From Penicillus capitatus (lineage: Eukaryota > Plantae > Chlorophyta), in NCBI GenBank assembly GCA_965649825.1, contig OZ287696.1, positions 1,159,101-1,223,100 on the forward strand: 64,000 nt of DNA, written 5' to 3'. Below the pieces are notes generated by a model, which was not told where the DNA came from, did no database searches, and saw only the letters and a program-made list of their open reading frames with translations. The position numbers and the translations under genes are program-made. Below are positions 1 through 64,000 of this stretch, piece after piece. Positions within the stretch are counted from its first letter, which is position 1. Every line of letters starts with the position of its first letter.

Positions 1-623
1 CATATCTGCTCGCTCTTCTGCCACATTCCATTTCCTCGTATACTGTGACGGTCTCTCTGGAGGTCGATGGATGTCGTGGAAGGCTGTCGTATCCGAAAGA
101 CTTCGATGCAATTGCCGATCCTGTCCACCACGTTTCATACTACAGCAAGCAGCATCCCATCCACTGGTCTATGGGTGGTATGGACTCGGTCTCTTGCCTT
201 CTGAGGTTTTTTATGGGGCAATCGTTTTCGGAAGGCATCGACTTCTTTTCGAACATATCGAGTGGTGTCTCTTCAGTATCATCCACATCTCGACTTCCCT
301 GTTCCCTCTGCATCTCTCTGACGCTATCGTCTTCTTCTTCATCTCCGAAACTCTGAAAACTCGTCCATATTGTTTTCTTCCTTTTCTCGTTCTCGTTCTC
401 CTCTGGCATGGGCAATTGCTTCAGCCATCGCGCAATGGCACGTTTTCTCAAATCAAGAATCGCTTCCTGTTCTTGTCGCTTTTGAAAGGTATCCATATCG
501 TATGTAGATAACATCAGCTGGACAGACCCCTTTCGTCCTACAAGCTCTGAGTACACTTATCTGCTGACTATCAACCGAGTTACCAAGGGAGCTCAGGGGA
601 AAGTTGCGCATTTCTTCTTCCAT
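1..623 (-). CDS. Hypothetical protein, 5' part; runs off the window edge
   Basis: ATG at 623 (MEEEMRNFPLSSL). A 46-nt GT-AG intron joins it in frame to ORF 140..556 (GRKGSVQLMLSTYDMDTF...). No family recognised. Confidence 0.5.
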
Positions 624-1117
624 AGGAGGAGAGGTCAAGAGTCAACGTCAACGTCTTCTCTCTCGAACAATTATAGGACAGAAGTTTTCAGCGAACAGCA
701 GCGGCAGTATTCAAAACCGCCACTGTGACGGTCTTCGTGTCAGCGTAGATGTGCGGGATGGTGAGAATTCTTGATAGCTATCAAGAGGACGATAAGGTCA
801 CGAGAGACGTCTTATCGACTTCACCTACTGGCAACAACGACAGGGACAACGAATGCCATCCTATCCATCACGGCGATGCCAGATGGCGCATTGCGCGGCG
901 TGCTAAGTGAAAAGACGGATGTGACAGGACAGTCAACAGGGGCCCTGCTCTATCTGATCATACGGTTGGAATGGACGGCCTAGGACGGCGCAGATTGTGG
1001 GGCCATGTGCCTCAAATGTGTCAGGACTGACGCGATTGTGGCTTTTTAAGCGGAGGGAGTCCCAGCTCCTCAGCATTCGCCGCCTTTTGCTTTTATCGTG
1101 TCGAGACGGGTTCCAAA

Positions 1118-2914
<1,797 letters not shown>

Positions 2915-3592
2915 TTGACCACATCTCCTTTCCTTTTCTATCCGTTTTCAGATGTAGGCCATTATGACCGTACTCTTCTCTGTGGTTGGTCGGAGAACTT
3001 TTCTTCTCCTTCCATCCGCATCTTGCTAGTTTGCTTTTCTAGAACGTATTAGGAATGGATGAATCATGTTGAGATAACCGCATCTCTGATCACGGCAAGC
3101 TTTTTATCGCTTGCTCGTTTCATTGTTCGAATCTGCTCTACTCTATTCGCTTGTTTTCTTCCGTCGGCGTTAAATCACACTTTTGATTTCATTAGAAGGG
3201 GACAAAGAGTGAGAGATCATGATGTCTCCCTAATGATGTCCGAAACTATTCCTGACATTTAAAAGATTTCCATTTCACGCGATCGGTGTGTCCAGGTACA
3301 GGAACAAAATTTCGAAACAACCACTTGTACAAGTAAGAATGGCAAGGGATTGGACTTCTTACAGTTCGGACTTATTGTTGTTGACAGACCTCCAAAATAG
3401 AAAATGCCAAAGCGCATGAAGCAATAAGTTAGACATGCGACGACAACGATGAAATGTGATGGATACGGTGTCTGAGAGAAAAAGAATCAAATTCAGCCAT
3501 GTGCGTCATCATCCTGCTTATTGAGATCATGGCAGATCTTTGAGATCTGTCGATTCCCTGTGCTTTTATGGGAGATGACAGTGCAGGTCATG

Positions 3593-5717
3593 TCAAGCTG
3601 CAGATGGACCAGAATGACTCGCCTTCGCTGCGCTCAAAGCCGAATCACTGTACAGATACGTTGACACGCAACCAGACGACCTCTTATCCCGATCCCTTTT
3701 AGCGTGTGGACAGGGTGGACGAAGAGCTGCCCTCACAGCCGTTCGTATGCCGCACAAAATTCCTGTTTCCATGGCCAAGGAGCCTTCATCGCTTCTAGAG
3801 GACCCACCACATGCATCACTTAGAACACCATAAGGCATTGCACAAGGAGAGATCTGACCCAAGCTGTGGCATCCCTGAAGAAGAAAGCAGGATGCGACTC
3901 AGAGCATTGGAACGATGCTTCTTATTCTTCTTCTTGAACCAAAAACCACAGCCGCCAGACCAAGGAGTGATTCCTTCACTTGAGGTCACTGAGAAATCAC
4001 ATTGTACACTCCGATCCACTCTTGGCTGCAGTTTTCTTGACATGTGGGATGTGGATGTTTCCGATACATGTGTCATACGAGACTTTCGATAAAGACTGGG
4101 GGAAAGGACGTCCACTGTTCGACTGGTTGGTCGAAATTCAATGGTCGAGAAGGCAGTGGATGTCCAAGGGAGTGTCTCGGGAGTTAGCCTCCCAGGCACA
4201 GCATCGTGTCCTTGGTGATCTTCTGCAACAACCATACAGGTGTTTGTGCAGACGTATGTATAATGACAGACAGACAGACCTCTGACAGAAATGCCACTTT
4301 CCACAACATCCCAGTCGCTCGACTCGGCCAAGCTCGTGTAACGTTGATGGGTGTTCGTTTGTGCAGATGATGACGATGACGACGACGGACAGAGTGCAGC
4401 TGTGGCTGAATGGCATCTTCTAGGGGACGGGTAGGTGTCTTCGTTTGTCAACAGTACTTCAGAATCACTAGCAGCATCTCTTTCTAGTCGGGTTCGGACA
4501 CGGATAGCACACGCTGTTTCCAAACCACTCAAACTTTGACTTGAGTTACGCGAAAGATCTCCGAGCTGAATAGGATCTTGAGTAAAGACACGAAACGGTT
4601 GTTGAGAGCTGTCTCGATTTCTTGATGGAGTCTGAAATAGCTCCCATAAATCGGACGCTGTTGAAACATCGCGATGATCGTGATGGCAATGTTCATCGAA
4701 GGGTGATGCACGAGACAGGGAGAGTGGACACGAGATCATTGCATTCGTGGCATCGTGGACCCAAAACGCATTGCCTGTATAACGAGAAGACGTGGTAGAC
4801 GGATCGGAGGAAAGACTGAGTGTCTCTTCCAGAACAGGCAATCGATCGACATCTCTGAATCTTGAAGTTGGCCGCCTCTTGCCGTAGGCCAGTAAGTCTT
4901 GCTCTCTCGTTTGCTCTTCATTGGCATCACCATCGCTTGAAGGGTGTAGACGGATCTGCTCGAGACAGTCCACGGCTTCAAGGAGTTCGTTGTGTGTGAG
5001 AGGCACCGCGCTAGATGGCGTCAGTGATCGTTGCAGCAATTGTCGTTCACGAGGAAATCGCTCCAGAAGCGCCAGGGCATCTTCCAAACTCTCTGTCAGT
5101 TGCTGTCTCGCATCCTCCAAATCTGGACTGCCCTTCGGAGGTGCTTCTGCGCTGCATCGTGGAATACGGGATGCAAAACGCTGACGCAATCTTGGCGTTG
5201 TTTCCAAAAACGGCGACTCTTCTCCATCTCTTGTCTTTGTTACCGTCGCTGGCTTGGTGCTCGTTGCCATTCTTGTTGGCACATTCGAAGAAGATTTGAA
5301 GAGTTCGATGAGTTCCTCCACTTGCGATTGGCAACGTACAATATCTGTTAGAAGCAATTCTGCATTCACGGGTGGTGGTGGTTGTTGTTGTTTTTGTGGC
5401 ACGTGTCTCTCGCTCGGGTCAAAAACTTTCTTCAGAGAATCGCCCTCTGAAGCGCCTTCGGTAGAGGACCATTCGCCGTCATCGCCGTCGACTTCCACCT
5501 CATTGCGTATCTGCATCGCATCTGACTGTGCCCCCGTCATCGTCGCCTCCTCCGTAAAAAGATAGGAATAGCGCTGGTAGTTTTGGGGCGACGCCCGGCG
5601 CTGTTCGACGGCGGTGCGGGCACCGTCGATGGCGAACACATCTTCGGCGGCCTCTAAAGAAGCTTCGCAAGGAGAATCGTTGCGATTCCCTAAATAGTGA
5701 CGAATTCCCCTGTCCAT
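3593..5717 (-). CDS. Hypothetical low-complexity protein (Ser/Glu/Pro-rich)
   Basis: 633-codon ORF 3816..5717 with ATG. A probable short intron links it to ORF 3593..3862. No conserved domain recognised. Confidence 0.55.
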
Positions 5718-5841
5718 TTCTACCGAAAAGAATCACGGCTGTTAGCGAAAGGGAGCGACGTAGCGTAAATGACAAGACATCGATCGGTTCGTCAGCGAAA
5801 GCGTGTCTACACATGGCGTCACATCAGCGCTGTCATCATAT

Positions 5842-8800
5842 TCATGATAAACTGTCGACTGTCTTTTTGATCCATTCAGCCACTTCCGACCAATCTCCAG
5901 CCTGGCACAAATTCTTCAATTCCATGAAATTGGCAGTCTGCTGACCCAGTGTCATCTTATTGACGAAAGCAAATTTGTATTTCTTCGCTGTATCTGCATC
6001 GATGGTCTGGCATTCTTCGATGATCTTCGTGATGTGTGTGTACATGTCTGGCAAGTTGTCGCCTTGCTTTTCAGAATCTGGCTCTTTTTCATCTTCTTCG
6101 ACCAGATCTATGACGTTCTTTTGCGATGAATGTTCTTCCTGCTGTGCTGGATGCGTCAGCGGCTTCTCCGTTCCAGTACCAGATGCATCACTGCCTGTGG
6201 TGCTCGGATCGATGACAGTGATATCTGGCGATGTGTGTGAAATGCGATCCGCCGTTGCTGCTGCCGATCGCGCATTCCTCTGCGATTCGTTCGGAAAGAC
6301 TTGGCAGGGATAACCGACAGCCGGTTCTGCTTCGGAAGGATGGGAGTAGTTAACTGGCTGAAGATGATTTGTCCCGCGACCAGCAGGATGTTGAGTAGGG
6401 GCCTGAGATGTGACCAATCGCACCTGTCCGTGTGCATCAGTCACCATATACAGACCTCTGTCTGTTTTCTTCGCCAGGGCATTGACACCGCCACGGATGT
6501 TCAGACGGATGGGTACAGATGGCAAACACGCCGGACGCTGAACACGATGCTGCCTAGGATTGGTTGAGTGGATATACTGTGAAGGGGGCGGTGGTGTGCC
6601 AAACACGTGTCTCTTGTTTCCTGGTGTCTGAAAGGGCTGTCCATGGAGAGCGACGAAACCGGCTGATGTACGAATCATCGGAGCTGCATGGACAGCATTG
6701 GCTGGGATCACAAACAGGCCTCGGATTCGCTGATCTGCGGGAAACCCGGATACAGGGTCACGAATGAGTCCCGCTTCGACCAGCAAACGCCCATCTTGAG
6801 TTTTCTGTAGAATTTTGATTTCAGTGAGATGCTGTGCGTCGGATAGGACATTGGCATGTAAGATCCTTCTCGCTGGAGGGGCCGGAGACGGAGCCGGAGA
6901 AGGACGAATAGCGGCTGCTGGAGGAATATACATAGAAGCTGGTATCTTGGGCAGTTTTTGCGGACCACCTCCAAGTGGAATGGACTGAGAAAAGGAATCG
7001 GCCTAAAGGAAGGCATCCATCATAACCACGCCTGCATGTGACGAGGCAGTTCTTACCACGACAGCGTCTGGCAGAATGAAGACAGCGTAAGAGAGCTTCC
7101 AAAGAGCATTGGATTTGAGCAAGACCAAAATATCTCCAACGGTTAGTCCAATTTCATCTACAAATTGATTCCACACCGTCGCCGAGAATTGACAGTGGTC
7201 TTTTGCGACGGAACAGATGAAGCGAAAGGTCTGTTTGCCGCAAGCGTTGCTCAGTTCAACAGCACGAGGTCCCTCAACATTGTTAGAAGATGCGCCAAAC
7301 CATTCGGCCACCGTGCCTGATCCATCGCCGCCATAAGCAGGAGTGCATAAATGGATGATGCCTGCGCTTACTGGGCAGAAGGACATGTTCTGTTGCAACC
7401 GTAATGTTGGCATGCGTCATTCTGAGCGCCACGGCATTGAGAGCCACTTGCACCCAATCTCTGCTGTCTCTTAACAAGGCGGCCATATTCGGGTCGCAGA
7501 TACGCCTCTCCACTTTCATCTCTTGGCGCTTGACGGGGTCCGATGTCTCTTCCTCGACGTCCATGTCATCATTCTCTTCGCCCTCTGCACTCTGCTCGTT
7601 ATTGTGTCGTATGGGCTGGTCGTGAGCAGGTGCCTTCTCTTTGTCCAGTCCCAGCTCTTCCCAGTCAATACGCTGCAAGAAACAGTCCGCAGGCTTTCTT
7701 CCCCATGATTTGAAAGCTGCCATGGTTGTGGGGCCATCCAGTTTCTGCCGTTTCGATGCAGATCGGCCACGACCGTAGTGATCTCCCACGGAGCATGCTC
7801 TCTGATTATGTGCCATCATCCGAATGAAACTGCTGACTTGTTCGCTGTCTGCACAGTAAAGAAATGTCATCAACTGTCTGTCCTGGATGTAATCGTCCTT
7901 GGGAAAATTCAAGGAGACAATGGACTGACGATTCATCATGGCACGTTTCAGTGTAGCCAAGTCATACGCTCTTGCTGCCCCCTCCAAAGTATCAAATCGA
8001 CCCAGATAATGATATTTCCCACCAAACTCGACTTTTGAGTACGGTACGCCATCCCGCGAGAAATAAACACCTTTCCATTTTTTGCTATCTCTGATGTTTT
8101 TCACCCATGAATTTTGTGTCGGTGGTCCCTTACAGCTAGATGCGACGATGTCTTTCATCTCATCGGCACTGCAGGTTTGCGTTTGAACAGAGCGTCTGTT
8201 GTCCCTCGCGTCCGCAGGTACGGTCACATTACCAAGTTCGTCTTCAAAGCTCATCTTGCATGATTCGATGGTGTTCTGCACTTCTTGCATTTCATCAACT
8301 GCGCCTAAGTCAGGATGCAAATCCCTGAACATGTCAACCAGTTCGTCAAATCTCAGAACGACCATGAGACTAAGAACTCTCTCCAATCTCCCATAGTCTT
8401 CGAGTCTAAAGTTCGTTCGTGCAGTCGAAAGATTCTGTGAATTACTCATGGCACGTTTAAGAGAAGCCAAATCCCACGCCTGTGCTGCAGCAGCAGCTGA
8501 ATGATGAAAACCCAAGAAATGAAAATGATTGGCCGTCTGGATGATGCTGTAGTATACAGAGAGCTTTGAAAGAGCGAACACTCCACGAAAGCGCCCCAGT
8601 AGTTCAACCTCGTCTTTTGCTCGCATCATGTTCCTCGTCTTAAGAAGTTGGTGGATAGGGTTGACCGTGGTACAGTCTATTTCCGGCTCAGATGCCTTGC
8701 TGCGTTCGGAGGTGTCGTCAGGCATCATCTGGCGCTTAGAGGGAGGCAATTCAGTCGACGCAGTACCAGAGACATGCTGCAGGAGCAGCAATCCTTCAAC

Positions 8801-8857
8801 TGCCGGACCTTCTCCGCAATCACTCTTAGCGCTTCCTTCGTCTACACACACGCACAC
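5842..8857 (-). CDS. Transcription factor with two AP2/ERF domains, a B3-like domain and a long Pro-rich C-terminus
   Basis: AP2-1 is RFRGV...FLGFHHSAAAAAQAWDLASLK...NF. AP2-2 is KWKGV...YLGRFDTLEGAARAYDLATLK...LNFP. Introns 7317-7371 (55 nt) and 7003-7056 (54 nt) join ORFs 7283..8857, 7003..7413 and 5842..6933 in frame. The true start is uncertain. Confidence 0.8.
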
Positions 8858-9399
8858 GTCGCTACGTCCCGCGACGTTTGTGCAAAAAAACGTCTCGTTT
8901 GAACGCGACTTGCTTATCGTACGTCAAATTTAGAGAAAAGTTTAAGTCAAAAGGCCTCATGGTGAGTTTTGGGATCGTTACCTGAGGGACAACAGTGTTG
9001 CGTTTCTCGCTCGTCTGTCTTCTCGTCGGTGCTCATAGACTCAGCAGCTTCACTGTTTACCTTTTCTGAGGGTGCGTCCATAGCTGTCTTGGCAGCTCGA
9101 CTTGGCGCTCTTCGATTGAAATAGGTTACCTATATCCAAAAATAAAACCACGTACAAAGAACCGTTAAGTCACAAAGGACGCTAAGAGGAAGGAAGGGTC
9201 GACACAATAGTGGTTTGTGCGTTCGTATGAATTTCGATCCGCAGAGAAGGAGGCACTTACTGAGAAGCTACGCGCGTGGCTGCCCGGGCGAAGCTCCTAC
9301 GCTAAGTGGATACGTTACAGTGAGTCAAACCAAGCATAACCGCTTGAAATGACGACCAAGTAACACGCGAAACGCGGCTCGGTATGAAGTTCAAAAAGA

Positions 9400-12300
9400 T
9401 CACAAAAATCCAGAAATTGTGGTGCTTAGCCGCAGCCCTGACTCAACAAGGAGACCATGTCCGCGGGAACTGAACGGTAAAAAAACAAAACGGTTATTCC
9501 ATCGACGGTCCAAGCATTCCATGAGACCACAGAATTTAGCGTCCTCTGCACCGAACACGTACATCACATCTGTCATCGAGGCAACGAGAGAGCGAATGAG
9601 GGGCTCCATTTTTCCCGTACTCATTCCCACAAGTGCCTTGGCGAGTTCCTCGGGACGAGCACCCCTTTGCCTTCTCTGCAACACATGCAAGTACATGGGA
9701 TGACGTTGACGCAGCTGAGCCCACAGGGCACTGCCTTCATACCATCTCTTCAGAAAACGCTCATAAGGCAGGGAACTTGTTAGGATACCGGCCGTCTCCA
9801 TATCCTGCTGCAGTCGGGCTGCTCGGGTATCAGGGTTTTCAATCCCAGACGTCCCAGAAATGACAATGAGCTTGGGGCAATCCATATGCAACGCCATGTG
9901 CTGTGCTAAACGGCCTCCAAGGGAATAGCCAACGATCGCATGAGGCGTTCTGCCAAACTGCTTAGCAAACGCACAGAGAGCGGCCGAGACACGCTCAAAA
10001 TCGTACATGTCATCATCGGCATGGGCTTCGCCAGGCTGAAGCTGTGTGTTTCCGTGTCCTGGAAGATCCACGGCCACACAGACGCATTGACTGCTTAGGT
10101 GATGCATAATTGGCAACCAGTCATTTGAGTTGCCTAAAAAACCGTGCAAAAATAGCACCACTGGATCATCGATTGAATTCTTGACTTGGCAATAGTGAAA
10201 CACATACACACCGTCTTCAGTGGCAACGGATTTCTGTAACGCCATTTCCTCGACTCGGTCGCTCTCTGGTTTGAATGCCTTGGCCTGTGCGAGCAATATC
10301 TGCCAAGAAGCCTCCAACATGATGCTGGGCTTTCTAAAGCAGTCTCCGTCGACATTCTGAAACCAGTCCACTGTTCCCAGTCCATGACGCGCTGGATGTT
10401 TCTGAATCCCATTCCTCTGTTGTGTGACGGCATTGGATATGGCTGCCAGTTCGCACAGGAAGGAGATACCGACAGGAGTCTCGAATGCAGATGATATGAC
10501 TGTCTTGCGATTCAGCGAAACGCATATCTTCATGATATGCACGAGGCGATCGATAGAGCCCATACAACTCGGCTTGAGGACACAGCTCACCACTCCTGGG
10601 CAGTGCTTAAGGAGCTCGGCCACGTCTGCTGGTCCTCTGCTCGAGGCAATACTCTCATCAAGAGCGACAGGAAGCTGTGTCTTCTCACAGAAGACGGCAA
10701 TGTCGTTCACTCGATTCACAGGTTCCTCGATGTACTCGAGATTGGGACAGGAGAGGTGCTCTGCGAAACGAAGAGCGTGGTCTATGTCCCAGGCTCGATT
10801 CGCATCGAGACGGATACTCAGTCGATCCCCGAATGCTTTGGAGATGCTGCTGATCACGTTGGCCTCCTGCTCTGGGGACTGACCTCTGCCAACTTTGATT
10901 TTGACGGTTTGATATCCCTGTTCAAGCAGATCACGACATCTCTCTATCGCTGTTTCCGCGTTTGAGATGTCTTCCAGAAGTGCATTCGACACGACTTCTG
11001 GATGATCTGCTTCGGGAGATGGACTCCAGAGTTTGTGGAGTGGGCGGCCTTGCATGCAGGAGAAAGCCATCAGCAATGCTGTATCAAAGCCAAAACGAAC
11101 AGTTGGGCTCATATCTGAGTCTTCAATTCCGTACGTATTGGACAACCAGTCACTCAAATGTCCATCCAACAGACATATCTCTCGAGGAACCTACACAGAA
11201 CCCCATCTCCACGATTCCCATGACATTGCTGCGTGTGTATACTTCTTGACCAATGAGTGCTCTTTTAAGGTATCGTAACTGTGGCATGACATCTTGTAAG
11301 GACTCAGAATGGAGCCCATCCAGCGGTGCGATTTCTCCAATCCCTGACCATTCTCCTAAACACTCATGGCCTTCTGTGTCGTCTGTATTGTCGGAATCTG
11401 CGTTCTTTTTCAATGTGATCCTCAACAGGATCCCTTCTCTGAACATTGCGGCGTTCCCTGTTGTTGGTCCCTTTCTCAAAGGAAGAGAAAAATGCTGCCA
11501 TGACAAATCTTTGATCACAGCCGTTTTCATCCGAGTCATGGTCTTGCAGAGATCTACAGCCCGAAGAGCTGCAGCTGCAGAAGCAGCTTGAATCTGCTGA
11601 TGCAGTTCCACGTTATTCTTCCTGCATTCAGAAGTGGGGATGTTGATATGATAATGATATGTGTGACCTGTCTGTGACAACTTCAATCACACAATGTTGA
11701 TGGGACTTCCACGCTGTGTTCAGAGCTTCCTTGAATTCGGTTGGTTTTGTGACGAGATTGTGGGCAACTCCATAAGCTTGGCACAGTGTGGCGATGTTGA
11801 TGTTCTGTGGAGTCGACCACAATGCGTTAAACATTTCCGGCACGACAGCGTGAGCGATGGGTAAGAAATCAAAAATACCGCCGCCGCCATTATTGATCAC
11901 CACGAGCGTCATTGGCGGCCATGCTTCGCTTCGAAGAAAATGCAGTCCATTGCTGTCATGAAAGAAAGAGATATCCCCAATAAGCAATGTCACTGGTTTT
12001 CTCAATCCAACAGCATAGCCTAGAGGACGACAGAAATGAGAAGTGCTTTTGGTCATAGCCCTTACCAATAGCTGCACTGATAACTCCATCGATGCCACTG
12101 GCTCCTCTGTTGGCAGCAACCTTTGCGAAAGGAGCGCCCTTGTGTGTAGCAACGCCTTTTTTACAAGTAACGCCACCAAATATGTCCATATCTCGAATCG
12201 GCATGCCGTTGCCCAGGAAGAGACCATGTCCTGCAGGGAGCAACTGACTGAGAATGAAAGAGACGTAGGGTTCTGTCATGCAGTCCTCGTGTGCTAACGT

Positions 12301-15300
12301 CGTCAGCGACTGCACCAATGAACGCGTCACAGTATGATCGACCGATTTCCATTGGCTCAAGTACATAGCATGATCGCTGTTCACCTCCCATTTTCGATGC
12401 ATCAGCAAGGCATAGATTTGAGGCAGCGAAACGGTCACTTTCAAGGTGACAAGGTGACATGGATCATCTCGCCAGGTGTCTCTCGAGACCTGGATCCATT
12501 CTGTCTGTGGATGCGTCTCTCTGCAACGCTGTAAGAACTGCATGAGTCTCTTGGATGTTAGGTGGCCACTGAACTGGAGAATCACATCTGGCGCGAGTGC
12601 CTCGCACGGCATTGGATCCATGGACAGAATCTGATCCGCAGTGTGGATGTAAGGCCATTCTGCGAGGCGATAGGGATTTTTTAACCCCGATAAAACGTCC
12701 ACGATGCACGGCCACTGAAGACGTTCGGCAATCTCTGCTGCGGCTGTTCGTTCGTTCGGCATCAGCAGTTCCCCAATGATCAACAATCCACGTTTGGCCC
12801 GTTGTACCTAAAGTGCAGAAGGATGCCACGTGACAAGAGCATGTGCCTTTTAACCTGATCCAATAACCGCTCTGTATCCTGCAGGACGCATGCCCCCCTT
12901 GTGAATCTTGTAAAACATTGATCCGATGACAGCCAATCCGCCAACACGCGATCTGTCGGGAGCTTCTGCTCGACTGTCTTTTCAATGGGCTCCAAAGGTT
13001 CATCGAACTGAAAATTGAGATGGACGGGTCCTGGAGGATCCATACAAGCATGACGCACAGCGGCATCCACAGTGGTCAGAAAGGCTCTGGAGATAGAGGG
13101 ACTGTTAGCCTCAGATGGCGGCGGGATATCATGGAAGTATCGTGTATAATCTCCAAACAGCTTCACTTGATTGATGGTCTGATTGCTGCCAGTGTTCCTG
13201 AGATTCGAGGGACGGTCAGCTGTCAGCAACAGCATCGGCACACGGGAAAGGCTCGCTTCGATGACTGAAGGCATGAGATTGGCAGTGGCTGTTCCTGAGG
13301 ACGTAATGATAGGAGCCGGACGCTGCGTCGCCCGAGCGTATCCAAGACTCCAAAAGGCCAGACTTCGTTCATCAATACATGGATAGACATGACAGTTGGG
13401 ATTTATGGCGGCGGCGTAGACAAGGGGCGAAGATCTGGACCCAGGCGCCACGGCAAACGTATGAATACCCAATCGACAGAGCTCTTCGACCAATAGACTC
13501 GCCATCCTGATATTGGCATTTGGAGACGATAGATAGGAGAGGCGAGACGAAAGCTGATGCTTGAAAGGTCGGACCTTGAGATCAAGTTCTTTCCATTCGC
13601 TCAGCATATCTGATTCTTTGACAGTGCCGACACCGGCAAAGAGGGACAGAGTGTGTTTGTTTTTGCCTGTGTCTTTGAAGAGACCAGATCGAATTGCCAC
13701 GATGAATTCTGCCCCTTGACCAGATAGCCAGCCAAAAGGCCCGGCGTAGTATCCTCTATCAAAGAGCTCTGTTTTGGCCAAGATCTCTTTGGCTGCTGTC
13801 TGCGGATGGCCGCACACTGCGGGAGTGGGATGCAAAGCGCTGAGAATATCGAAATCTGAGCGCGATTCTTTTAGACGTCCCCGCAAACGACCGTAGAGAT
13901 GCTGAACAGATGCTCTTCGAATGACACTCTTGTGCACATCCACATCCACATCCGAGCAAATGGTGCGAAGGGTATCGGTCAACCAATTGCGCACCAGAGT
14001 AAACTCAACATGATCTTTTGGATGCCGCATCAGTTCAAGCCCAATCAAGAAATCCTCTCTCAGATTGCCTGCAGCATGCTTGTGAGATCAGCTCGTCCTG
14101 GAGAACAAGACCTTTGGGTCCACGTGGTCGAGTTCCGGCAATAGCTTCGCTGATCACCTGATCGCCATTCCGCCTGTACAGTCTCTCCGGAGTGGAACCA
14201 ACAAAGGTCCCACCTCTTGGCAAACTGAGACAGAATTGATAGGCACTGGGATCGCAGTGCTACAGAAGCATCGTCAGGAACAGACAGTACCATGCTGTGC
14301 ACACTTGTAAATGCTGCAACATTGAATGGGGATAGAGGGTACCCTCGACGTCGAGCTTTGTTCGACGTGCCAAAACGATCTTGGCGAGGTTTTCGTCCGC
14401 ATCGCTGCTCTCCTCCTCTTCAACTGTATTCTGTGCGTTCAGTGCCGCCAGCAAATCATCGAGTCCCTGGCCCATATGTCAAGGAAAGATCTGTCTATAT
14501 CAAATGCACACACCTGCTGTCCAGATTCAAGGCATTCTCGAACAGCTGTCTCTGAATCGACACCACCGAAAAGATCTCCTCTGTGCTTGATGCTTTTGAG
14601 GTTTTCGCATGTGGTCGACACTAATTCCTTCCATTCATCAAGAGAAGGCACTTGAGTTTCTGCCATCCTGTAAACACACTCGTGTCGACACAATTTCGAG
14701 CCACATTCGCACGGGATCTACCACTGCACATGAGGTGCCAGCGTTGTATGTGAGGTGACAGGTGCAACGTCCTGCAGTATGTCGGCGACAACCTTCACTG
14801 CCTCGATGGGTGTCGACATTCCCATGCCACAAAAAGATGATGGACTGGAGAACGTCGCATCCCAAGCAAGTGTGCATACGAGGGTGTTGTGCTCTGGAGC
14901 TTCTATGAATTCCACTGCAGGGATAGAGAACAGATAACTTCCAAACTCTTTCCATTCGTCATCGATGCGTCGCCCGGCGTCAAATCTGCAAAGGATGGAT
15001 GAGGATAGAGATCATACCATCGGTCGATGTTGTTACGCACCGTGTGGCACCGATACACTTAATGGAAGGATTCTGGGGGTCCAAGAATCGGTGGATGTGT
15101 TCAAAGAGGCGTTGATCGGGGTGTTCTCCCTCTCTTCCTTTCCATAACCACGAATGTCCGATGCCACAGAAGACAGATGCATCGCCATCGCCTTCTTGTT
15201 GAAGATCGCACGTGGATTCATCCCTCTGACGGAAGTAGAAACTCATATGGCGTTGACATAGTCGTGTTTGATGCTTGAGCCAATTCAAAGCAGTTTCTCC

Positions 15301-15891
15301 ACTAGGAAGTGCGACCTTTGTTCGAAATGATGACAAGGATGACAGAGAGAAGGACTGGTCCACCTCGATGCGCACGATGCCGCTCTTGTACATCTTCCAC
15401 TGAGTGATGTTGCTTTCAGAAATACTCAGCAGTTTCTGTACAGCTTCATCAATGTGCAACTGGGAGAAACCCGGACATCACGAAGGTACAGGAAAGCAGT
15501 TCGGCATGGTACCGCTCTTCCCGCAGAAATGGTTTCTTTCAGAGAGATAGGAGCTGTGACAAGCTTCTCCATCTCCCCTTGATGTTGTGAACGGCCGAAC
15601 GTCGATTGCATCGTCTCCGATTCCGTGACCTCCAACGGAATGATGTGGTCCGTGCGTACCGCCTCTGCGGTCCCGTAGCTAATCCCTCTCTCGCTAAAGT
15701 TCGACGGTTTCAGACACGTTCAGGCATCTTGGTGGCTACCTTTCAGGAACCATTCCTTCACCGCCGCTGCCTATCTCGCGAATGCAAAAGGTCGTGTGCC
15801 GGATATGATTTAATGCCGACGATCGAGGCGAGCTGGACCGAAGGAAGGTTGAAGGAAGTGCGGACAGTCTATTTCGTGTGGACGGAACCAT
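9400..15891 (-). CDS. PHYLLO: PHYLLO: fused MenF (isochorismate synthase)-MenD-MenC-MenH phylloquinone biosynthesis protein, plastid-targeted
   Basis: Ser/Arg-rich transit peptide from ATG 15891. ICS motifs AYQF, FVGSTPERL, EAIAGTRPRG, HPTPAVCG and DRGYYAGPFGW. MenD motifs APGSRSSPL, DERSLAFWSLG, NRGASGIDG and GDISFFHD. MenC motifs GEIAPL, KIKVG, RLDAN, YIEEP and ALDES. MenH motifs HGFLG and GYSLGG. Confidence 0.95.
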
Positions 15892-16129
15892 CAAGTAGTG
15901 ATGCACAGTCCGTGTCTTTTAGAAAGGGATCATCCAACCACCGAATAGTACTACGTTAAAAAGATCAACGCAGACGTCTAGCTGAAGGCAGGCATTCCCT
16001 CGTTGGACAGAAACACGTCGTTGTCGTATACCATGATACTGGAAGTGCACTCAATATGTTCTGCTTTGCAAGATGTTTATCGATTCACGAGGCGCAATGA
16101 AAAAGAGAGTGTATGTACAACTATTGCGC

Positions 16130-16260
16130 TCATTCTCGATCGATCGAGATCGATCGAATTTTAGCCTCTCAAAAACGATTGTGTGCTGCTGGGGTTCATC
16201 GATCGATGGATCGATGGAGCGATCGACGACAAAACGATCGATCCATCGATCCGATCGCAT
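16130..16260. repeat. GATC/ATCGAT-dense patch in the divergent PHYLLO-TFIIB intergenic region
   Basis: 11 GATC sites counted between 16138 and 16256; about 0.5 would be expected by chance. Confidence 0.85.
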
Positions 16261-16600
16261 GTACTCGTTGATGCGCGAGCTACGCCCCTAACGTTACATC
16301 TTCTATTCGGCCATTCTCCAATCGATTCTTCCCTTGAGTTATCCGGCATATTTCGATATCGAAACATCGTAATCCTATTCGTCACATGCACACCCAGCGT
16401 CGATTAAAAGCGCATCGGATTGTTTTGAAACGCTGTGACAAAACGATGAGTGAGATCTGTCGATGGCACTTCGGTTGTCACTCGCAAACAACCGCATCAC
16501 AAACTGTCACATCATCTCAGCCGTCTCATGCCTCGGCACGCTGTTCACGATTTCATTCGATATCGAGAATCTGCGCTTCACAAATTCAACGAATTCTAAC

Positions 16601-18019
16601 ATGGATCCTACCGTCAGCAGATTCGAACAGAATTGTCCAGATTGCGACGGGCGTGACTTCGTTGACGACACCGCGTCGGGCGACCTGATTTGTAAAGTAC
16701 TTACCCGACACGCGTGCTCAGCAGCCCGCATATGTATGTCCTTTAGCAATGCGGACTCGTCTTGGAATCCCACACAATCGATGAGAGGTCCGAATGGCGA
16801 ACCTTTTCTGACTCTGTACATCAGCATCATCACACGACTACACCTGACGTGTGAGAACATCTTTGTCGACAGGATAAGACAGGTTCGGACCCGAACCGTG
16901 TTGGGGCACCAGTGAATCCGTTATTATCGGGAGGCGGTTTGTCGACGGTCATCGGCAAAGTCGACGTACAATACGAAAAGACCTCCCATCTCTAACCACT
17001 GATGAGTGATACTGTGGCCAGGGTGACGGCGGTCACTCGTTTTCTCTTGGGAGGTTGAATGCTCGGACAAATCAGACCGACCGCAATTTGGTCAAAGCAT
17101 TCGCAGAGATTGGCGCCATGTGTGACAAATTGGCTTTGACGGAAGCCATTCGAGAACGATCCTGTGAATTTTATAAAGACTACCAAGAATTGAAGTCCCT
17201 CAAGGGACGCAAGGCGGTCGCCTTCCATGCTGCTTGTATCTATATCGCCTGCAGATTCGAATCTTATCCACGCACCTTCAAAGAAATCAATGCGGCAGCA
17301 CCAGAGGCATCGAAGAAAGAGATCGCCCGTTGTTTTAGACTCGTGATCACAGAAATGCAAGAGAACAAAGGAGTGGCGCTGGATGTAGGAACCGTACACC
17401 CTTCAGACTATATGGTAAGATCATACCACTCATAGACTCCGTCCGATCTGATCACACGTGTTACCAGAGACGGTTCGGTTCGAGATTGGGGTTCACGCAC
17501 GATGAAACACGTGCCTGTATTCAAGTGGCTCACGCAGCCATGCCAAAAGTGTGCTACGCCACTCGACACTGTTGATGGTGTCCTGTGCGTGTAGAATGGG
17601 AGAGACAATGGCGAGACGAAGCCTTGGGATGGTCGCAGTCCCATTTCCATCGCAGCCGGAATCATTTACCTTATTTCCATGACATCCAAAGTACATGACA
17701 GCCGCCATTTACATTCTCCGCTCACGTTTTAGAGGGTTCCAGACTCGAGAGCCGAATGAGAAAGTCAGTTTGGCTTCCATCTCTGAGGTGACTCAGGTGA
17801 GCGAAGGCACCATTGTTCCGACTTACAAAGAACTCAAAGCCGACATGGTATTGTCTCAGCTATCATGACATCCTGTATTATGCCAGCTGTGCCCTACAGC
17901 AACAGCTGCTGCCGGTTTGGTTCGTGCATGGAAGAAAGAAGTCAAGAAAAATGGAAACACCGCGCATCGAGAGCAACAACTCCGGAGTAGCTGCGACTAA
18001 TAAGAGGCCCCGTGTTTAG
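16601..18019 (+). CDS. TFIIB: General transcription factor IIB
   Basis: Zn ribbon CPDC...CK|QC, B-reader IDERSEWRTFSD, and cyclin repeats (AACIYIACR, RTFKEI, KKEIARCF, GRSPISIAAGIIY). Several ~50-nt introns. Confidence 0.93.
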
Positions 18020-18110
18020 ATCCCACGGGAGAATCCTTTGATTGGATGTGAGTGAAAGAGTATTGTTTGGCTCAAAAGGTGACCAACAATGTGAACAAGT
18101 CCTTATGCGG

Positions 18111-19107
18111 TTAGCTTAATTCTGCCAAGACATCTGTCTCCCTGATGACAATGTACTCTGTCTCATCCTCTCCCTAATGTACAAAATGAAGATCTCTTCC
18201 CGTCAGCGATGCGCATGTGCAGCAAGGCAACCTGAAGATCCGTTCCGCTGTATTGCGAGTACAGTATTGTCGATCCGATTGAGACATTTGGAGGCGTCTG
18301 CTTATCATCGACTTTCTTTCCGGGACCAACGCTAACCACCTGCAACACGATGTCCAGATAATATGACACAGGCAGGGAGGGGATGCACTGTTCCAAATGT
18401 TGGCTTTTCCGTTGCCGCCGATGTTAAAAGAACACCTGCGCTCGTTTTTTCTTCGGATTTGGAAACCTGCATGCAGCGAAGCTATACGGCAGGGCGCAGT
18501 GAGATAGATAGATCAGAGGACTTTGACAAGGATGCGATCACCCAGAGGCTTGAGTTTAGAAATCTCTGTTCCTGACATGATGCCGATTACATCTTCCTCC
18601 TGACATCCCAAAAGAGTGAGAAATTTTGCACACTATGTATGTATGCATGCTTTACTTTCAGCAGAACATGAGCAGCGCCGTCAACCGACAAATCCGTCCC
18701 CGAGTACTTTCCGTAGATCACATGATCGCCGACCTATCTCTGCACTCTTACTCAAAGCAGAGATCTATTATGAAGTGTGACTTTGAGTGCGCATCCCTCA
18801 CTGACTCTCGTAATGTCCCCTTGTGTGGATGCTTTCTGTGCCGAGGTCGGCAGCACAAGCCCTCCGGCTGTTTTGATGTCCGCCTCGCGCACCTTTACAA
18901 AGATCCGCTCTCCCACTGGTGTCACCTTCTTAAACTGCACACGATTGACGCATGGATCATTCAGTGCAGAGGTGGGTGGGTGGGCACTTGTTGAGGAAGG
19001 GTCGTGACGGCGGCGGCAACACGAAGACGCGCTCGGCCGAATCGCCCTCGTCGAACCGCATCGCGTTGGCCGATCGAACGTCGCACACATACGCCTTGAC
19101 TGTTCAT
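18111..19107 (-). CDS. CPN20: Plastid 20 kDa co-chaperonin (tandem GroES domains)
   Basis: Transit peptide MNSQGVCVRR..., then TPVGERIFVKV...TAGGLVLP. Second domain VVSVGPGK...ILYSQYSGTD and YIVIRETDVLAELS-TAA. Confidence 0.9.
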
Positions 19108-19179
19108 CTTCTACTGCGGCCTCTAGCAACGTTAACACAAGCCCTAACGCACAAGCACTTCGTACGGCACGAATTGCCA

Positions 19180-21003
19180 ATGGAATCGCGGCCCTTTCGC
19201 ATTGAAGACGGAAACGAGAATATCTGCGGCGCCTGTTTGCGCTCAGGCGTTCTCATTTGCTGCGAGAACTGCCCCGCAGCATTTCACCCGGAATGCGCAG
19301 GGTACCGCGACATCAACAGCGTCCCTGACGGAGACTGGTTCTGCTTTCTCTGTTCCCGCAAACTTGGCCTCCCTTTCATCACGGGAACGACCTTTCCAAA
19401 GTCTGTGGGTGAACAAGTGATGGTTGCTTGCGACGAACACAACGAAGTCTTTGCCAAAGCGGTGGTCACAGATGCAAGCGCGACGCATGTGACGCTCAAG
19501 AGACATGCCCGAAGTCGGACATATGCCGTTAACGATGCAAGACTATGGCGTGGGACAACAGACGATGCATCGTGGACGCAAACCCCCGAAGGGGAATATC
19601 GTCCCAACAGTCGTGCGTTTGAGATCGACTATCAGCAGATCGCATCGATGGAGGAGGAAGCGACGGATTCGATGCCGTCGAATCTCATTGAAGGCGGCTA
19701 TGCGCATTTCTTGCACTTTAAGAAAAGAGAACCGAAAGAGAAGCATTTCTTGGACCTCCTGACGCATTTTTGGAAGGTCCATATCAAAGCAGAAGACATA
19801 CAATGGCCTTCCTTTGGCTACATCGTGCCCCTCGCCGATCTCTGGTGCGTTTCTGTTTGAGATATAGATGGACATTTGCCTTCATAAGCGTCGTGCGTCT
19901 GTGTTAGGGATTGCGTCCAGAAACGGGGCGGATTTCAGACAGTCTGCGAACGAAATGCCTGGGACGAGATTGTGGAAGAGATGATGCCAAATCATGATCT
20001 GGTGCATTTTGGCTTCGTACTCAAACATATGTTTCAGACGGTGCTGTTGGATGTGGAGTCGAATGGCGGCGTGGAGGCGATGGAAATCATGAAAGCATAC
20101 CGACCTGTTCCTGAAGGCAGAGGCGATTCCCTAAACGAAGGGTCCGTCGTGGAAGGCAATGCGAAGAAACGGCGAAGGAGGTCTCGGAAGAAACGGAGAC
20201 TGCCGATCGCGGACGAATGGATTTCGTCACCGAGGGTGCCGCCGCCGGAAGACGTGTTAACTCCAACAGGACCCGCCATTCTGCAGACCTGGCCACAAGT
20301 ATACTCTGCCAGTCGTGCTGTACAGGAATACAGAACAGCGATCGGAATCGTTTCCCTTACAGAAATGGCGCGAAATCTGAACGTCGGGGACAAAGTGGAT
20401 GTCCGTCTCTATAGAGATTCGAGTTTGGGACCGTGGAGAGCCGCGCGGATCATGACCATCGCGACGGCCAGTGCGTTCGAAGGCTATCGACGTTTTCGCG
20501 TGAAGTTCAGTAAATCGAAAGATCCCGATCAGTTTCCGTCGCTCCCCGAGGAATGGGTGACGCTTTTGGCTCGACCCAGTGCATGGGGTACAACTCTGTC
20601 CAAACCGTCCGTTCTTGTCCGCTCCCCTCTAAAACCATACTTTCCACCTGTCAAATCATCCATCACACTGACACTCCGTGTTGGAGACCGCGTGGAAGCG
20701 TGGCTGCACAACGGCTGGTGGCCGGCAGCAATTTTGAGCATCAAAGACGATCAAGTGCTCCTCCAAGGCGATGTGATTCCGCTGGGAGAAGGTCTAAAAT
20801 GGATCAGCTCGTTGAGTTTCCTCCGTCCAGTGCCGGTGAGAGAAGAAGACGGTTACGGGATGATCGAACCACTGGACATGGACGAGGACATCTATCCTAA
20901 AGATATGGAGAAGAGACTAAACGTGACGGTCGACAAGACCATCGACGGGCATCTGATTCTGAGCTTCAAACGCCTGGACCAGAGACCTCAGAGAACTCGA
21001 TAG
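19180..21003 (+). CDS. Chromatin protein: PHD finger, ARID-like domain and Agenet/Tudor-like domains
   Basis: PHD CGAC...LICCENCPAAFHPEC...DWFCFLC. Splicing gives ARID-like LADLWDCVQKRGGFQTV...AWDEI...LKHMFQTVLLDVE. C-terminal VGDRVEAWLHNGWWPAAI is Agenet-like. Confidence 0.8.
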
Positions 21004-21350
21004 ACGTCAGTGTGGCATATCCAACGGATGACATAGTGCCTATGAACATATAGAATGACGGAGATGATGTGTAAGGTCGCTGTCAACAACGTAGCTAGGC
21101 AGTCCTTGGCAACGCGGATCGCCGAAATTAGCCCGAAGCGCTCGCTGCATGCATCCGCATGATGACGTCGTCGACATGACACTAGATTCCAAAGCAGAAC
21201 CTGCCGCGCTGGACCGCGTTCGGTTTCTGCATGGCGCTGCATTTCCATTTCAGGTGACGTGTACGGACGAAAATGGAACGGCCGCCTGTCGACCTCGTCC
21301 GAGTTGCCGTGTAAGGCCACGTTGCCGTTTTTGGACGAACGACCTACACT

Positions 21351-22029
21351 TTGGCTGTTGCTCGCAGGGAGAATGATTTGGAGGAAGAAACGGAGGAGCG
21401 CCATGTGACTGCTGTTTTTCCAACAGAAGGACGCGGCTTTGCATCGGACTCCGTCCAAGAGCTCAAAACCTCAGCTGGTAGTCGTTTCATCTCCGAGGCG
21501 CAAGTCCGCGTTCTCTGGACACCCCCATCCCCCTGCTCATCTCTCTGTTTAGCTCGACGAGGCACACGAGAGTGGACTGGCTACTCGTGATGCCCATGGT
21601 CAATCGGGGAAGAGTTTGGCAATCATCTTGGCGGAGAACAAGCAAAAGAAAGAAGATGCTTTTCAGGAACAGTGGCGTATGATGAAGCAGGGCAAGAATC
21701 GACCACTCGACGCCGAGGACTACGAATTCGTTGATGCCCTGTACAAAGAAAAAGCGAATCGAGCCCGAAGCGAGTTTGACGTTCAGCAGCGAGATGCAGC
21801 GGAGTTCAAGAAAGCACGCGAAGAGTTGGCTGCGGCGACTGAGGCTCCGAAAAAATCGCCGCCGTCTGTCAGGTCGACACGCAGAAAGAAGACAGCAGTG
21901 TCATTGAAACCCCAGCTGAAGATCGTACCCAAAAAACGCCGGTCGACCGTATCGGATACGGATCGTATACAAACGCCGTCGGAGAGCGGAATGGATGATG
22001 TCGCTGAGGTAAAGCGTATCAAAGAATAG
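21351..22029 (+). CDS. FAM192A/NIP30 (PSME3-interacting protein)-like; start uncertain
   Basis: SRFISEAQ and KSLAIILAENKQKKEDAFQEQW...RPLDAEDYEFVD match the FAM192A/Fyv6 N-terminal pattern. Confidence 0.7.
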
Positions 22030-22052
22030 CGATCGGGGTCTGTAGAACGGCG

Positions 22053-22894
22053 ATGCTTGAGATTCCGCTGCGAACACGCTGTGCGGAATGCAATCGATCG
22101 CTCGACGCCATCAAGGCACATGTCGAGGTTTCTCTCGCTGAGTCGTGTGCTGTCAATGTGCCATCGCGTCTTCGTCGATAGAAGCACTTCGAGGCGAGCG
22201 GAACGGCGAGTCGAAATGCGCTGGAAGCGATTGAGGTGATGACGTGTCGACCGCGAACGGCTGAGGTCTCGAAGCGACGACCGGTCTTCCGAAAACTGAA
22301 AGCGAAAACGGAGGTCGTTCTGCGACAAACGGCAAGAGAACGTATGCTTCACTTCAGTCAACAATTGGACGAACGGCGAAGGAAAGGCGCGAAACAACGT
22401 GTGAGGCATTCTTTGTCCAAATCGGACGGCATTTCATTCTCAGTTTTGTGTCCTGTGCACAACAGACCCCGTCAGAATCGCCTCCATGTCAGGAAGAGGT
22501 CGAGACGGAGCAGCCAACACTGCCCATTGTCGAGGAGATCTCGGCGATGGCACTCGAATCCGATTCCCTGCCGGAAGATGTGACTGTTCCAGAAGTGACA
22601 TCGATGGACAGGCCATCTGCAAAGAGACCTTCGTTGCTACACAACGAGCGATGGATCCAAAGCATACAATACAAGGTGTGCCGTGCCGGTTGCCTCGACG
22701 TTTGCTCTGGTGGTGGTTTTCAGATAGAGGCCAGAGGTCTGATTCTGCCTCCCCTCTGCTCTTGCGCTCAACAGATATCTCCTCTCGATATCGAATATAC
22801 CGATCATTGTTGCGACAATTGCGCCCTGTATCGCAACGAGAAACTGCATGGACAGCTACTCAGAACACTGCTGCGTTCATGGCAATTGCTTTAA
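22053..22894 (+). CDS. Hypothetical multi-exon protein with a C-terminal Cys motif (CCDNCALYRN)
   Basis: ATG 22053 (MLEIPLRTRCAEC). In-frame splices link ORFs 22236.. and 22448..22894. No family assigned. Confidence 0.55.
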
Positions 22895-22930
22895 CATCAA
22901 AACCCGTTTTCAAAACAAGAGATCCGTCGA

Positions 22931-23774
22931 TCAGAATCTGGCACTTTCCCAGCCGATTTTCTCGAGCTCCTTACGGATCGCACGGATTCTCTTTCTATTA
23001 ATATTTCCATCGCTTTCTCCGATTCGAGAGGAGCTTCTGTACTCCACAGTCCCTGGCCGATCGGAAGGAAACCAAAATTCCACGTCATCGATGAACTAAA
23101 CAGCAGATCGATCGACTGATTGCATCATGCATCCATAACGATGGTGTCGTCGTACACCAAAGGTAGGGCTCTGAAATTCGGCATACAGATAATCGTCCTT
23201 CTGTTCGATGATGGTGGGCGTGAATCTGTCGGGCTTTATCGTGCTCACCTGCAGAGCAGACGTTTCTTTTTGAAAATGTGGCCGAAAACAGCTTACCACC
23301 GATGCTAGCTCATCCATTGCTTGTTTCTGCGTCACAGGATTCGTTTGCCCACGTCCGTCTTGAGGATTGTACAATCTACCGAAGGCAGCTGTGATCATTT
23401 AGTCAGAAAGAGAGTGGAGAACAGAGGCGGGGCGTAGTGCTCGTCGCCTGGCAGGTCCGAAGTTCCAATACAGTTCGGTGTGGGCGGACAGACGTACAAA
23501 CTCTTGACGCCTCCGCCGTAATCCACCACACCCACGGGTTTCTTTCGCTTCACTACACCGAACGTGAAGACTGAACCTATTATGCCGACGTTCACCGTCA
23601 GATACAACAGCTCTCTGTAGTGAGACACGATCGCGGCCATACAGAACATTCTCGGCCTTACCGACGCGTTGTCGGCGATATGGGACCTGGCGAGGCCTGA
23701 GGCGGAGGAGGACTGCGTTTGGCCGGGGCCCGTTGCGGGGTGATCCGTGCCGGTTGGTAAGCGTGGCCGATCAT
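22931..23774 (-). CDS. DUF1499 family protein, probably plastid-targeted
   Basis: CPPTPNC, YLYAEFQSPTFG|FIDDVEF and VEYRSSSRIGESDGNINRKRIRAIR; Pro/Arg-rich N-terminus. Confidence 0.85.
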
Positions 23775-23825
23775 ACCGCGACGTTTAAATCTCGCTGTCG
23801 TTCTTCTGGATTGATTTCTTTGATC

Positions 23826-24232
23826 ATGGCATCTGGTTTCGGACTCACCGGTAACGTCGGGCGGTATGTGACACGTCTGTGCTTCTCCGTCTCGTGACAC
23901 TGTTCTTTGCAGCTGCTATCCATTCTGGATGGACTTCGCCCACGTAAGACCCAACCAGAAATGCCTTTCACTGTAGAGATGGTTCTGTAGTGCATGAGCA
24001 AAGCGACGGATCCAAAGGAATGTTTAGACCTGCGTGAAGATTACCTAGAATGCCTGCATCATAGAAAAGAGGTGAGGACGTGAATAAACTGGCGTCCGTG
24101 AATTTAGAAAACGGCTGTGTGCTTCAGAAACTCCGCGCAAACATGATGTATCGCGAGTTTCAGAGAAAACCCAAAGAGGAACAGGAGAGACTGATGAAGA
24201 TTCTGGAAGATACGCCAGACAGTGCAAAATAA
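23826..24232 (+). CDS. NDUFS5: NADH dehydrogenase (complex I) 15 kDa subunit NDUFS5
   Basis: Four exons give [50 protein letters not shown]..., the twin CX9C pattern of plant NDUFS5. It is absent from the ORF track because the exons are small. Confidence 0.92.
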
Positions 24233-24289
24233 CGATCTGCAGGAGGACGATCGAATGCTTAAGGCATTGTTTGCAATGTTCTTCTCTCT

Positions 24290-25903
24290 TTACATTTGTA
24301 CGTTGAATGGCAGCTGTCCTGTCGTGAAGGCAGGAATGTCTCGCTGTGCCACGTCTTCTGGTCGACTGTTCAGGACTTCGTCTGGCAAGATGATGAGTGA
24401 CCTGTCGAATAGCTCTGATAGAGTAGTGGCTGTCTTGAGTTCCTGATCGATCACTGCCTTCCATTTGCGTCCGTGCTTTTCGCCATGAAATAGATTAAGG
24501 ACAGGTTTGACGAGCGTCCGCAGAGAAGGTTGCCTTCGCTCATCGACGGCCCATTTCTGCAACAGACGATCACACTGTAGAGCATAGTCACGCAGTACCT
24601 AAAAAACAGGGACAGGGAACTCCGCTGAAACAAACACGGCAGCATGAACAACCTGACGACGGTCGAGAGCAGGATTGTTGGGTTCGCCGAAGATCTGTCG
24701 ATCGGCATCGCACAGCAGCGGCCATGGATGGTCATAAGCGGCACGTCCAACCATCGCACTTCTCAACTAAAACATCTCACTCTTTTGAAGTCTGCTCGGA
24801 AAAGAGTGAGACATACAGATGCTCCGTCATCTAGTTGATGATTCAAGATGTTGTGCACCTCTGAGAGCGACTGCACGCCTCCGTTGAGACTAAACTGCAT
24901 ATCTGGAAAGTCCCGCTTCAGCGCGAACACCCACTCGTATCTAGAAATGCGATGGAATACATAAAGTGAGGGCATTGCACGACAGATCACACTTGAGTGG
25001 CGGAATCGTTCGATTCTGATGTGGACTGAGACCGTTGAGTAGGCATTTCCTTGCATGAATGATGAAATGCTCGACACTTGATCCTTGGGAAACTGCCTTC
25101 ACAAAATGCACCACGTTGTCATAGGAATCGAAATCATCTACTCCTGTAAAGAAGAAGCATCGTTGGCTTTGGCCTTACAGCAGATACGTCATACCCAACC
25201 TGCACTTGATGGTCACTGGTGTATCCACGGCATCAGATATGGCGTGGGCACAAGATGCTACCAGATCTGGCTGCAACATCAGGGCTGCGCCAAAGCATCC
25301 AGCTCCAGCCACACGGTCGCTGCAGCCGATCAAGGTATCAGGAGAAAAAACAGGAATCAGGAGAGTGCCTTGGGCAGCCGCAATTGAGATTGATTTCATC
25401 ATAACCATAGCGGGCAACAATCTGAGCAGCTTCTGCCAAGAATTCAGGAGTACTGCCTCCAAGTTGACAGGCAATCGGATGCTGCTCTTGAGGAAACCAG
25501 AGAAATCGATCCGAATCTTTGTTGTAGCGTAGCGTCGAATCCACAATCATTTCGGTGTAGAGCCAGGTCTTTTTCGTCAGCAGCCTTACAAAGGAGCGGA
25601 AAAAGACATCCGTATACTCCATCCTGGAATTGGCAAACTCGTCAGATGAATCCATCAGCGGGAGAATTGAAAGATCTTTAACTGCGAAAGGCAGACGGAT
25701 AGTGTATCTGGAAATCTAGAAAGGACTCACATAGGCGCAATGCTGAGCTTTTCGCTGCCAGCCATGGGAAGATGCACAGACGAAGGTCTCGGGCGAATCG
25801 AATGGGATGCTAGATGGTCTGTGGACGATAGAGCATTTAGAGAACGCTTTACGTGCAAACAACAGTGTGTTTGCCTGGCACCGCACAGGATTCGGACTGG
25901 CAT
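24290..25903 (-). CDS. dusA: tRNA-dihydrouridine(20/20a) synthase, DusA family
   Basis: SIAPM|MEYTD, WLYTEM, QLGGS, EINLNCGCP, GAALM, TIKCRLG, FIIHARK, NRTIPPL, LNGG and GRAAYDHPW. Confidence 0.92.
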
Positions 25904-28340
25904 TTGCACGGATACCGACGGTGCGCGCACCGCTCACACGTTATGCGCAGGTATTGCGTCAAATCGATGTCGATCGAAATGTGTTGATGCGACATTCTAC
26001 ATCTGCGAGGTAAAGCGTTGAAATTGTCTACATGTCCAGAGTCCTGCGATTTCTTGTTTCTCTTTTCTGTTCACTCACACTCGGGGCGCCACCGTTGTGA
26101 TTGTGTCTGTCTTTCGTCTATATTTGCCACCGTTTCACGCCTCTGTACGCCAGATCTTTCCATACATACCTGTTAGTTATCGATCTTTTTGCGACAGCGA
26201 CGATTGGAAAACTCACGAAGCGCTGACGCTTTTGCACTCGACAGCTAGGTGCATAACGAAATAATGATCTTCCAATATGGTGCATGGATTCTGCTGATAG
26301 TCGAGAGCTGGTAAAAGATAAGTAAACGATCTGTCCGACGGGTCAACGATGACAAATCGGTTGATGATCTATGATAAGCCCGATATCATTGATAGAGTCG
26401 CTGATGATGGATCGGGTAGAAAACAACTGATCAATTCGACGTTTTATTTAAATAAGGCTCGATATCTGCGATCGGTTTGACGATGATTCCGGTGCATTAA
26501 AGCCTAAAGAGAAAGAAAGACTAGCAGATGTTCAACAGAGTTATCGAACACACGATGTAGACTCTGTCATGTAAATCGTCGTTGACGTGATAGAACTGAA
26601 CATTTCTGTGATCAGTTCGACAATGACCGATCGATTCGATGATTCATGATGAATCGGATGTCTTCGACACGGTCGACGATTTACGATGTGATTTGTTTGC
26701 GAACAGATCGATAATGACCCATCGCTTATCACCAAGACATTGATCGAGAAAGTTCTTGATCTCGCAAGTTCCCTCGACCATGATTGGCTGCTCCTGAAGA
26801 CTGCTTTTGATCACCGCCGCACTTCGACTGTGTCTTTTTTTGACTTCTTAAATGACTGTCCCTTTCTGCATTCTTCCGTTTTTCAAGATTCAAGACGTTT
26901 TAGACAAACGATCATTTATGGACGATGCAGCGAGGAGGCAACATGAGTAGAACTGCCGAATCTTGCCGATGGTGGACATCCTCGAGAGTCAACGCTACTC
27001 ACGGCAGCTCTTCTGTGCTGATTCTTCGTGCCGACGTGACACGTAATGTCGTCGGCTCGAAGACCAGATCGAGGCTTCAGAAAGCAGAAAACGCAATAAT
27101 CGATGTGTTCTGCAATCGAAAACAATCGAAGGTATCCATCCAATTAAATCCGATTCCAAACGGCGTCCGTGAAATTCTTCAAACCGGAGCCAAAGCCGTA
27201 GTCGTGAAAGCGCTCGCTCCTTTCGACATTGTCGTCTTCGTTCTCTGAAAAGACCTTCGAGGAGCGTCCGTAGATCAACTTTCTAATCAGAATCGTTAAC
27301 AAAGTCTACTTACTACGACGCGATTTCATTATCGGTCATCTGCGCACAACTTTGAGTTGCTGATCACACGTACCAAAGTCTGTATCGCTGACCCGCAAGG
27401 TATGCGGACAGTCGTCGACTGCGTTAAATTTTCAAGTGAAGTCCTTCGAAAAGCAGGTCTGAGATGTTCACCCAATCATAAGTGATCGAAACGCTTTTGA
27501 CGATCAAACAATCGTTAAACAAGCAAGAAAAAGTTGCATGGTGGAATCTTATTGGCAAGATGGAGGTATGATACGCAGAAATTGCTACCTTGTATCGTTG
27601 CATTGTGTCAACAGCTGCTGCAGTATCCTCCATGTAAACGCATGAATATTAGAGAAAGTGGTTAACGGATTACCTTTGTCCTGAATACAGAAGACTCGAA
27701 ACAGATATACATATCTCTGTCTCGAGCTGGCCGCTGTACTAATGATACCCTCGCCGAGTGACAGAGTGAATCTTTTTGCCAAATTGTTTCCCGCTAGGCA
27801 CGCTACACGATATCTGCGGAGTAAAGAAGTCTCTCATTTTCCATCAAGACTCTGTTAACAGATTTCTTCCCGTCATAAGTCGCTTGTGAAAATCCGTTCG
27901 TCTGTGGCAGACATAGGTCGCGCACGACTACGTTGTACAAAGAATCCGCTGGTGAACGCGCCATGATCGAATGCTAATAATAGCGCAATTTTTGCATACG
28001 CGGCTTAATAAATCTGAGGGTATTTGCGGTCGTGTTCTGCATATCCGCATTTTAAAGTTCCTCCCGAGTTTCGAGGCAGTGTGCATCGGTATTATGGCGA
28101 GAAATTTTCGTCTGTCCGTCATCTTTCTAATCTCAACGACTTTCGTTTTGTGCGTTGCGGGTCATGGTGGGTTGACTCTACGCGCCATATAACGTTGTTA
28201 ACTCTTCTTGTGTATGAAGCTCAACAGGACCTTGTTGAAACGAAGCTCTCACAGGACGGCACTGGCGGCGCAAACAAAAATTAGATTGCCTCCATGATTC
28301 TGTCGGCGAAGTCTTGGATGCACGTTTGAAACCACGCCCA

Positions 28341-28420
28341 GGCAGACGCAGACTCGCGGCCCCTCCTGTCGGCAGACGCAGACTCGCGGCCCCTCCTGTC
28401 GGCAGACGCAGACTCGCGGC
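28341..28420. repeat. Perfect 30-bp tandem repeat, 2.7 copies (GGCAGACGCAGACTCGCGGCCCCTCCTGTC)
   Basis: Identical units at 28341-28370 and 28371-28400, with a partial unit at 28401-28420. Confidence 0.97.
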
Positions 28421-30052
28421 ACCTGGTTTGCCAAACAGCGACGCCGACAACGTCGTTAGCGAATTGGCTTAACGCGACGCCGATGTTCAGCTCTGTTTTC
28501 CACAGGACGATGAGCAAATGAAATCCTCAAGGCCCTTCGATTTCAGATTTCTTTGTTAAATGGCGGACCTCGGTTTCAGTAAAGGACATTTTCAGTTTTC
28601 AAGTCGCAATCAAATGTGGTTTTCCCTAACATCGGATGGTGATCTTTTCTCGAGATGTCGATTCTTTCGCGGAGTGTGTTTTTTGTTCTGATGTCTCGCT
28701 GATGCAAAATTCAATCGTCTGCTTACTCTCGAGCAACACCCCCACCATTGCATCGACTGTTCGGGCCTATCGTATCCGAAGCCACACTGTGGTATAGAAT
28801 CAATCTTATTCGCCATACATGATACAATGTCATTGGACGAGATCTGCACTTTGTTCTGTGGTGCTGCCTCTAACTTTAACGTTCCTCCTTAATGTGAACT
28901 ATACCGACAACATCTCGTCGATGATCGAAGTGATCGACATTATCTCGTCCATCAATGCGATGAATTTCGATGAAAAGCGCATCGAGCACGACGGTTTTTA
29001 CGTAACTGCATCGATCGAATTCAATCCATCTCTATCAGCTATCGTTCATCGTCGGCTGACCGAGCTCGCGCCTTACGTTATAGCTGTGTGGACTCCAATC
29101 GCCTCGTCGATGCGACTGCGGACTAAAGGGTGTCCAGTACTGAAGAAGACTTAAAGAGCTATGCCTCTTGCATTGCTGCTGCATCGATAAACCATCGTTG
29201 AATAAATCGACCGATGGGATCATTATTCGTTTTGCAAATGCTTATCTCGGTCGTGTTGCCCTTATTTTGGCTGATTTCGTATGCTTGATCTATATGATCA
29301 GGCTAAGAGGTACTGTGCCAGTCACTTCGCTGCAAATATGACTGACCTCTGGACATGCGGAACTCGAATCACAGGAATGACGATAGTATATCGATATCTA
29401 TCTTGCTGCGGAAAAACTGCTGTCTTACTTTGATCGTCATGAGGATAAAAAAATATAAGAATCTCTTCTCCTCTGTTCCGAGACTGATATGTCAGATAAT
29501 CAGTGGAGGCGTCGATGTGCCGTCCTTGTTTATCGACAGTCGTTTACCGTCCACTGAAGGACGCTATCAATTCTATACTAGCATGATATTTCCAATGTTG
29601 TCGTCTGTCTGTTTACCTTATGACCAGACCGATCGATCTCGGTACTTTTGCAGATGCAAAGTGGTGGTTCTGCTGCACTACAATACAAATTCCTGATCCA
29701 TTACCCCTATATCGTCCAAGACAGGTCCTGACAAAAAACGACTTCAGATCGACGCGAAGCAAAATCCCTTAGCAAAGTCTTCGAGATCTCTCCATGGCGC
29801 ACTTAAGACAGATCATTCATATCTACGCCATACTTTACACACATTTGACTGCAAAGAGACGTCAAGCATGATGATCCGCTTCACTAGACATTGGATAAGG
29901 ACGTTCCGAAGACATAAACCATCTAAGACCAGGCATTCATACGAAAGAATGATGACGTTTGCGATGGCAATTCTATTAATTGAGGATTATCACGTTGAGA
30001 AGTTCTTCCAATCCGTCTTGGCAAACAGACACACACGCCGTTCCAACGATCC

Positions 30053-31051
30053 ATGTCGTCTTTTACCGTTTCTTGCAAATCGATCGTCGCGCCGTCGAAT
30101 GCGGCACGACGCCCCTCGCGCGGACGTCTTGTAGTAGAGGCTACGAGTCGAGTCGACAGGAGCTCAAAGAGCGATGTCATCGTGGCTCCGTCGATTCTCT
30201 CAGCTAACTTCGCAAAACTCGGTGCCGAGGTTGGCTCTGTGTCATCGCGACAACATCGAAGTCGCCTTTGATTCACAGGTTGAGGCGATTGACCAAGCAG
30301 GATGCGACTGGGTGCACGTAGACGTAATGGACGGTCGCTTTGTGCCTAACATCACTATTGGCCCACTCGTCGTCGATGCCATCCGACCCGTAACCGACAA
30401 AGTTCTCGATTGCCATCTGGTAGATGAACCCTGCTTGCCACACACCCCACTCGACATGCTCATCGATAGATGATCGTGGAGCCAGAGCTGCGCGTGGCTG
30501 ATTTCGCGAAAGCAGGGGCCGATATCATTTCTATCCACTGCGAACAATCGTCGACCACTCATTTGGACAGAGTCCTCAATCAGGTCTCCTTTTTTGCTGT
30601 GTTACTTGCTCGACGAGATTCACTGCCTGATCATCACAGATCAAAGATTTGGGGTGCAAAGCCGGAGTGGTGCTGAATCCTGCAACACCTCTGAGCTTCG
30701 TTGAACACGTTGTCGCCATTGCCGATCTGATCTTGATCATGTCTGTCAATCCTGGGTTCGGCGGACAGAAATTCATTCCTTATCAAGTGCCCAAGATTAA
30801 GCGGCTTCGAGAGATGTGCCAAGAACAGGGAGCCGATCCATGGATCGAAGTGGACGGTGGAGTGACGCCCGAAAACGCCTATCTCGTCCTCGAAGCAGGC
30901 GCCAATGCCATTGTCTCTGGATCCGGTGTCTTCAAAGCGAAATCCTATGCTGAAGGTAACCACCACTTGCAGGATCCCCTTCCTCGACCGCTTCTGTTCA
31001 GCCATCAAGGGTATCAAAACGAGTACGAGGCCTACAATGGCTATGGCTTAG
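30053..31051 (+). CDS. RPE: Ribulose-phosphate 3-epimerase, plastid
   Basis: Transit peptide, then [64 protein letters not shown] and GSGVF. Confidence 0.96.
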
Positions 31052-31170
31052 ATTCTTTTACACTCTTTCTTTTGAAAATGTGTATTGTTATTGGTGGTGA
31101 TGGAGAGGATGATCGATTATTGTTTGTTTTCGTCGAGACATGTCCATTTCAACAACTTCCCCAATTGCGT

Positions 31171-31791
31171 TCACAATTTCTCTACTGGAGGTGCAGGAGG
31201 CGTACCAACATTCGGAAAGAAGATCGAAACCAACAACTCCCATTCGGGAACCGAGAAGAACTCCTCCTGTTCAAAGATGAGTCCCTCTGCATCCGTCCGA
31301 AAGTAGGTCGTCACGTAATAGGCTTTGATCTTCGGCCTGAAAAGAAAATTGATCGTCGCTTCCAATCGCCAGATCATTTTGATTTCCTTGTCTCCTGTGA
31401 TCTTCGTCTCTACAATGTCCATTTCTGTAGCCGGATCAAACAACCGAGCCACGCCCTTTGCATAGTCGTCGATGCCGTTGACTTTGACAGATGGATCGCG
31501 GAAGAGAAAGCGATCGGAGAATAGACGTCTGTTCACGCGACCAGTAACGAACCATTTGGTATCGCCGATCTCCTCCACAAGTCGCTCCTTAAGCTCCTCG
31601 ATCGTCAATCCCGTTAGCTTCTCTTCAGTGGAGGCGACACACGATAGAGCAACGCTATCGTGTCTCCCATTCCTCAACAGCGTTCTTCGACGCAACGGGC
31701 ACTTCATCGACGCATCACTCGAAAACACGAGCGTGCCATTGTGACGATCGAGTGAACGGATGCTTTTCTGGACGGAACAGCACGATGTCAT
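31171..31791 (-). CDS. DUF2358/SnoaL-like plastid protein
   Basis: Single exon with a transit-like N-terminus; WFVTG...[11 protein letters not shown]...GIDDY and [10 protein letters not shown]. Confidence 0.72.
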
Positions 31792-31890
31792 CGTCTTGAA
31801 ATCCAAATGCCGTGCTCTCTTCTTTCTCTTTGGAAATGACGGTTCACGTTGCGGCGTACGAGCGCGCTTTCCTTCGATATTTGACACAAG

Positions 31891-32268
31891 ATGGTGGCCT
31901 TTCTTTTTCTCATCGCAACTTTTGCGTTAGGCGTCTATATCGCCTACTTCTTCAGTTCGCCTAGAGCGAGATACCCGAAGAAAGCCAAGGCTTCGGATAG
32001 ACCTCCTCCCACAGCAGTACACTATACCCGAGCTGAAGTATCAAAGCACAACACGCCAGAAGACCTCTGGATCATTATCAGACAGAGAGACACCGGAGAA
32101 TATCGTGTCTACGATCTTAGCTCCTACGTTGACGAGCATCCGGGAGGAGACGGTATTCTGAATCATGCCGGGGGAGATTCGACTGAGGGATTCCATGGAC
32201 CACAACATCCACCGCGAGCGTTTGATATTGTCGAAGATTTCTGTATCGGAACATTGGCGGATCCGTGA
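31891..32268 (+). CDS. Cytochrome b5-like protein with an N-terminal membrane anchor
   Basis: N-terminal hydrophobic helix, then YTRAEVSKHN...LWIII...VYDLSSYVDEHPGG...AGGDSTEGF...QH...IGTL (both heme His present). Confidence 0.92.
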   Translation: MVAFLFLIATFALGVYIAYFFSSPRARYPKKAKASDRPPPTAVHYTRAEVSKHNTPEDLWIIIRQRDTGEYRVYDLSSYVDEHPGGDGILNHAGGDSTEGFHGPQHPPRAFDIVEDFCIGTLADP

Positions 32269-32948
32269 TGTCTGTGTGATGCAAGGGCCACTTAGACGAG
32301 GAATCTGTCAGAGGTGCGAAAGGTGACAGTAAACCGATGCATCGATCGAACTTAGATGAAACGCGATGTCTCGAAATCAGTTCGTTGTAGACAAGGTTGT
32401 CGATTAAATAGAAAACATGTTTTGGAATGGTGACTGATTGTAATTGATGGTTTCCACTCCAGCAGGAGTAATCTGGTTGTGTCGTGGTACTGGGCACACG
32501 ACAGAATAGTGATTTAATTCACAACGACTGCAAGGCGAAAGAGTAAAGGGAAGAGTGGCCACTGTTGCGCGGCCTGTGATCTCGCACACAGTAAAGGCGT
32601 TGAGTTTTATGCATGAATTATTGCAGTATCAGAAAACCGGTGTTGTGCTGCACAGAAGCCATTCTTTACACCGATCGAGCAGCGACTGTAGGACAGCCTA
32701 ATATAGAACGGAGCGATCGGTGCGGTGATCGACACATCGGTCTTGACGATCATCTTTCTCTGTGTTATCTTATCGCCCTATAGTAGGTTACAGATAAGAG
32801 ACGACTTCGAAGATCGACAAAAGTTGTTTGTTCATTTGCAGGTAAGCATTTTCGTCGATGCTCGTATTCGAAGTTTCGATCCGGCAGAAGGCAACTTCGA
32901 TCGAATCGTCGACATTTGAGCAGCAAACTTATCGATTCCAATACATGC

Positions 32949-32968
32949 GATCGATCGATCGATCGATC
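32949..32968. repeat. (GATC)5 microsatellite upstream of the aldo-keto reductase gene
   Basis: Five perfect tandem GATC units. Confidence 0.95.
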
Positions 32969-33439
32969 GATGAAGGCGTCGAGGTGAGGAATTGTCAAGC
33001 AGCTTACATTCTTAACTCTTTTCGATATTTTCACGACAAGACTCTTCAATGCCTCACTTGCAGACCCATAACAATTACCCGTCGCAGTTCGTGGCACCCT
33101 TTACCCGGCAACTTCAGTTGGGTTCAGGGCAGATGTTTGATGGTCTCTCATGTTAATCTCCGTTATCTCAGCAAATACCCGAATGTGTTCTTTTTTTTGC
33201 ACGCGATAGCTTACGCTAATAAGAGTAGCTGCTGATCGACTAAAGCTATCCCGCCGTTTCAGACGTGTTACAGAATAGAAATGGATAAACTGTGCCGCAC
33301 AAGACACGTTTGGGAACTCAGTCGACAAGACAGCCACTTGAAGAGTCAATCACATCCGATTGTTGCTTCGTCCTGTCGTCGCTCATTAGCAATTGTCTTT
33401 ATTCTAACATGTACTCGTGTGCGGTTCCATGTTCTCTGC

Positions 33440-34679
33440 ATGCAACACCGACCCCTAACACTCGGCACCGCAGCCGCGTTTGTGCTGCCTCGATCGTAGA
33501 AAGCGGCTCTTCTCGCGTTCGGCGCATCGAGTTGGGAACTTCTGGTACGTCGTGATGAGCATCTGTTCGAGAATCAAGTTCTTTCAGGTCTTCAGGTGAC
33601 CGAGCTAGGGGTCGGAGCATGGTCGTGGGGCGATCGTAGTGGTTACTGGGGTTATGGGCGAGAATACGGCAAGTCTGAGAGCGAAGAAGCTTACAAAGTT
33701 TATTTCGTCCTACGTGGTTTACCCAAGTCAAATGAGTGTTTCTAGGCCTTGATGGAAACAGGAGTCGATTTCATCGATACGGCAGAGGTCTATGGCTATG
33801 GAAAATCTGAAGAGTTCCTGGGGGAATTCATGAAGAAGTCTGGCACACGACCGACCATCGCAACGAAATTTCCACCTCTGCCATGGCGTGTGACGAAAGA
33901 ATCTGTCCCAATCGCACTGAAAGCGAGTCTACAGAGATTGCAGCTGGACAAAGTGGGTCTATACATGATCCACTGGCCGGGGTTCTTCTGGAATGCTTTC
34001 TTCAACGACGCCTACATTGAGGGGCTGGGTATGTGCGTCGATCAAGGACTGACGGACGCTGTCGGCGTATCGAATTTCAGCAAAGACCGATTGAGACAGG
34101 CTCATGAGCAACTGAAGAAACGTGGCGTGGGATTGGCATCCAATCAAGTGCAATACAGTTTGCTCTACAGAAAGCCTGAAACGAATGGGGTTATGGAAAC
34201 ATGCCGTGAGTTGGGTGTCACCCTCGTGGCCTATTCGCCCATCGCACAGGGACTCTTGACAGGTGTGCATTCGCCAAAAGAGTATGTCTTATCGAAATAC
34301 ACCTCACAGGAAAGTACAAGCCCGGGACGGTGCCAACGGGCCCAAGAGGCGCCTTTATCAATGAGAAGCGAGTGAAGGAAGTGCAGCCACTCATCGAAGC
34401 TATGAGAGCCATTGGGCAGGAGCATGGAGACAAGACACCAGTTCAAGTGGCAATCAACTGGACGATCTGTAAAGGTGTGCATGTTTTTTGCAGTCTGCCT
34501 CGTGACGGCGTTGTTCTACTTCAGGCGCACTTCCTATTCCCGGAGTGAAGAATGTGAAGCAAGTAGAGGAGGTGGCAGGCGCTGCGGGATGGAGATTGAG
34601 TGAAGCAGAAGTGGCAGAGCTTGATGCGCTCAGTGACAAATTTGCCTCGAGTACTGGAGCGCCGTTTGAAAATTGGTGA
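33440..34679 (+). CDS. Aldo-keto reductase, plastid-type (pyridoxal reductase-like)
   Basis: LGVGAWSWGD, FIDTAEVYG, IATKF, LYMIHWPG, VGVSNF, NQVQYSLLYR, VAYSPIAQG and LPIPGVKN. Confidence 0.9.
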
Positions 34680-36304
34680 ATATGTCACATCATTATTTGT
34701 GTCCACCGATTCTTTGTTCTTTTTAAAAGAATTCTTTACTTTTGAAGAATCAACATTCGATCGAGAACGCGGCTACCACCAGAAACGTCAGACTGATTCA
34801 TGTCACGAAACCGAATGCTGGTAGGCACGAATAACAAAGGATTCTACAGACACCGACCCTTGTAATGATCCGGGAAATGTCAAATACCGTTTGGCAGATT
34901 GACAGATAGTCAATCATATATTTAGATCTTCTATTCTCTAATTCCTCTGTTAGGTACTGTGGCGACTATGCTTCAATTGGGTTTGACGGATGGCTGGCTA
35001 AGCGGAACGAAGGGAGACTTAACTTCTTGTTTCCCTTTGTCGAGCGTTTAGAATGGCCGCGAGACTAAGAAGAGAGATCTGCGGATTTTGACCAACGATG
35101 AGATGTGACTAGGTCGACAGGTTAGTGGTGTACTGTTTTGTTAGGTGTATACCGATGCGGTTGTCATGTCTCTGTCTACATGATTGGCCACTCCGACTCC
35201 AATTGTCTGTGATGCCGATCGGTGAATAAGAGTCATTTCGTTTGTTCCATATCTGGTAGTACAGTAGATTGATCGAAGAAATCACTGGCCTTTTCCTCTC
35301 GATCTCCGATTCGCCTTAGCTATAAGCTCAACTCGAACAAGTAAATCGTCAATGTTGTTTTCAGATATCGTCGTGTCATTTCTACCCTGTCGATGACGTT
35401 AGACGGACATTATTCATTTGTTCGGACAACAGGTTAGAATTGGACTCCCCTTATATCTACTGAGCAGCCAATAGGAAAATTGACACGGTGCCATTCTATA
35501 AACTCCACTACTGCTACGGATGCGATGTGTACCAATCGTTTGAGAACATATTGTTTTCTTTTCGAACGCCGTGCGGATCATTTATCGCAAATCGATGAAA
35601 ACTGTGATTGCTACAGATGGAATGATCAATTGACTATACGCACAGCGCCATTGACTGCATTTCAGCGTGTCGTCATGGTGTGGAACTGCGATCATAATGA
35701 ATAAAATGAACTAGTGACAAAGGTGGTGTGTCAACGTTGGCGATTTTAAATATGTACAGTTATCTCGACACCTCCGGCTTCTCTTTTCATCGTGCTATTC
35801 GATTCGCAGAAAAAGTGCTTCTCGACAAAAAGATTCATTGCTAACATGCACACCAGTATCGCAGTGTCAGAAACTCGCATCTAAACTAGCAAGCAGTCTG
35901 CCAAATCCGGCTTCGCGATCGGTGATCGATCGTTTCGAGATATGCGATCGAACTTCGTAACCGATCGTCGAATCGATTGTTACAACATATCATCTCCAGC
36001 CTCGCGATCTATTGATCATCGCGAATAAGGACATCAAACATAGCGATCGACAAGTTCGACGATTGTTCCCTTGTAATTATCGATTAATGCATCAAATACC
36101 TTTTACAAATGCCGAATGCAAAGCATATCATTAGATGAAAGAGATTTAAAGATGACAGACGCCGATTCCTTACCGATTGTATTCGGCAAGTGCATAACCT
36201 TGTTATGAGAGAAAGCCGAAAAGACGTCGAAACCATGCTAAACTGAATGAAAAGGTAGTAAGAATTGTTCCAATGTTTAACTGATGCGACAAAAAACGTC
36301 GTTT

Positions 36305-36320
36305 GATCGATCGATCGATC
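36305..36320. repeat. (GATC)4 microsatellite in intergenic DNA
   Basis: Four perfect tandem GATC units. Confidence 0.95.
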
Positions 36321-36784
36321 GCGACGATGGATAACAGATCTGGTGATATCTTCGTAAGCGAAGCAATCGCGATGATCGTCGCTCGAATGTAGTGTACTTT
36401 AATCGATTGCGATAACGAGTTTCTGCGCTGCTTCGATGCCTTCAGCACTGGAAAGTAAGTATGTCAGAGCCACTAGTTCGTTTAGGGACAATAACGAATA
36501 TCTGAGACAGTCGATCACCGGAGATCGAAATATTACTAATAACTTTTGCTATGGGTGTCGCTATCTATCTCAGAAACATCGTGAACGAGGTCCATCTTCC
36601 TCCCATGACGCTTTCATGGTCTGTCGCATTCTGTCTGTTCAGTCAAATGGTTATCATCTGCTGCACACGACGATCCTTCATCGCGTTTTTTCTTCGTTTG
36701 TGGCTTTATCTGGTTTGTCTTCTTCGCGCTCGCAAGTCTGATCCCTCCCTTCCATCCCCTCATTCTGCACATCGCAGATCGTCA

Positions 36785-37330
36785 TCACTCGATGGGCGTT
36801 ATAGATGACAACATCACAAGGCTTACGTCGAGTGGCATCGAAAACAGTTCCTCCAAAAAAGGGCTGTGCGGGCGACTGTGATCGAGATCCGTCCCCTCGA
36901 CTTCGAAACAACGGCGCTCGATATCGTAGAATTCAGGACACGACATTCTTTCCAACCCTTCTTCGCCCAACACCACATCTGGACGACTGCTTTGACTCGA
37001 CTTCGCCTTGGTCAGCAGCTCCTTCTGCGACGCGGGACTATTGATATCGCTCAAGACATCATCGGCCTCGTCGCCAGAAGTCATCGACATTGAAGCATCC
37101 GTGTCGCTCAGCGGATAACTCTCCAACGCCGAAGGCACCGAAGCAGCGCAGCTGAGACAGTCGTACCCTTGAGACGACAGCTGTGAAGGTCGGCGGTCCT
37201 CGACGTCGTCACACGCTAGTCGTGTCAGCGCCTCATGTGCATTCTCTCCCTTGAGGCGAACCACCTCCGAAATCAGTTCCTTGCTGAAGAGTGGAAACTG
37301 GAGAGAGAGCGTCTCTGTTGTGTCCGACAT
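36785..37330 (-). CDS. Hypothetical protein with a possible N-terminal CUE-like helical motif
   Basis: 181-codon ATG ORF. LSLQFPLFSKELISEVVRLKGENAHEALTRL resembles the CUE FP motif. Confidence 0.55.
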   Translation of the reverse strand: MSDTTETLSLQFPLFSKELISEVVRLKGENAHEALTRLACDDVEDRRPSQLSSQGYDCLSCAASVPSALESYPLSDTDASMSMTSGDEADDVLSDINSPASQKELLTKAKSSQSSRPDVVLGEEGLERMSCPEFYDIERRCFEVEGTDLDHSRPHSPFLEELFSMPLDVSLVMLSSITPIE

Positions 37331-37353
37331 GCTTTAGCAAAACGCCTGTGCGA

Positions 37354-38983
37354 ATGACATTATTCCGTACAATGCGGTTGGCCAAGTCCTGTGCCGTCAG
37401 CGCTGTTCGAGGACTCGATCGGTTGTCCGTGCGCAAAAGCACGCCTTGGTATGTGGCCCGACAAACATCATCGTCCACGCGGGTGGCCGGTTTACAATCG
37501 TTGAGAGGTGGAGAGCGTCTTGTCCTCAGGGTCAGTCGACTGGTACTGTATGTGGTGCAGAGAGGATGTTCATAAGGGCCTCAGGGGTTCTGACGGAGAC
37601 AGAGGGAGCTGGACCTCTCGAGGATGAAGCTGCTTTAAGGGACGTGGGTGTGACAACGCCACAAACGGCAGCTTGGTTTCAAAAGAAAAGGAAATCCGTT
37701 CACGATAAAAGTGTGACCTTGTCCATGAGTGAGACGGATGTGTAAGAGCGGATCAAGGAGATTAGATTTCGTGCTGCTTGGAAAATCGAAGGAAGAAATG
37801 GATATCTTGATGCAGCACTGTGGAGAGCCTCTTTATCGCTCCAAACAGATTCTGGACTATCTAGAGCGCGGCACCAAGAAGATCGACGAAATGTATTACG
37901 TAAGAAATATAAGAAACAAAACAATGATCAAAGATGAACGAGGTGTGCTATACAGATCCCGAAATCTCTCAGAACAAGGCTGAAGGAAATGGATCTGCGG
38001 ACAGGGAGATCTCATTTGCATTCCGTATTGCCTTGCACTGATGGAACGGTGAAGTTCTTGCTGCAGCTGGCAGACGGCCGAGTTGTCGAAGCCGTCGCCA
38101 TTCCAGCCAGCAAAACCGAAATCTCGCAGCTCGTTGCCTGCATCTCATCGCAGGCAAGCAGACAGAGGTCTTCCTACAATCGCAAATTGGTGTCTGCTCA
38201 GGTCGGATGCGCCATGGGGTGCTCTTTTTGCGCGACAGGACAAGGAGGATTCGGTCGTAACTTAGATGCACATGAAATCATTGATCAGGTCATGACAATA
38301 CAGGAACAGATGCGACAAGAAGTCACCCACGTAGGTAATGTATGAAGGAAAGCTGCATTCTACCGATCTCTTTGCGTTGTTCAGAGTTCATGGGCATGGG
38401 CGAACCGCTGATGAATCTTAACAAAGTGATCAGAGCTTACTACTGGATCAACGCACACATGAATATTCACAAGCGTTGTTTCAAGATTTCCACAGTCGGT
38501 GTTCCGAATGCGATTCGATACCTGGCAGAAAGGAAGCTTAAACTGAAGCTAGCTATCAGTTTGCATACGACCGACCAGAAACTGCGCGAGCATTTGATTC
38601 CGAGCGCTAAGGATTTTCCGATGCCAGAGCTTTTCAAGGACTGTCGATGGTATTTTAACCAAACGGGCTGTCGCGTCACCTTTGAGGTTGCCCTGCTGAG
38701 AGATATCAACGACTCCGAGGCCCAGGCGAGCCATATGGCTAGAAAAATGCGTCAACAAAAGTGCCCAGCTCACGTCAGGCTCATGCTCTGGAATCCTGTC
38801 GAAGGAATGAAATACGAGCCAACTGACGTAGAGACGGCCGTTACATTCAAACGGGTGCTGGAGTACTATTCGATCCCAGCCAGCATTCGCAGGAGCAAAG
38901 GACTCGAGAAGGCAGCTGCCTGCGGCCAACTGAGCAATGAATTTCAGAAGCGTCCGCTCAAAGAAATCGTACCGCTTGGTTGA
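37354..38983 (+). CDS. rlmN: RlmN-family radical SAM RNA methyltransferase, organelle-targeted
   Basis: CISSQ|VGCAMGCSFCATG (CxxxCxxC), FMGMGEP, ISTVG, AISLH and AACGQL. One intron is GC-AG (38154-38201). Confidence 0.93.
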
Positions 38984-39082
38984 CTTTGATCGCATTGTCA
39001 AAGGAACAGTCCATTTGGCAATTACGCCGTTGTTTGTTTGGTGGTTTCTTGACTGCGTCGATTCATCGGGACGTCGTGCGCC

Positions 39083-41867
39083 ATGGAGATCGAATCGATC
39101 GACGACGAAGAGGTCTCGAAGATCGCGTTCACGGCTGAATGCTCATCAGAGGTGACTGCTCGTCTTCCGGATCGGTGTCGCAGCTGGGCGATGACGCGAT
39201 CGGCTGTTCGACAGGACGCAGAGCATCCCGTGTTCGAGCTGCTGCGCCAGACTAAAGAGACGCGCGGATGGCAGTCCGCAAAGTCGACAAGCGCGTCGCT
39301 GATGTCTCTGCGATGGAACGTTGGTTGCAGGAACTGTGCGTATCCGCAAGAGCTCCTCCTGCGCTTCGACCGTTGCGTCCGAATCAGACAGATCCAGCTG
39401 CTCTGTCACGAATTCAAAGTCCGGGTCTGCAAGTGTCGCCGCAGTTGGTGACATGCGGTCGCAGATTTCGTCGAGAATCGAGCTGAGCGTGGGGACGGTT
39501 GTTCGGCAGGACGAAGAGGACGTCCTCGAGTGGACGAAGCTCGGAAGTCTGTCGTTCGACGCCAACGAGCGAAGCCGATTTCTGGCCCGAGAGCTCAAGA
39601 GCGTGCACGTGACGGCGGAGGGAGATGCGTTGAGGCTTCGGCTCTTCGACTGCCACGCAAACAGACTCAACGCGGACCGCCAAGTCTGTCGACGCACTCG
39701 GTGGATGATGGCGGACGGCGCTCGCCTTGCAGATCGGCGTCGTCGCTTTGAACGTTCTGGGGATGTACGTCGAACACGCGTCGTCGACTGAGGAAACGGA
39801 CGGCGGTCGACGACGTGGAGGCGGCGCTGAAGAAGACGCGGTGGCGTCGGCGGACCCGGCTGTCGGACAAGACCTGGACTCGACAACGCTCCCCGAAGTG
39901 CACAGGCTGCAAAGGTGCGACAGAACGAGGGAGACCGCACTCCACGCGTACGCTCGATCTCTCGCCAGGCTCAAGGAGGTCGCCGTCGCAAACGAAGACT
40001 ACGACGAAGCCAAGAGGCTCAAGCATCGACTCGATCGCATCCGTTCCGTCGGGACTCGATTGGCCGCGCTCGAGAGGCAGAAGCGGCGAGCCGTGGAGGC
40101 CGAAGACTACGACCTGGCGAAGCAGCTCAAGGAAGAGATCCGGCGCATCCGGGAAGGGTCGTCGATGGACGGCGCCTCCTCGGTGGACGCGTTCGACGAG
40201 GGAGCGATCCAGGCTCTGACCGATGTCGACCTCCCGCACTCAGGTAGCTCCCGGAAAGGATGTGAAGGGGCGAGACGATGTCCTTCATCGCAGCGGAGCG
40301 CGTCCGGGGACGGGAGGCTTCGGTCGAGTCCACGGCTGCTCGGGCGGCGAACCGCGTGCCCGACTCCCTCGCCGGCTTTCGAAGCCAGCACGACGATTAC
40401 GATGAGCGCGCCGTCAAGGGAAGAGGCGGAACAAGCGACGTCGAAATCGATTCGCCTCCTGCTTACTCTCTCCCCGAGTCGCCGGCCTCGGCCGCGCCCG
40501 ACGCTCCGGAAGGATTCCCTCCAGGTCTCCCGTCGCCGGAGCCCCTGGCGGATGCGCATGCCAAATCCGCCCAGTCGCTCGAGCAGTTCGCCGGAGAGTT
40601 CGTCGCCCGATGCTTCTACTCCAGAAACTGGCACCTACGAGAGGCGTCACTGGTCTATCTGCAGGGCCACGCGGAGGAGCTGGCGCAGCCGGGTCAGGAG
40701 AGGGAGGGGTTCCGTCTGCTCTGCCAGGTCGCGGTGCGCGGACTCGGTGACAAGGTCGCCAACGTCTTCCTCGCCTCCGCCTCGTTCATCCGCACCATCG
40801 CGACAGGTAACATGACTCTCTCCAGGGATCTGCAGTTCGCGACGGCCGAGTTTCTGCCGATCCTCGTCGGGAAGCTCGGCGACACGAACCCTCGGATTCG
40901 AGACGCGGCGCACGAGTCGGTCCTGATGCTGGCGCGACTCAAGGACGGCGCCGTCAAGAACCACACAGGACTCTTCATCAGTCCCGTCAAGAAGCAGAGC
41001 GCCTGGCGTCCCGTCCTCGGCAGACTGGAGCTGGTCTCGGACCTGGTCGAGGTCATCGGCGTCGGCAAGGGAGGCTCTGCGGGTTTCGACGTCGACCAGT
41101 TGATGTCGTTCGTCGCTCGGGCGTACACATCGCCGAACGCGAGCGTACGGACCGCGGCCATCGGCCTGACCGCCAGGCTCGCGACCGTCGTCGGGCCCGT
41201 CGTCAAGAAATACGTTCCGGGCGACGTGAATCCCAAGGTGCGGCAGCAAGTCGATCAGGAGATCGACTTCGCGCTCGGAGAGACGAGTCGGCAGGCGTCG
41301 CCGGCCCGACCCTCAAGACGGAGTCCAGGGAGCGACGCGAGGACGCCCACCACCACCGGTAAGCCGACGCGGGCGTCTTCCGTCGACGCCCTCTGTCGCT
41401 CATCAGGCAGCCAGCTGTCGCCGAGCTCCTCCGCGGCGCAGCTCGAAGAGAATCCGGCCGTTCTCGAGTCTGCGCTGCGGAAACAGGAGCAGCTGCTGGG
41501 CGACGACCATCCAGATCTGGCCGAGGTGCTCACGAATCTGGCAACGGCGTACACGCAGCGGGAGGAGTTCGACAAGGCCCATCCTCTGCTGAAACGCGTG
41601 CTCGACATCAACGAAGCGCACTTTGGATGCGATCACTCGAACGTGGCGCACGCTCTGACGGACCTCGCTGTCTTTCACATGGAACAGGTGCAGAGAGTCG
41701 GTCGGCGGAAGGCAAAACGAAAGACGCCTTTTGTTGCCGGACAGGGCCAAGACGACGAGGGACGTCCGCTTCTGGAGCGAGCGCTGCTCATCCAAGAGAA
41801 GAATCTCGGCGCAGACCATCCTGACGTCGTCGCCATCAGAGATGTCCTTGCCGCGGACGACGAATAG
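39083..41867 (+). CDS. CEP104: CEP104/FAP256-like ciliary-tip protein (jelly-roll, coiled coil, TOG) with C-terminal TPRs
   Basis: N-terminal GWQSAK|NCAYPQELLLRF...IQLLCHEFK|ISSRIEL...LGSLSFDANERSRFLARELKSVHV...Q|IGVVALNVLG. Also AVANEDYDEAKRLK, a TOG (FYSRNWHLRE, KLGDTNPRIR) and kinesin-light-chain-like TPRs (LGDDHPDLAEVLTNLA). Confidence 0.88.
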
Positions 41868-42743
41868 GCAGACACAGAAATAGCTAGACCCGGCGGCGCC
41901 ACTCTCTTGCACCTCAAACGCCGCGGCCGTCCGTTCGCGCGAAGTCGAGTACGGTGAACGAGAAGTCATCGGATGTTTAAGCTCGTCGCTGTATACAATC
42001 TCCGGGTCATCAGCGTTGTTTGAGCGAGATGTGCTTTGCGATCGCAAACGCAAGGCCGTTCGATCGAACGTCTTTCGACACACGCCGATCTCCTCGTTCG
42101 TTCGTGTCCCTCGGTGGATACGAACGAATTCACCGACAACGTCTGAGGACGAACCCGGATCAGGTGCATCAGTATTGACAATCAAGCTTTGGCAGTTTTG
42201 TTAGACAGATATCTTTCGCCGATGCATTGATCTAATCGTCAGTATCTTTGATTGGACGGGCACGTGTCTTTCCGCTCCGATGATAAAGACCGTCATCCTC
42301 TAACATACAAGGTTTAGCAGGAATGTTCTGAACACCAGCAATCGAATGTCCTAGACAGTATATCCTACCGCCAAAGAGTAATGCGAGATGATACGGGCAA
42401 GCACGGATCTCTCTTTTTCGTCCTTGAGCTGTGTGTGTTCAGGAGTATCCATCTGTGACGAAGGCCTCTCTCCCACACTGGGTTGGTGCCGAACCTGCAT
42501 ACTCGTTCATGAATTTTCTGTAGTCTTGGATGTTCTTTCTTCAGTGTTAAATGACACTCGGCAAGAGATGCCATTGGGGTGGCAGTAGTATACAATCGAG
42601 CTTCTTTGTGGTAGGTACTCTGAGTCCTGCATGTTTAAACCGAGTCGATCGGACACACCTCTAGCAACCTGGACTGGGATGCATAAGGGACGTCTTATAC
42701 TGAATTTTCGACGCGTTCGTTATCGCGAGCCACATCGTCTACT

Positions 42744-42876
42744 GTGTCTGTGCAGTCGTAACAAATGAGATGGCCTAAACAGCTTAACAGGTGTCTGTAC
42801 AATTGCCACAAGTGAGATGGCCTAAACAGCTTATCATGTGTCTGTACATTTGCCTCAAATGAGATGGCCTAAACAG
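42744..42876. repeat. 47-bp tandem repeat, about 2.5 copies
   Basis: Units start at 42763, 42810 and 42857 and share TGAGATGGCCTAAACAG. The rest of each unit is also similar. Confidence 0.93.
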
Positions 42877-43109
42877 AAAATCCCTCTTTTTATTAAACAG
42901 AACGGACAGAATGTGATCGATTCAGTAGTACGTCATCAAGGTTGTAAAATCTAGTTTGCACAAGTCCAGCATTCTTAAATGCTCGAAAGATAAAAACTGG
43001 GATAGAGATATGCAGAAAGGCCAAATGGCTATTCGTCTAGAGGTAATTGAGAATGTCCCACAACAACTGAAATGTACGCGATCGGCATTAAAAAAGCTGT
43101 CTGCTGCTG

Positions 43110-44590
43110 CTGTCAAATCAGGGATTGTATGCTGCTGCTGTCAAATCAGGGATTGTATGCTGCTGGAGGCTGATAATAGGCTGTCTGCTGCTTGCTTCAT
43201 CATAGGCTGCCGGATGTCAAATCATAAGTTGCCTGATGCTGGAGGCTTGCTTCATTGTCGGTTGTCGTCTTCATCGAACACCGTCGGATTTCAGATCACG
43301 TAGGATGTCTGCTGCTGGAGGCCTGACCGTAGGCTTTTCGTCTTCATCATGGACAGTCGGATGTCGGATCGAATTTGTTGTCCGCTGCTGGAGGCTGCTG
43401 CTGCTGCTGCTGCTGGCTTTATCATAAGGTATTGGACGCTTAATCGGAGATCCTGATCTTCATCATAGCTCTCGGATCTTAGATCGGATGGGCAGTTGTC
43501 TTCATCATACGCTGTCGAATATCCGATCAAAGGCTGCTGGAGGCTTGATCGTCGTTTCTCGTCGTCATCGTAGGCTTTTAGATGCCGGGTCATAGACTGC
43601 CGGAGGCTTGATCACACACCATCGGATTCCAGATCTAGGCTGTCGCCTTCATCACACGCCGTCGAATGTCAAATCAGAGGCTGCTGTTGAGGCTTCATCA
43701 TCGGTTGTTCATCATCATCGTCTGTCGGATTCCAGATCATATCGATTGTCTGCTGCTGGCGGTCAGATCATAAGGCTGTCGGAGGCTTCATCGTAGGTTC
43801 TCGTCTTCATTGTTCGCCGTGGGATGTCAGATCGTAGATTATCTGCTGCCGTCGGATCATAGGTTGTCTGCTGATTGCTTCATCGTAGCTCCCGGATGTC
43901 AAATCAAATTCCGTCTGCCGCTTGATGTCAGATGATAGGCTGCTGGAGGCTTGCTTCATCACACGCCGTCGAATGTCAAATCATATTCTGTCTGCTTCTG
44001 AAGGATTGCTTCATCATAGGCTGTCAGATATCGGATCATGTAAGTTGTCTGCTGCCGGAGGCTGTCAGATTATAGGCCGTCGGAGGCTTCATCATAGGTC
44101 TGTCGGACTCCAGATCATAAATTATCTTCTGCTTGAGGCTTGATCGCAGGTCGTCGTCTTCATCATAGATTGTTGCAGGCTTCATCATGGGTTGTCGTTC
44201 TCATCAATGGGCTGTAGGATCCCATATCATAGCATGTCTGCTGCTGGAGGAGGCTTGATCGCAGGTTTTCGTCTTCATCGTAGGCTGTCGGGTTTCAGAT
44301 CATAAATTATATGCTACTGGAGGCTTCATCGTGTGTTGTTCGTCATCATCATCTGTCGGATGTCAGATCATGTGGGTTGTCTGCTGGAGGCTTCCTTGTA
44401 GGCTGTCGGATTCCAGATCAGAGGCTGTCGTCTTCATCGTACACCGTCTACTGTCGAATATTGGATCATTGGATGTTTGCTGCCAGAGACTTCATCGTGG
44501 GTTATCATCGTCATCATGGGCTGTTAGATTCCAGATCATAAGCTGTCTGCCTGGAGGCTTCATCGTACGTTTTCGGACGTCGGCTTCGTC
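43110..44590. repeat. Degenerate modular minisatellite of about 1.5 kb
   Basis: Recurring modules CTGCTGCTGGAGGCTT, GTCGTCTTCATCRTAGG and CTGTCGGATKYCAGATCATA in shuffled order. Also contains an exact ~29-bp duplication near 43128-43185. Confidence 0.88.
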
Positions 44591-45171
44591 ACGTATCGTC
44601 TCTTGTTAGCACAGCTGGTCGAGAGAGACCTTATTTGGCCAGCATAATGACATTGCTTCCGCGGCAGATTTCTCTAGGTCTCTCGGAGCTTCGCAGAATT
44701 CACTGGCTGATGAACTAGCACTCTGACCTTGGACGACATCTCTTCTTGACGAGCAACACTTGTTCCAATAGACTAACTGTTAACGAAAGTGAAACGTTTG
44801 CATCGGCTGGGTTTGATTGTACTCAGCAGAGATCAATCGGTGAACTGATCTCTACAGGCGATGCAGTGATGCTGATTGAGACAGTAATCTGCACTGAGGG
44901 CCTTCTGTCTGAATCAAAGCTCGATGACCAGCCATTGCCTCTCAAACGGTAATCGATCGGTCTTCTACGACAAGACTTCACGCATCAATTCTCCACAGTG
45001 TCCTCCACAAAGATCCGAATCTTCTGGCCTGTCTGGAACATCTCGTTCGGCTTTTGTTTTTCGCATTCTAAGGTTCCATACCTTTGACATTATATATCTG
45101 CAGAACACCAGCGGCTTCGCATTCACGGAAGACGACTCGGGTAGGCACGTCGTTCCAGGCTTGGATAGTTA

Positions 45172-45396
45172 TGCCATGTGCAGGACTGCGCCGATCTGCA
45201 TCAAGGCAGATCGACGGCAGTCTCATGCACATGGCAGTAGCTATGGCCTCTTGAGCCGCCTCCATGTGCAGGACTGCGCCGATCTGCATCGAGGCAGATC
45301 GACGGCAGACTCATGCACATGGAGTAGCTACGCACAAGGTCTGCGTCGATCTGCATCGAGGCAGATCGACGGCAGACTCATGTACATGCCCCTTGT
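45172..45396. repeat. Three tandem ~60-nt imperfect palindromes (hairpin-forming)
   Basis: Core GWCTGCGYCGATCTGC-ATCRAG-GCAGATCGACGGCAGWC occurs three times. Outer arms are TGCCATGTGCA/TGCACATGGCA (copy 1) and TCCATGTGCA/TGCACATGGA (copy 2). Confidence 0.9.
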
Positions 45397-45776
45397 CGAC
45401 CATGGGCTGATGTCTGCGTGCTTCCTACGCGTCTCCTCTTCGACTGGCCACGAGTTGGGTGAAACCGAGAAGGCAGCTGGCAATGTTATCCCCCAGGTAA
45501 TGGACCTGGTCAGGGCTTCAGGCTTTGTCGCTTCGGTCCTTGGAGAATACTGGCTTTGATTCCAGCCTTCTGTTCGCCAAAGAAAATTTATCGTTGACCG
45601 AATTCTTGACGGGGATCTTCTTTCATCCAAATCTGCTAGGATGGGCCTCCCTCCACCAGATAGTGTTTCTTTCTCCCTCTGTGAACTGCACAATCGTTTA
45701 GGAGAGAGTGCGTAAAGGGTGGGCTGACCTGGCGATTGCAATCACGGAGTGTTGGCTGTTAATCTCTAGGACAGCC

Positions 45777-46600
45777 TCACATCTGACTGCCTGCAGCCGC
45801 TCCAGATCCGTCCTGCGTCGCAGCTGGACTCGCTCTCCACTCCGGAGACCGCATCCTCCGTCCTGCGCACAGAGTGAGGAGAGGGATCCCTGGCAGAAAG
45901 GATGGGCACCTTATAGCAAACCTTTTCGTCGCTTGTGTTTCGGCTTCCTGGCAGCTCGAGGCGCGGCAGAGCCGCGCCTTCTCCTCTTCTTCGTCTCCTT
46001 CGGCTCTCTGGCGGCCTTCAGCGATCTCTTGCGACATCGATCGCGGTTCAGTCGCACCACCTGCTGGTGGGCGACATTCATCTTGTTGGCGATGTCCCTG
46101 CACTTCTCCACGTCGAGCGGATCCATGTCGTCCATCCGCTCCTGGAGCGTCAGCCACTTGGACGTCGTCGTCTTGGGGCTTGACCAGTTTCCGGCGACAG
46201 CTCCATCCCTATTGCTGTCGACTTCGCCCCGTCCAGGTAGCAGCAGATCGCGGTGATCATCATCGTCGCTTGAGAGAGGCAACAACGTATCTTCCTCGTC
46301 GCTGCCCGTGTCGCCGGAGACAGTTTGGTACCTGCGTAGCTAACACTGGATTCTCTTAGATGCTCCATCCTTAGCTACCTCTGACGATTCAGACGTCAAC
46401 CGTCCCATGCCACGCGTCTCCGAGCCCCCCGGCAGTCCAGAGAACAGCCGCACCGGACTCCATTGTCGAGTCCACCACACCCACGACCCACGTTCTGGAC
46501 AGTTCCGAGTCGATCCTTTCGGTCGCGGAGGGCGAGTTTTCGTCGACTGGCGACCTGCAAGACGCAAATGAACGTTGGGTAATGTGAAGGAATTTCCCAC
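45777..46600 (-). CDS. Hypothetical basic nuclear protein with a possible helix-turn-helix segment; exon boundaries uncertain
   Basis: ORF 45911..46285 has an acidic stretch, LDVEKCRDIANKMNVAHQQVVRL and a K/R-rich NLS-like tail, and is flanked by plausible GT-AG sites. Confidence 0.4.
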
Positions 46601-47947
46601 GAGGGCAGGAGGAGAGATTCGACTCACTATCGAAGGCGCACGCGGAAGGAGTGCCAAATGGCTGGAGTCGGCTTCCGATCTCTATCCAGCAGATCCTTCT
46701 TGGTGGGCGAGTGCGTCGAAAGGCAGCGGCTTGGACAGCGGTAGACGAAAATCGTCAAGAGAGCGGCGACCGGGAAGCGTTTCTGCTGGAAAAGATAAAC
46801 GCAGCGAGAAACGTCCAAAACTCGAAGAAACGAAAAAGCAATACGATTCAGAAACGCCCAGGGTTTTGACCGCAAATGACAGTCGCAACCGTGTGAGGCA
46901 GTTAGTGATGGCGACGTAATCACCAACGACGAAGCCGCCGAGCAATAAGCAAGCGCTAGACTCGACTGAAACGCTTCCAGCATCCAAATCTCCTGCTGTG
47001 GAACGGACTGTGCCGTTATCCAGTCACATGTCGAGGAATGTTATTTCTCGAGGATCATGCAGAAGTGGCGGTTATGACTGGCACATGAGAGGCTGCATGC
47101 AAAATCGAACCGGATACCCATTTCTGGCGTTTAGCAGATCATGTTCATAGAAATCACCCTGTGGACTTATACCTATTGCATCTCAGTACTGGTTTGAGAC
47201 TCGCTGTCATACAAGTATCAAAGAAATGTAACTATGTGCTCTCTACCTTCGAGTGATCAAAGGGCGAGGTAAGACCCTCTCAAGGATGTCTTCATCAGAA
47301 TCGCGATCAATCAGTTGACAGCACGAGTTGTTGATTTCTCATCTGAGCACTCTTCTGATGATACGACAATGGCCAACACAGATTGATTTAGGATGGTATG
47401 AATTGGTTATTGGTTTGATGGTGATCACCTGGTGTGCGTGTCGAAATATTGGCGCGTAGCTCTCTGAAACGATCTGGCGAACTCTCTACCTACTTGGGCG
47501 CCGACCTAACCTCTATAATCCGTAAGACGGTCTCGTTTAAGGATTCTTGCTTTGCTCGGGCCGGAGATTTCCAATGGATCTTCTCTTGACAGTATGTCGT
47601 CAGTGACAGACACGAGAGACGGCGATCAAGCGAGTCGAGATTTCGCCTTGACAGTTGCCTTTCTTTCGCGAGAAAAGACGGCTGCACAAAAGAGGCGTCG
47701 TCTAATTGGTGACCGTGGTTCAAGGAATGCAGAGCAAGAAACCACTGCGCAGCTCGCAAAGGAGGTTCTTCGTACGATCGGGCGCGTAGAAGACGATCGC
47801 TGTAAACTCATTCCGAGAACAGTTTCGTCGAGTAACAAGCGTTCCCTCTGTTCATCTGACGAAAGCTCCGCCAAAGAAACGCGTCAGCGTGAGCAACAGA
47901 CAAATGCAATTTCACTCGGAAACTTCTCGCACGCCAAAACGTTCTAG
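46575..47947 (+). CDS. Possible hypothetical multi-exon gene; poorly resolved
   Basis: Protein-like ORFs 46575..46919 and 47552..47947. The intervening exon structure could not be established. Confidence 0.28.
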
Positions 47948-50900
47948 AGCTTCCAGAACGGACTGGAGACCGTCCCCTGCACGCAGAATTTTGTACTGGC
48001 CCGATGACGACAGATCCACCACGGTCGATCCCAGTTTCGATCCTGAGCTTCGGCCACCGTCGAAGACGACGGCACAGTCCGGCCAGAGCTCCTGAAACTC
48101 AGAAACGCACACACTTGACGGATCTCCGCTCCTGTTGGCGCTCGTCAGCGCGATCGGTTTGCGCAGCCGACTGCACAGAAGGCGAGCGAACTCGGCATCC
48201 GGTACCCGCACGCCTAGAGATGCAGCCGAAACGCGAGATGGCACCGTGGGTTCCATCAGAACCTACCGATCGAAGGGAGACCTGGATTGAGCTCCGGTGC
48301 GAGGGGAGACGTCTCCTTCCGTCGGAGGACCGCCGTTACGGGTCCAGGAAGCAGGGCATCCAGCAACCCGTCGGGCAGGTGATGCACCTCGCACAGTCTG
48401 GCGACATCTTGAACCTCGGCCACGCACACGGCCAGCGGCACATCCGTCGAACGACCCTTCGTCGCATACAGGGCGTTGACGGCGTTTCCGTTCCCTGCGT
48501 CCGCCGCCAATCCGTAGATCGTGTCCGTGGGCAGGCCTATGCGGCGCAGAGGATGAGAGTGGAGAACGAGAAGCGAGATCCGGACCGACGAGTCTGCCTC
48601 TCTCGAGTTCCTCGACGCCTCTGTCGACGTGTTCAACGACGGCTGGAAGGATTCGTCCCTCGGCGTTGTCTTCGCCACCCGGAGAGCCCTTCCTCTCGTC
48701 TTTGAAACGCATATCCACGACGACCTGCGGTGCCGACAGTGGTTTCTCAGCTACGACACTCGGTACAGAGATGGCCACTCACCGCCAGATGATCGGACGG
48801 GTACACCTTGGAGGGACACGGCTTCCCTATCCTCTCGGGAGAGGGTATGGGAATGTCCCGTTCGACGTCCACGAAGCGCGGCTCGTACCAAACGTAGTCC
48901 AGCAGTCCTTTGAAGCCTTCAGTGAAGTTCGAGTAGGGCGTTTCCAGACCTGACACACAGCCGAACGTCTGTTAGACGTGATCGAACGAACAGCTTTCGA
49001 TCGTTCGTTCCCTACTCATCGCGCTTCGAAGCTCGAACGGCGCCTCGACGTCGATGCCTTCGACTGGATCCCCTTCGCCCTCGTCTGCGCTCTCGTACAG
49101 CCGCGACACGTCGTCTTCTGGTGTCATCTGGGCGGAGAAACAGACGGAGTCGGTGTCGAGCCGAGCAGAGGCGATCACCTTGGTCCAGCGGAACTTCCGG
49201 CACTCGCTCCACTCCCAGTGGTCCTTCCTAAGGCGGCCGTCGCGCAGCAGCGTCAGTGCGGCTGCGTCCACAAAGAGCGTTGCGGCTTCTGCATCGCCGA
49301 GAGCCAGACTGCATACCGTCGACTTTCCCGGTGGCCAGATCGACGCTGCTGTTCAGATCGCCGACCAGCACAAGCTGCGCACTCTCTTCAACGGATCGCG
49401 CCCAGACGCTCGCCCGGTGGAGCATGTCGAGGACGTGGAAGACGCGTATGTGCTCTCCGTGCGAATGAGAAATGAGATGCGTGTTCACCACGCAGAGCGG
49501 CTTCTCGCCTTCTCCGACCGGCTTCAGGAGGACCGCCTGGCCAATCGTCACCACGTTCTTGAGCGCCGTGCTCATGTTCTTGCACCCGGCGATCATCTCG
49601 CGAAAGGGCATGAGGTGTGCGGGAAGCTCGCCGTTCAGGACTTCGTTCATGTTCAGGCGGACATGCGCAGCAATCTGAGTGCATGCGATGCAAGGTTCGC
49701 GGCGGCGCAATCGCAGACGGACGCACCTCGAATCGCGATCGGCGGGCGAAGAGGGCCTCTCCCTCTCTCGTGGTGCCGCTTTTCTGCGCAAAGACGCCGG
49801 CGAATCCTACAGACACGACAGATGGAGGAGAGGGACCCTTCCGTTGACGTGACCTTCGGCCTGGAGATGGGGACGGTAGTAGGTGTCGAAGGCTTTCTGG
49901 TCGCACTCCTGCAAGCAGACAATGTCTGCGTGGTAGCCGAGCAGTTCTTTGAGCACAAGCTGCTTCCGCACGTCGATGTCGAGATCGCTGACAGAACTCA
50001 GCGTCAGTCTCAAAAGACAGGGGGCGAGGGCGCGCCTGGGGCTGCAGTATCCGAAAACGCTCTTCGCGTTCGGCCTCGAAACGTAGGAGTCGGCGAGGAC
50101 GTTGTAGGTGACCACGCGGAAGGACGGGGACTCTAGTGTCCGAGGCGTCAGCTCGTGTCGGCCGTCTCCGGACGCCTTCTCCCTTCCGGGAGCCACGGGA
50201 CCTGTCGACGGACGACACGTGCGTCTGTGCCGAGCGAGGAGGAAACGAACCCTGTTCGGCGAAACGCGACTCGCCGTGGACAGACGCTCCTTCTTCTGCT
50301 CCTTCGACGTCTCGGGCCACCGGCGTGCACTCGACTCCCAGTAAACGACCCACGTCTGGCGGTGCCGGAGTGTAGACCCTCTCTGTGGCAGCTTCCAACT
50401 TCGTCCACGACGTGCCTATCAACAGAATGCGATCTCTTCCTGACTGCCCCGCTAAAGTGAGCAACTTTTAGATGTCCTGGTGAACCACTGCCACAGACAG
50501 GCAGATTCGTCGGCGAATTCGAGCTGCACAAGACCCAGGTCGGCAGCAGTCCGGAAACGAACGCGGGCGCACTTCGCAGAGCGGGAAGACAGGGTGTCCG
50601 GCGATCGGCCTTTCGTTTAGACACATCTGGAATGGAGAAATGGAAGACGAAACGCGGACAGGCCTGGCTCACGTTCATGACGGTGGGCGGATTCGTCACG
50701 ACCTCGTAGCGCTTGTCGCCTGCGATCAGCCACCTCGCTCTTCGCCACGCACGCTCGTTCGTCACTGCTTCGTCGACCAGACTGCAAGAATCGCCACCCT
50801 CTGCGAGACGGGTGGATCGGACGGGCAGCAACGCACGTCGCTTCGGAGTCGGACGCATAGAGAGCCACGGTGACCGGTTGTTCTTCGACCCCGTCACACT

Positions 50901-51346
50901 CTTCCTGACCGGCTCGCTTGTTCCTTCCCTTCTCTAGCATCCAACTGGCTCGTTCTCTGGAGTTGGCTTGGCGGCGGCGTCTTACTCTTGTCGGAGCGGA
51001 GGCTCAGTCGGAGTCGATGCAAGGATCGGCTCAGCTCCTCTCCCTTGGGTCTGCCAACACACATCTGTTCTGCCATGGACTCCGTGCGATCGAGGGGGAC
51101 CGGTTGAGCGTCCGCACTCTGTCGCGGATGGTGAGGGTGATTGTCAAGTTCTCTTCGGCGTCGGGAATGCGCACGACGGCCTGGTCGCAGACACGCGTGA
51201 TCGAAGGACCGGACACTCCTCGAGCGCACTTTCTCTGCGCTGCTGCCAGACATGTTCGGCGCTGCGCCGAGTGCGAGGGACGCTTTGAAGAAACGCGGAC
51301 GGAAATCGCGGCGCAGTAACGTCAACGGCGAAAAGGGGGCGTGCAT
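47912..51346 (-). CDS. PDE12/CCR4-like EEP phosphodiesterase fused in frame to YrdC (threonylcarbamoyl-AMP synthase), with a transit-peptide-like N-terminus
   Basis: EEP motifs FRVVTYNVLAD, DIVCLQE, VNTHL, GDLNS, GLLDYVWY and PSDHLA. Intron 48725-48782 leads to VVVDMRFK...GRLV|GLPTDTIYG, KGR, PGPVT, GVRVPD, TSANRSG, DGG and STVVD. Confidence 0.9.
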
Positions 51347-51390
51347 GGCACTGCCGATCACATTCCGCAGAAGGACAAGGCGATTGCCTG

Positions 51391-52727
51391 TTAGGTACGA
51401 CGTCCCATCGTCTGGGGCACAGGATCGGCTGGTCGCAGATCCGCGAGGGTCAGCGCCGACACGCGCTCATCGCCCGGACGAACAGCGCCTGAACCGTCTG
51501 GACGCCTTCCCCCATGCACTCCGTCGTCTCTCTTCCTCCTCAGCTTCCTGTCCCAAACCTGTCCGATGGAGATGGCATCCTGGATGTGGCGAATCGACGT
51601 TGTGCTGGGGTCGATTCCGAGGTCCAGCATCCTCGATAGGATCTCCACTGCCTTCTCTGGCATTGCTTTGACGTGACAGCTCTTCAGGAGCAGCTCGAAC
51701 GTCTCGCTGTTCGGTCTGGTCTCCGACGATACGCCGAGTTCGATTCTCCGCATCGCGGAATCGAAAACCTCCAAGGCTGCCGAAAACTGAAAGCCAGTCG
51801 TCTGCGTTGTCCGGAAGGTCGTCTGCCGCTCACTTGGTCTGCCTTGATCAACGACTCGATGACGGCTTCGAGGAGATCGACTGGCATCCGACAACCGCTC
51901 AGCCTCGCCCCCTGCGGCAATTCTCGAAGTTCAGTCTGTCGACTGGACTCGGCAGCCGGGTCGACACTATAATCGCTCGCGGGGGAGCCCATCGGCCAGC
52001 CGCTTTCAGAAGCGAGACGATCGTCCATCAGTTGCTGTTCGAAACGCGGACCAAGTCGAGGAATAGACAATCGAGAACGAGGGTGCGATCGGCGGTATTT
52101 GCGAGGCAGTTCGAAGCCGCTCGCCGTTTCCTGTTACATCGTCTCGTCGTCAGTCGACCGCAAGTGCTGATCCGGGTTCTCGCAAATCGATAGGCCTCCA
52201 ATGGATTGTTGCTCTAACGTTCGAATTTGTGTTACATCCTCTTCAGTCGTTTTCTGCAACAAAGAAGAGCGTCTCCTGACTAAATCGGTTGTCAAGAATC
52301 GATTCAGATCGTCCACCAAGCCGACGCTCTGAAAAGAATCTTACTCGTGCATGCATCTCACAGACGAGAAAACAAACGTCACCGAACTGAATACGCGTCG
52401 CAATGAAACAAAGATTTGCCGGAAGCAAGAAACGACCCATCGGTAAATCCAGACGAGCGATCCTTCATCGACGTTGCAGCGATGAACAACAGACACAGCT
52501 TTCCAAGAGCTTCTCAGGCGAGGGACACTCTTCTGTGTGCGATCGTGCAGGCAAGTGCCACAGCAGTATGCACTGTCGACGACGGTTTCTCCAACAGGCT
52601 GATGATGCCGGATCGCCTGGAAACCGCCGATCGAGGACGACCAGATAAGCATAAAACGCACGCGATGCTCGATCGATCGCTGATGGATCGTCCACAGAGT
52701 GCGAATCCGTTGCGCTCTCGTGTGCAT
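51391..52727 (-). CDS. Pentatricopeptide-repeat (PPR) protein, probably organellar
   Basis: PPR-type motif PNSETFELLLKSCHVKAMPEKAVEILSRMLDLGIDP and a preceding LLEAVIESLIKADQ|FSAALEVF. Arg-rich N-terminus from ATG 52727. Upstream exons are approximate. Confidence 0.68.
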
Positions 52728-52822
52728 TGCGAGTGCGGTGTGAAAGAACCTATTGAACTCTCGGCCTGCTGTCGTATTCTCACTGTTTCGTAACAAGTCT
52801 GGAGTGTCTTGGTTTATCCAGA

Positions 52823-53413
52823 TTGTCGGCTTCCTGCTACACAGTCTTCTGTCTCTTTTCAGTCTGTCTGCGGTGTGCGTGGCGCGTCATTGAAGTAATA
52901 GTTAGACGATTGGAACAGCGTCGCAGAGATGATGTCCTTCTCGTTTTCCTGATGTTACGATCAGCTTGCAAAACCGGCGTTTGTTCTGTCTGCATTGTTT
53001 TCCTTGTACCACTCGCATTTTATGCAGTGTCACACTACTATGACTTTATCGACAAGCTTGCTCTTCGTTCGGCCTTCTTTAGCGGCACGGACGAGGAATT
53101 CCTCCTCTTTATGATGGAAGACGAAGAAATCTCGGCTGCGTTTGAAGAGCTACTCCATAGTGGCCTTCGCCTTTTATTACTCGCTATTCTCGCCATTGGG
53201 AGTCTTATCTGCTATACTGGTTTCGCAGTCTGCCCAAAATGCTGGTGTTGTTGTTGGGTCTCCTGCTGTTTCTTTGTCTTCGAGTATGTGTTGTTGATGA
53301 TGTCTCCATCGATTCTGAACTTTCTCGCCGTGTATGTCAAGGATAACTTCGTGCCCCATGGTGATAAAAACACGGATGATCGATTTTGCGATGCGGACAT
53401 CGGAATCTGCTGA
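52823..53413 (+). CDS. Orphan Cys-rich membrane-protein-like ORF (first ATG at 52952)
   Basis: Open frame of 196 codons with three hydrophobic stretches and CPKCWCCCWVSCC. Confidence 0.4.
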   Translation: MSASCYTVFCLFSVCLRCAWRVIEVIVRRLEQRRRDDVLLVFLMLRSACKTGVCSVCIVFLVPLAFYAVSHYYDFIDKLALRSAFFSGTDEEFLLFMMEDEEISAAFEELLHSGLRLLLLAILAIGSLICYTGFAVCPKCWCCCWVSCCFFVFEYVLLMMSPSILNFLAVYVKDNFVPHGDKNTDDRFCDADIGIC

Positions 53414-53447
53414 CAATGGATGTTTTTTTGTGAGTCGGCGCTTTCCT

Positions 53448-54297
53448 TTACACAAGTGACGACAGTCCGATTCCACATTCAGCATCAGGCATAAGATGCA
53501 AAAGATTGTCTTTCAGAACGAAGATAAGATCGAAAGAGTCGAGGATCAGGAAAAGTATCAGATAGCCTGTTGGCCAAGACGGCATCCCAAGTGTGGAAGA
53601 GCATTCCGGACACTTCTGTTGATGCTCGTTTTTAATGGTTTCGTTCTTATATGTGTGCTTGCATGCTTCCAATGACTTCGACTGTCGTTTACGATCAAAT
53701 TCGTTAGAATCCTCTCTCGATGACACATGGCTTCAAGAAACGCGTGAATTGGAGTGCGTGAAAGACTCTATGCCTTCCTCCACCTCTGACGCTTCCAATT
53801 CTTGGATCATACAGGGCATAAGGCATAGATATTTCTGGATCTTCCTTCCCTTAGCTCTAATGAAGCAACATCGCTATTTCGAGGTTATTATCGTCAGCTG
53901 ATGCCTCAATCGAGGTTCGGTGACCAAGTTCGACCGTCCACATACAAGTCGTGCAACTTACAGAAGACCTCTTAAAACCACGAGGTATCTTTACCTTACC
54001 ACGTCCAGCAGCAGATCACATAGAATCTTAACGCAAGCTTTCCACTTGCTCGATTGTTCTTTCCGTATTGTTTCTTACTCTCGAAATTGCTCTCCGATTT
54101 TGTTTAAGTATCTCGCAGCTGCACAGGCACTATGCTTCGTTCGCAAATGCGTCACTGAATTCTCCCCTATCTCGACGAGAATGTGTCTCATTTTGGCTGT
54201 CGAAAGAGAACATACAAATCAACGTTTGACAATGTTCTGTAATGCTGGTATCCAATGGCGTAAGTTGAATGGAAAACTCTGAAAGACTTTTCGACAT
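53448..54297 (-). CDS. Possible small-exon hypothetical gene
   Basis: ATG 54297 (MSKSLSEF) and a 49-nt GTATGT..AG intron restoring a frame (WENSVTHLRTKH...), followed by a GTAAGA donor. The downstream joins were not resolved. Confidence 0.25.
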
Positions 54298-55453
54298 TGT
54301 TTTCTGCACACAGTTCACAATGTGCGGTAAACGTCGTGCATCCAACTCTTTCCTCCGGCACCAGAATACTTGCGCAAAACATGTGATAAACCTTGTTAAG
54401 ACGAGAACAGACAGTATCATTTCTACTCTTTAGTGTCGTCTTCAGAAGGCAGGCGATCGTTTTTACTGTTTGTGGTTGTTCTCATTGTCTTAAAAAGGTA
54501 ACAACGTTCATTATGATTACCACGAACATGTCATTGGCGATGAACTCGAAAGCCAAGGACGATTATGCAGCGCGTTCTCGACAGAAAATAGATCGCCACG
54601 TTTGATCGCGAGAAACTCAATAGCACATGGTTATTGATCTTGTTCTCTGATGAATTCGAGAGCTATCGTTGAACGTGGTGTTGTTCTTTTCTTTCCATCG
54701 ATTCACAACACGGCGAAAACGTTAAACACCTGCTTAATCGACGATCAAAGACCCGTCTTCTTTAGTTGCCGAATTAACCAAAGGAGTTCCAAAATTTGTC
54801 AACGCCGTTAGTGCGCGTCTTTGCAAGTCGATGCCATTCCAACATCAACGCGTTTTAAGACCGAAGAGGTAGATCGCTGCGCGTCGAACTGAGATCGAAA
54901 TCGAATTGAACGATCGATTAATCGCTACGAGCAAAGCTAACTTGCTCGATTTTTCGGTCGTCAGTTTCACTTGGAAATCGCGACATGATTGGTACGAGAT
55001 TCTACTTTTTCCGCTTTATGCGAGGTTGACAGATCCAATATCAATCTGCATCAACTCTATAGATCGATTAAAATACAAATCGATTTCGATCAGTTTATTT
55101 CCGATTGAATCGGACTACCTTGATTGTTCGATCGTCAATTGCGTTACAATCATCCATGATTGGATAAACATGGATAACCTGCTTTCTTGAACTGGCTGTT
55201 CGTAAAGCTTTAATTTAGTCGACGATCGTTTGCGGTTCCTGCAGATCAGCGACACAGGTATCTGTACGTGTGATATGCAACGAACTTATCGTTGTGCACA
55301 GTTGATCGACGATGAAAACGAGACGCCGGAAGAGTTTGTTAATGATTCCTACTAGGAAGTTGATCTAAGAACGATCCTCGAGAATCTTTCCAAGAAAACG
55401 AATTCCCGATAGGCAATGATTCTGATTCCTGTCTTACACTTTCTCTTGGGTTG

Positions 55454-57226
55454 TTATATTGGTTTTATACAGTTTACTCGTCTCTGTTCGCTTTCCACAG
55501 AGTTTTCCCAAAACAAGAGACCTCGTGCTTTGGGTGGTACTGCAGAGAGAAGCATATTTTCTGGCGATACGTCACCGGGAACGTACAAAGCGAGTTCCGA
55601 TTGAAGCCCTTGATCTACGAGCCATTCCATGCGACACTCGTCGATCAATCGCTTGCATTTCATTCCAACGGAGACCCTGTACTCCTTAGGAAAGAATCGC
55701 CAGAAAGACGGCGATGCTTCGTCTGTCGGAGTTATCTCTTTCATACGTAAACCTATCTGCTTGGTACTCTCTACTGCTTTCTCATCGACAACATCTAAAC
55801 GCTGATGATCACACAGTGCCCAACCTGATCATCACTCGTTTGCATGGTCTGAGTGTTGACGTGATTAAGCTACCTGTCATCCACGAGACGAGTTCGAAGT
55901 CTTCTTTTGTAAAGTCGCGGCGAACGAAGTTTTCTCTCGCGGCATAAGATTCCCAGTCGCAACGATGGTGACAGCAGGTTGCGATGAACAGACCAGTAAA
56001 CCGATCGGCGACTTCTGTTCTGCGAAAAGACGACCATTCGGAAAAGCAGACAGCGACAAGATGTCGATCGAACCCGATCGCTTTACGGCAAGCCAGTAGA
56101 GCGTAATCCGTACCGCTGCCACAGAGATGTTTTCCAAGGGCCACCCATGGACCGATCGGCTTCTGATCGATCTCCGGCAATCGACTCAGATCGAAGTCTT
56201 TGAGATCGATGCGGATTCGTCGGACCGTCAACGCCTCGTCGCTCTTCATTGTGCGTTCCGCCTTTAGAAGTGTTCGTTTGTTCGACTGGATCAGGCAATT
56301 GTCAACGAATACCTTTAGTTTGAAAGATTGGTTGTCCACCAGCACAAAACGCTTCGCATCTGTGCAATCCGAGATCATGCTCGATAAATAAGCTTTTCCC
56401 GCCCCAAATTCGATCACCAAGGGAGGTTCAGCAAAACATCGGAAGACTTCCTTTTCCATAAGGTATCCTGGAGCACCTTACCGATCAAACACGGTCCTCG
56501 ACATCTGTGATAGCTCGCCTGCTATGGATGCTTGTTGCATAGCGTGCTTCAATTTAAACGGTCGGCGACCATCCGGTTTTAGAAATGGCTGACACACTTC
56601 TGGTATGCGGTACTTCAATTCCAAGCGATCCATCGACGCAACGAGTTTCTCGACCTTTGTCCATACGCGCGTACAAACTTCGTTTTCGCACATTGTCGAT
56701 TGATCGGAAGTAGCACACCTTGCTTATCAGAGTCAGCAATCCTTCGACTCCCAACTCAAGCGCATACTTCATTCTCCGTTCGCTCCTCGTCGATCCTATC
56801 GATATCGTCATGGCCTCGGATGCGATAGACGGGAACGTACCACTTGGGAGCATTGGCTCATCTGAACAGTATTTATTGACATCCTTCGTGTAGGTGGCAT
56901 CTTTCTGAATACCAGAAGTCAAGACGAAGCAGACAATCGTCGAATCGAAGACCTACCTCTGTTTCGTTCAATCTCTTCTGTTCTGAGCATTTTCGGATGT
57001 GTCGGACAAGATTCTCCTCCAGCACGTAACTTGGATGGAGACAGAGCGTTGTCGACAGGCGAAGAGAACCATCTTCTTACTGTCCCGGGTTCAGCGGACA
57101 GGGAACACGCTTCTGCCCTTCACCCGTCGCGAAATAGAGATGCTGTCCGCAGTAATCCTTGTCGGGAATCGCATGGAATCGGCACGTTCGGTTTTTGTGA
57201 GCTATGTAGTATGTGCAGCGAGGCAT
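55454..57226 (-). CDS. TRM13: tRNA:m4X (2'-O-ribose position 4) methyltransferase TRM13
   Basis: N-terminal zinc fingers CTYYIAHKNRTC...YCGQH and RVPCPLNP; IEFGAGKAYLS, KHLCGSGTD, ATCCHHRC and GMKCKRLID. Confidence 0.92.
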
Positions 57227-57853
57227 CGAGCGATGATGGCGAACAAATGTTACATGATGGTGTCGGCGCGCCGCCGCCGCCTTTGCGATACCCATTCAGC
57301 AATTCGATACACTAAGACATCGAAAGCTCTCTGGTAGCTGCGAAGATCGCCTATCTGCACATATCGCCTGTAGTTATATCGTAGGCTGATCACTGGACAC
57401 GCGATCACAGCCCAGTGTCGACTGAAATGAACATTTGAAGTGAATGCATTCGCCAGTATACGTTTGAAATTGAAGATAGGCCTCGCTGGCTGTGCCGATA
57501 TACAAGCTGCGATGAGAAGATGTAATGGTTCAGGGAAAAGTTGTCGTGCGAAGGCAAGGACGAGTGCGTCTGCTTTTTTGTCAACCGGCAATGGTTCAGT
57601 CAGAACCGAGTTTCTATTCAAAGAGATAATAACAAGGCAGAGTGGTCCTTGAGCAACATCGATGTAAAGAGACAGCAATCAGATAGCAGGAATTTTGCAT
57701 GCAACAATTAAAGTCCTTGTTGCGTCTATAGAGCACGAAATGTGCATATGTGTTTCGAGTGTCTTTCGAGATAATGAAACGTCAGTCGTCCGTATGAGTT
57801 TAGCCCGACTCATCCAGAATACTGACCAAACTGGATTCCTGATCCTTCGCTTT

Positions 57854-58379
57854 TTATCGAGACGGAAGGAATTTTCTCTCGATCTTAAATGTCACTTCGA
57901 CGCAGAGGAGTGGCTTGTCCTCTTTGTCTTTTGCCGCGACTTTCACCGTGTATGTTCCTGCTGGTGTAATCGCAGGGAGCATGCGGTTGTATTTGAATAC
58001 AACGGTTCCCGCTTTCATTGGACATTTCATGTGATCCTTGAGCTCGGAACGCTCAGTATTTAGCGGAGTCTTTATGGTTTTCCCAAACATACTTATCGTC
58101 GTGGAGGTCTGAGCCGTGACCTTACCGGAATCCACGTCAGGGCCATCTGCAGCGGAATAGTGAGAGACAGCAAGAAACGGATAGTCATGCATTACCGTAG
58201 GTTCCTTTAATCTTGAAGCGGGCGGTGTGTCCAATTCGAAGCGGAGTGGGAGTTAGGTCGACAGAGGTCGGCTTGATGGGCGGTGTTACGCCATCCACCG
58301 TGCAAGGGGTAAAAGGATAGGCCGCGACAGCGCCCGTCAAAAGAACGCAGAATAGACTGCAAACAAAAGCGGGATGCAT
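57854..58379 (-). CDS. ML (MD-2/NPC2-like) lipid-recognition protein, secreted or vacuolar
   Basis: Signal peptide, then FTPC...VDLTPTPLRIG, CPMKAG, LPAITPAGTYTVK and LLCVEVTFKI. Confidence 0.85.
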
Positions 58380-58801
58380 TATCAAATGCTCAACATGGCA
58401 CACACGCCGTCTCATTCTCATAATGGCGGACGTCGATCGGGTCGAGACTTTGGAAAGACGTTGCACCCAACTTGAAGAAATCGCCAAGCAACTGGAAAAA
58501 GGCATATCACGTTCTCCAGCAGGTAGACGACCTTTTTCGTTTCCTCTGAAGGAGGGCCCGTTTTAGAGACTGAGACAAAGCCATCCCCTGCAGAAGATGA
58601 TCACAAAGGCAAGCTGTCATCGTTTCGACGTTGTCAATAGCGATTGTATTGCTGTTAGACGTGCTCATAGAGAAGCTGCGTTATCAGATTCTCCATCTAA
58701 AGAGATCCTTGCGCGAACAGGAAGCACAATCTTCTTGAAATCAGAAAACAGATGTCGTTTCGAGATGCATGTTGTCCGATCATTCTTTCGCCTATCGAGC
58801 C

Positions 58802-59980
58802 TTAATAAGGCGCTTCCAGTCTGGAAGTGTTTCTGCTGTCATAATTGTCTAATTTGAAGCTGTTCCAATCGGCAGATGTCAATCCTCGCTGCATCATAGC
58901 CAGAACCGTCGCCATCTGAGAATAGGTCACACTATTGATTAACCCTTCCTGCAGCAAGACATATGTAGACTGAAGACGAGAACTTATTACCGTACAACAG
59001 GAGTACCTGCACGCGAAATGGCCTCCCTCCTTCTGACAGTTTCACCAATTGGTGTGTGTCTCTGACGGGGACCTTCGTTAAATCTTCAATGCCATCTTTT
59101 TTGATGATCTCCTGAATCGCCGCGTGGACGTTGTCGATTTTCATGTATCGACTTCTGCCTGTTCCCAGAAGACAATTCCTTGCCAGCCACTCGAAGTCCA
59201 TTTCTTTTCCATGGAAGGCAGCACTGGCCAAGTACGATAACACGGTTGCCGTTTTGAGATTGCGCTCTTTTGCGATCGCCTCGACGTCAAGTCCTTGTGT
59301 CCAGTCTTCATGCGCCCGTTCCGCTGTCTTTCTCAGGTAAGAATCTACGACGACCCTCTCTCCAGAAGTTTGGACTCTCTCTGCAGAAGCAGGAGGTTGA
59401 TCGAATTGAAAGCTCTCATCAGTCAGGAACGCAAAATCGCGGACAATAACGTTGACCCGTCCCTGGTAACTACTCAGTGTTCCTTGAATGACGATCTTGA
59501 CTCCCTTCTGGACATGTTGACGCACTTGCTTCGCCGCAAAATCGAAAAACACAGTCTCGAAGTAACCGTAGCTTGTCTCTTTCTTGGATGATTCGCGCGG
59601 AACAGCAAGAGTCATATGGGCAAAAGGACTTCCGTCTCGTGAACTTCTTTCCTCGGGGGTATCCATCGCAAACCCGCTGAGTGTTACGGTATTGGTCATC
59701 TGGGACTCAAAGTTCTCGAATCGCGGAGGAGGAACGAGTTCGCTCTTGATCTCTGTTTCGACGGCAGGCTTAACATTCTGCTTTGCACCGATCGTGGATC
59801 GGCGACTAGGCCATGTACGCTGAACGGCATCACTGATAAAGAAGAAGGCTGAAGAGACGGAGGGTGCTGCACCTGAGAACTGCTGCTGGCGGACACCGAT
59901 AGCCTCGATGGTCCGCGTAGGTGGGTCCGCGTCGCTCGGATCGCGGCATTTCTCGGAACGTGACGCAGCAACATGTGCAT
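58802..59980 (-). CDS. Organellar single-stranded DNA-binding protein (SSB OB-fold) with a C-terminal HTH_40-like domain
   Basis: Transit peptide; NTVTLSG...PEERSSRDG...MTLAV...VFF...AKQV...QKG...IQGTL; then WTQGLDVEAIAKERNLKTATVLSYLA and a final exon with VTYSQMATVLAM. Confidence 0.8.
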
Positions 59981-60110
59981 TCAGATGGACAGCGAGAGCC
60001 CTCGCGACCTTCGATGTGATTTGACAGACGGGTCACATCCGTCACCATCTCGCCAACAACGCACGACGACCACTGAATAACGCGGTGTCTGTTTCTTGCT
60101 ATTTCAAAAG

Positions 60111-60699
60111 ATGCTGCTTCGTCGTTGTATTTGCTCCTACCCATCGACGCGCCTCCTGTCAACGACCGTAAGAATACAAACGCCGTCACCAACCCGCATC
60201 CCACGCACTTGGATTTTAGGCTGTCCTACGGGGCGAGGTTGCGCATATCGAGGAGCCGGAGTTTTCAGCAGAACCGCCACAGGAAGAAAAGGCGGAGCTG
60301 CGTCGAGACGAGCCCTTAACCACGGCACAGAAGAATGCACAGCTTTCTGTGTTGGACCCTTTTGAGTCTCTCCCGTTGCAAAAACTCGCGACGTATCTGG
60401 GGGAAACCTTTTCGCCGAAGCTCGAAGATCTGCAAGCATCGGAGCGCGAACGTACACGACCGAAAAAATACAAAGAAGTGATGGAACCTCCAAGCGTTCC
60501 ACATTTTCTGCCTCTGACGCGATGGGCGTCGCACAACAAACAAGTTCGTGAGACGCTTGTGATCGACGAAGAGAATCGCCCTCGTGTGCGTCTCTCTTGG
60601 TATCATCCAGACGATACGATGATCCCGCGCGGCTGGTTTTCGAAGGGACTGCTCGATGACATTAAGTACTACAGGCCGTTTTTGAAGAAGAAACAGTGA
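60111..60699 (+). CDS. Hypothetical ~180-aa protein with a mitochondrial-presequence-like N-terminus
   Basis: MLLRRCICSYPSTRLLSTT, then one GTAAGA..TTTAG intron in frame with ORF 60349..60699. Confidence 0.65.
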
Positions 60700-61165
60700 A
60701 GAACTCAGTTCTTTGTCGATTTTGAACTGCACGCGTGCAACTCGACGAGTGCACTGCGGATGCGCAGAAGGGAGAAGTGGGTGGCACGCGTCCAGAAAGG
60801 ACGGATACTTTTGATCGACGGATGGCACAATGTATGAAGCCAACGTCTGAGTGGGTCGTTTCTGTCGAGGCTTTAACGGATAGCCTGGTAAACATTCGCC
60901 GATCGGGACTGCACTCAGTGTATCTTTCTCTTTATGTAAGTAACGTCACATCGACATTGCCAACGATGAAGCGCAATTCCTATCATGGGCTCATCGCCCA
61001 AAGCGAAACGACGCGGTCTTCACATCGATTGGTTTTTCCGATCTGCGATCATCGATCGCAAAATACAGAACGGCCGTCTTTAAAGAGCGATTATCGTGTG
61101 CATCCACGGAATTTGCTTGATGATGGGACTGTTGCGGCACGGCTCAATCGAAGATATCGACATGC

Positions 61166-62796
61166 TCACTCACATCTCGATCGATCACACTCACCTGACC
61201 CCATCATCGATACCTTAGTGTCTGTATGTACAGGAAGTGGAACATGGTTACCGATACAGGACGCGGGATGACAGATCTGAGCTTCTGCTTCTGTGTGACA
61301 AAGCGTTGTTCGATGGGGACGAGTTCTGCCGTTTTCTTTTTTCTATCCAATCGCACGACCCATTTCCACTTTCCCAATTCCGATCGCATCTTCTTACGGT
61401 AGAAGTACTCTCGAATCCACAGATACTCCTCTTGTCCGTCAATAACCGAATCGCGTCTGCGAGACACCTGTCACATCATGCGAGCACAGTGCCACTTACC
61501 GGTCACTGGAGCTGTGGACATGGCATGGAGCAATAAGACCAAGATACTTGTTATCGAATCCGATCGCGCGATTCACTTCTGCCTCCTGCACAGATTTTGG
61601 TTCCACATACAGTTCCTTCATCAGGACGTTCTCTGCACAGAAAGGTCACATACAGTAGCTGGTAAATGCAAGAACCTGAAATCTGCATGCTATAAGCATC
61701 GCCATGAGGTATCAATTTGTCGCTGTCGTTCACACAGTTGTTGTGGAAATTCACAGTACAGAACGCACGGCCATGTCGATCTTCGTGCGGCACCACTGTA
61801 AGTGTAGTAATGAGAACAGAAATGCTGTCAGTGTATTCGTACCGTTATAGACAGCCACAGCTTTTCGTGCTCGTGTTTGCATCGTCTTTGATCGTCCTCC
61901 GTGAAACGACGATGTCAGTTGCGCAGCTCTAGTTTCTGGGGGCTGTTTTGCCCTGTCAAATCCCCTCTATATGTCAGACTGCATATCAGGCAATGGATGC
62001 ACAAGTGTCGTGTTTCATGACTTGGATGGATCGAAGATAGGCTTCTTTCGAAGCAAAGGAACGCATCTTGCGTTTTCGAGACGGTTTCTGGAAATTCAAT
62101 GGCCGAATCTGTGTTTTCTTCTCCGCCTCCGCATCTTTGATCCACCTAACAGCGATCGCAGCTTTTCGCGAGTTGTCGCCAACAGTCACATCACACCATC
62201 TTTCCGGATCGACGTTTTTGAGCACGACTGGCATTTTGTGCTTCTTGCGTGGCTTCATCAGCATCGTCTCTGAATCCAACGTCCATTTTGTATGAGAGAC
62301 GCTCTCGACCTGAATCGCCAAATGTTGGTCTCGATCGATCGAGGAGAGGCGTACGGCGTCGAGGATTTCGTAATCCTCATCGTCCAGCGAAGGAAGCGTA
62401 TCGAGCGAATCGGGATCGGAGAGATCGCCTTTATCGGGCGACGGCGGCCGTTCCTCATAGCGATACATTTCTGCAGCTGCGGTTCCGAACTCGAAGCCCA
62501 GAAAATCTGGAAGAGGGAGGTCGATCGACGGAGGGAGCTTTTCTTCAGGCGCCAGACAAAACTTCGCGAGTTCCGCCGCGTCGAATGGCGTCACTAAGGA
62601 CTTCATGTCGCAGACAACCTCCATAAACACCCTTTCTTACAAAGGCCGATAGCCATCAGAACCGCACCTCTGGTAGGTCGACACGAAAACGCATATCGGA
62701 GATGAAACGCGTAGGCCGATTGAGTTCTGTTTGCTCGATCTCGGGGCCATGATTCTGAACGGGACGTTCGCCACTACGTCCAGGACGACGACTCAT
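61166..62796 (-). CDS. PAF1: Divergent PAF1 (RNA polymerase II-associated factor 1) homolog; 3' end approximate
   Basis: LNRPTRFISDMRFRVDLPE, LDDEDYEIL, SIQ|RGFDRAKQPP, AVYN|VVPHED...FCTVNF and EEYLWIREY...AELVPIEQRF follow the PAF1 motif order. Confidence 0.7.
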
Positions 62797-62864
62797 CGGG
62801 AATGGTAAAACGATGGCGACGATGATGAAGGAATGCTGTTTGACGGACGTGACGACTCTCGACC

Positions 62865-64000
62865 ATGCGTCATCGCATCCTGATGATCAGCGACTTCTTC
62901 TTTCCGTCTTTCGGTGGCGTCGAAAGCCACATCTACCAACTTTCACAGTGTCTGATGCAACGCGAACACAAAGCAATCGACGGACCATCGCCTCACACCC
63001 ATCCAGCATCCATCGCATGTCTATAGGTTGTGGTGATGACGACTGCTCGAAGTGATCGCAAAGGGGTGCGGTTTCTATCCAATGGACTCAAAGTGAGGTG
63101 TCACACATAATGATGGGACAGTGAGTGAGAGGATAGGTCTATTATGTCCCGCGATGGGGCGTGTTGAGTGGATGCATTCTCCCCAATGTCTTTGGAGGAT
63201 TCTGCCTGTTGCGGGCGATTCTGATCCGCGAAGGGATTACGATCGTCCATGGACACCAATCCTGTTCGCCATTTGCCTGCCAATGCATTTTCCAAGCACA
63301 ATCCATGGGATTCAAAGTCTGTCCCATCTGCTTCAAACTGATACCGAGTGTGTTGCTCTGTCAGTGTGTGTTTACGGATCACTCCCTGTTTGGCTTTGCC
63401 GATCTGTCGGGCATTGCTCTGAACAAAACGCTCAAATGCGTCATGGCCAATGTCGATCATGTCATCTGTGTTTCGCATACCTCCAAACAGAACACAGTAA
63501 TCCGTGCCTGCATCCCTCCCTCCCGCGTGTCTGTCATACCAAACGGTGAGCCCGTTATCTGAACGTTTCGTTCTCCTGTTCACTCTCACTCGTTTGCGGC
63601 AGCTGTTGATGCACAAGACTTTGAACCTGACGATTCGCGTGTCTTTGATCCCGAGCACATCACCATTGTCGCCTTTACGAGGCTGGTTTACCGTAAAGGC
63701 ATTGATCTGTTGGCCGTGATTCTTCCCGAGATCTGCGAGCGACATCCTCATGTCCACTTCCATATCTGTCTCCTTCCATTCATCGTATTTCGATCACTCT
63801 GATTGCTTTCTAGGTGGAGATGGACCCAAGAAGAAGCTGCTCGAAGAGGTCATCTTTCGAGAAGATCTGTCATCGCGGGTCGCATTACACCCTGCTGTGC
63901 CTCACAGTAAAGCAAGGGGCGTTTTGATTCAAGGGGATGTTTTTATCAATGCCTCACTCACTGAAGCCTTCTGCATTGCCATTGTGGAGGCGGCGGCGGC
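62865..64000 (+). CDS. PIGA: Phosphatidylinositol N-acetylglucosaminyltransferase subunit A (GPI anchor), 3' truncated by the window
   Basis: [66 protein letters not shown] and [14 protein letters not shown]. Confidence 0.96.

Follow-up and report, generated by a model that had tools for sequence, protein, structure and literature searches.

The window, by which we mean the whole analysed stretch of 64,000 nucleotides, contains at 5842-8857 a region for which a first-pass annotation had proposed an unusual combination, two AP2 domains followed by a B3 domain that becomes visible only after splicing. This raises the questions of whether these domains belong to one protein and how such a protein relates to the RAV family, in which AP2 and B3 are also joined. 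Our analysis indicates that the region very likely represents one four-exon nuclear gene of a siphonous bryopsidalean green alga on the minus strand. Its product would be an AP2-AP2-B3-fold protein, most likely a transcription regulator, which was probably assembled within chlorophytes.

Gene structure and splicing

The window contains an unspliced ORF of 524 aa (8857..7283, minus strand). Excision of 55 nt (7371..7317, GTAAGC...TCAG) gives the peptide ...VALRMTHANITVATEHVLLPSTVAEWF...GKQTFRFICS...VWNQFVDEIGLTVGDILVLL, and we could reproduce exactly the peptide that the first-pass annotation had quoted for this intron. A second GT-AG intron (7056..7003, 54 nt) links the upstream reading frame in frame to the ORF 6933..5842. 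The start of the gene is very probably located upstream of the range originally noted, with an ATG at position 9081 and an intron (8981..8842) after the first exon. In this model, the CDS 9081..5842 on the minus strand is composed of four exons (9081-8982, 8841-7372, 7316-7057 and 7002-5842) and codes for a product of 996 aa.

The putative exon 1 (8982..9081, minus strand) is 100 nt long counting from the ATG at 9081, encodes MDAPSEKVNSEAAESMSTDEKTDERETQHCCPS and ends in phase 1. Its donor site (CCCTCAG followed by GTAACG) and its reading frame are kept, with 97 % identity in this part, in L002, a syntenic copy of the gene. Conservation with this one close relative is what points to this exon. 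The putative intron 0 (8842..8981, minus strand, 140 nt) has GT and AG boundaries, both kept in L002, and its removal puts exon 1 in frame with ...DEGSAKSDCGEGPAVEGLLLLQH. Exon 2 (7372..8841, minus strand) lies inside the ORF 8857..7283 and carries the N-terminal motif, both AP2 domains and an NLS-like KRQK, as well as the B3-like domain's first third. Its sequence agrees with L002 at 92 % identity, the only indels being of 3 nt, and the orthologues aligned here. Intron 1 (7317..7371, minus strand, 55 nt, phase 1) interrupts the B3-like domain, the remainder of which is encoded by exon 3 (7057..7316, minus strand; 92 % identity to L002, zero indels). The exon 3 segment is found also as exon-sized ORFs in other Bryopsidales assemblies (P0013-P0016 and P0018). 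Intron 2 (7003..7056, minus strand, 54 nt, GTAAGA..TTTAG) is in phase 0. The last exon (5842..7002, minus strand) includes the ORF 6933..5842, can be aligned to the C-terminal half of each of the Caulerpa, Bryopsis and Ostreobium proteins, and contains a low-complexity region, short conserved motifs, the C-terminal domain and, at 5844-5842, the stop codon TGA.

Comparison with related genomes showed this predicted four-exon structure; the evidence for splicing is comparative (L002, L003 and L001). L002 is 92 % identical and retains every GT and AG. Its exons differ from those of the window only by indels in multiples of three (92 % identity), while the introns show 74-77 % identity and indels that are not multiples of three, with the splice dinucleotides kept. 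Intron 1 is 74 % identical with two 1-nt indels between flanking exons of 92 % identity, and intron 2 is 77 % identical with one 3-nt and one 1-nt indel. The equivalent four-exon model in L002 gives an intact ORF of 989 aa. In a third genome (L003), introns 1 and 2 are located at the same positions and in the same phase, with lengths of 42 nt and 46 nt. A transcript-like contig (L001, protein P0003) has a single ORF across the junctions of both introns. The gene is under purifying selection, strong over the B3 part, where dN/dS against L002 is 0.041; the values are 0.039 for the second AP2 domain, 0.046 for exon 4 and 0.078 overall.

It is very improbable that the locus makes two products, an AP2-AP2 protein which stops at 7283-7285 and, in the B3-like exon together with the ORF downstream of it, another gene or non-functional remnants. 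Automatic callers do split the locus, into P0001 (522 aa) and P0013 (102 aa) with equivalents in L002 and L003, and no RNA evidence for the junctions comes from the source alga. However, those gene callers take uninterrupted ORFs without modelling introns. Past the donor, the read-through tail is unconserved and has frame-breaking indels relative to L002, and exon 3 accumulated 29 synonymous but only 5 nonsynonymous differences. Moreover, the L003 introns agree in position and phase, and not only the L001 contig but also three annotated eukaryotic proteins are continuous over the junction.

The L002 copy (protein P0002) may be a homeologous copy in a polyploid, as in Halimeda (PMC11441479), or it may come from another species, and our conclusions are unaffected by this.

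Two AP2 domains

The two AP2 domains were mapped to 8590-8393 and 8077-7889, at the places given by the first-pass annotation. AP2 domain 1 (8393..8590, minus strand, aa 118-183) is divergent, with FLG and AWD in place of YLG and RAYD. AP2 domain 2 (7889..8077, minus strand, aa 289-351) is of the YLG/RAYD type and nearly invariant over Bryopsidales. The two repeats share 39 % identity (BLASTP E = 3e-14; hhalign E = 5.9e-20). They are separated by a spacer of 105 aa (aa 184-288), which varies in length among orthologues and is partly helical and partly disordered in the AF2 model, with pLDDT below 50 in part.

Single-sequence searches with Pfam AP2 matched none of the 8 members for the first domain and all 7 members for the second (best 8.9e-6). 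The window protein itself scored 20.9-25.8 bits with PF00847, below the gathering score of 33.3. Profiles built from orthologues were searched against PDB. The profile of the first domain matched both AP2 repeats of WRI1 (7wq5) with E = 1.6e-11, and that of the second matched WRI1 at 6.6e-13 and TEM1-AP2 only at 0.077. ERF96, AtERF1 and TEM1-AP2 rank after WRI1. At the family (profile) level only, the predicted membership of both repeats in the AP2 superfamily is beyond chance.

The AF2 model made with the window's own residues displays two units of three strands and a helix (E26-55 with H58-75 and E201-224 with H228-245). Foldseek with this model returned AP2 domains as all 8 best matches (TEM1-AP2, WRI1, ERF96), the best being TEM1-AP2 with a target-normalised TM of 0.73. 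Read against the textbook ERF1 contacts, several canonical Arg/Trp DNA contacts of ERF-type AP2 domains are presumably substituted. Word-index homology searches with short alignments recovered 2 matches among 17 candidates for the second AP2 domain and 2 among 566 for B3.

A divergent B3-fold domain

The third region, a B3-like pseudobarrel domain, is located at 7057..7513 on the minus strand (aa 477-610). The window protein had only 15.4-19.3 bits with Pfam B3 (PF02362), under the gathering score of 30.1, with E of 0.018 for the whole protein and 0.0011 for the fragment (19.3 bits). All six orthologues searched were matched by Pfam B3, the best at 1.5e-6. The HMMER search against PF00847 and PF02362 suggested in the first-pass annotation thus gave a divided result, with members of the family matching for B3 and for the second AP2 domain, and the window protein staying below both cut-offs. 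The orthologue profile searched against PDB gave B3 domains in 8 of 8 matches, with TEM1 first at 7.8e-5, followed by RAV1 (0.0083), NGA1 (0.02), REM-type domains (0.035-0.18) and ARF (about 1).

For structure prediction by AF2 we used the P0003 segment, which is 72 % identical to the window, with the two exon pieces of the window as further alignment rows. The model (pLDDT 87.6, pTM 0.83) displays a seven-stranded open pseudobarrel with two helices, the B3 fold, as the first-pass annotation had expected of this segment. It also shows confidently an N-terminal extension of the domain, which is conserved and about 45 aa long. In Foldseek searches against PDB, the top 27 matches were all B3 or B3-like pseudobarrels, among them ARF, At1g16640, NGA1, VRN1, TEM1, VAL1, RAV1, FUS3, LEC2 and LlaJI.R1, and the target-normalised TM to stand-alone plant B3 entries was 0.53-0.66.

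An exhaustive B3 profile search of 1.84 billion proteins recovered the Bryopsidales orthologues first and then canonical multi-B3 proteins with E down to 3.7e-14. All 18 of the remote matches examined (17 of them scanned with Pfam) were multi-B3 proteins, from angiosperms wherever the source was named. These remote library matches are REM-type multi-B3 proteins, and none of the approximately 90 of them contains an AP2 domain.

The predicted B3 fold of the third region is solid at the family level and very divergent in the window protein. The claim that the spliced segment holds a B3 domain is hence borne out by the family profile and the P0003 fold, but the window protein falls under the Pfam cut-off and its domain is acidic. 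The pI is 5.9 and the net charge is -2 in the window and ranges from -7 to +5 among orthologues; in 4 of 6 of them the domain is acidic or neutral, which is atypical for a DNA-binding B3.

We see a close to even chance, if slightly below it, that the B3-fold domain no longer binds DNA and became a protein-protein or ligand module, with only the AP2 domains binding DNA. Besides the charge, this would be consistent with the invariant residues, which comprise the hydrophobic core, two Cys and WKLxY, and of which the sole basic one is a Lys in the last strands. The stretch aligned to the WNSSQSY loop of TEM1 is unrelated to it in sequence, and the N-terminal extension is an extra feature. Nevertheless, the fold resembles DNA-bound B3 structures in Foldseek, and dN/dS of 0.041 is compatible with either role. 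The absence of B3 contact residues is weak evidence because these contacts vary between B3 subfamilies. DNA binding through the B3-like domain is putative.

Other conserved regions

Close to the N-terminus, the motif PAVEGLLLLQH (8774..8806, minus strand, aa 46-56) is present in every orthologue having this part. A basic patch, SKRQKL (7739..7756, minus strand, aa 396-401), is conserved, being aligned with KRQK or KRMK in orthologues, and is possibly a nuclear localisation signal. Exon 4 encodes the short conserved motifs KILQKTQDGRLLV, FQTPGNKRHVFG and LYMVTDAHGQVRLV. The C-terminal domain (5845..6057, minus strand, aa 926-996) is conserved in all four full-length proteins and shows 0 nonsynonymous and 8 synonymous differences from L002, and no sequence match to it was found in Pfam or PDB.

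We searched also for modules known from other regulators. PB1 had no match in the whole protein or in the C-terminal domain, neither [RK]LFGV (BRD) nor LFG occurs in the window model and three orthologues, and the EAR motif and the paired CxxC zinc finger were looked for with none found. Since domain and motif scans detected none of them, a PB1, zinc finger, BRD or EAR module in this protein was rejected.

Distribution and comparison with known families

The closest named relatives are all from Bryopsidales (Caulerpa lentillifera, Bryopsis sp. and Ostreobium quekettii), which agrees with the impression of a chlorophyte-like genome gained in the first reading. The annotated orthologues of Caulerpa (1087 aa), Bryopsis (1193 aa) and Ostreobium (1338 aa) align end to end. 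The entire architecture is kept in all three suborders of Bryopsidales and accordingly dates back to the ancestor that they share. Relatives outside this order were found neither by the full-length search nor by the exhaustive B3 profile search of 1.84 billion proteins. In public records the orthologues are called 'hypothetical protein', 'unnamed protein product' or 'AP2/ERF domain-containing protein'.

The AP2 subfamily (euAP2/ANT/WRI1) has likewise two AP2 repeats with YLG/RAYD-type features, and among PDB sequences WRI1 matches both algal repeats best, including the NFP.E.Y..E...M tail after repeat 1. In this subfamily, the linker between repeats is short and conserved, about 25-30 aa, whereas the algal protein has the spacer of approximately 105 aa. 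Moreover, the algal repeats are closer to each other than to the R1/R2 pair, and a B3-fold domain is added. An AP2-subfamily tandem was rejected because of the variable 105-aa spacer.

The TcA3Bz1 class, known from Taxus, Ginkgo and Marchantia (PTQ32953.1), combines B3 with three AP2 domains and zf-C3Hc3H (PMC6781369). Compared by description only, it resembles the algal protein in having more than one AP2 domain and a divergent B3 in one polypeptide. However, its B3 is N-terminal to the three AP2 domains and it carries a zinc finger, with Agenet in Marchantia, while the algal protein is ordered AP2-AP2-B3, has only two AP2 domains and lacks a paired CxxC zinc finger. As this class is published, the combination of several AP2 domains with B3 has a precedent and arose outside RAV (PMC6781369). 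The earlier suggestion that 2xAP2+B3 is unusual is supported with a qualification. AP2+B3 of the RAV and proto-RAV kind is reported from streptophytes only, but the premise of the suggestion was incomplete in leaving out TcA3Bz1.

A B3 fold in a chlorophyte is in itself shared with the ABI3/HSL-like single B3 proteins of Chlamydomonas and Volvox and with the REM clade, which are not reported with AP2 domains (PMC2688026, PMC5873896, PMC11685440). Chlorophyte B3 and AP2 proteins have been reported separately, AP2+B3 proteins (RAV and proto-RAV) and RAV/ARF-type B3 were placed in streptophytes only, and RAV and ARF were traced to a streptophyte AP2+B3-like ancestor (PMC5873896, PMC11685440).

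Relation to RAV

The land-plant RAV family (RAV1, TEM1, TEM2) and the charophyte proto-RAV (AP2+B3+PB1) are similar to the algal protein in having AP2 N-terminal to B3 in one polypeptide. The best solved-structure match of the algal B3 profile is the B3 of TEM1, and multi-module DNA recognition is likely a common logic, with the function being predicted here. RAV proteins have one AP2 followed by one B3, while the alga has two AP2 domains in front of B3, and these are WRI1/AP2-like (YLG) and not RAV/ERF-like. The algal B3 is acidic and cut by a conserved intron, whereas RAV B3 domains are reported intronless (PMC2688026). The B3 repression domain of RAV (BRD, R/KLFGV) and the C-terminal PB1 of its algal and bryophyte members are lacking, and another conserved C-terminal domain is present. 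The family is found only in the chlorophyte order Bryopsidales, while RAV is reported from streptophytes only (PMC5873896, PMC11685440). Judging from its sequence, the predicted protein is probably not a RAV member, because its AP2 domains are WRI1/AP2-like and it is without PB1 or BRD. The comparison with the RAV clade was made by profile scores. With the AP2 profile, WRI1 is ahead of TEM1-AP2 by 11 orders of magnitude, and the B3 profile marginally favours TEM1, RAV1 and NGA1.

Most likely, the joining of AP2 and B3 took place within chlorophytes and separately from that in streptophyte RAV. An independent combination, which the first-pass annotation had raised as a possibility, is favoured by the WRI1-like AP2 domains and the lack of PB1 and BRD, though this falls short of proof. 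We consider it unlikely that the gene is a deep homologue of RAV, descending from an AP2+B3 gene of the Viridiplantae ancestor in which AP2 was duplicated and PB1 and BRD were lost, with other chlorophytes losing the gene. Shared ancestry would agree with the identical N-to-C order and with the best PDB matches of the B3 profile (TEM1 7.8e-5, RAV1 0.0083, NGA1 0.02), which are from the RAV family; in structure, the AP2 model also comes closest to TEM1-AP2 (TM 0.73). On the other hand, the score gaps among B3 subfamilies are small, and in sequence the AP2 profile clearly departs from TEM1-AP2 (0.077, against 6.6e-13 for WRI1). The second AP2 domain has the YLG motif known from the AP2/ANT group (PMC6781369), and PB1, BRD and the LFG motif were not found. 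The intron splitting B3 is order-wide in the algae, which is at odds with the intronless B3 of RAV (PMC2688026). Finally, neither the full-length nor the 1.84-billion-protein B3 search found a relative beyond Bryopsidales, and a broad survey confined RAV/ARF-type B3 to streptophytes (PMC11685440).

We lean towards the view that either a RAV-like design was reinvented in giant single-celled seaweeds, with AP2/ANT-type AP2 domains and a B3 of REM-like or orphan type as starting material, or that AP2+B3 predates the chlorophyte-streptophyte split; either way, threshold-based surveys would have missed the family. The conserved AP2-AP2-B3 of Bryopsidales would accordingly represent a convergent pairing of modules in green algae or a combination older than thought, and in the latter case the proposed RAV/ARF ancestor moves out of streptophytes. 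As the B3 is invisible at default thresholds and split by an intron, surveys of algal transcription factors that count by architecture find too few of these fusions.

Predicted function

From N- to C-terminus, the predicted protein has the N-terminal motif, the first AP2 domain, the spacer of about 105 aa, the second AP2 domain, the NLS-like patch, the B3 pseudobarrel, a long low-complexity region and the C-terminal domain. With this layout it is most likely a sequence-specific transcription regulator, which would be localised in the nucleus, bind DNA and act in regulation. Contact with DNA would be made by the beta-sheets of the two AP2 domains, which are basic and represent paralogous repeats of the 'YLG' type known from AP2/ANT/WRI1. 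The B3-fold domain may be a third DNA-contacting module, as in the bipartite recognition of the RAV type, or a partner-binding module. These two roles appear about equally likely, the latter because of the acidic charge and the lack of conserved basic residues. The conserved N- and C-terminal modules may serve in recruiting co-regulators or in oligomerisation. In Bryopsidales, complex body plans are formed by giant single cells with many nuclei, which makes strongly conserved lineage-specific regulators a natural choice for work on their morphogenesis.

Gene structure and splicing

The AP2-AP2-B3 gene lies on the minus strand, where an ORF of 524 aa (8857..7283) is followed by an ORF of 363 aa (6933..5842). 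In the final four-exon model, exon 1 (9081-8982, 100 nt) starts with an ATG at 9081 and is joined in phase 1 across intron 0 (8981..8842, 140 nt, GT-AG) to exon 2 (8841-7372). Intron 1 (7371..7317, 55 nt, GTAAGC...TCAG) splits the B3-like domain, exon 3 occupies 7316-7057, and intron 2 (7056..7003, 54 nt, GT-AG) provides an in-frame link to the downstream ORF, read as exon 4 (7002-5842) with a TGA stop at 5844-5842. The product has 996 aa. The first-pass annotation had claimed a protein with two AP2 domains and a B3 domain revealed only by splicing; excision of 7371..7317 from the 524-aa ORF gives a peptide identical to the one it reported. Its observation is confirmed and its interpretation supported.

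We judged the splice model by comparison with L002 (a 1.39 Mb ENA contig with a syntenic copy whose product is 92% identical), L003 (a Logan contig from a third genome) and L001 (a transcript-like Logan contig), and five comparative lines agree. All six splice dinucleotides are kept in L002, exons are 92-97% identical with indels that are all multiples of three, and introns 1 and 2 reach only 74% and 77% identity and carry 1-nt indels. The four-exon model applied to L002 gives an intact ORF of 989 aa. Selection is shown by the low Nei-Gojobori dN/dS between these two copies, which is 0.078 for the whole CDS, 0.039 for AP2-2 and 0.041 for the B3-like segment (29 synonymous and 5 nonsynonymous differences); the C-terminal domain has 8 synonymous differences and no nonsynonymous one. 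In L003, introns 1 and 2 are found at matching positions and phases (about 4975-5016 and about 5283-5328) with other lengths, 42 and 46 nt. L001 (2275 nt, 56% identical) contains a 5′ leader and a single ORF running through the junctions of introns 1 and 2. Transcripts ending at 7283, which the first-pass annotation had named as contrary to its reading, seem very unlikely because the comparative splice evidence agrees and the read-through tail of the unspliced ORF shows no conservation, even in L002.

Introns 1 and 2 are very short in the window and in L003, with position and phase kept and sequence diverged. Just past the B3 region, at about 2040-2060, L001 changes frame and the conserved downstream motif ILQKTQDGRLLV lies in another frame, owing either to faulty assembly or to a genuine indel.

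AP2 domains

The two AP2 domains, AP2-1 (8590-8393, aa 118-183) and AP2-2 (8077-7889, aa 289-351), both on the minus strand, agree in position with those noticed previously. Although AP2-2 matched Pfam AP2 in all seven orthologues, the scores stayed under the gathering threshold (33.3 bits; the window reached 25.8), and AP2-1 gave no Pfam AP2 match from single sequences. Both are clear by profile: WRI1 (PDB 7wq5) was matched at 1.6e-11 by AP2-1 and at 6.6e-13 by AP2-2, followed by ERF96 and AtERF1 and, for AP2-2, also TEM1-AP2. From the window's own AP2 residues, AlphaFold modelled two units (pLDDT 75.7), each of three strands and a helix, and the best eight matches of this model in a Foldseek search of PDB were all AP2 domains. 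With 39% identity (BLASTP 3e-14, hhalign 5.9e-20), the two repeats are paralogues of each other. AP2-2 carries YLG and RAYD, signatures that PMC6781369 assigns to the AP2/ANT group, and AP2-1 has FLG and AWD at the equivalent positions. Members of the AP2 subfamily have a short conserved linker between the repeats, whereas here the spacer is 105 aa long, variable and partly disordered, and membership in that subfamily was rejected on this ground.

B3-like domain

The B3-like domain (7513-7057, minus strand, aa 477-610) is interrupted by intron 1. The window protein matched Pfam B3 at E = 0.018 over its full length and at 0.0011 with the fragment (19.3 bits vs a cut-off of 30.1), which, taken alone, is suggestive only. 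However, the B3 or pseudobarrel match expected by the first-pass annotation was obtained at the family level, as Pfam B3 was matched by all six orthologous segments (best 1.5e-6) and the profile of these segments matched only B3 domains in PDB, namely those of TEM1 (E = 7.8e-5), RAV1 (0.0083), NGA1 (0.02), VRN1 (0.035), At1g16640 (0.18) and ARF1 (about 1). Moreover, AlphaFold was run on the segment of P0003 (the L001 protein) that shares 72% identity with the window segment, and the top 27 Foldseek matches of this model (pLDDT 87.6, pTM 0.83) were all B3 domains or LlaJI.R1, a B3-like domain from bacteria. These matches establish the identity of the domain.

Some features of the domain are atypical. 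Four of the six orthologues have an acidic or neutral version of it (window pI 5.9), and its invariant residues comprise core hydrophobics, two cysteines, the WKLxY strand and a single lysine. AlphaFold also confidently includes in the domain about 45 conserved residues that precede, on the N-terminal side, the core matched by Pfam.

Distribution and origin

Full-length relatives were found in Caulerpa lentillifera (EukProt g1599.t1, 1087 aa, 37% identity, 99% coverage), Bryopsis sp. KO-2023 (BSKO_00776, 1193 aa) and Ostreobium quekettii (1338 aa). According to NCBI lineages, Caulerpa belongs to Halimedineae and Ostreobium to Ostreobineae, suborders of Bryopsidales (Chlorophyta, Ulvophyceae). 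The gene is also present on several Logan contigs. Bryopsis is included in the third suborder, Bryopsidineae. Since end-to-end alignment gives an identical module order in all these relatives, the gene was already present in the ancestor of Bryopsidales. In public records the orthologues are named only 'hypothetical protein', 'unnamed protein product' or 'AP2/ERF domain-containing protein', and we found no description of the family in the literature.

An exhaustive profile search of 1.84 billion representative proteins with the B3-like segment ranked orthologues or their exon-sized fragments at the top. Below them were 84 weaker matches. Of these, 18 were examined, 17 with a Pfam scan and one from its source name, and all were multi-B3 proteins, from angiosperms in every case with a named source, with best single-domain scores of about 30 bits. 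The remote matches contained no AP2 domain. Neither this nor the full-length search found any relative outside Bryopsidales.

Chlamydomonas and Volvox are reported to have one ABI3/HSI-like B3 gene (PMC2688026). Chlorophyte B3 proteins have been described as separate, with AP2+B3+PB1 'proto-RAV' seen in charophytes only (PMC5873896), and as ABI3/HSL-like and REM-clade, with RAV- and ARF-type B3 limited to streptophytes (PMC11685440); RAV has also been called unique to higher plants (PMC9408559). The combination, regarded as unusual in the first-pass annotation, is not unprecedented as multi-AP2+B3, because the land-plant class TcA3Bz1 with B3, three AP2 domains and a zinc finger has been published (Marchantia PTQ32953.1; PMC6781369), but the order and composition seen here differ. 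Going by the published description, domain order, AP2 number and zinc finger set TcA3Bz1 apart, and membership in it was rejected. The design resembles RAV, but RAV membership was also rejected, given two AP2 domains of WRI1-like type and the lack of BRD and PB1.

The slight preference of the B3 profile for RAV-family structures would fit a deep shared ancestry with RAV. We consider this improbable and favour an independent assembly in the chlorophyte lineage, as suggested by the WRI1-like AP2 type, the lack of relatives outside Bryopsidales, the absence of PB1 and BRD, and the order-wide conserved intron splitting the B3 domain, which is reported intronless in RAV (PMC2688026). AP2-AP2-B3 is a lineage-specific architecture with a cryptic B3 domain, and bears on how plant transcription factors evolved and on the annotation of algal regulators.

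Other modules and proposed function

The N-terminal motif PAVEGLLLLQH (8774-8806, aa 46-56) is kept unchanged or almost unchanged wherever an orthologue has an N-terminus, and it differs from the EAR pattern LxLxL. A conserved KRQK/KRMK patch is a plausible nuclear localisation signal. The long low-complexity region contains several short conserved motifs, and the C-terminal domain of 71 aa, completely conserved in L002, has no match in Pfam or PDB. No PB1, R/KLFGV repression domain or CxxC zinc finger was found, nor an EAR motif shared by the whole family.

We infer nuclear localisation, DNA binding and a regulatory role for the protein, which most likely acts in the nucleus as a sequence-specific regulator of transcription. 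DNA would be bound by the two basic AP2 repeats, and the B3-fold module could make a further DNA contact, as in the bipartite recognition of RAV1/TEM1, or form a partner-binding surface. The conserved terminal modules may serve in cofactor recruitment or oligomerisation.

Neighbouring loci

Directly upstream of the gene (9400-14048, minus strand) is a PHYLLO-like fused phylloquinone-pathway gene, with pieces matching Chorismate_bind and TPP_enzyme_N, TPP_enzyme_M_2, and MR_MLE_C with alpha/beta-hydrolase. It is also found in L002 and L003, so the synteny is conserved. Immediately downstream (3816-5717, minus strand) is a 633-aa ORF with no Pfam match; L002 and L003 have genes of comparable size in the equivalent place.

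Adjacent plus-strand ORFs at 18952-21003 encode a PHD finger (18952-19860) and an Agenet domain (19972-21003), and they probably belong as exons to a single chromatin-reader gene. The plus-strand ORF at 30649-31524 matches the C-terminal half of ribulose-phosphate 3-epimerase and is presumably one exon of that gene. GC content is about 50% except in two islands, 40000-42000 (64%), with a CEP104-like TOG + TPR ORF (40278-41867), and 48000-52000 (61%), with long overlapping ORFs on both strands, among them 49054-50136 without Pfam match. The minus-strand ORF at 58932-59699, with a bacterial-type SSB domain and an HTH_40 domain, may encode an organelle-targeted single-strand DNA-binding protein.

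Follow-up and report, generated by a model that had tools for sequence, protein, structure and literature searches.

Organization of the locus

The window (the whole 64,000-nucleotide stretch of DNA that was analysed) carries on its minus strand, from 51346 to 47912, one nuclear gene that yields a single polypeptide once 17 short introns are removed. The gene model, assembled manually with homology and splice signals as guides, comprises 18 exons and a product of 851 residues, which displays, from the N-terminus, a basic presequence-like extension, a PDE12-like N domain, an EEP nuclease domain, a 16-residue linker and a YrdC/TsaC domain. Intron sizes range from 46 to 66 nt (17 of 17), and one intron is of the GC-AG type. 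A Pfam scan of the spliced product identified PF21171, PF03372 and PF01300, all in the same frame; together with the PDE12 alignment and the 17 short introns, this places the joining of the domains far beyond chance. The features of the gene are listed below.

51346-51230, 51180-51101, 51050-50986, 50933-50837, 50781-50673, 50626-50573, minus strand: exons 1-6
50523-50466, 50415-50251, 50201-50036, 49987-49854, 49806-49727, 49674-49317, minus strand: exons 7-12
49261-49179, 49127-49016, 48949-48783, 48724-48586, 48536-48267, 48213-47912, minus strand: exons 13-18
51254..51346, minus strand: N-terminal extension of 31 residues, MHAPFSPLTLLRRDFRPRFFKASLALGAAPN, ORF conserved in L001 (an orthologous locus on a metagenome contig)
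51253-51251, minus strand: conserved second Met, directly after the 31-residue extension
50251..50626, minus strand: PDE12-like N-terminal Ig-like domain, exons 6-8, residues ~151-232 (PF21171)
48783..50201, minus strand: EEP catalytic domain up to PSDHLA, exons 9-15 (PF03372, PDE12 alignment)
49988..50035, minus strand: intron 9, GC-AG, 48 nt (GCGCGC...GTCAG), supported by L001, homologue spacing and a shared site
48725..48782, minus strand: intron 15, 58 nt, phase 0 (GTGAGT...CGCAG), supported by its coordinates, L001, Apatococcus and Ostreobium
48586..48724, minus strand: exon 16, stop-free, with the last EEP strand, the linker and the start of YrdC
48724-48701, minus strand: terminal EEP strand VVVDMRFK, aligning to the C-terminal end of PDE12
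48700-48653, minus strand: linker DERKGSPGGEDNAEGR, 16 residues, length and frame kept in L001
from 48652, minus strand: start of YrdC, ILPAVVEHVDRGVEELERGRLV, in exon 16
47912..48536, minus strand: rest of YrdC/TsaC, exons 17-18 (48536-48267, 48213-47912; PF01300, TIGR00057)
47914-47912, minus strand: stop codon TGA of the gene

The L001 locus is 78% identical at the DNA level over 3.9 kb, retains every one of the 17 intron sites together with an intact ORF, and encodes a product with 84% amino-acid identity. Exons are more similar between the two loci (82.9%) than introns (66.6%), the differences in intron length are not multiples of 3, and dN/dS over the whole gene is 0.136. The gene appears to be spliced constitutively, as judged from conservation only. 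Intron 9 is in frame and stop-free and could thus pass as coding sequence. Its counterpart in L001 measures 50 nt, a 2-nt indel that would disrupt the frame if the segment were coding; its removal restores homologue-like spacing (YCSPSDLDIDVRKQ versus YCDKKYLSLDYRKQ), and an intron is also found at this site in Ostreobium and Apatococcus.

The nuclease half is PDE12-like

The N-terminal Ig-like domain matches PF21171 (PDE12-like_N; E=4e-10; 40.1 bits, threshold 27), and PF03372 covers residues 279-613 (E=3.7e-13). Among proteins of known structure, human PDE12 (PDB code 4z0v; E=5.5e-59, from query residue 145) matches far ahead of CNOT6L (1.3e-20), the alignments to nocturnin and CNOT6L (~1e-20) being much weaker. 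Each of the EEP motifs TYNVLAD, CLQECD, VNTHL, VGDLNS, LDYVW and PSDH aligns with its counterpart in human PDE12. The segment psdhlavvvdmrfk aligns with the last residues of the 4z0v chain, PSDHIALVCDLKWK, such that VVVDMRFK pairs with the C-terminal LVCDLKWK of PDE12. The EEP fold is therefore complete, with its terminal β-strand, only after the 58-nt intron has been spliced out. Two EEP loops (NTHLISHSHGEH and GDLNSSVDLATGK) are divergent in the window gene and L001 relative to most members of the fusion family. The EEP domain presents a dN/dS of 0.134 against L001.

The junction between the two halves

Intron 15 interrupts the EEP coding sequence after the catalytic His motif and before the final β-strand. 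The codons GAT CAT CTG GCG (D H L A) end at 48783, and the intron runs from the donor GTGAGT, first base 48782, to the acceptor CGCAG, last base 48725; exon 16 then opens with GTC GTC GTG GAT ATG CGT TTC AAA (VVVDMRFK). From exon 16 the frame crosses the introns at 48585-48537 and 48266-48214 into GLPTDTIYG...TSANRSG...GSTVVD. An earlier note on this DNA had read the junction in the same way: its 58-nt phase-0 intron, GTGAGT at 48782 to CGCAG at 48725, is exact to the base; its proposal that the following exon supplies the terminal EEP strand is borne out by the PDE12 alignment and by an AF2 model of the Ostreobium orthologue; and its in-frame run from exon 16 into YrdC contains no stop, with PF03372 and PF01300 in one spliced frame.

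In L001 intron 15 measures 56 nt and, with 60.7% identity and 8 gap columns, is the least conserved segment. The intron site PSDH(L/I)A|VV is common to Apatococcus (L006 12542 to 13679) and Ostreobium (L007 13714 to 14108). Intron 15 is an ordinary, ancient spliceosomal intron, neither the seam of the fusion nor a switch. Its excision is needed twice over, to finish the fold of the nuclease and for YrdC to be translated at all. The linker shows 31% identity to that of L001, with equal length and unchanged frame, and across the fusion family linkers range from ~16 to ~70 residues. The AF2 prediction for the Ostreobium orthologue shows VVFDLAW (602-608) as a strand with pLDDT above 90, the linker (617-630) below 50 and YrdC mostly at 82-96 per 10-residue block; its pTM is 0.63. 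This pTM and the disordered linker give no sign of a fixed domain interface, which argues against tight substrate channelling.

The YrdC half is of the YRDC type

PF01300 matches over the whole profile (2-178 of 178; E=4.7e-45), and the score for the NCBIfam equivalog TIGR00057, 137.1 bits, exceeds its cut-off of 123.2. No match to the SUA5 domain PF03481 was found in the Pfam scan of the product. The domain contains the motifs PTDTIYG, K-G-R (KxR), IGVRVPD, S-A-N (SxN) and GSTVVD, of which KxR and SxN are invariant across eight fusion YrdC domains (alignment A1); the KxR/SxN signature distinguishes YrdC/Sua5 proteins from those of the YciO subfamily (PMC3223725). Structure matches follow the same division, with MTH1692 at 3e-25 and Sua5 at 2e-22, while YciO reaches only ~5e-4. 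The YrdC half is ~50% identical to stand-alone land-plant YRDC (AT5G60590 type) and presents a dN/dS of 0.157 against L001.

N-terminal extension and second Met

The 31-residue extension is Arg-rich, contains a single acidic residue and, judged by eye, looks like an organelle presequence. Against L001 it displays mixed synonymous and non-synonymous changes (dN/dS 0.28). Similar extensions occur in homologues, and in 20 of 25 an internal Met lies 1-16 residues before the first conserved domain. A presequence-like extension, in keeping with the organelle targeting that the earlier note inferred, thus exists, with an ORF conserved in L001 and comparable extensions in homologues. The conserved second Met is also found in EEP-only homologues and hence does not point to a requirement of YrdC in particular.

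Age and distribution of the fusion

The fusion is genuine and old, and its family spans the chlorophytes. An exhaustive profile search revealed about 35 junction-spanning clusters at 50% identity, including Ulva, Bryopsis, Trebouxia, Auxenochlorella (gene symbol TPD1), Raphidocelis and one haptophyte entry, and 27 clusters at 90% identity contain both Pfam domains. The range comprises Trebouxiophyceae, Ulvophyceae, Sphaeropleales, unidentified picoeukaryotes and the haptophyte entry. In compact metagenomic picoeukaryote loci (L002-L005, L008, L009) the fusion is one uninterrupted ORF. The named members are the following.

Ostreobium quekettii: CAD7697151.1 / UniRef A0A8S1J0W7, 'Threonylcarbamoyl-AMP synthase'
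Bryopsis sp. KO-2023: GMH35852.1
Auxenochlorella 'TPD1': KAL6780190.1
Raphidocelis: GBF89998.1
Ulva mutabilis: UM024_0071
Apatococcus, Elliptochloris, Trebouxia and [Myrmecia] bisecta: further fusion members

The best full-length matches of the window gene are fusion proteins, with identities of merely 37-44% to the named members, indicating that it is a diverged orthologue. In a rough, distance-based NJ tree calculated without support values, the window gene and L001 adjoin Bryopsis, Ostreobium and Ulva. In Chlamydomonadales the nuclease occurs without YrdC, which shows that at least one lineage can do without the fusion. The earlier note had tied novelty to the fusion not being annotated broadly in green algae, and this does not hold, as the architecture is already annotated in many of them. 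A literature search for a PDE12-like/YrdC fusion found no paper describing one.

Probable function and possible coupling of the two activities

It is highly likely that the locus is a single spliced fusion gene belonging to a chlorophyte family, that intron 15 is no switch, and that the two activities, as inferred from the domains, are shared by one protein. Both halves are probably active, since each retains its catalytic motifs and evolves under purifying selection. The YrdC half would be orthologous to the YRDC of plants and humans and make threonylcarbamoyl-AMP (TC-AMP) for t6A37; YRDC is the TC-AMP maker and is present in cytosol and mitochondria (PMC5951830, PMC7102964). The PDE12-like half would remove spurious 3' oligo(A) tails from non-coding RNAs of the organelle, in the manner of human PDE12, which clears mt-tRNAs and 16S rRNA of spurious poly(A) (PMC5544427, PMC9181182). 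The fusion would fix equal amounts and a shared location of the two activities, the location probably being an organelle, reached via the presequence. Initiation at the conserved second Met may yield a cytosolic product as well, similar to yeast Sua5, whose two AUGs serve two compartments (PMC5951830, PMC7102964). It is plausible, as a hypothesis, that t6A synthesis is coupled to the clean-up of tRNA 3' ends.

A possible, though rather unlikely, alternative is that the fusion is real and involves no mechanistic coupling. YrdC would then be a general, possibly the only, TC-AMP synthase riding on a PDE12-like gene and serving cytosol and organelles, with KEOPS and Qri7 supplied by diffusion of TC-AMP and the gain being at most shared expression and targeting. 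Consistent with this, the YrdC half is nearest to the single-copy plant YRDC (AT5G60590 alone in the Arabidopsis Tcs1 list; PMC4615747), human YRDC is mainly cytosolic (PMC5951830), the fusion has been lost or split in Chlamydomonadales, and the disordered linker of varying length and the pTM described above point the same way. This contrasts with the persistence of the fusion across broad lineages, which suggests selection for keeping both domains together, and with the human counterparts, both of which act in organellar tRNA maturation (PMC5544427, PMC7102964). The absence of coupling overlaps the favoured explanation of one fusion gene with shared activities, which is compatible with either.

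It is doubtful, and less probable still, that the fusion is the sole TC-AMP synthase, dual-located via the second Met (51253-51251), and records a direct link between deadenylation and t6A37. If so, it would constitute a 'Rosetta-stone' record linking organellar tRNA 3'-end deadenylation with t6A37 synthesis, the modification being offered, for example, only to tRNAs with clean 3' ends, and human mitochondria, where PDE12 and YRDC are separate proteins, should then show a similar link.

A splice switch at intron 15 is not supported

Retention of the 58-nt intron had been proposed to toggle the gene between the fusion and two separate proteins, a free PDE12 ending in VSGHLCTECRS and a free YrdC starting at ATG 48712. 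The retained reading itself was found, with its stop TGA at 48749-48747 and ATG 48712-48710 located 35 nt downstream, and retention in L001 likewise meets an early in-frame stop (product P0002 ends PSDHLAVISSI), although an in-frame stop is to be expected by chance in a random 58-nt segment. The ATG, however, is CTA (Leu) in the orthologous L001, and among 127 fused homologues its position is occupied by L in 90, F in 29, V in 4 and M in 2, revealing a hydrophobic strand residue rather than a start codon. The position of the intron within the EEP domain, not at the seam, means that retention would delete the last core strand, and its sequence is the least conserved of the gene, with indels. 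In L002-L005, L008 and L009 the fusion is an intron-less ORF, making a splice switch impossible there, and the annotated Auxenochlorella isoforms differ only near the C-terminus and all remain fused. A downstream ORF that follows a frame of >620 codons would be poorly translated, and such a transcript would be a probable target of nonsense-mediated decay, which further counts against a switch. The proposal is thus abandoned as very improbable: the start is not conserved, nor is the retained intron, and in many lineages the intron is absent.

Least credible of all is a gene-model artefact in which adjacent PDE12-like and YrdC genes are linked by a chance open frame, as might be suggested by the separate 422-residue EEP-only product (P0002) given in L001 by an ORF caller without an intron model, which arose because the caller read through introns, and by the Chlamydomonadales EEP-only gene (P0030) that ends just past the terminal strand; against it, the 16 codons from the EEP end to the YrdC start are stop-free, contain no conserved Met, leave no space for a terminator, promoter and presequence and keep frame and length in L001, while both domains lie in one unbroken ORF at six independent metagenomic loci and about 35 clusters span the junction.

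Comparison with known systems

Human PDE12 (2',5'-phosphodiesterase 12), a mitochondrial deadenylase (PDB codes 4z0v, 4zkf and 4z2b), shares the Ig-like N domain, the EEP domain and the catalytic motifs, but stops at the terminal strand where the algal protein continues into YrdC. YRDC/Tcs1 proteins (human YRDC, Arabidopsis AT5G60590, E. coli TsaC) likewise display the YrdC fold without SUA5 and with KxR/SxN. Plant, animal and bacterial YRDC are, however, stand-alone proteins of 190-300 residues with their own presequence, whereas the algal domain follows a nuclease in the same chain and lacks a separate start. Yeast Sua5 (Tcs2) resembles the algal protein in having a presequence followed by an internal Met, and by this analogy organellar and cytosolic isoforms may be possible in the alga; it differs in its extra SUA5 domain and lack of a nuclease.

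YrdC-type adenylate-forming domains joined to a partner of the same pathway or substrate class are found in the TsaC-HemK fusion of Mycoplasma genitalium (MG259; PMC4615747), in the modular TsaD-TsaC-SUA5-TcdA enzyme (PMC10484737; PDB code 8ide) and in HypF and TobZ, where a YrdC-like domain is joined to a Kae1-like one. In contrast to the algal protein, none of these has an EEP nuclease partner, and the reviews consulted do not mention a phosphodiesterase or exonuclease partner. The closest systems are the chlorophyte fusion proteins, which present the same domain order and the same PSDH(L/I)A-VVxDLxF...PTDTxYG junction and, in many cases, a presequence followed by an internal Met, as in the window gene. 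The window gene differs from them in its shortest class of linker (16 residues) and divergent EEP loops, and its introns of 46-66 nt contrast with those of 0.4-1.1 kb in Ostreobium and Apatococcus.

Organisation of the fusion gene

The complete model of the fusion gene, assembled from homologues and splice signals, comprises 18 exons and encodes 851 aa, with an N-terminal extension, a PDE12-like N domain, an EEP nuclease, a linker and a YrdC domain. Re-reading of the window sequence confirmed that all coordinates in the earlier note are exact and that the gene lies on the minus strand. The features on which the analysis relies are as follows.

Features of the fusion gene (window positions)
51346-47912 (-), complete fusion gene
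50035-49988 (-), intron 9, GC-AG, 48 nt, in frame and with no stops, within the EEP coding region
48783 (-), last base of the D-H-L-A codons
48782-48725 (-), junction intron (intron 15), GTGAGT from 48782 and CGCAG to 48725, 58 nt, phase 0
48749-48747 (-), stop that ends the frame after VSGHLCTECRS when the junction intron is retained
48712-48710 (-), ATG
48585-48537 (-), first intron of the YrdC part, between GRLV and GLPTDTIYG
48266-48214 (-), second intron of the YrdC part, between LPSIG and VRVPD
47914-47912 (-), fusion-gene stop

The exon that follows the junction intron encodes VVVDMRFK and continues, as the earlier note had read it, in an open, stop-free frame into YrdC. The 17 introns each measure 46-66 nt and 16 of them are GT-AG. 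Intron 9 contains no stop and keeps the reading frame, so that it can pass for coding sequence. A single exon 9/10 with a 16-aa insertion is ruled out, intron 9 being a GC-AG intron: its removal gives the spacing found in homologues, the same site holds 50 nt in L001, the metagenome contig with the orthologous locus (a 2-nt indel relative to the 48 nt of the window), and Ostreobium and Apatococcus also have an intron there. No Pfam match was obtained for the two long antisense ORFs 48004-48705 and 49054-50136 (+), which a GC-rich coding strand is expected to produce as a by-product.

Domains and predicted structure of the encoded protein

Pfam domains of the 851-aa product
Residues 151-232, PF21171, PDE12-like_N
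Residues 279-613, PF03372, Exo_endo_phos
Residues 654-831, PF01300, Sua5_yciO_yrdC (E=4.7e-45)

Compared with solved structures, residues 1-623 match human PDE12 best (PDB code 4z0v; 5.5e-59), with CNOT6L at ~1e-20, and all EEP motifs align to human PDE12. In the alignment to 4z0v, psdhlavvvdmrfk pairs with PSDHIALVCDLKWK, where the PDE12 chain ends. The terminal nuclease strand is therefore contributed by the exon downstream of the junction intron, in agreement with the earlier note. In the AlphaFold2 model of the Ostreobium orthologue, VVFDLAW, the equivalent of VVVDMRFK, forms a strand with pLDDT >90, the linker that follows falls below a pLDDT of 50, and the YrdC domain lies mostly at 82-96 per 10-residue block. 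At a pTM of 0.63, the model does not place the domains against each other with confidence.

The C-terminal 212 residues score 137.1 bits (cut-off 123.2) against TIGR00057, the NCBIfam equivalog for L-threonylcarbamoyladenylate synthase, and their structural matches are MTH1692 (3e-25) and Sua5 (2e-22), with YciO only at ~5e-4. The KxR (K-G-R) and SxN (S-A-N) signature, a discriminator of true YrdC from YciO (PMC3223725), is present in the window YrdC domain and invariant across eight diverse fusion proteins. Together with the TIGR00057 score and the ranking of PDB matches, this signature leads to rejection of a YciO-type or HypF-type identity for the C-terminal domain.

Conservation of the orthologous locus

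The orthologous locus on L001, a 96.9-kb ENA contig, is 78% identical to the window at the DNA level over 3.9 kb. All 17 intron positions are shared, intron lengths differ by non-multiples of three (58 and 56 nt for the junction intron), and the spliced ORF of L001 is intact (852 aa; 84% identity to the window protein). Identity is 82.9% in exons (3 gap columns) and 66.6% in introns (48 gap columns), and the junction intron is at 60.7%. By a Nei-Gojobori estimate, dN/dS between the two loci is 0.136 over the whole gene (EEP, 0.134; YrdC, 0.157); both halves are under purifying selection and their motifs are intact. The 16-aa linker retains only 31% identity, with length and frame unchanged.

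Gene order is not the same in the two loci. In L001, an ML-domain (E1_DerP2_DerF2) gene and TRM13 form a block directly after the 3' end of the fusion gene (8641-12132); in the window, this block lies on the opposite side of the fusion gene (58865-55385), and one breakpoint is located at the end of the 3' region of the fusion gene, at ~47581. Upstream, 51391-51894 (-) is the last exon of a gene on the same strand (stop at 51393-51391), with only a PPR-like match that stays below threshold (PF13041, E=0.015, 15.8 bits; cut-off 30). Its stop is separated from the fusion-gene ATG at 51346 by 44 nt, a spacing kept in L001, and the 3' UTR and the promoter/5' UTR therefore overlap or are extremely short.

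Distribution and age of the fusion

The fusion of an EEP nuclease with YrdC is genuine, as indicated by the conserved structure of L001, by intron-less ORFs and by junction-spanning matches in protein databases. In the metagenomic loci L002/L003, L004 and L005, gene length equals 3 x (aa + 1) and the fusion is one uninterrupted ORF (905, 842 and 947 aa, respectively); partial genes on L008 and L009, short JGI contigs that have no poly(A) tail, are likewise single uninterrupted ORFs. A word-seeded search recovered both Pfam domains in 27 clusters at 90% identity, and a profile of 21 database fusion proteins, searched exhaustively against 1.84 billion representatives, returned ~35 clusters at 50% identity with a match spanning the junction. 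Named carriers comprise Ostreobium, Bryopsis sp. KO-2023, Ulva mutabilis, Apatococcus, Elliptochloris, Trebouxia, [Myrmecia] bisecta, Auxenochlorella (gene symbol TPD1) and Raphidocelis subcapitata. The architecture is already annotated broadly in green algae, which by the condition named in the earlier note refutes novelty. Several of these proteins are named "Threonylcarbamoyl-AMP synthase" in UniRef, and JGI uses "2',5'-phosphodiesterase". Literature searches found no paper describing or discussing a PDE12-like/YrdC fusion, and two t6A reviews that list other YrdC fusions mention no nuclease partner. This is not a new kind of system: its two domains are familiar, and public protein databases already contain the architecture. 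Within a fusion family known from databases yet uncharacterised, the window gene is a diverged new member.

One carrier entry is attributed to the haptophyte Diacronema lutheri (EukProt EP00963 P004313; P0238/P0392), an 823-aa full-length fusion whose GDLNS(E/Q)P variant is common to the homologues P0232, P0236 and P0239; it represents either an extension of the fusion beyond green algae or contamination. In a rough distance-based NJ tree, which carries no support values, the window and L001 proteins are placed beside Bryopsis, Ostreobium and Ulva, to which they are only 39-44% identical. In Chlamydomonadales (Volvox, Chlamydomonas eustigma, Sanguina) the nuclease occurs on its own, and the position of Volvox within the fused Chlorophyceae of the same rough tree suggests a secondary split or loss.

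An intron at the exact site between PSDH(L/I)A and VV is found in Apatococcus lobatus (Trebouxiophyceae; ~1.1 kb) and Ostreobium quekettii (Bryopsidales; ~0.4 kb). Judged by these sequences the junction intron is old and, lying inside the nuclease domain, it is no relic of the fusion event. The first YrdC intron, at GRLV/G in both the window and L001, lies seven codons downstream, after PTDT(L/I)YG, in Apatococcus (L006, 14654/15882) and Ostreobium (L007, 14293/14595), a shift that reflects either intron sliding or independent gain.

Retention of the junction intron

The earlier note had also proposed that retention of the 58-nt junction intron could switch between fused and separate proteins, with a possible YrdC start at ATG 48712. 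The frame of the retained intron does end in a stop, but an in-frame stop within 58 nt is a chance expectation. The supposed start is not conserved: it is CTA (Leu) in L001 and, among 127 fused homologues, the position holds Leu in 90, Phe in 29, Val in 4 and Met in 2; it is a hydrophobic strand residue. With the intron retained, the nuclease would also lose its last core strand and YrdC would become a downstream ORF preceded by more than 620 codons. No such switch is possible in the many lineages that lack the intron. The three Auxenochlorella isoforms (904, 899 and 877 aa) are all fused and differ only at an intron near the YrdC C-terminus. The proposed switch is therefore not supported. These TPD1 isoforms (P0367-P0372) diverge only after ...VAVTEFQ; one variant lacks 5 aa, and in another the GSTVVD motif would be lost to an alternative tail. 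Any alternative splicing in the family therefore seems to affect the YrdC end and not the junction.

Other genes in the window

Adjacent long ORFs at 9400-14048 (-), with Chorismate_bind and TPP_enzyme_N and with MR_MLE_C and alpha/beta-hydrolase domains, form a PHYLLO-like MenF/MenD/MenC/MenH multi-enzyme gene, which is typical of plastid-bearing organisms. A CEP104-like TOG and TPR gene, 40278-41867 (+), lies within the stretch of highest GC content in the window (39369-41973; 64%), a region 83% identical to L001 14793-17438; the presence of a CEP104 homologue hints at centrioles or flagella in the cell. The 255-aa ORF at 58932-59699 (-), with SSB (PF00436) and HTH_40 (PF14493) domains, may be an organelle-type single-strand DNA-binding protein. 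Probable chromatin or transcription factors, unrelated to the fusion gene, are encoded by the ORF at 7283-8857 (-), whose weak AP2 match falls under the cut-off (E=1.7e-4), and by ORFs at 18952-21003 (+) that carry PHD-finger and Agenet domains. Scans of the window found no tRNA genes or Rfam families.

Functional implications and the second methionine

Human PDE12 strips spurious poly(A) from mitochondrial tRNAs and 16S rRNA (PMC5544427, PMC9181182), and YRDC supplies TC-AMP for t6A37 and is active in cytosol and mitochondria (PMC5951830, PMC7102964). The YrdC half of the fusion is ~50% identical to the plant YRDC group, including Klebsormidium, liverworts and grasses, which would make it most likely the alga's orthologue of AT5G60590, the single Tcs1 reported in plants (PMC4615747). 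The 120 matches listed from a profile search with the YrdC domain were almost all land-plant YRDC or unnamed fragments. Through the fusion, an activity that trims RNA 3' ends and a TC-AMP synthase would be co-expressed and co-targeted. Direct hand-over of tRNA between the two domains is possible; neither the linker, predicted to be disordered and varying from 16 to about 70 aa in the family, nor the moderate pTM of the model would point to it. Across most chlorophyte classes, the fusion links a PDE12-type deadenylase of organellar RNA with the enzyme that opens t6A synthesis, and so offers a cheap, testable hint of cooperation between them in organellar tRNA maturation. For annotation, it provides a worked example of a gene split by an ORF caller without an intron model (the EEP-only fragment P0002 in L001) and of a stop-free, in-frame GC-AG intron that is easily taken for coding sequence.

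In the product of exon 1, MHAPFSPLTLLRRDFRPRFFKASLALGAAPN precedes a second Met (51253-51251, -), which stands eight residues ahead of the first conserved domain. The N-terminal extension is kept as an ORF in L001, and many homologues have comparable extensions rich in Arg, Ser and Ala. Among 25 sequences whose extension reaches at least 28 aa, 20 have an internal Met 1-16 residues ahead of the domain start, and 16 of 21 shorter gene models start at most 16 aa from the domain start, counts that are not phylogenetically independent. The pattern also occurs in EEP-only relatives.

Homologues with a second Met
P0005, P0007, P0018, P0020, P0027, P0073, P0223, P0226, P0230 and others

The second Met may be an alternative initiation site behind a presequence-like extension, serving two locations. 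The arrangement resembles that of yeast Sua5, in which two AUGs direct the protein to mitochondria and cytosol (PMC5951830); dual targeting of the fusion protein by this route is only a hypothesis.
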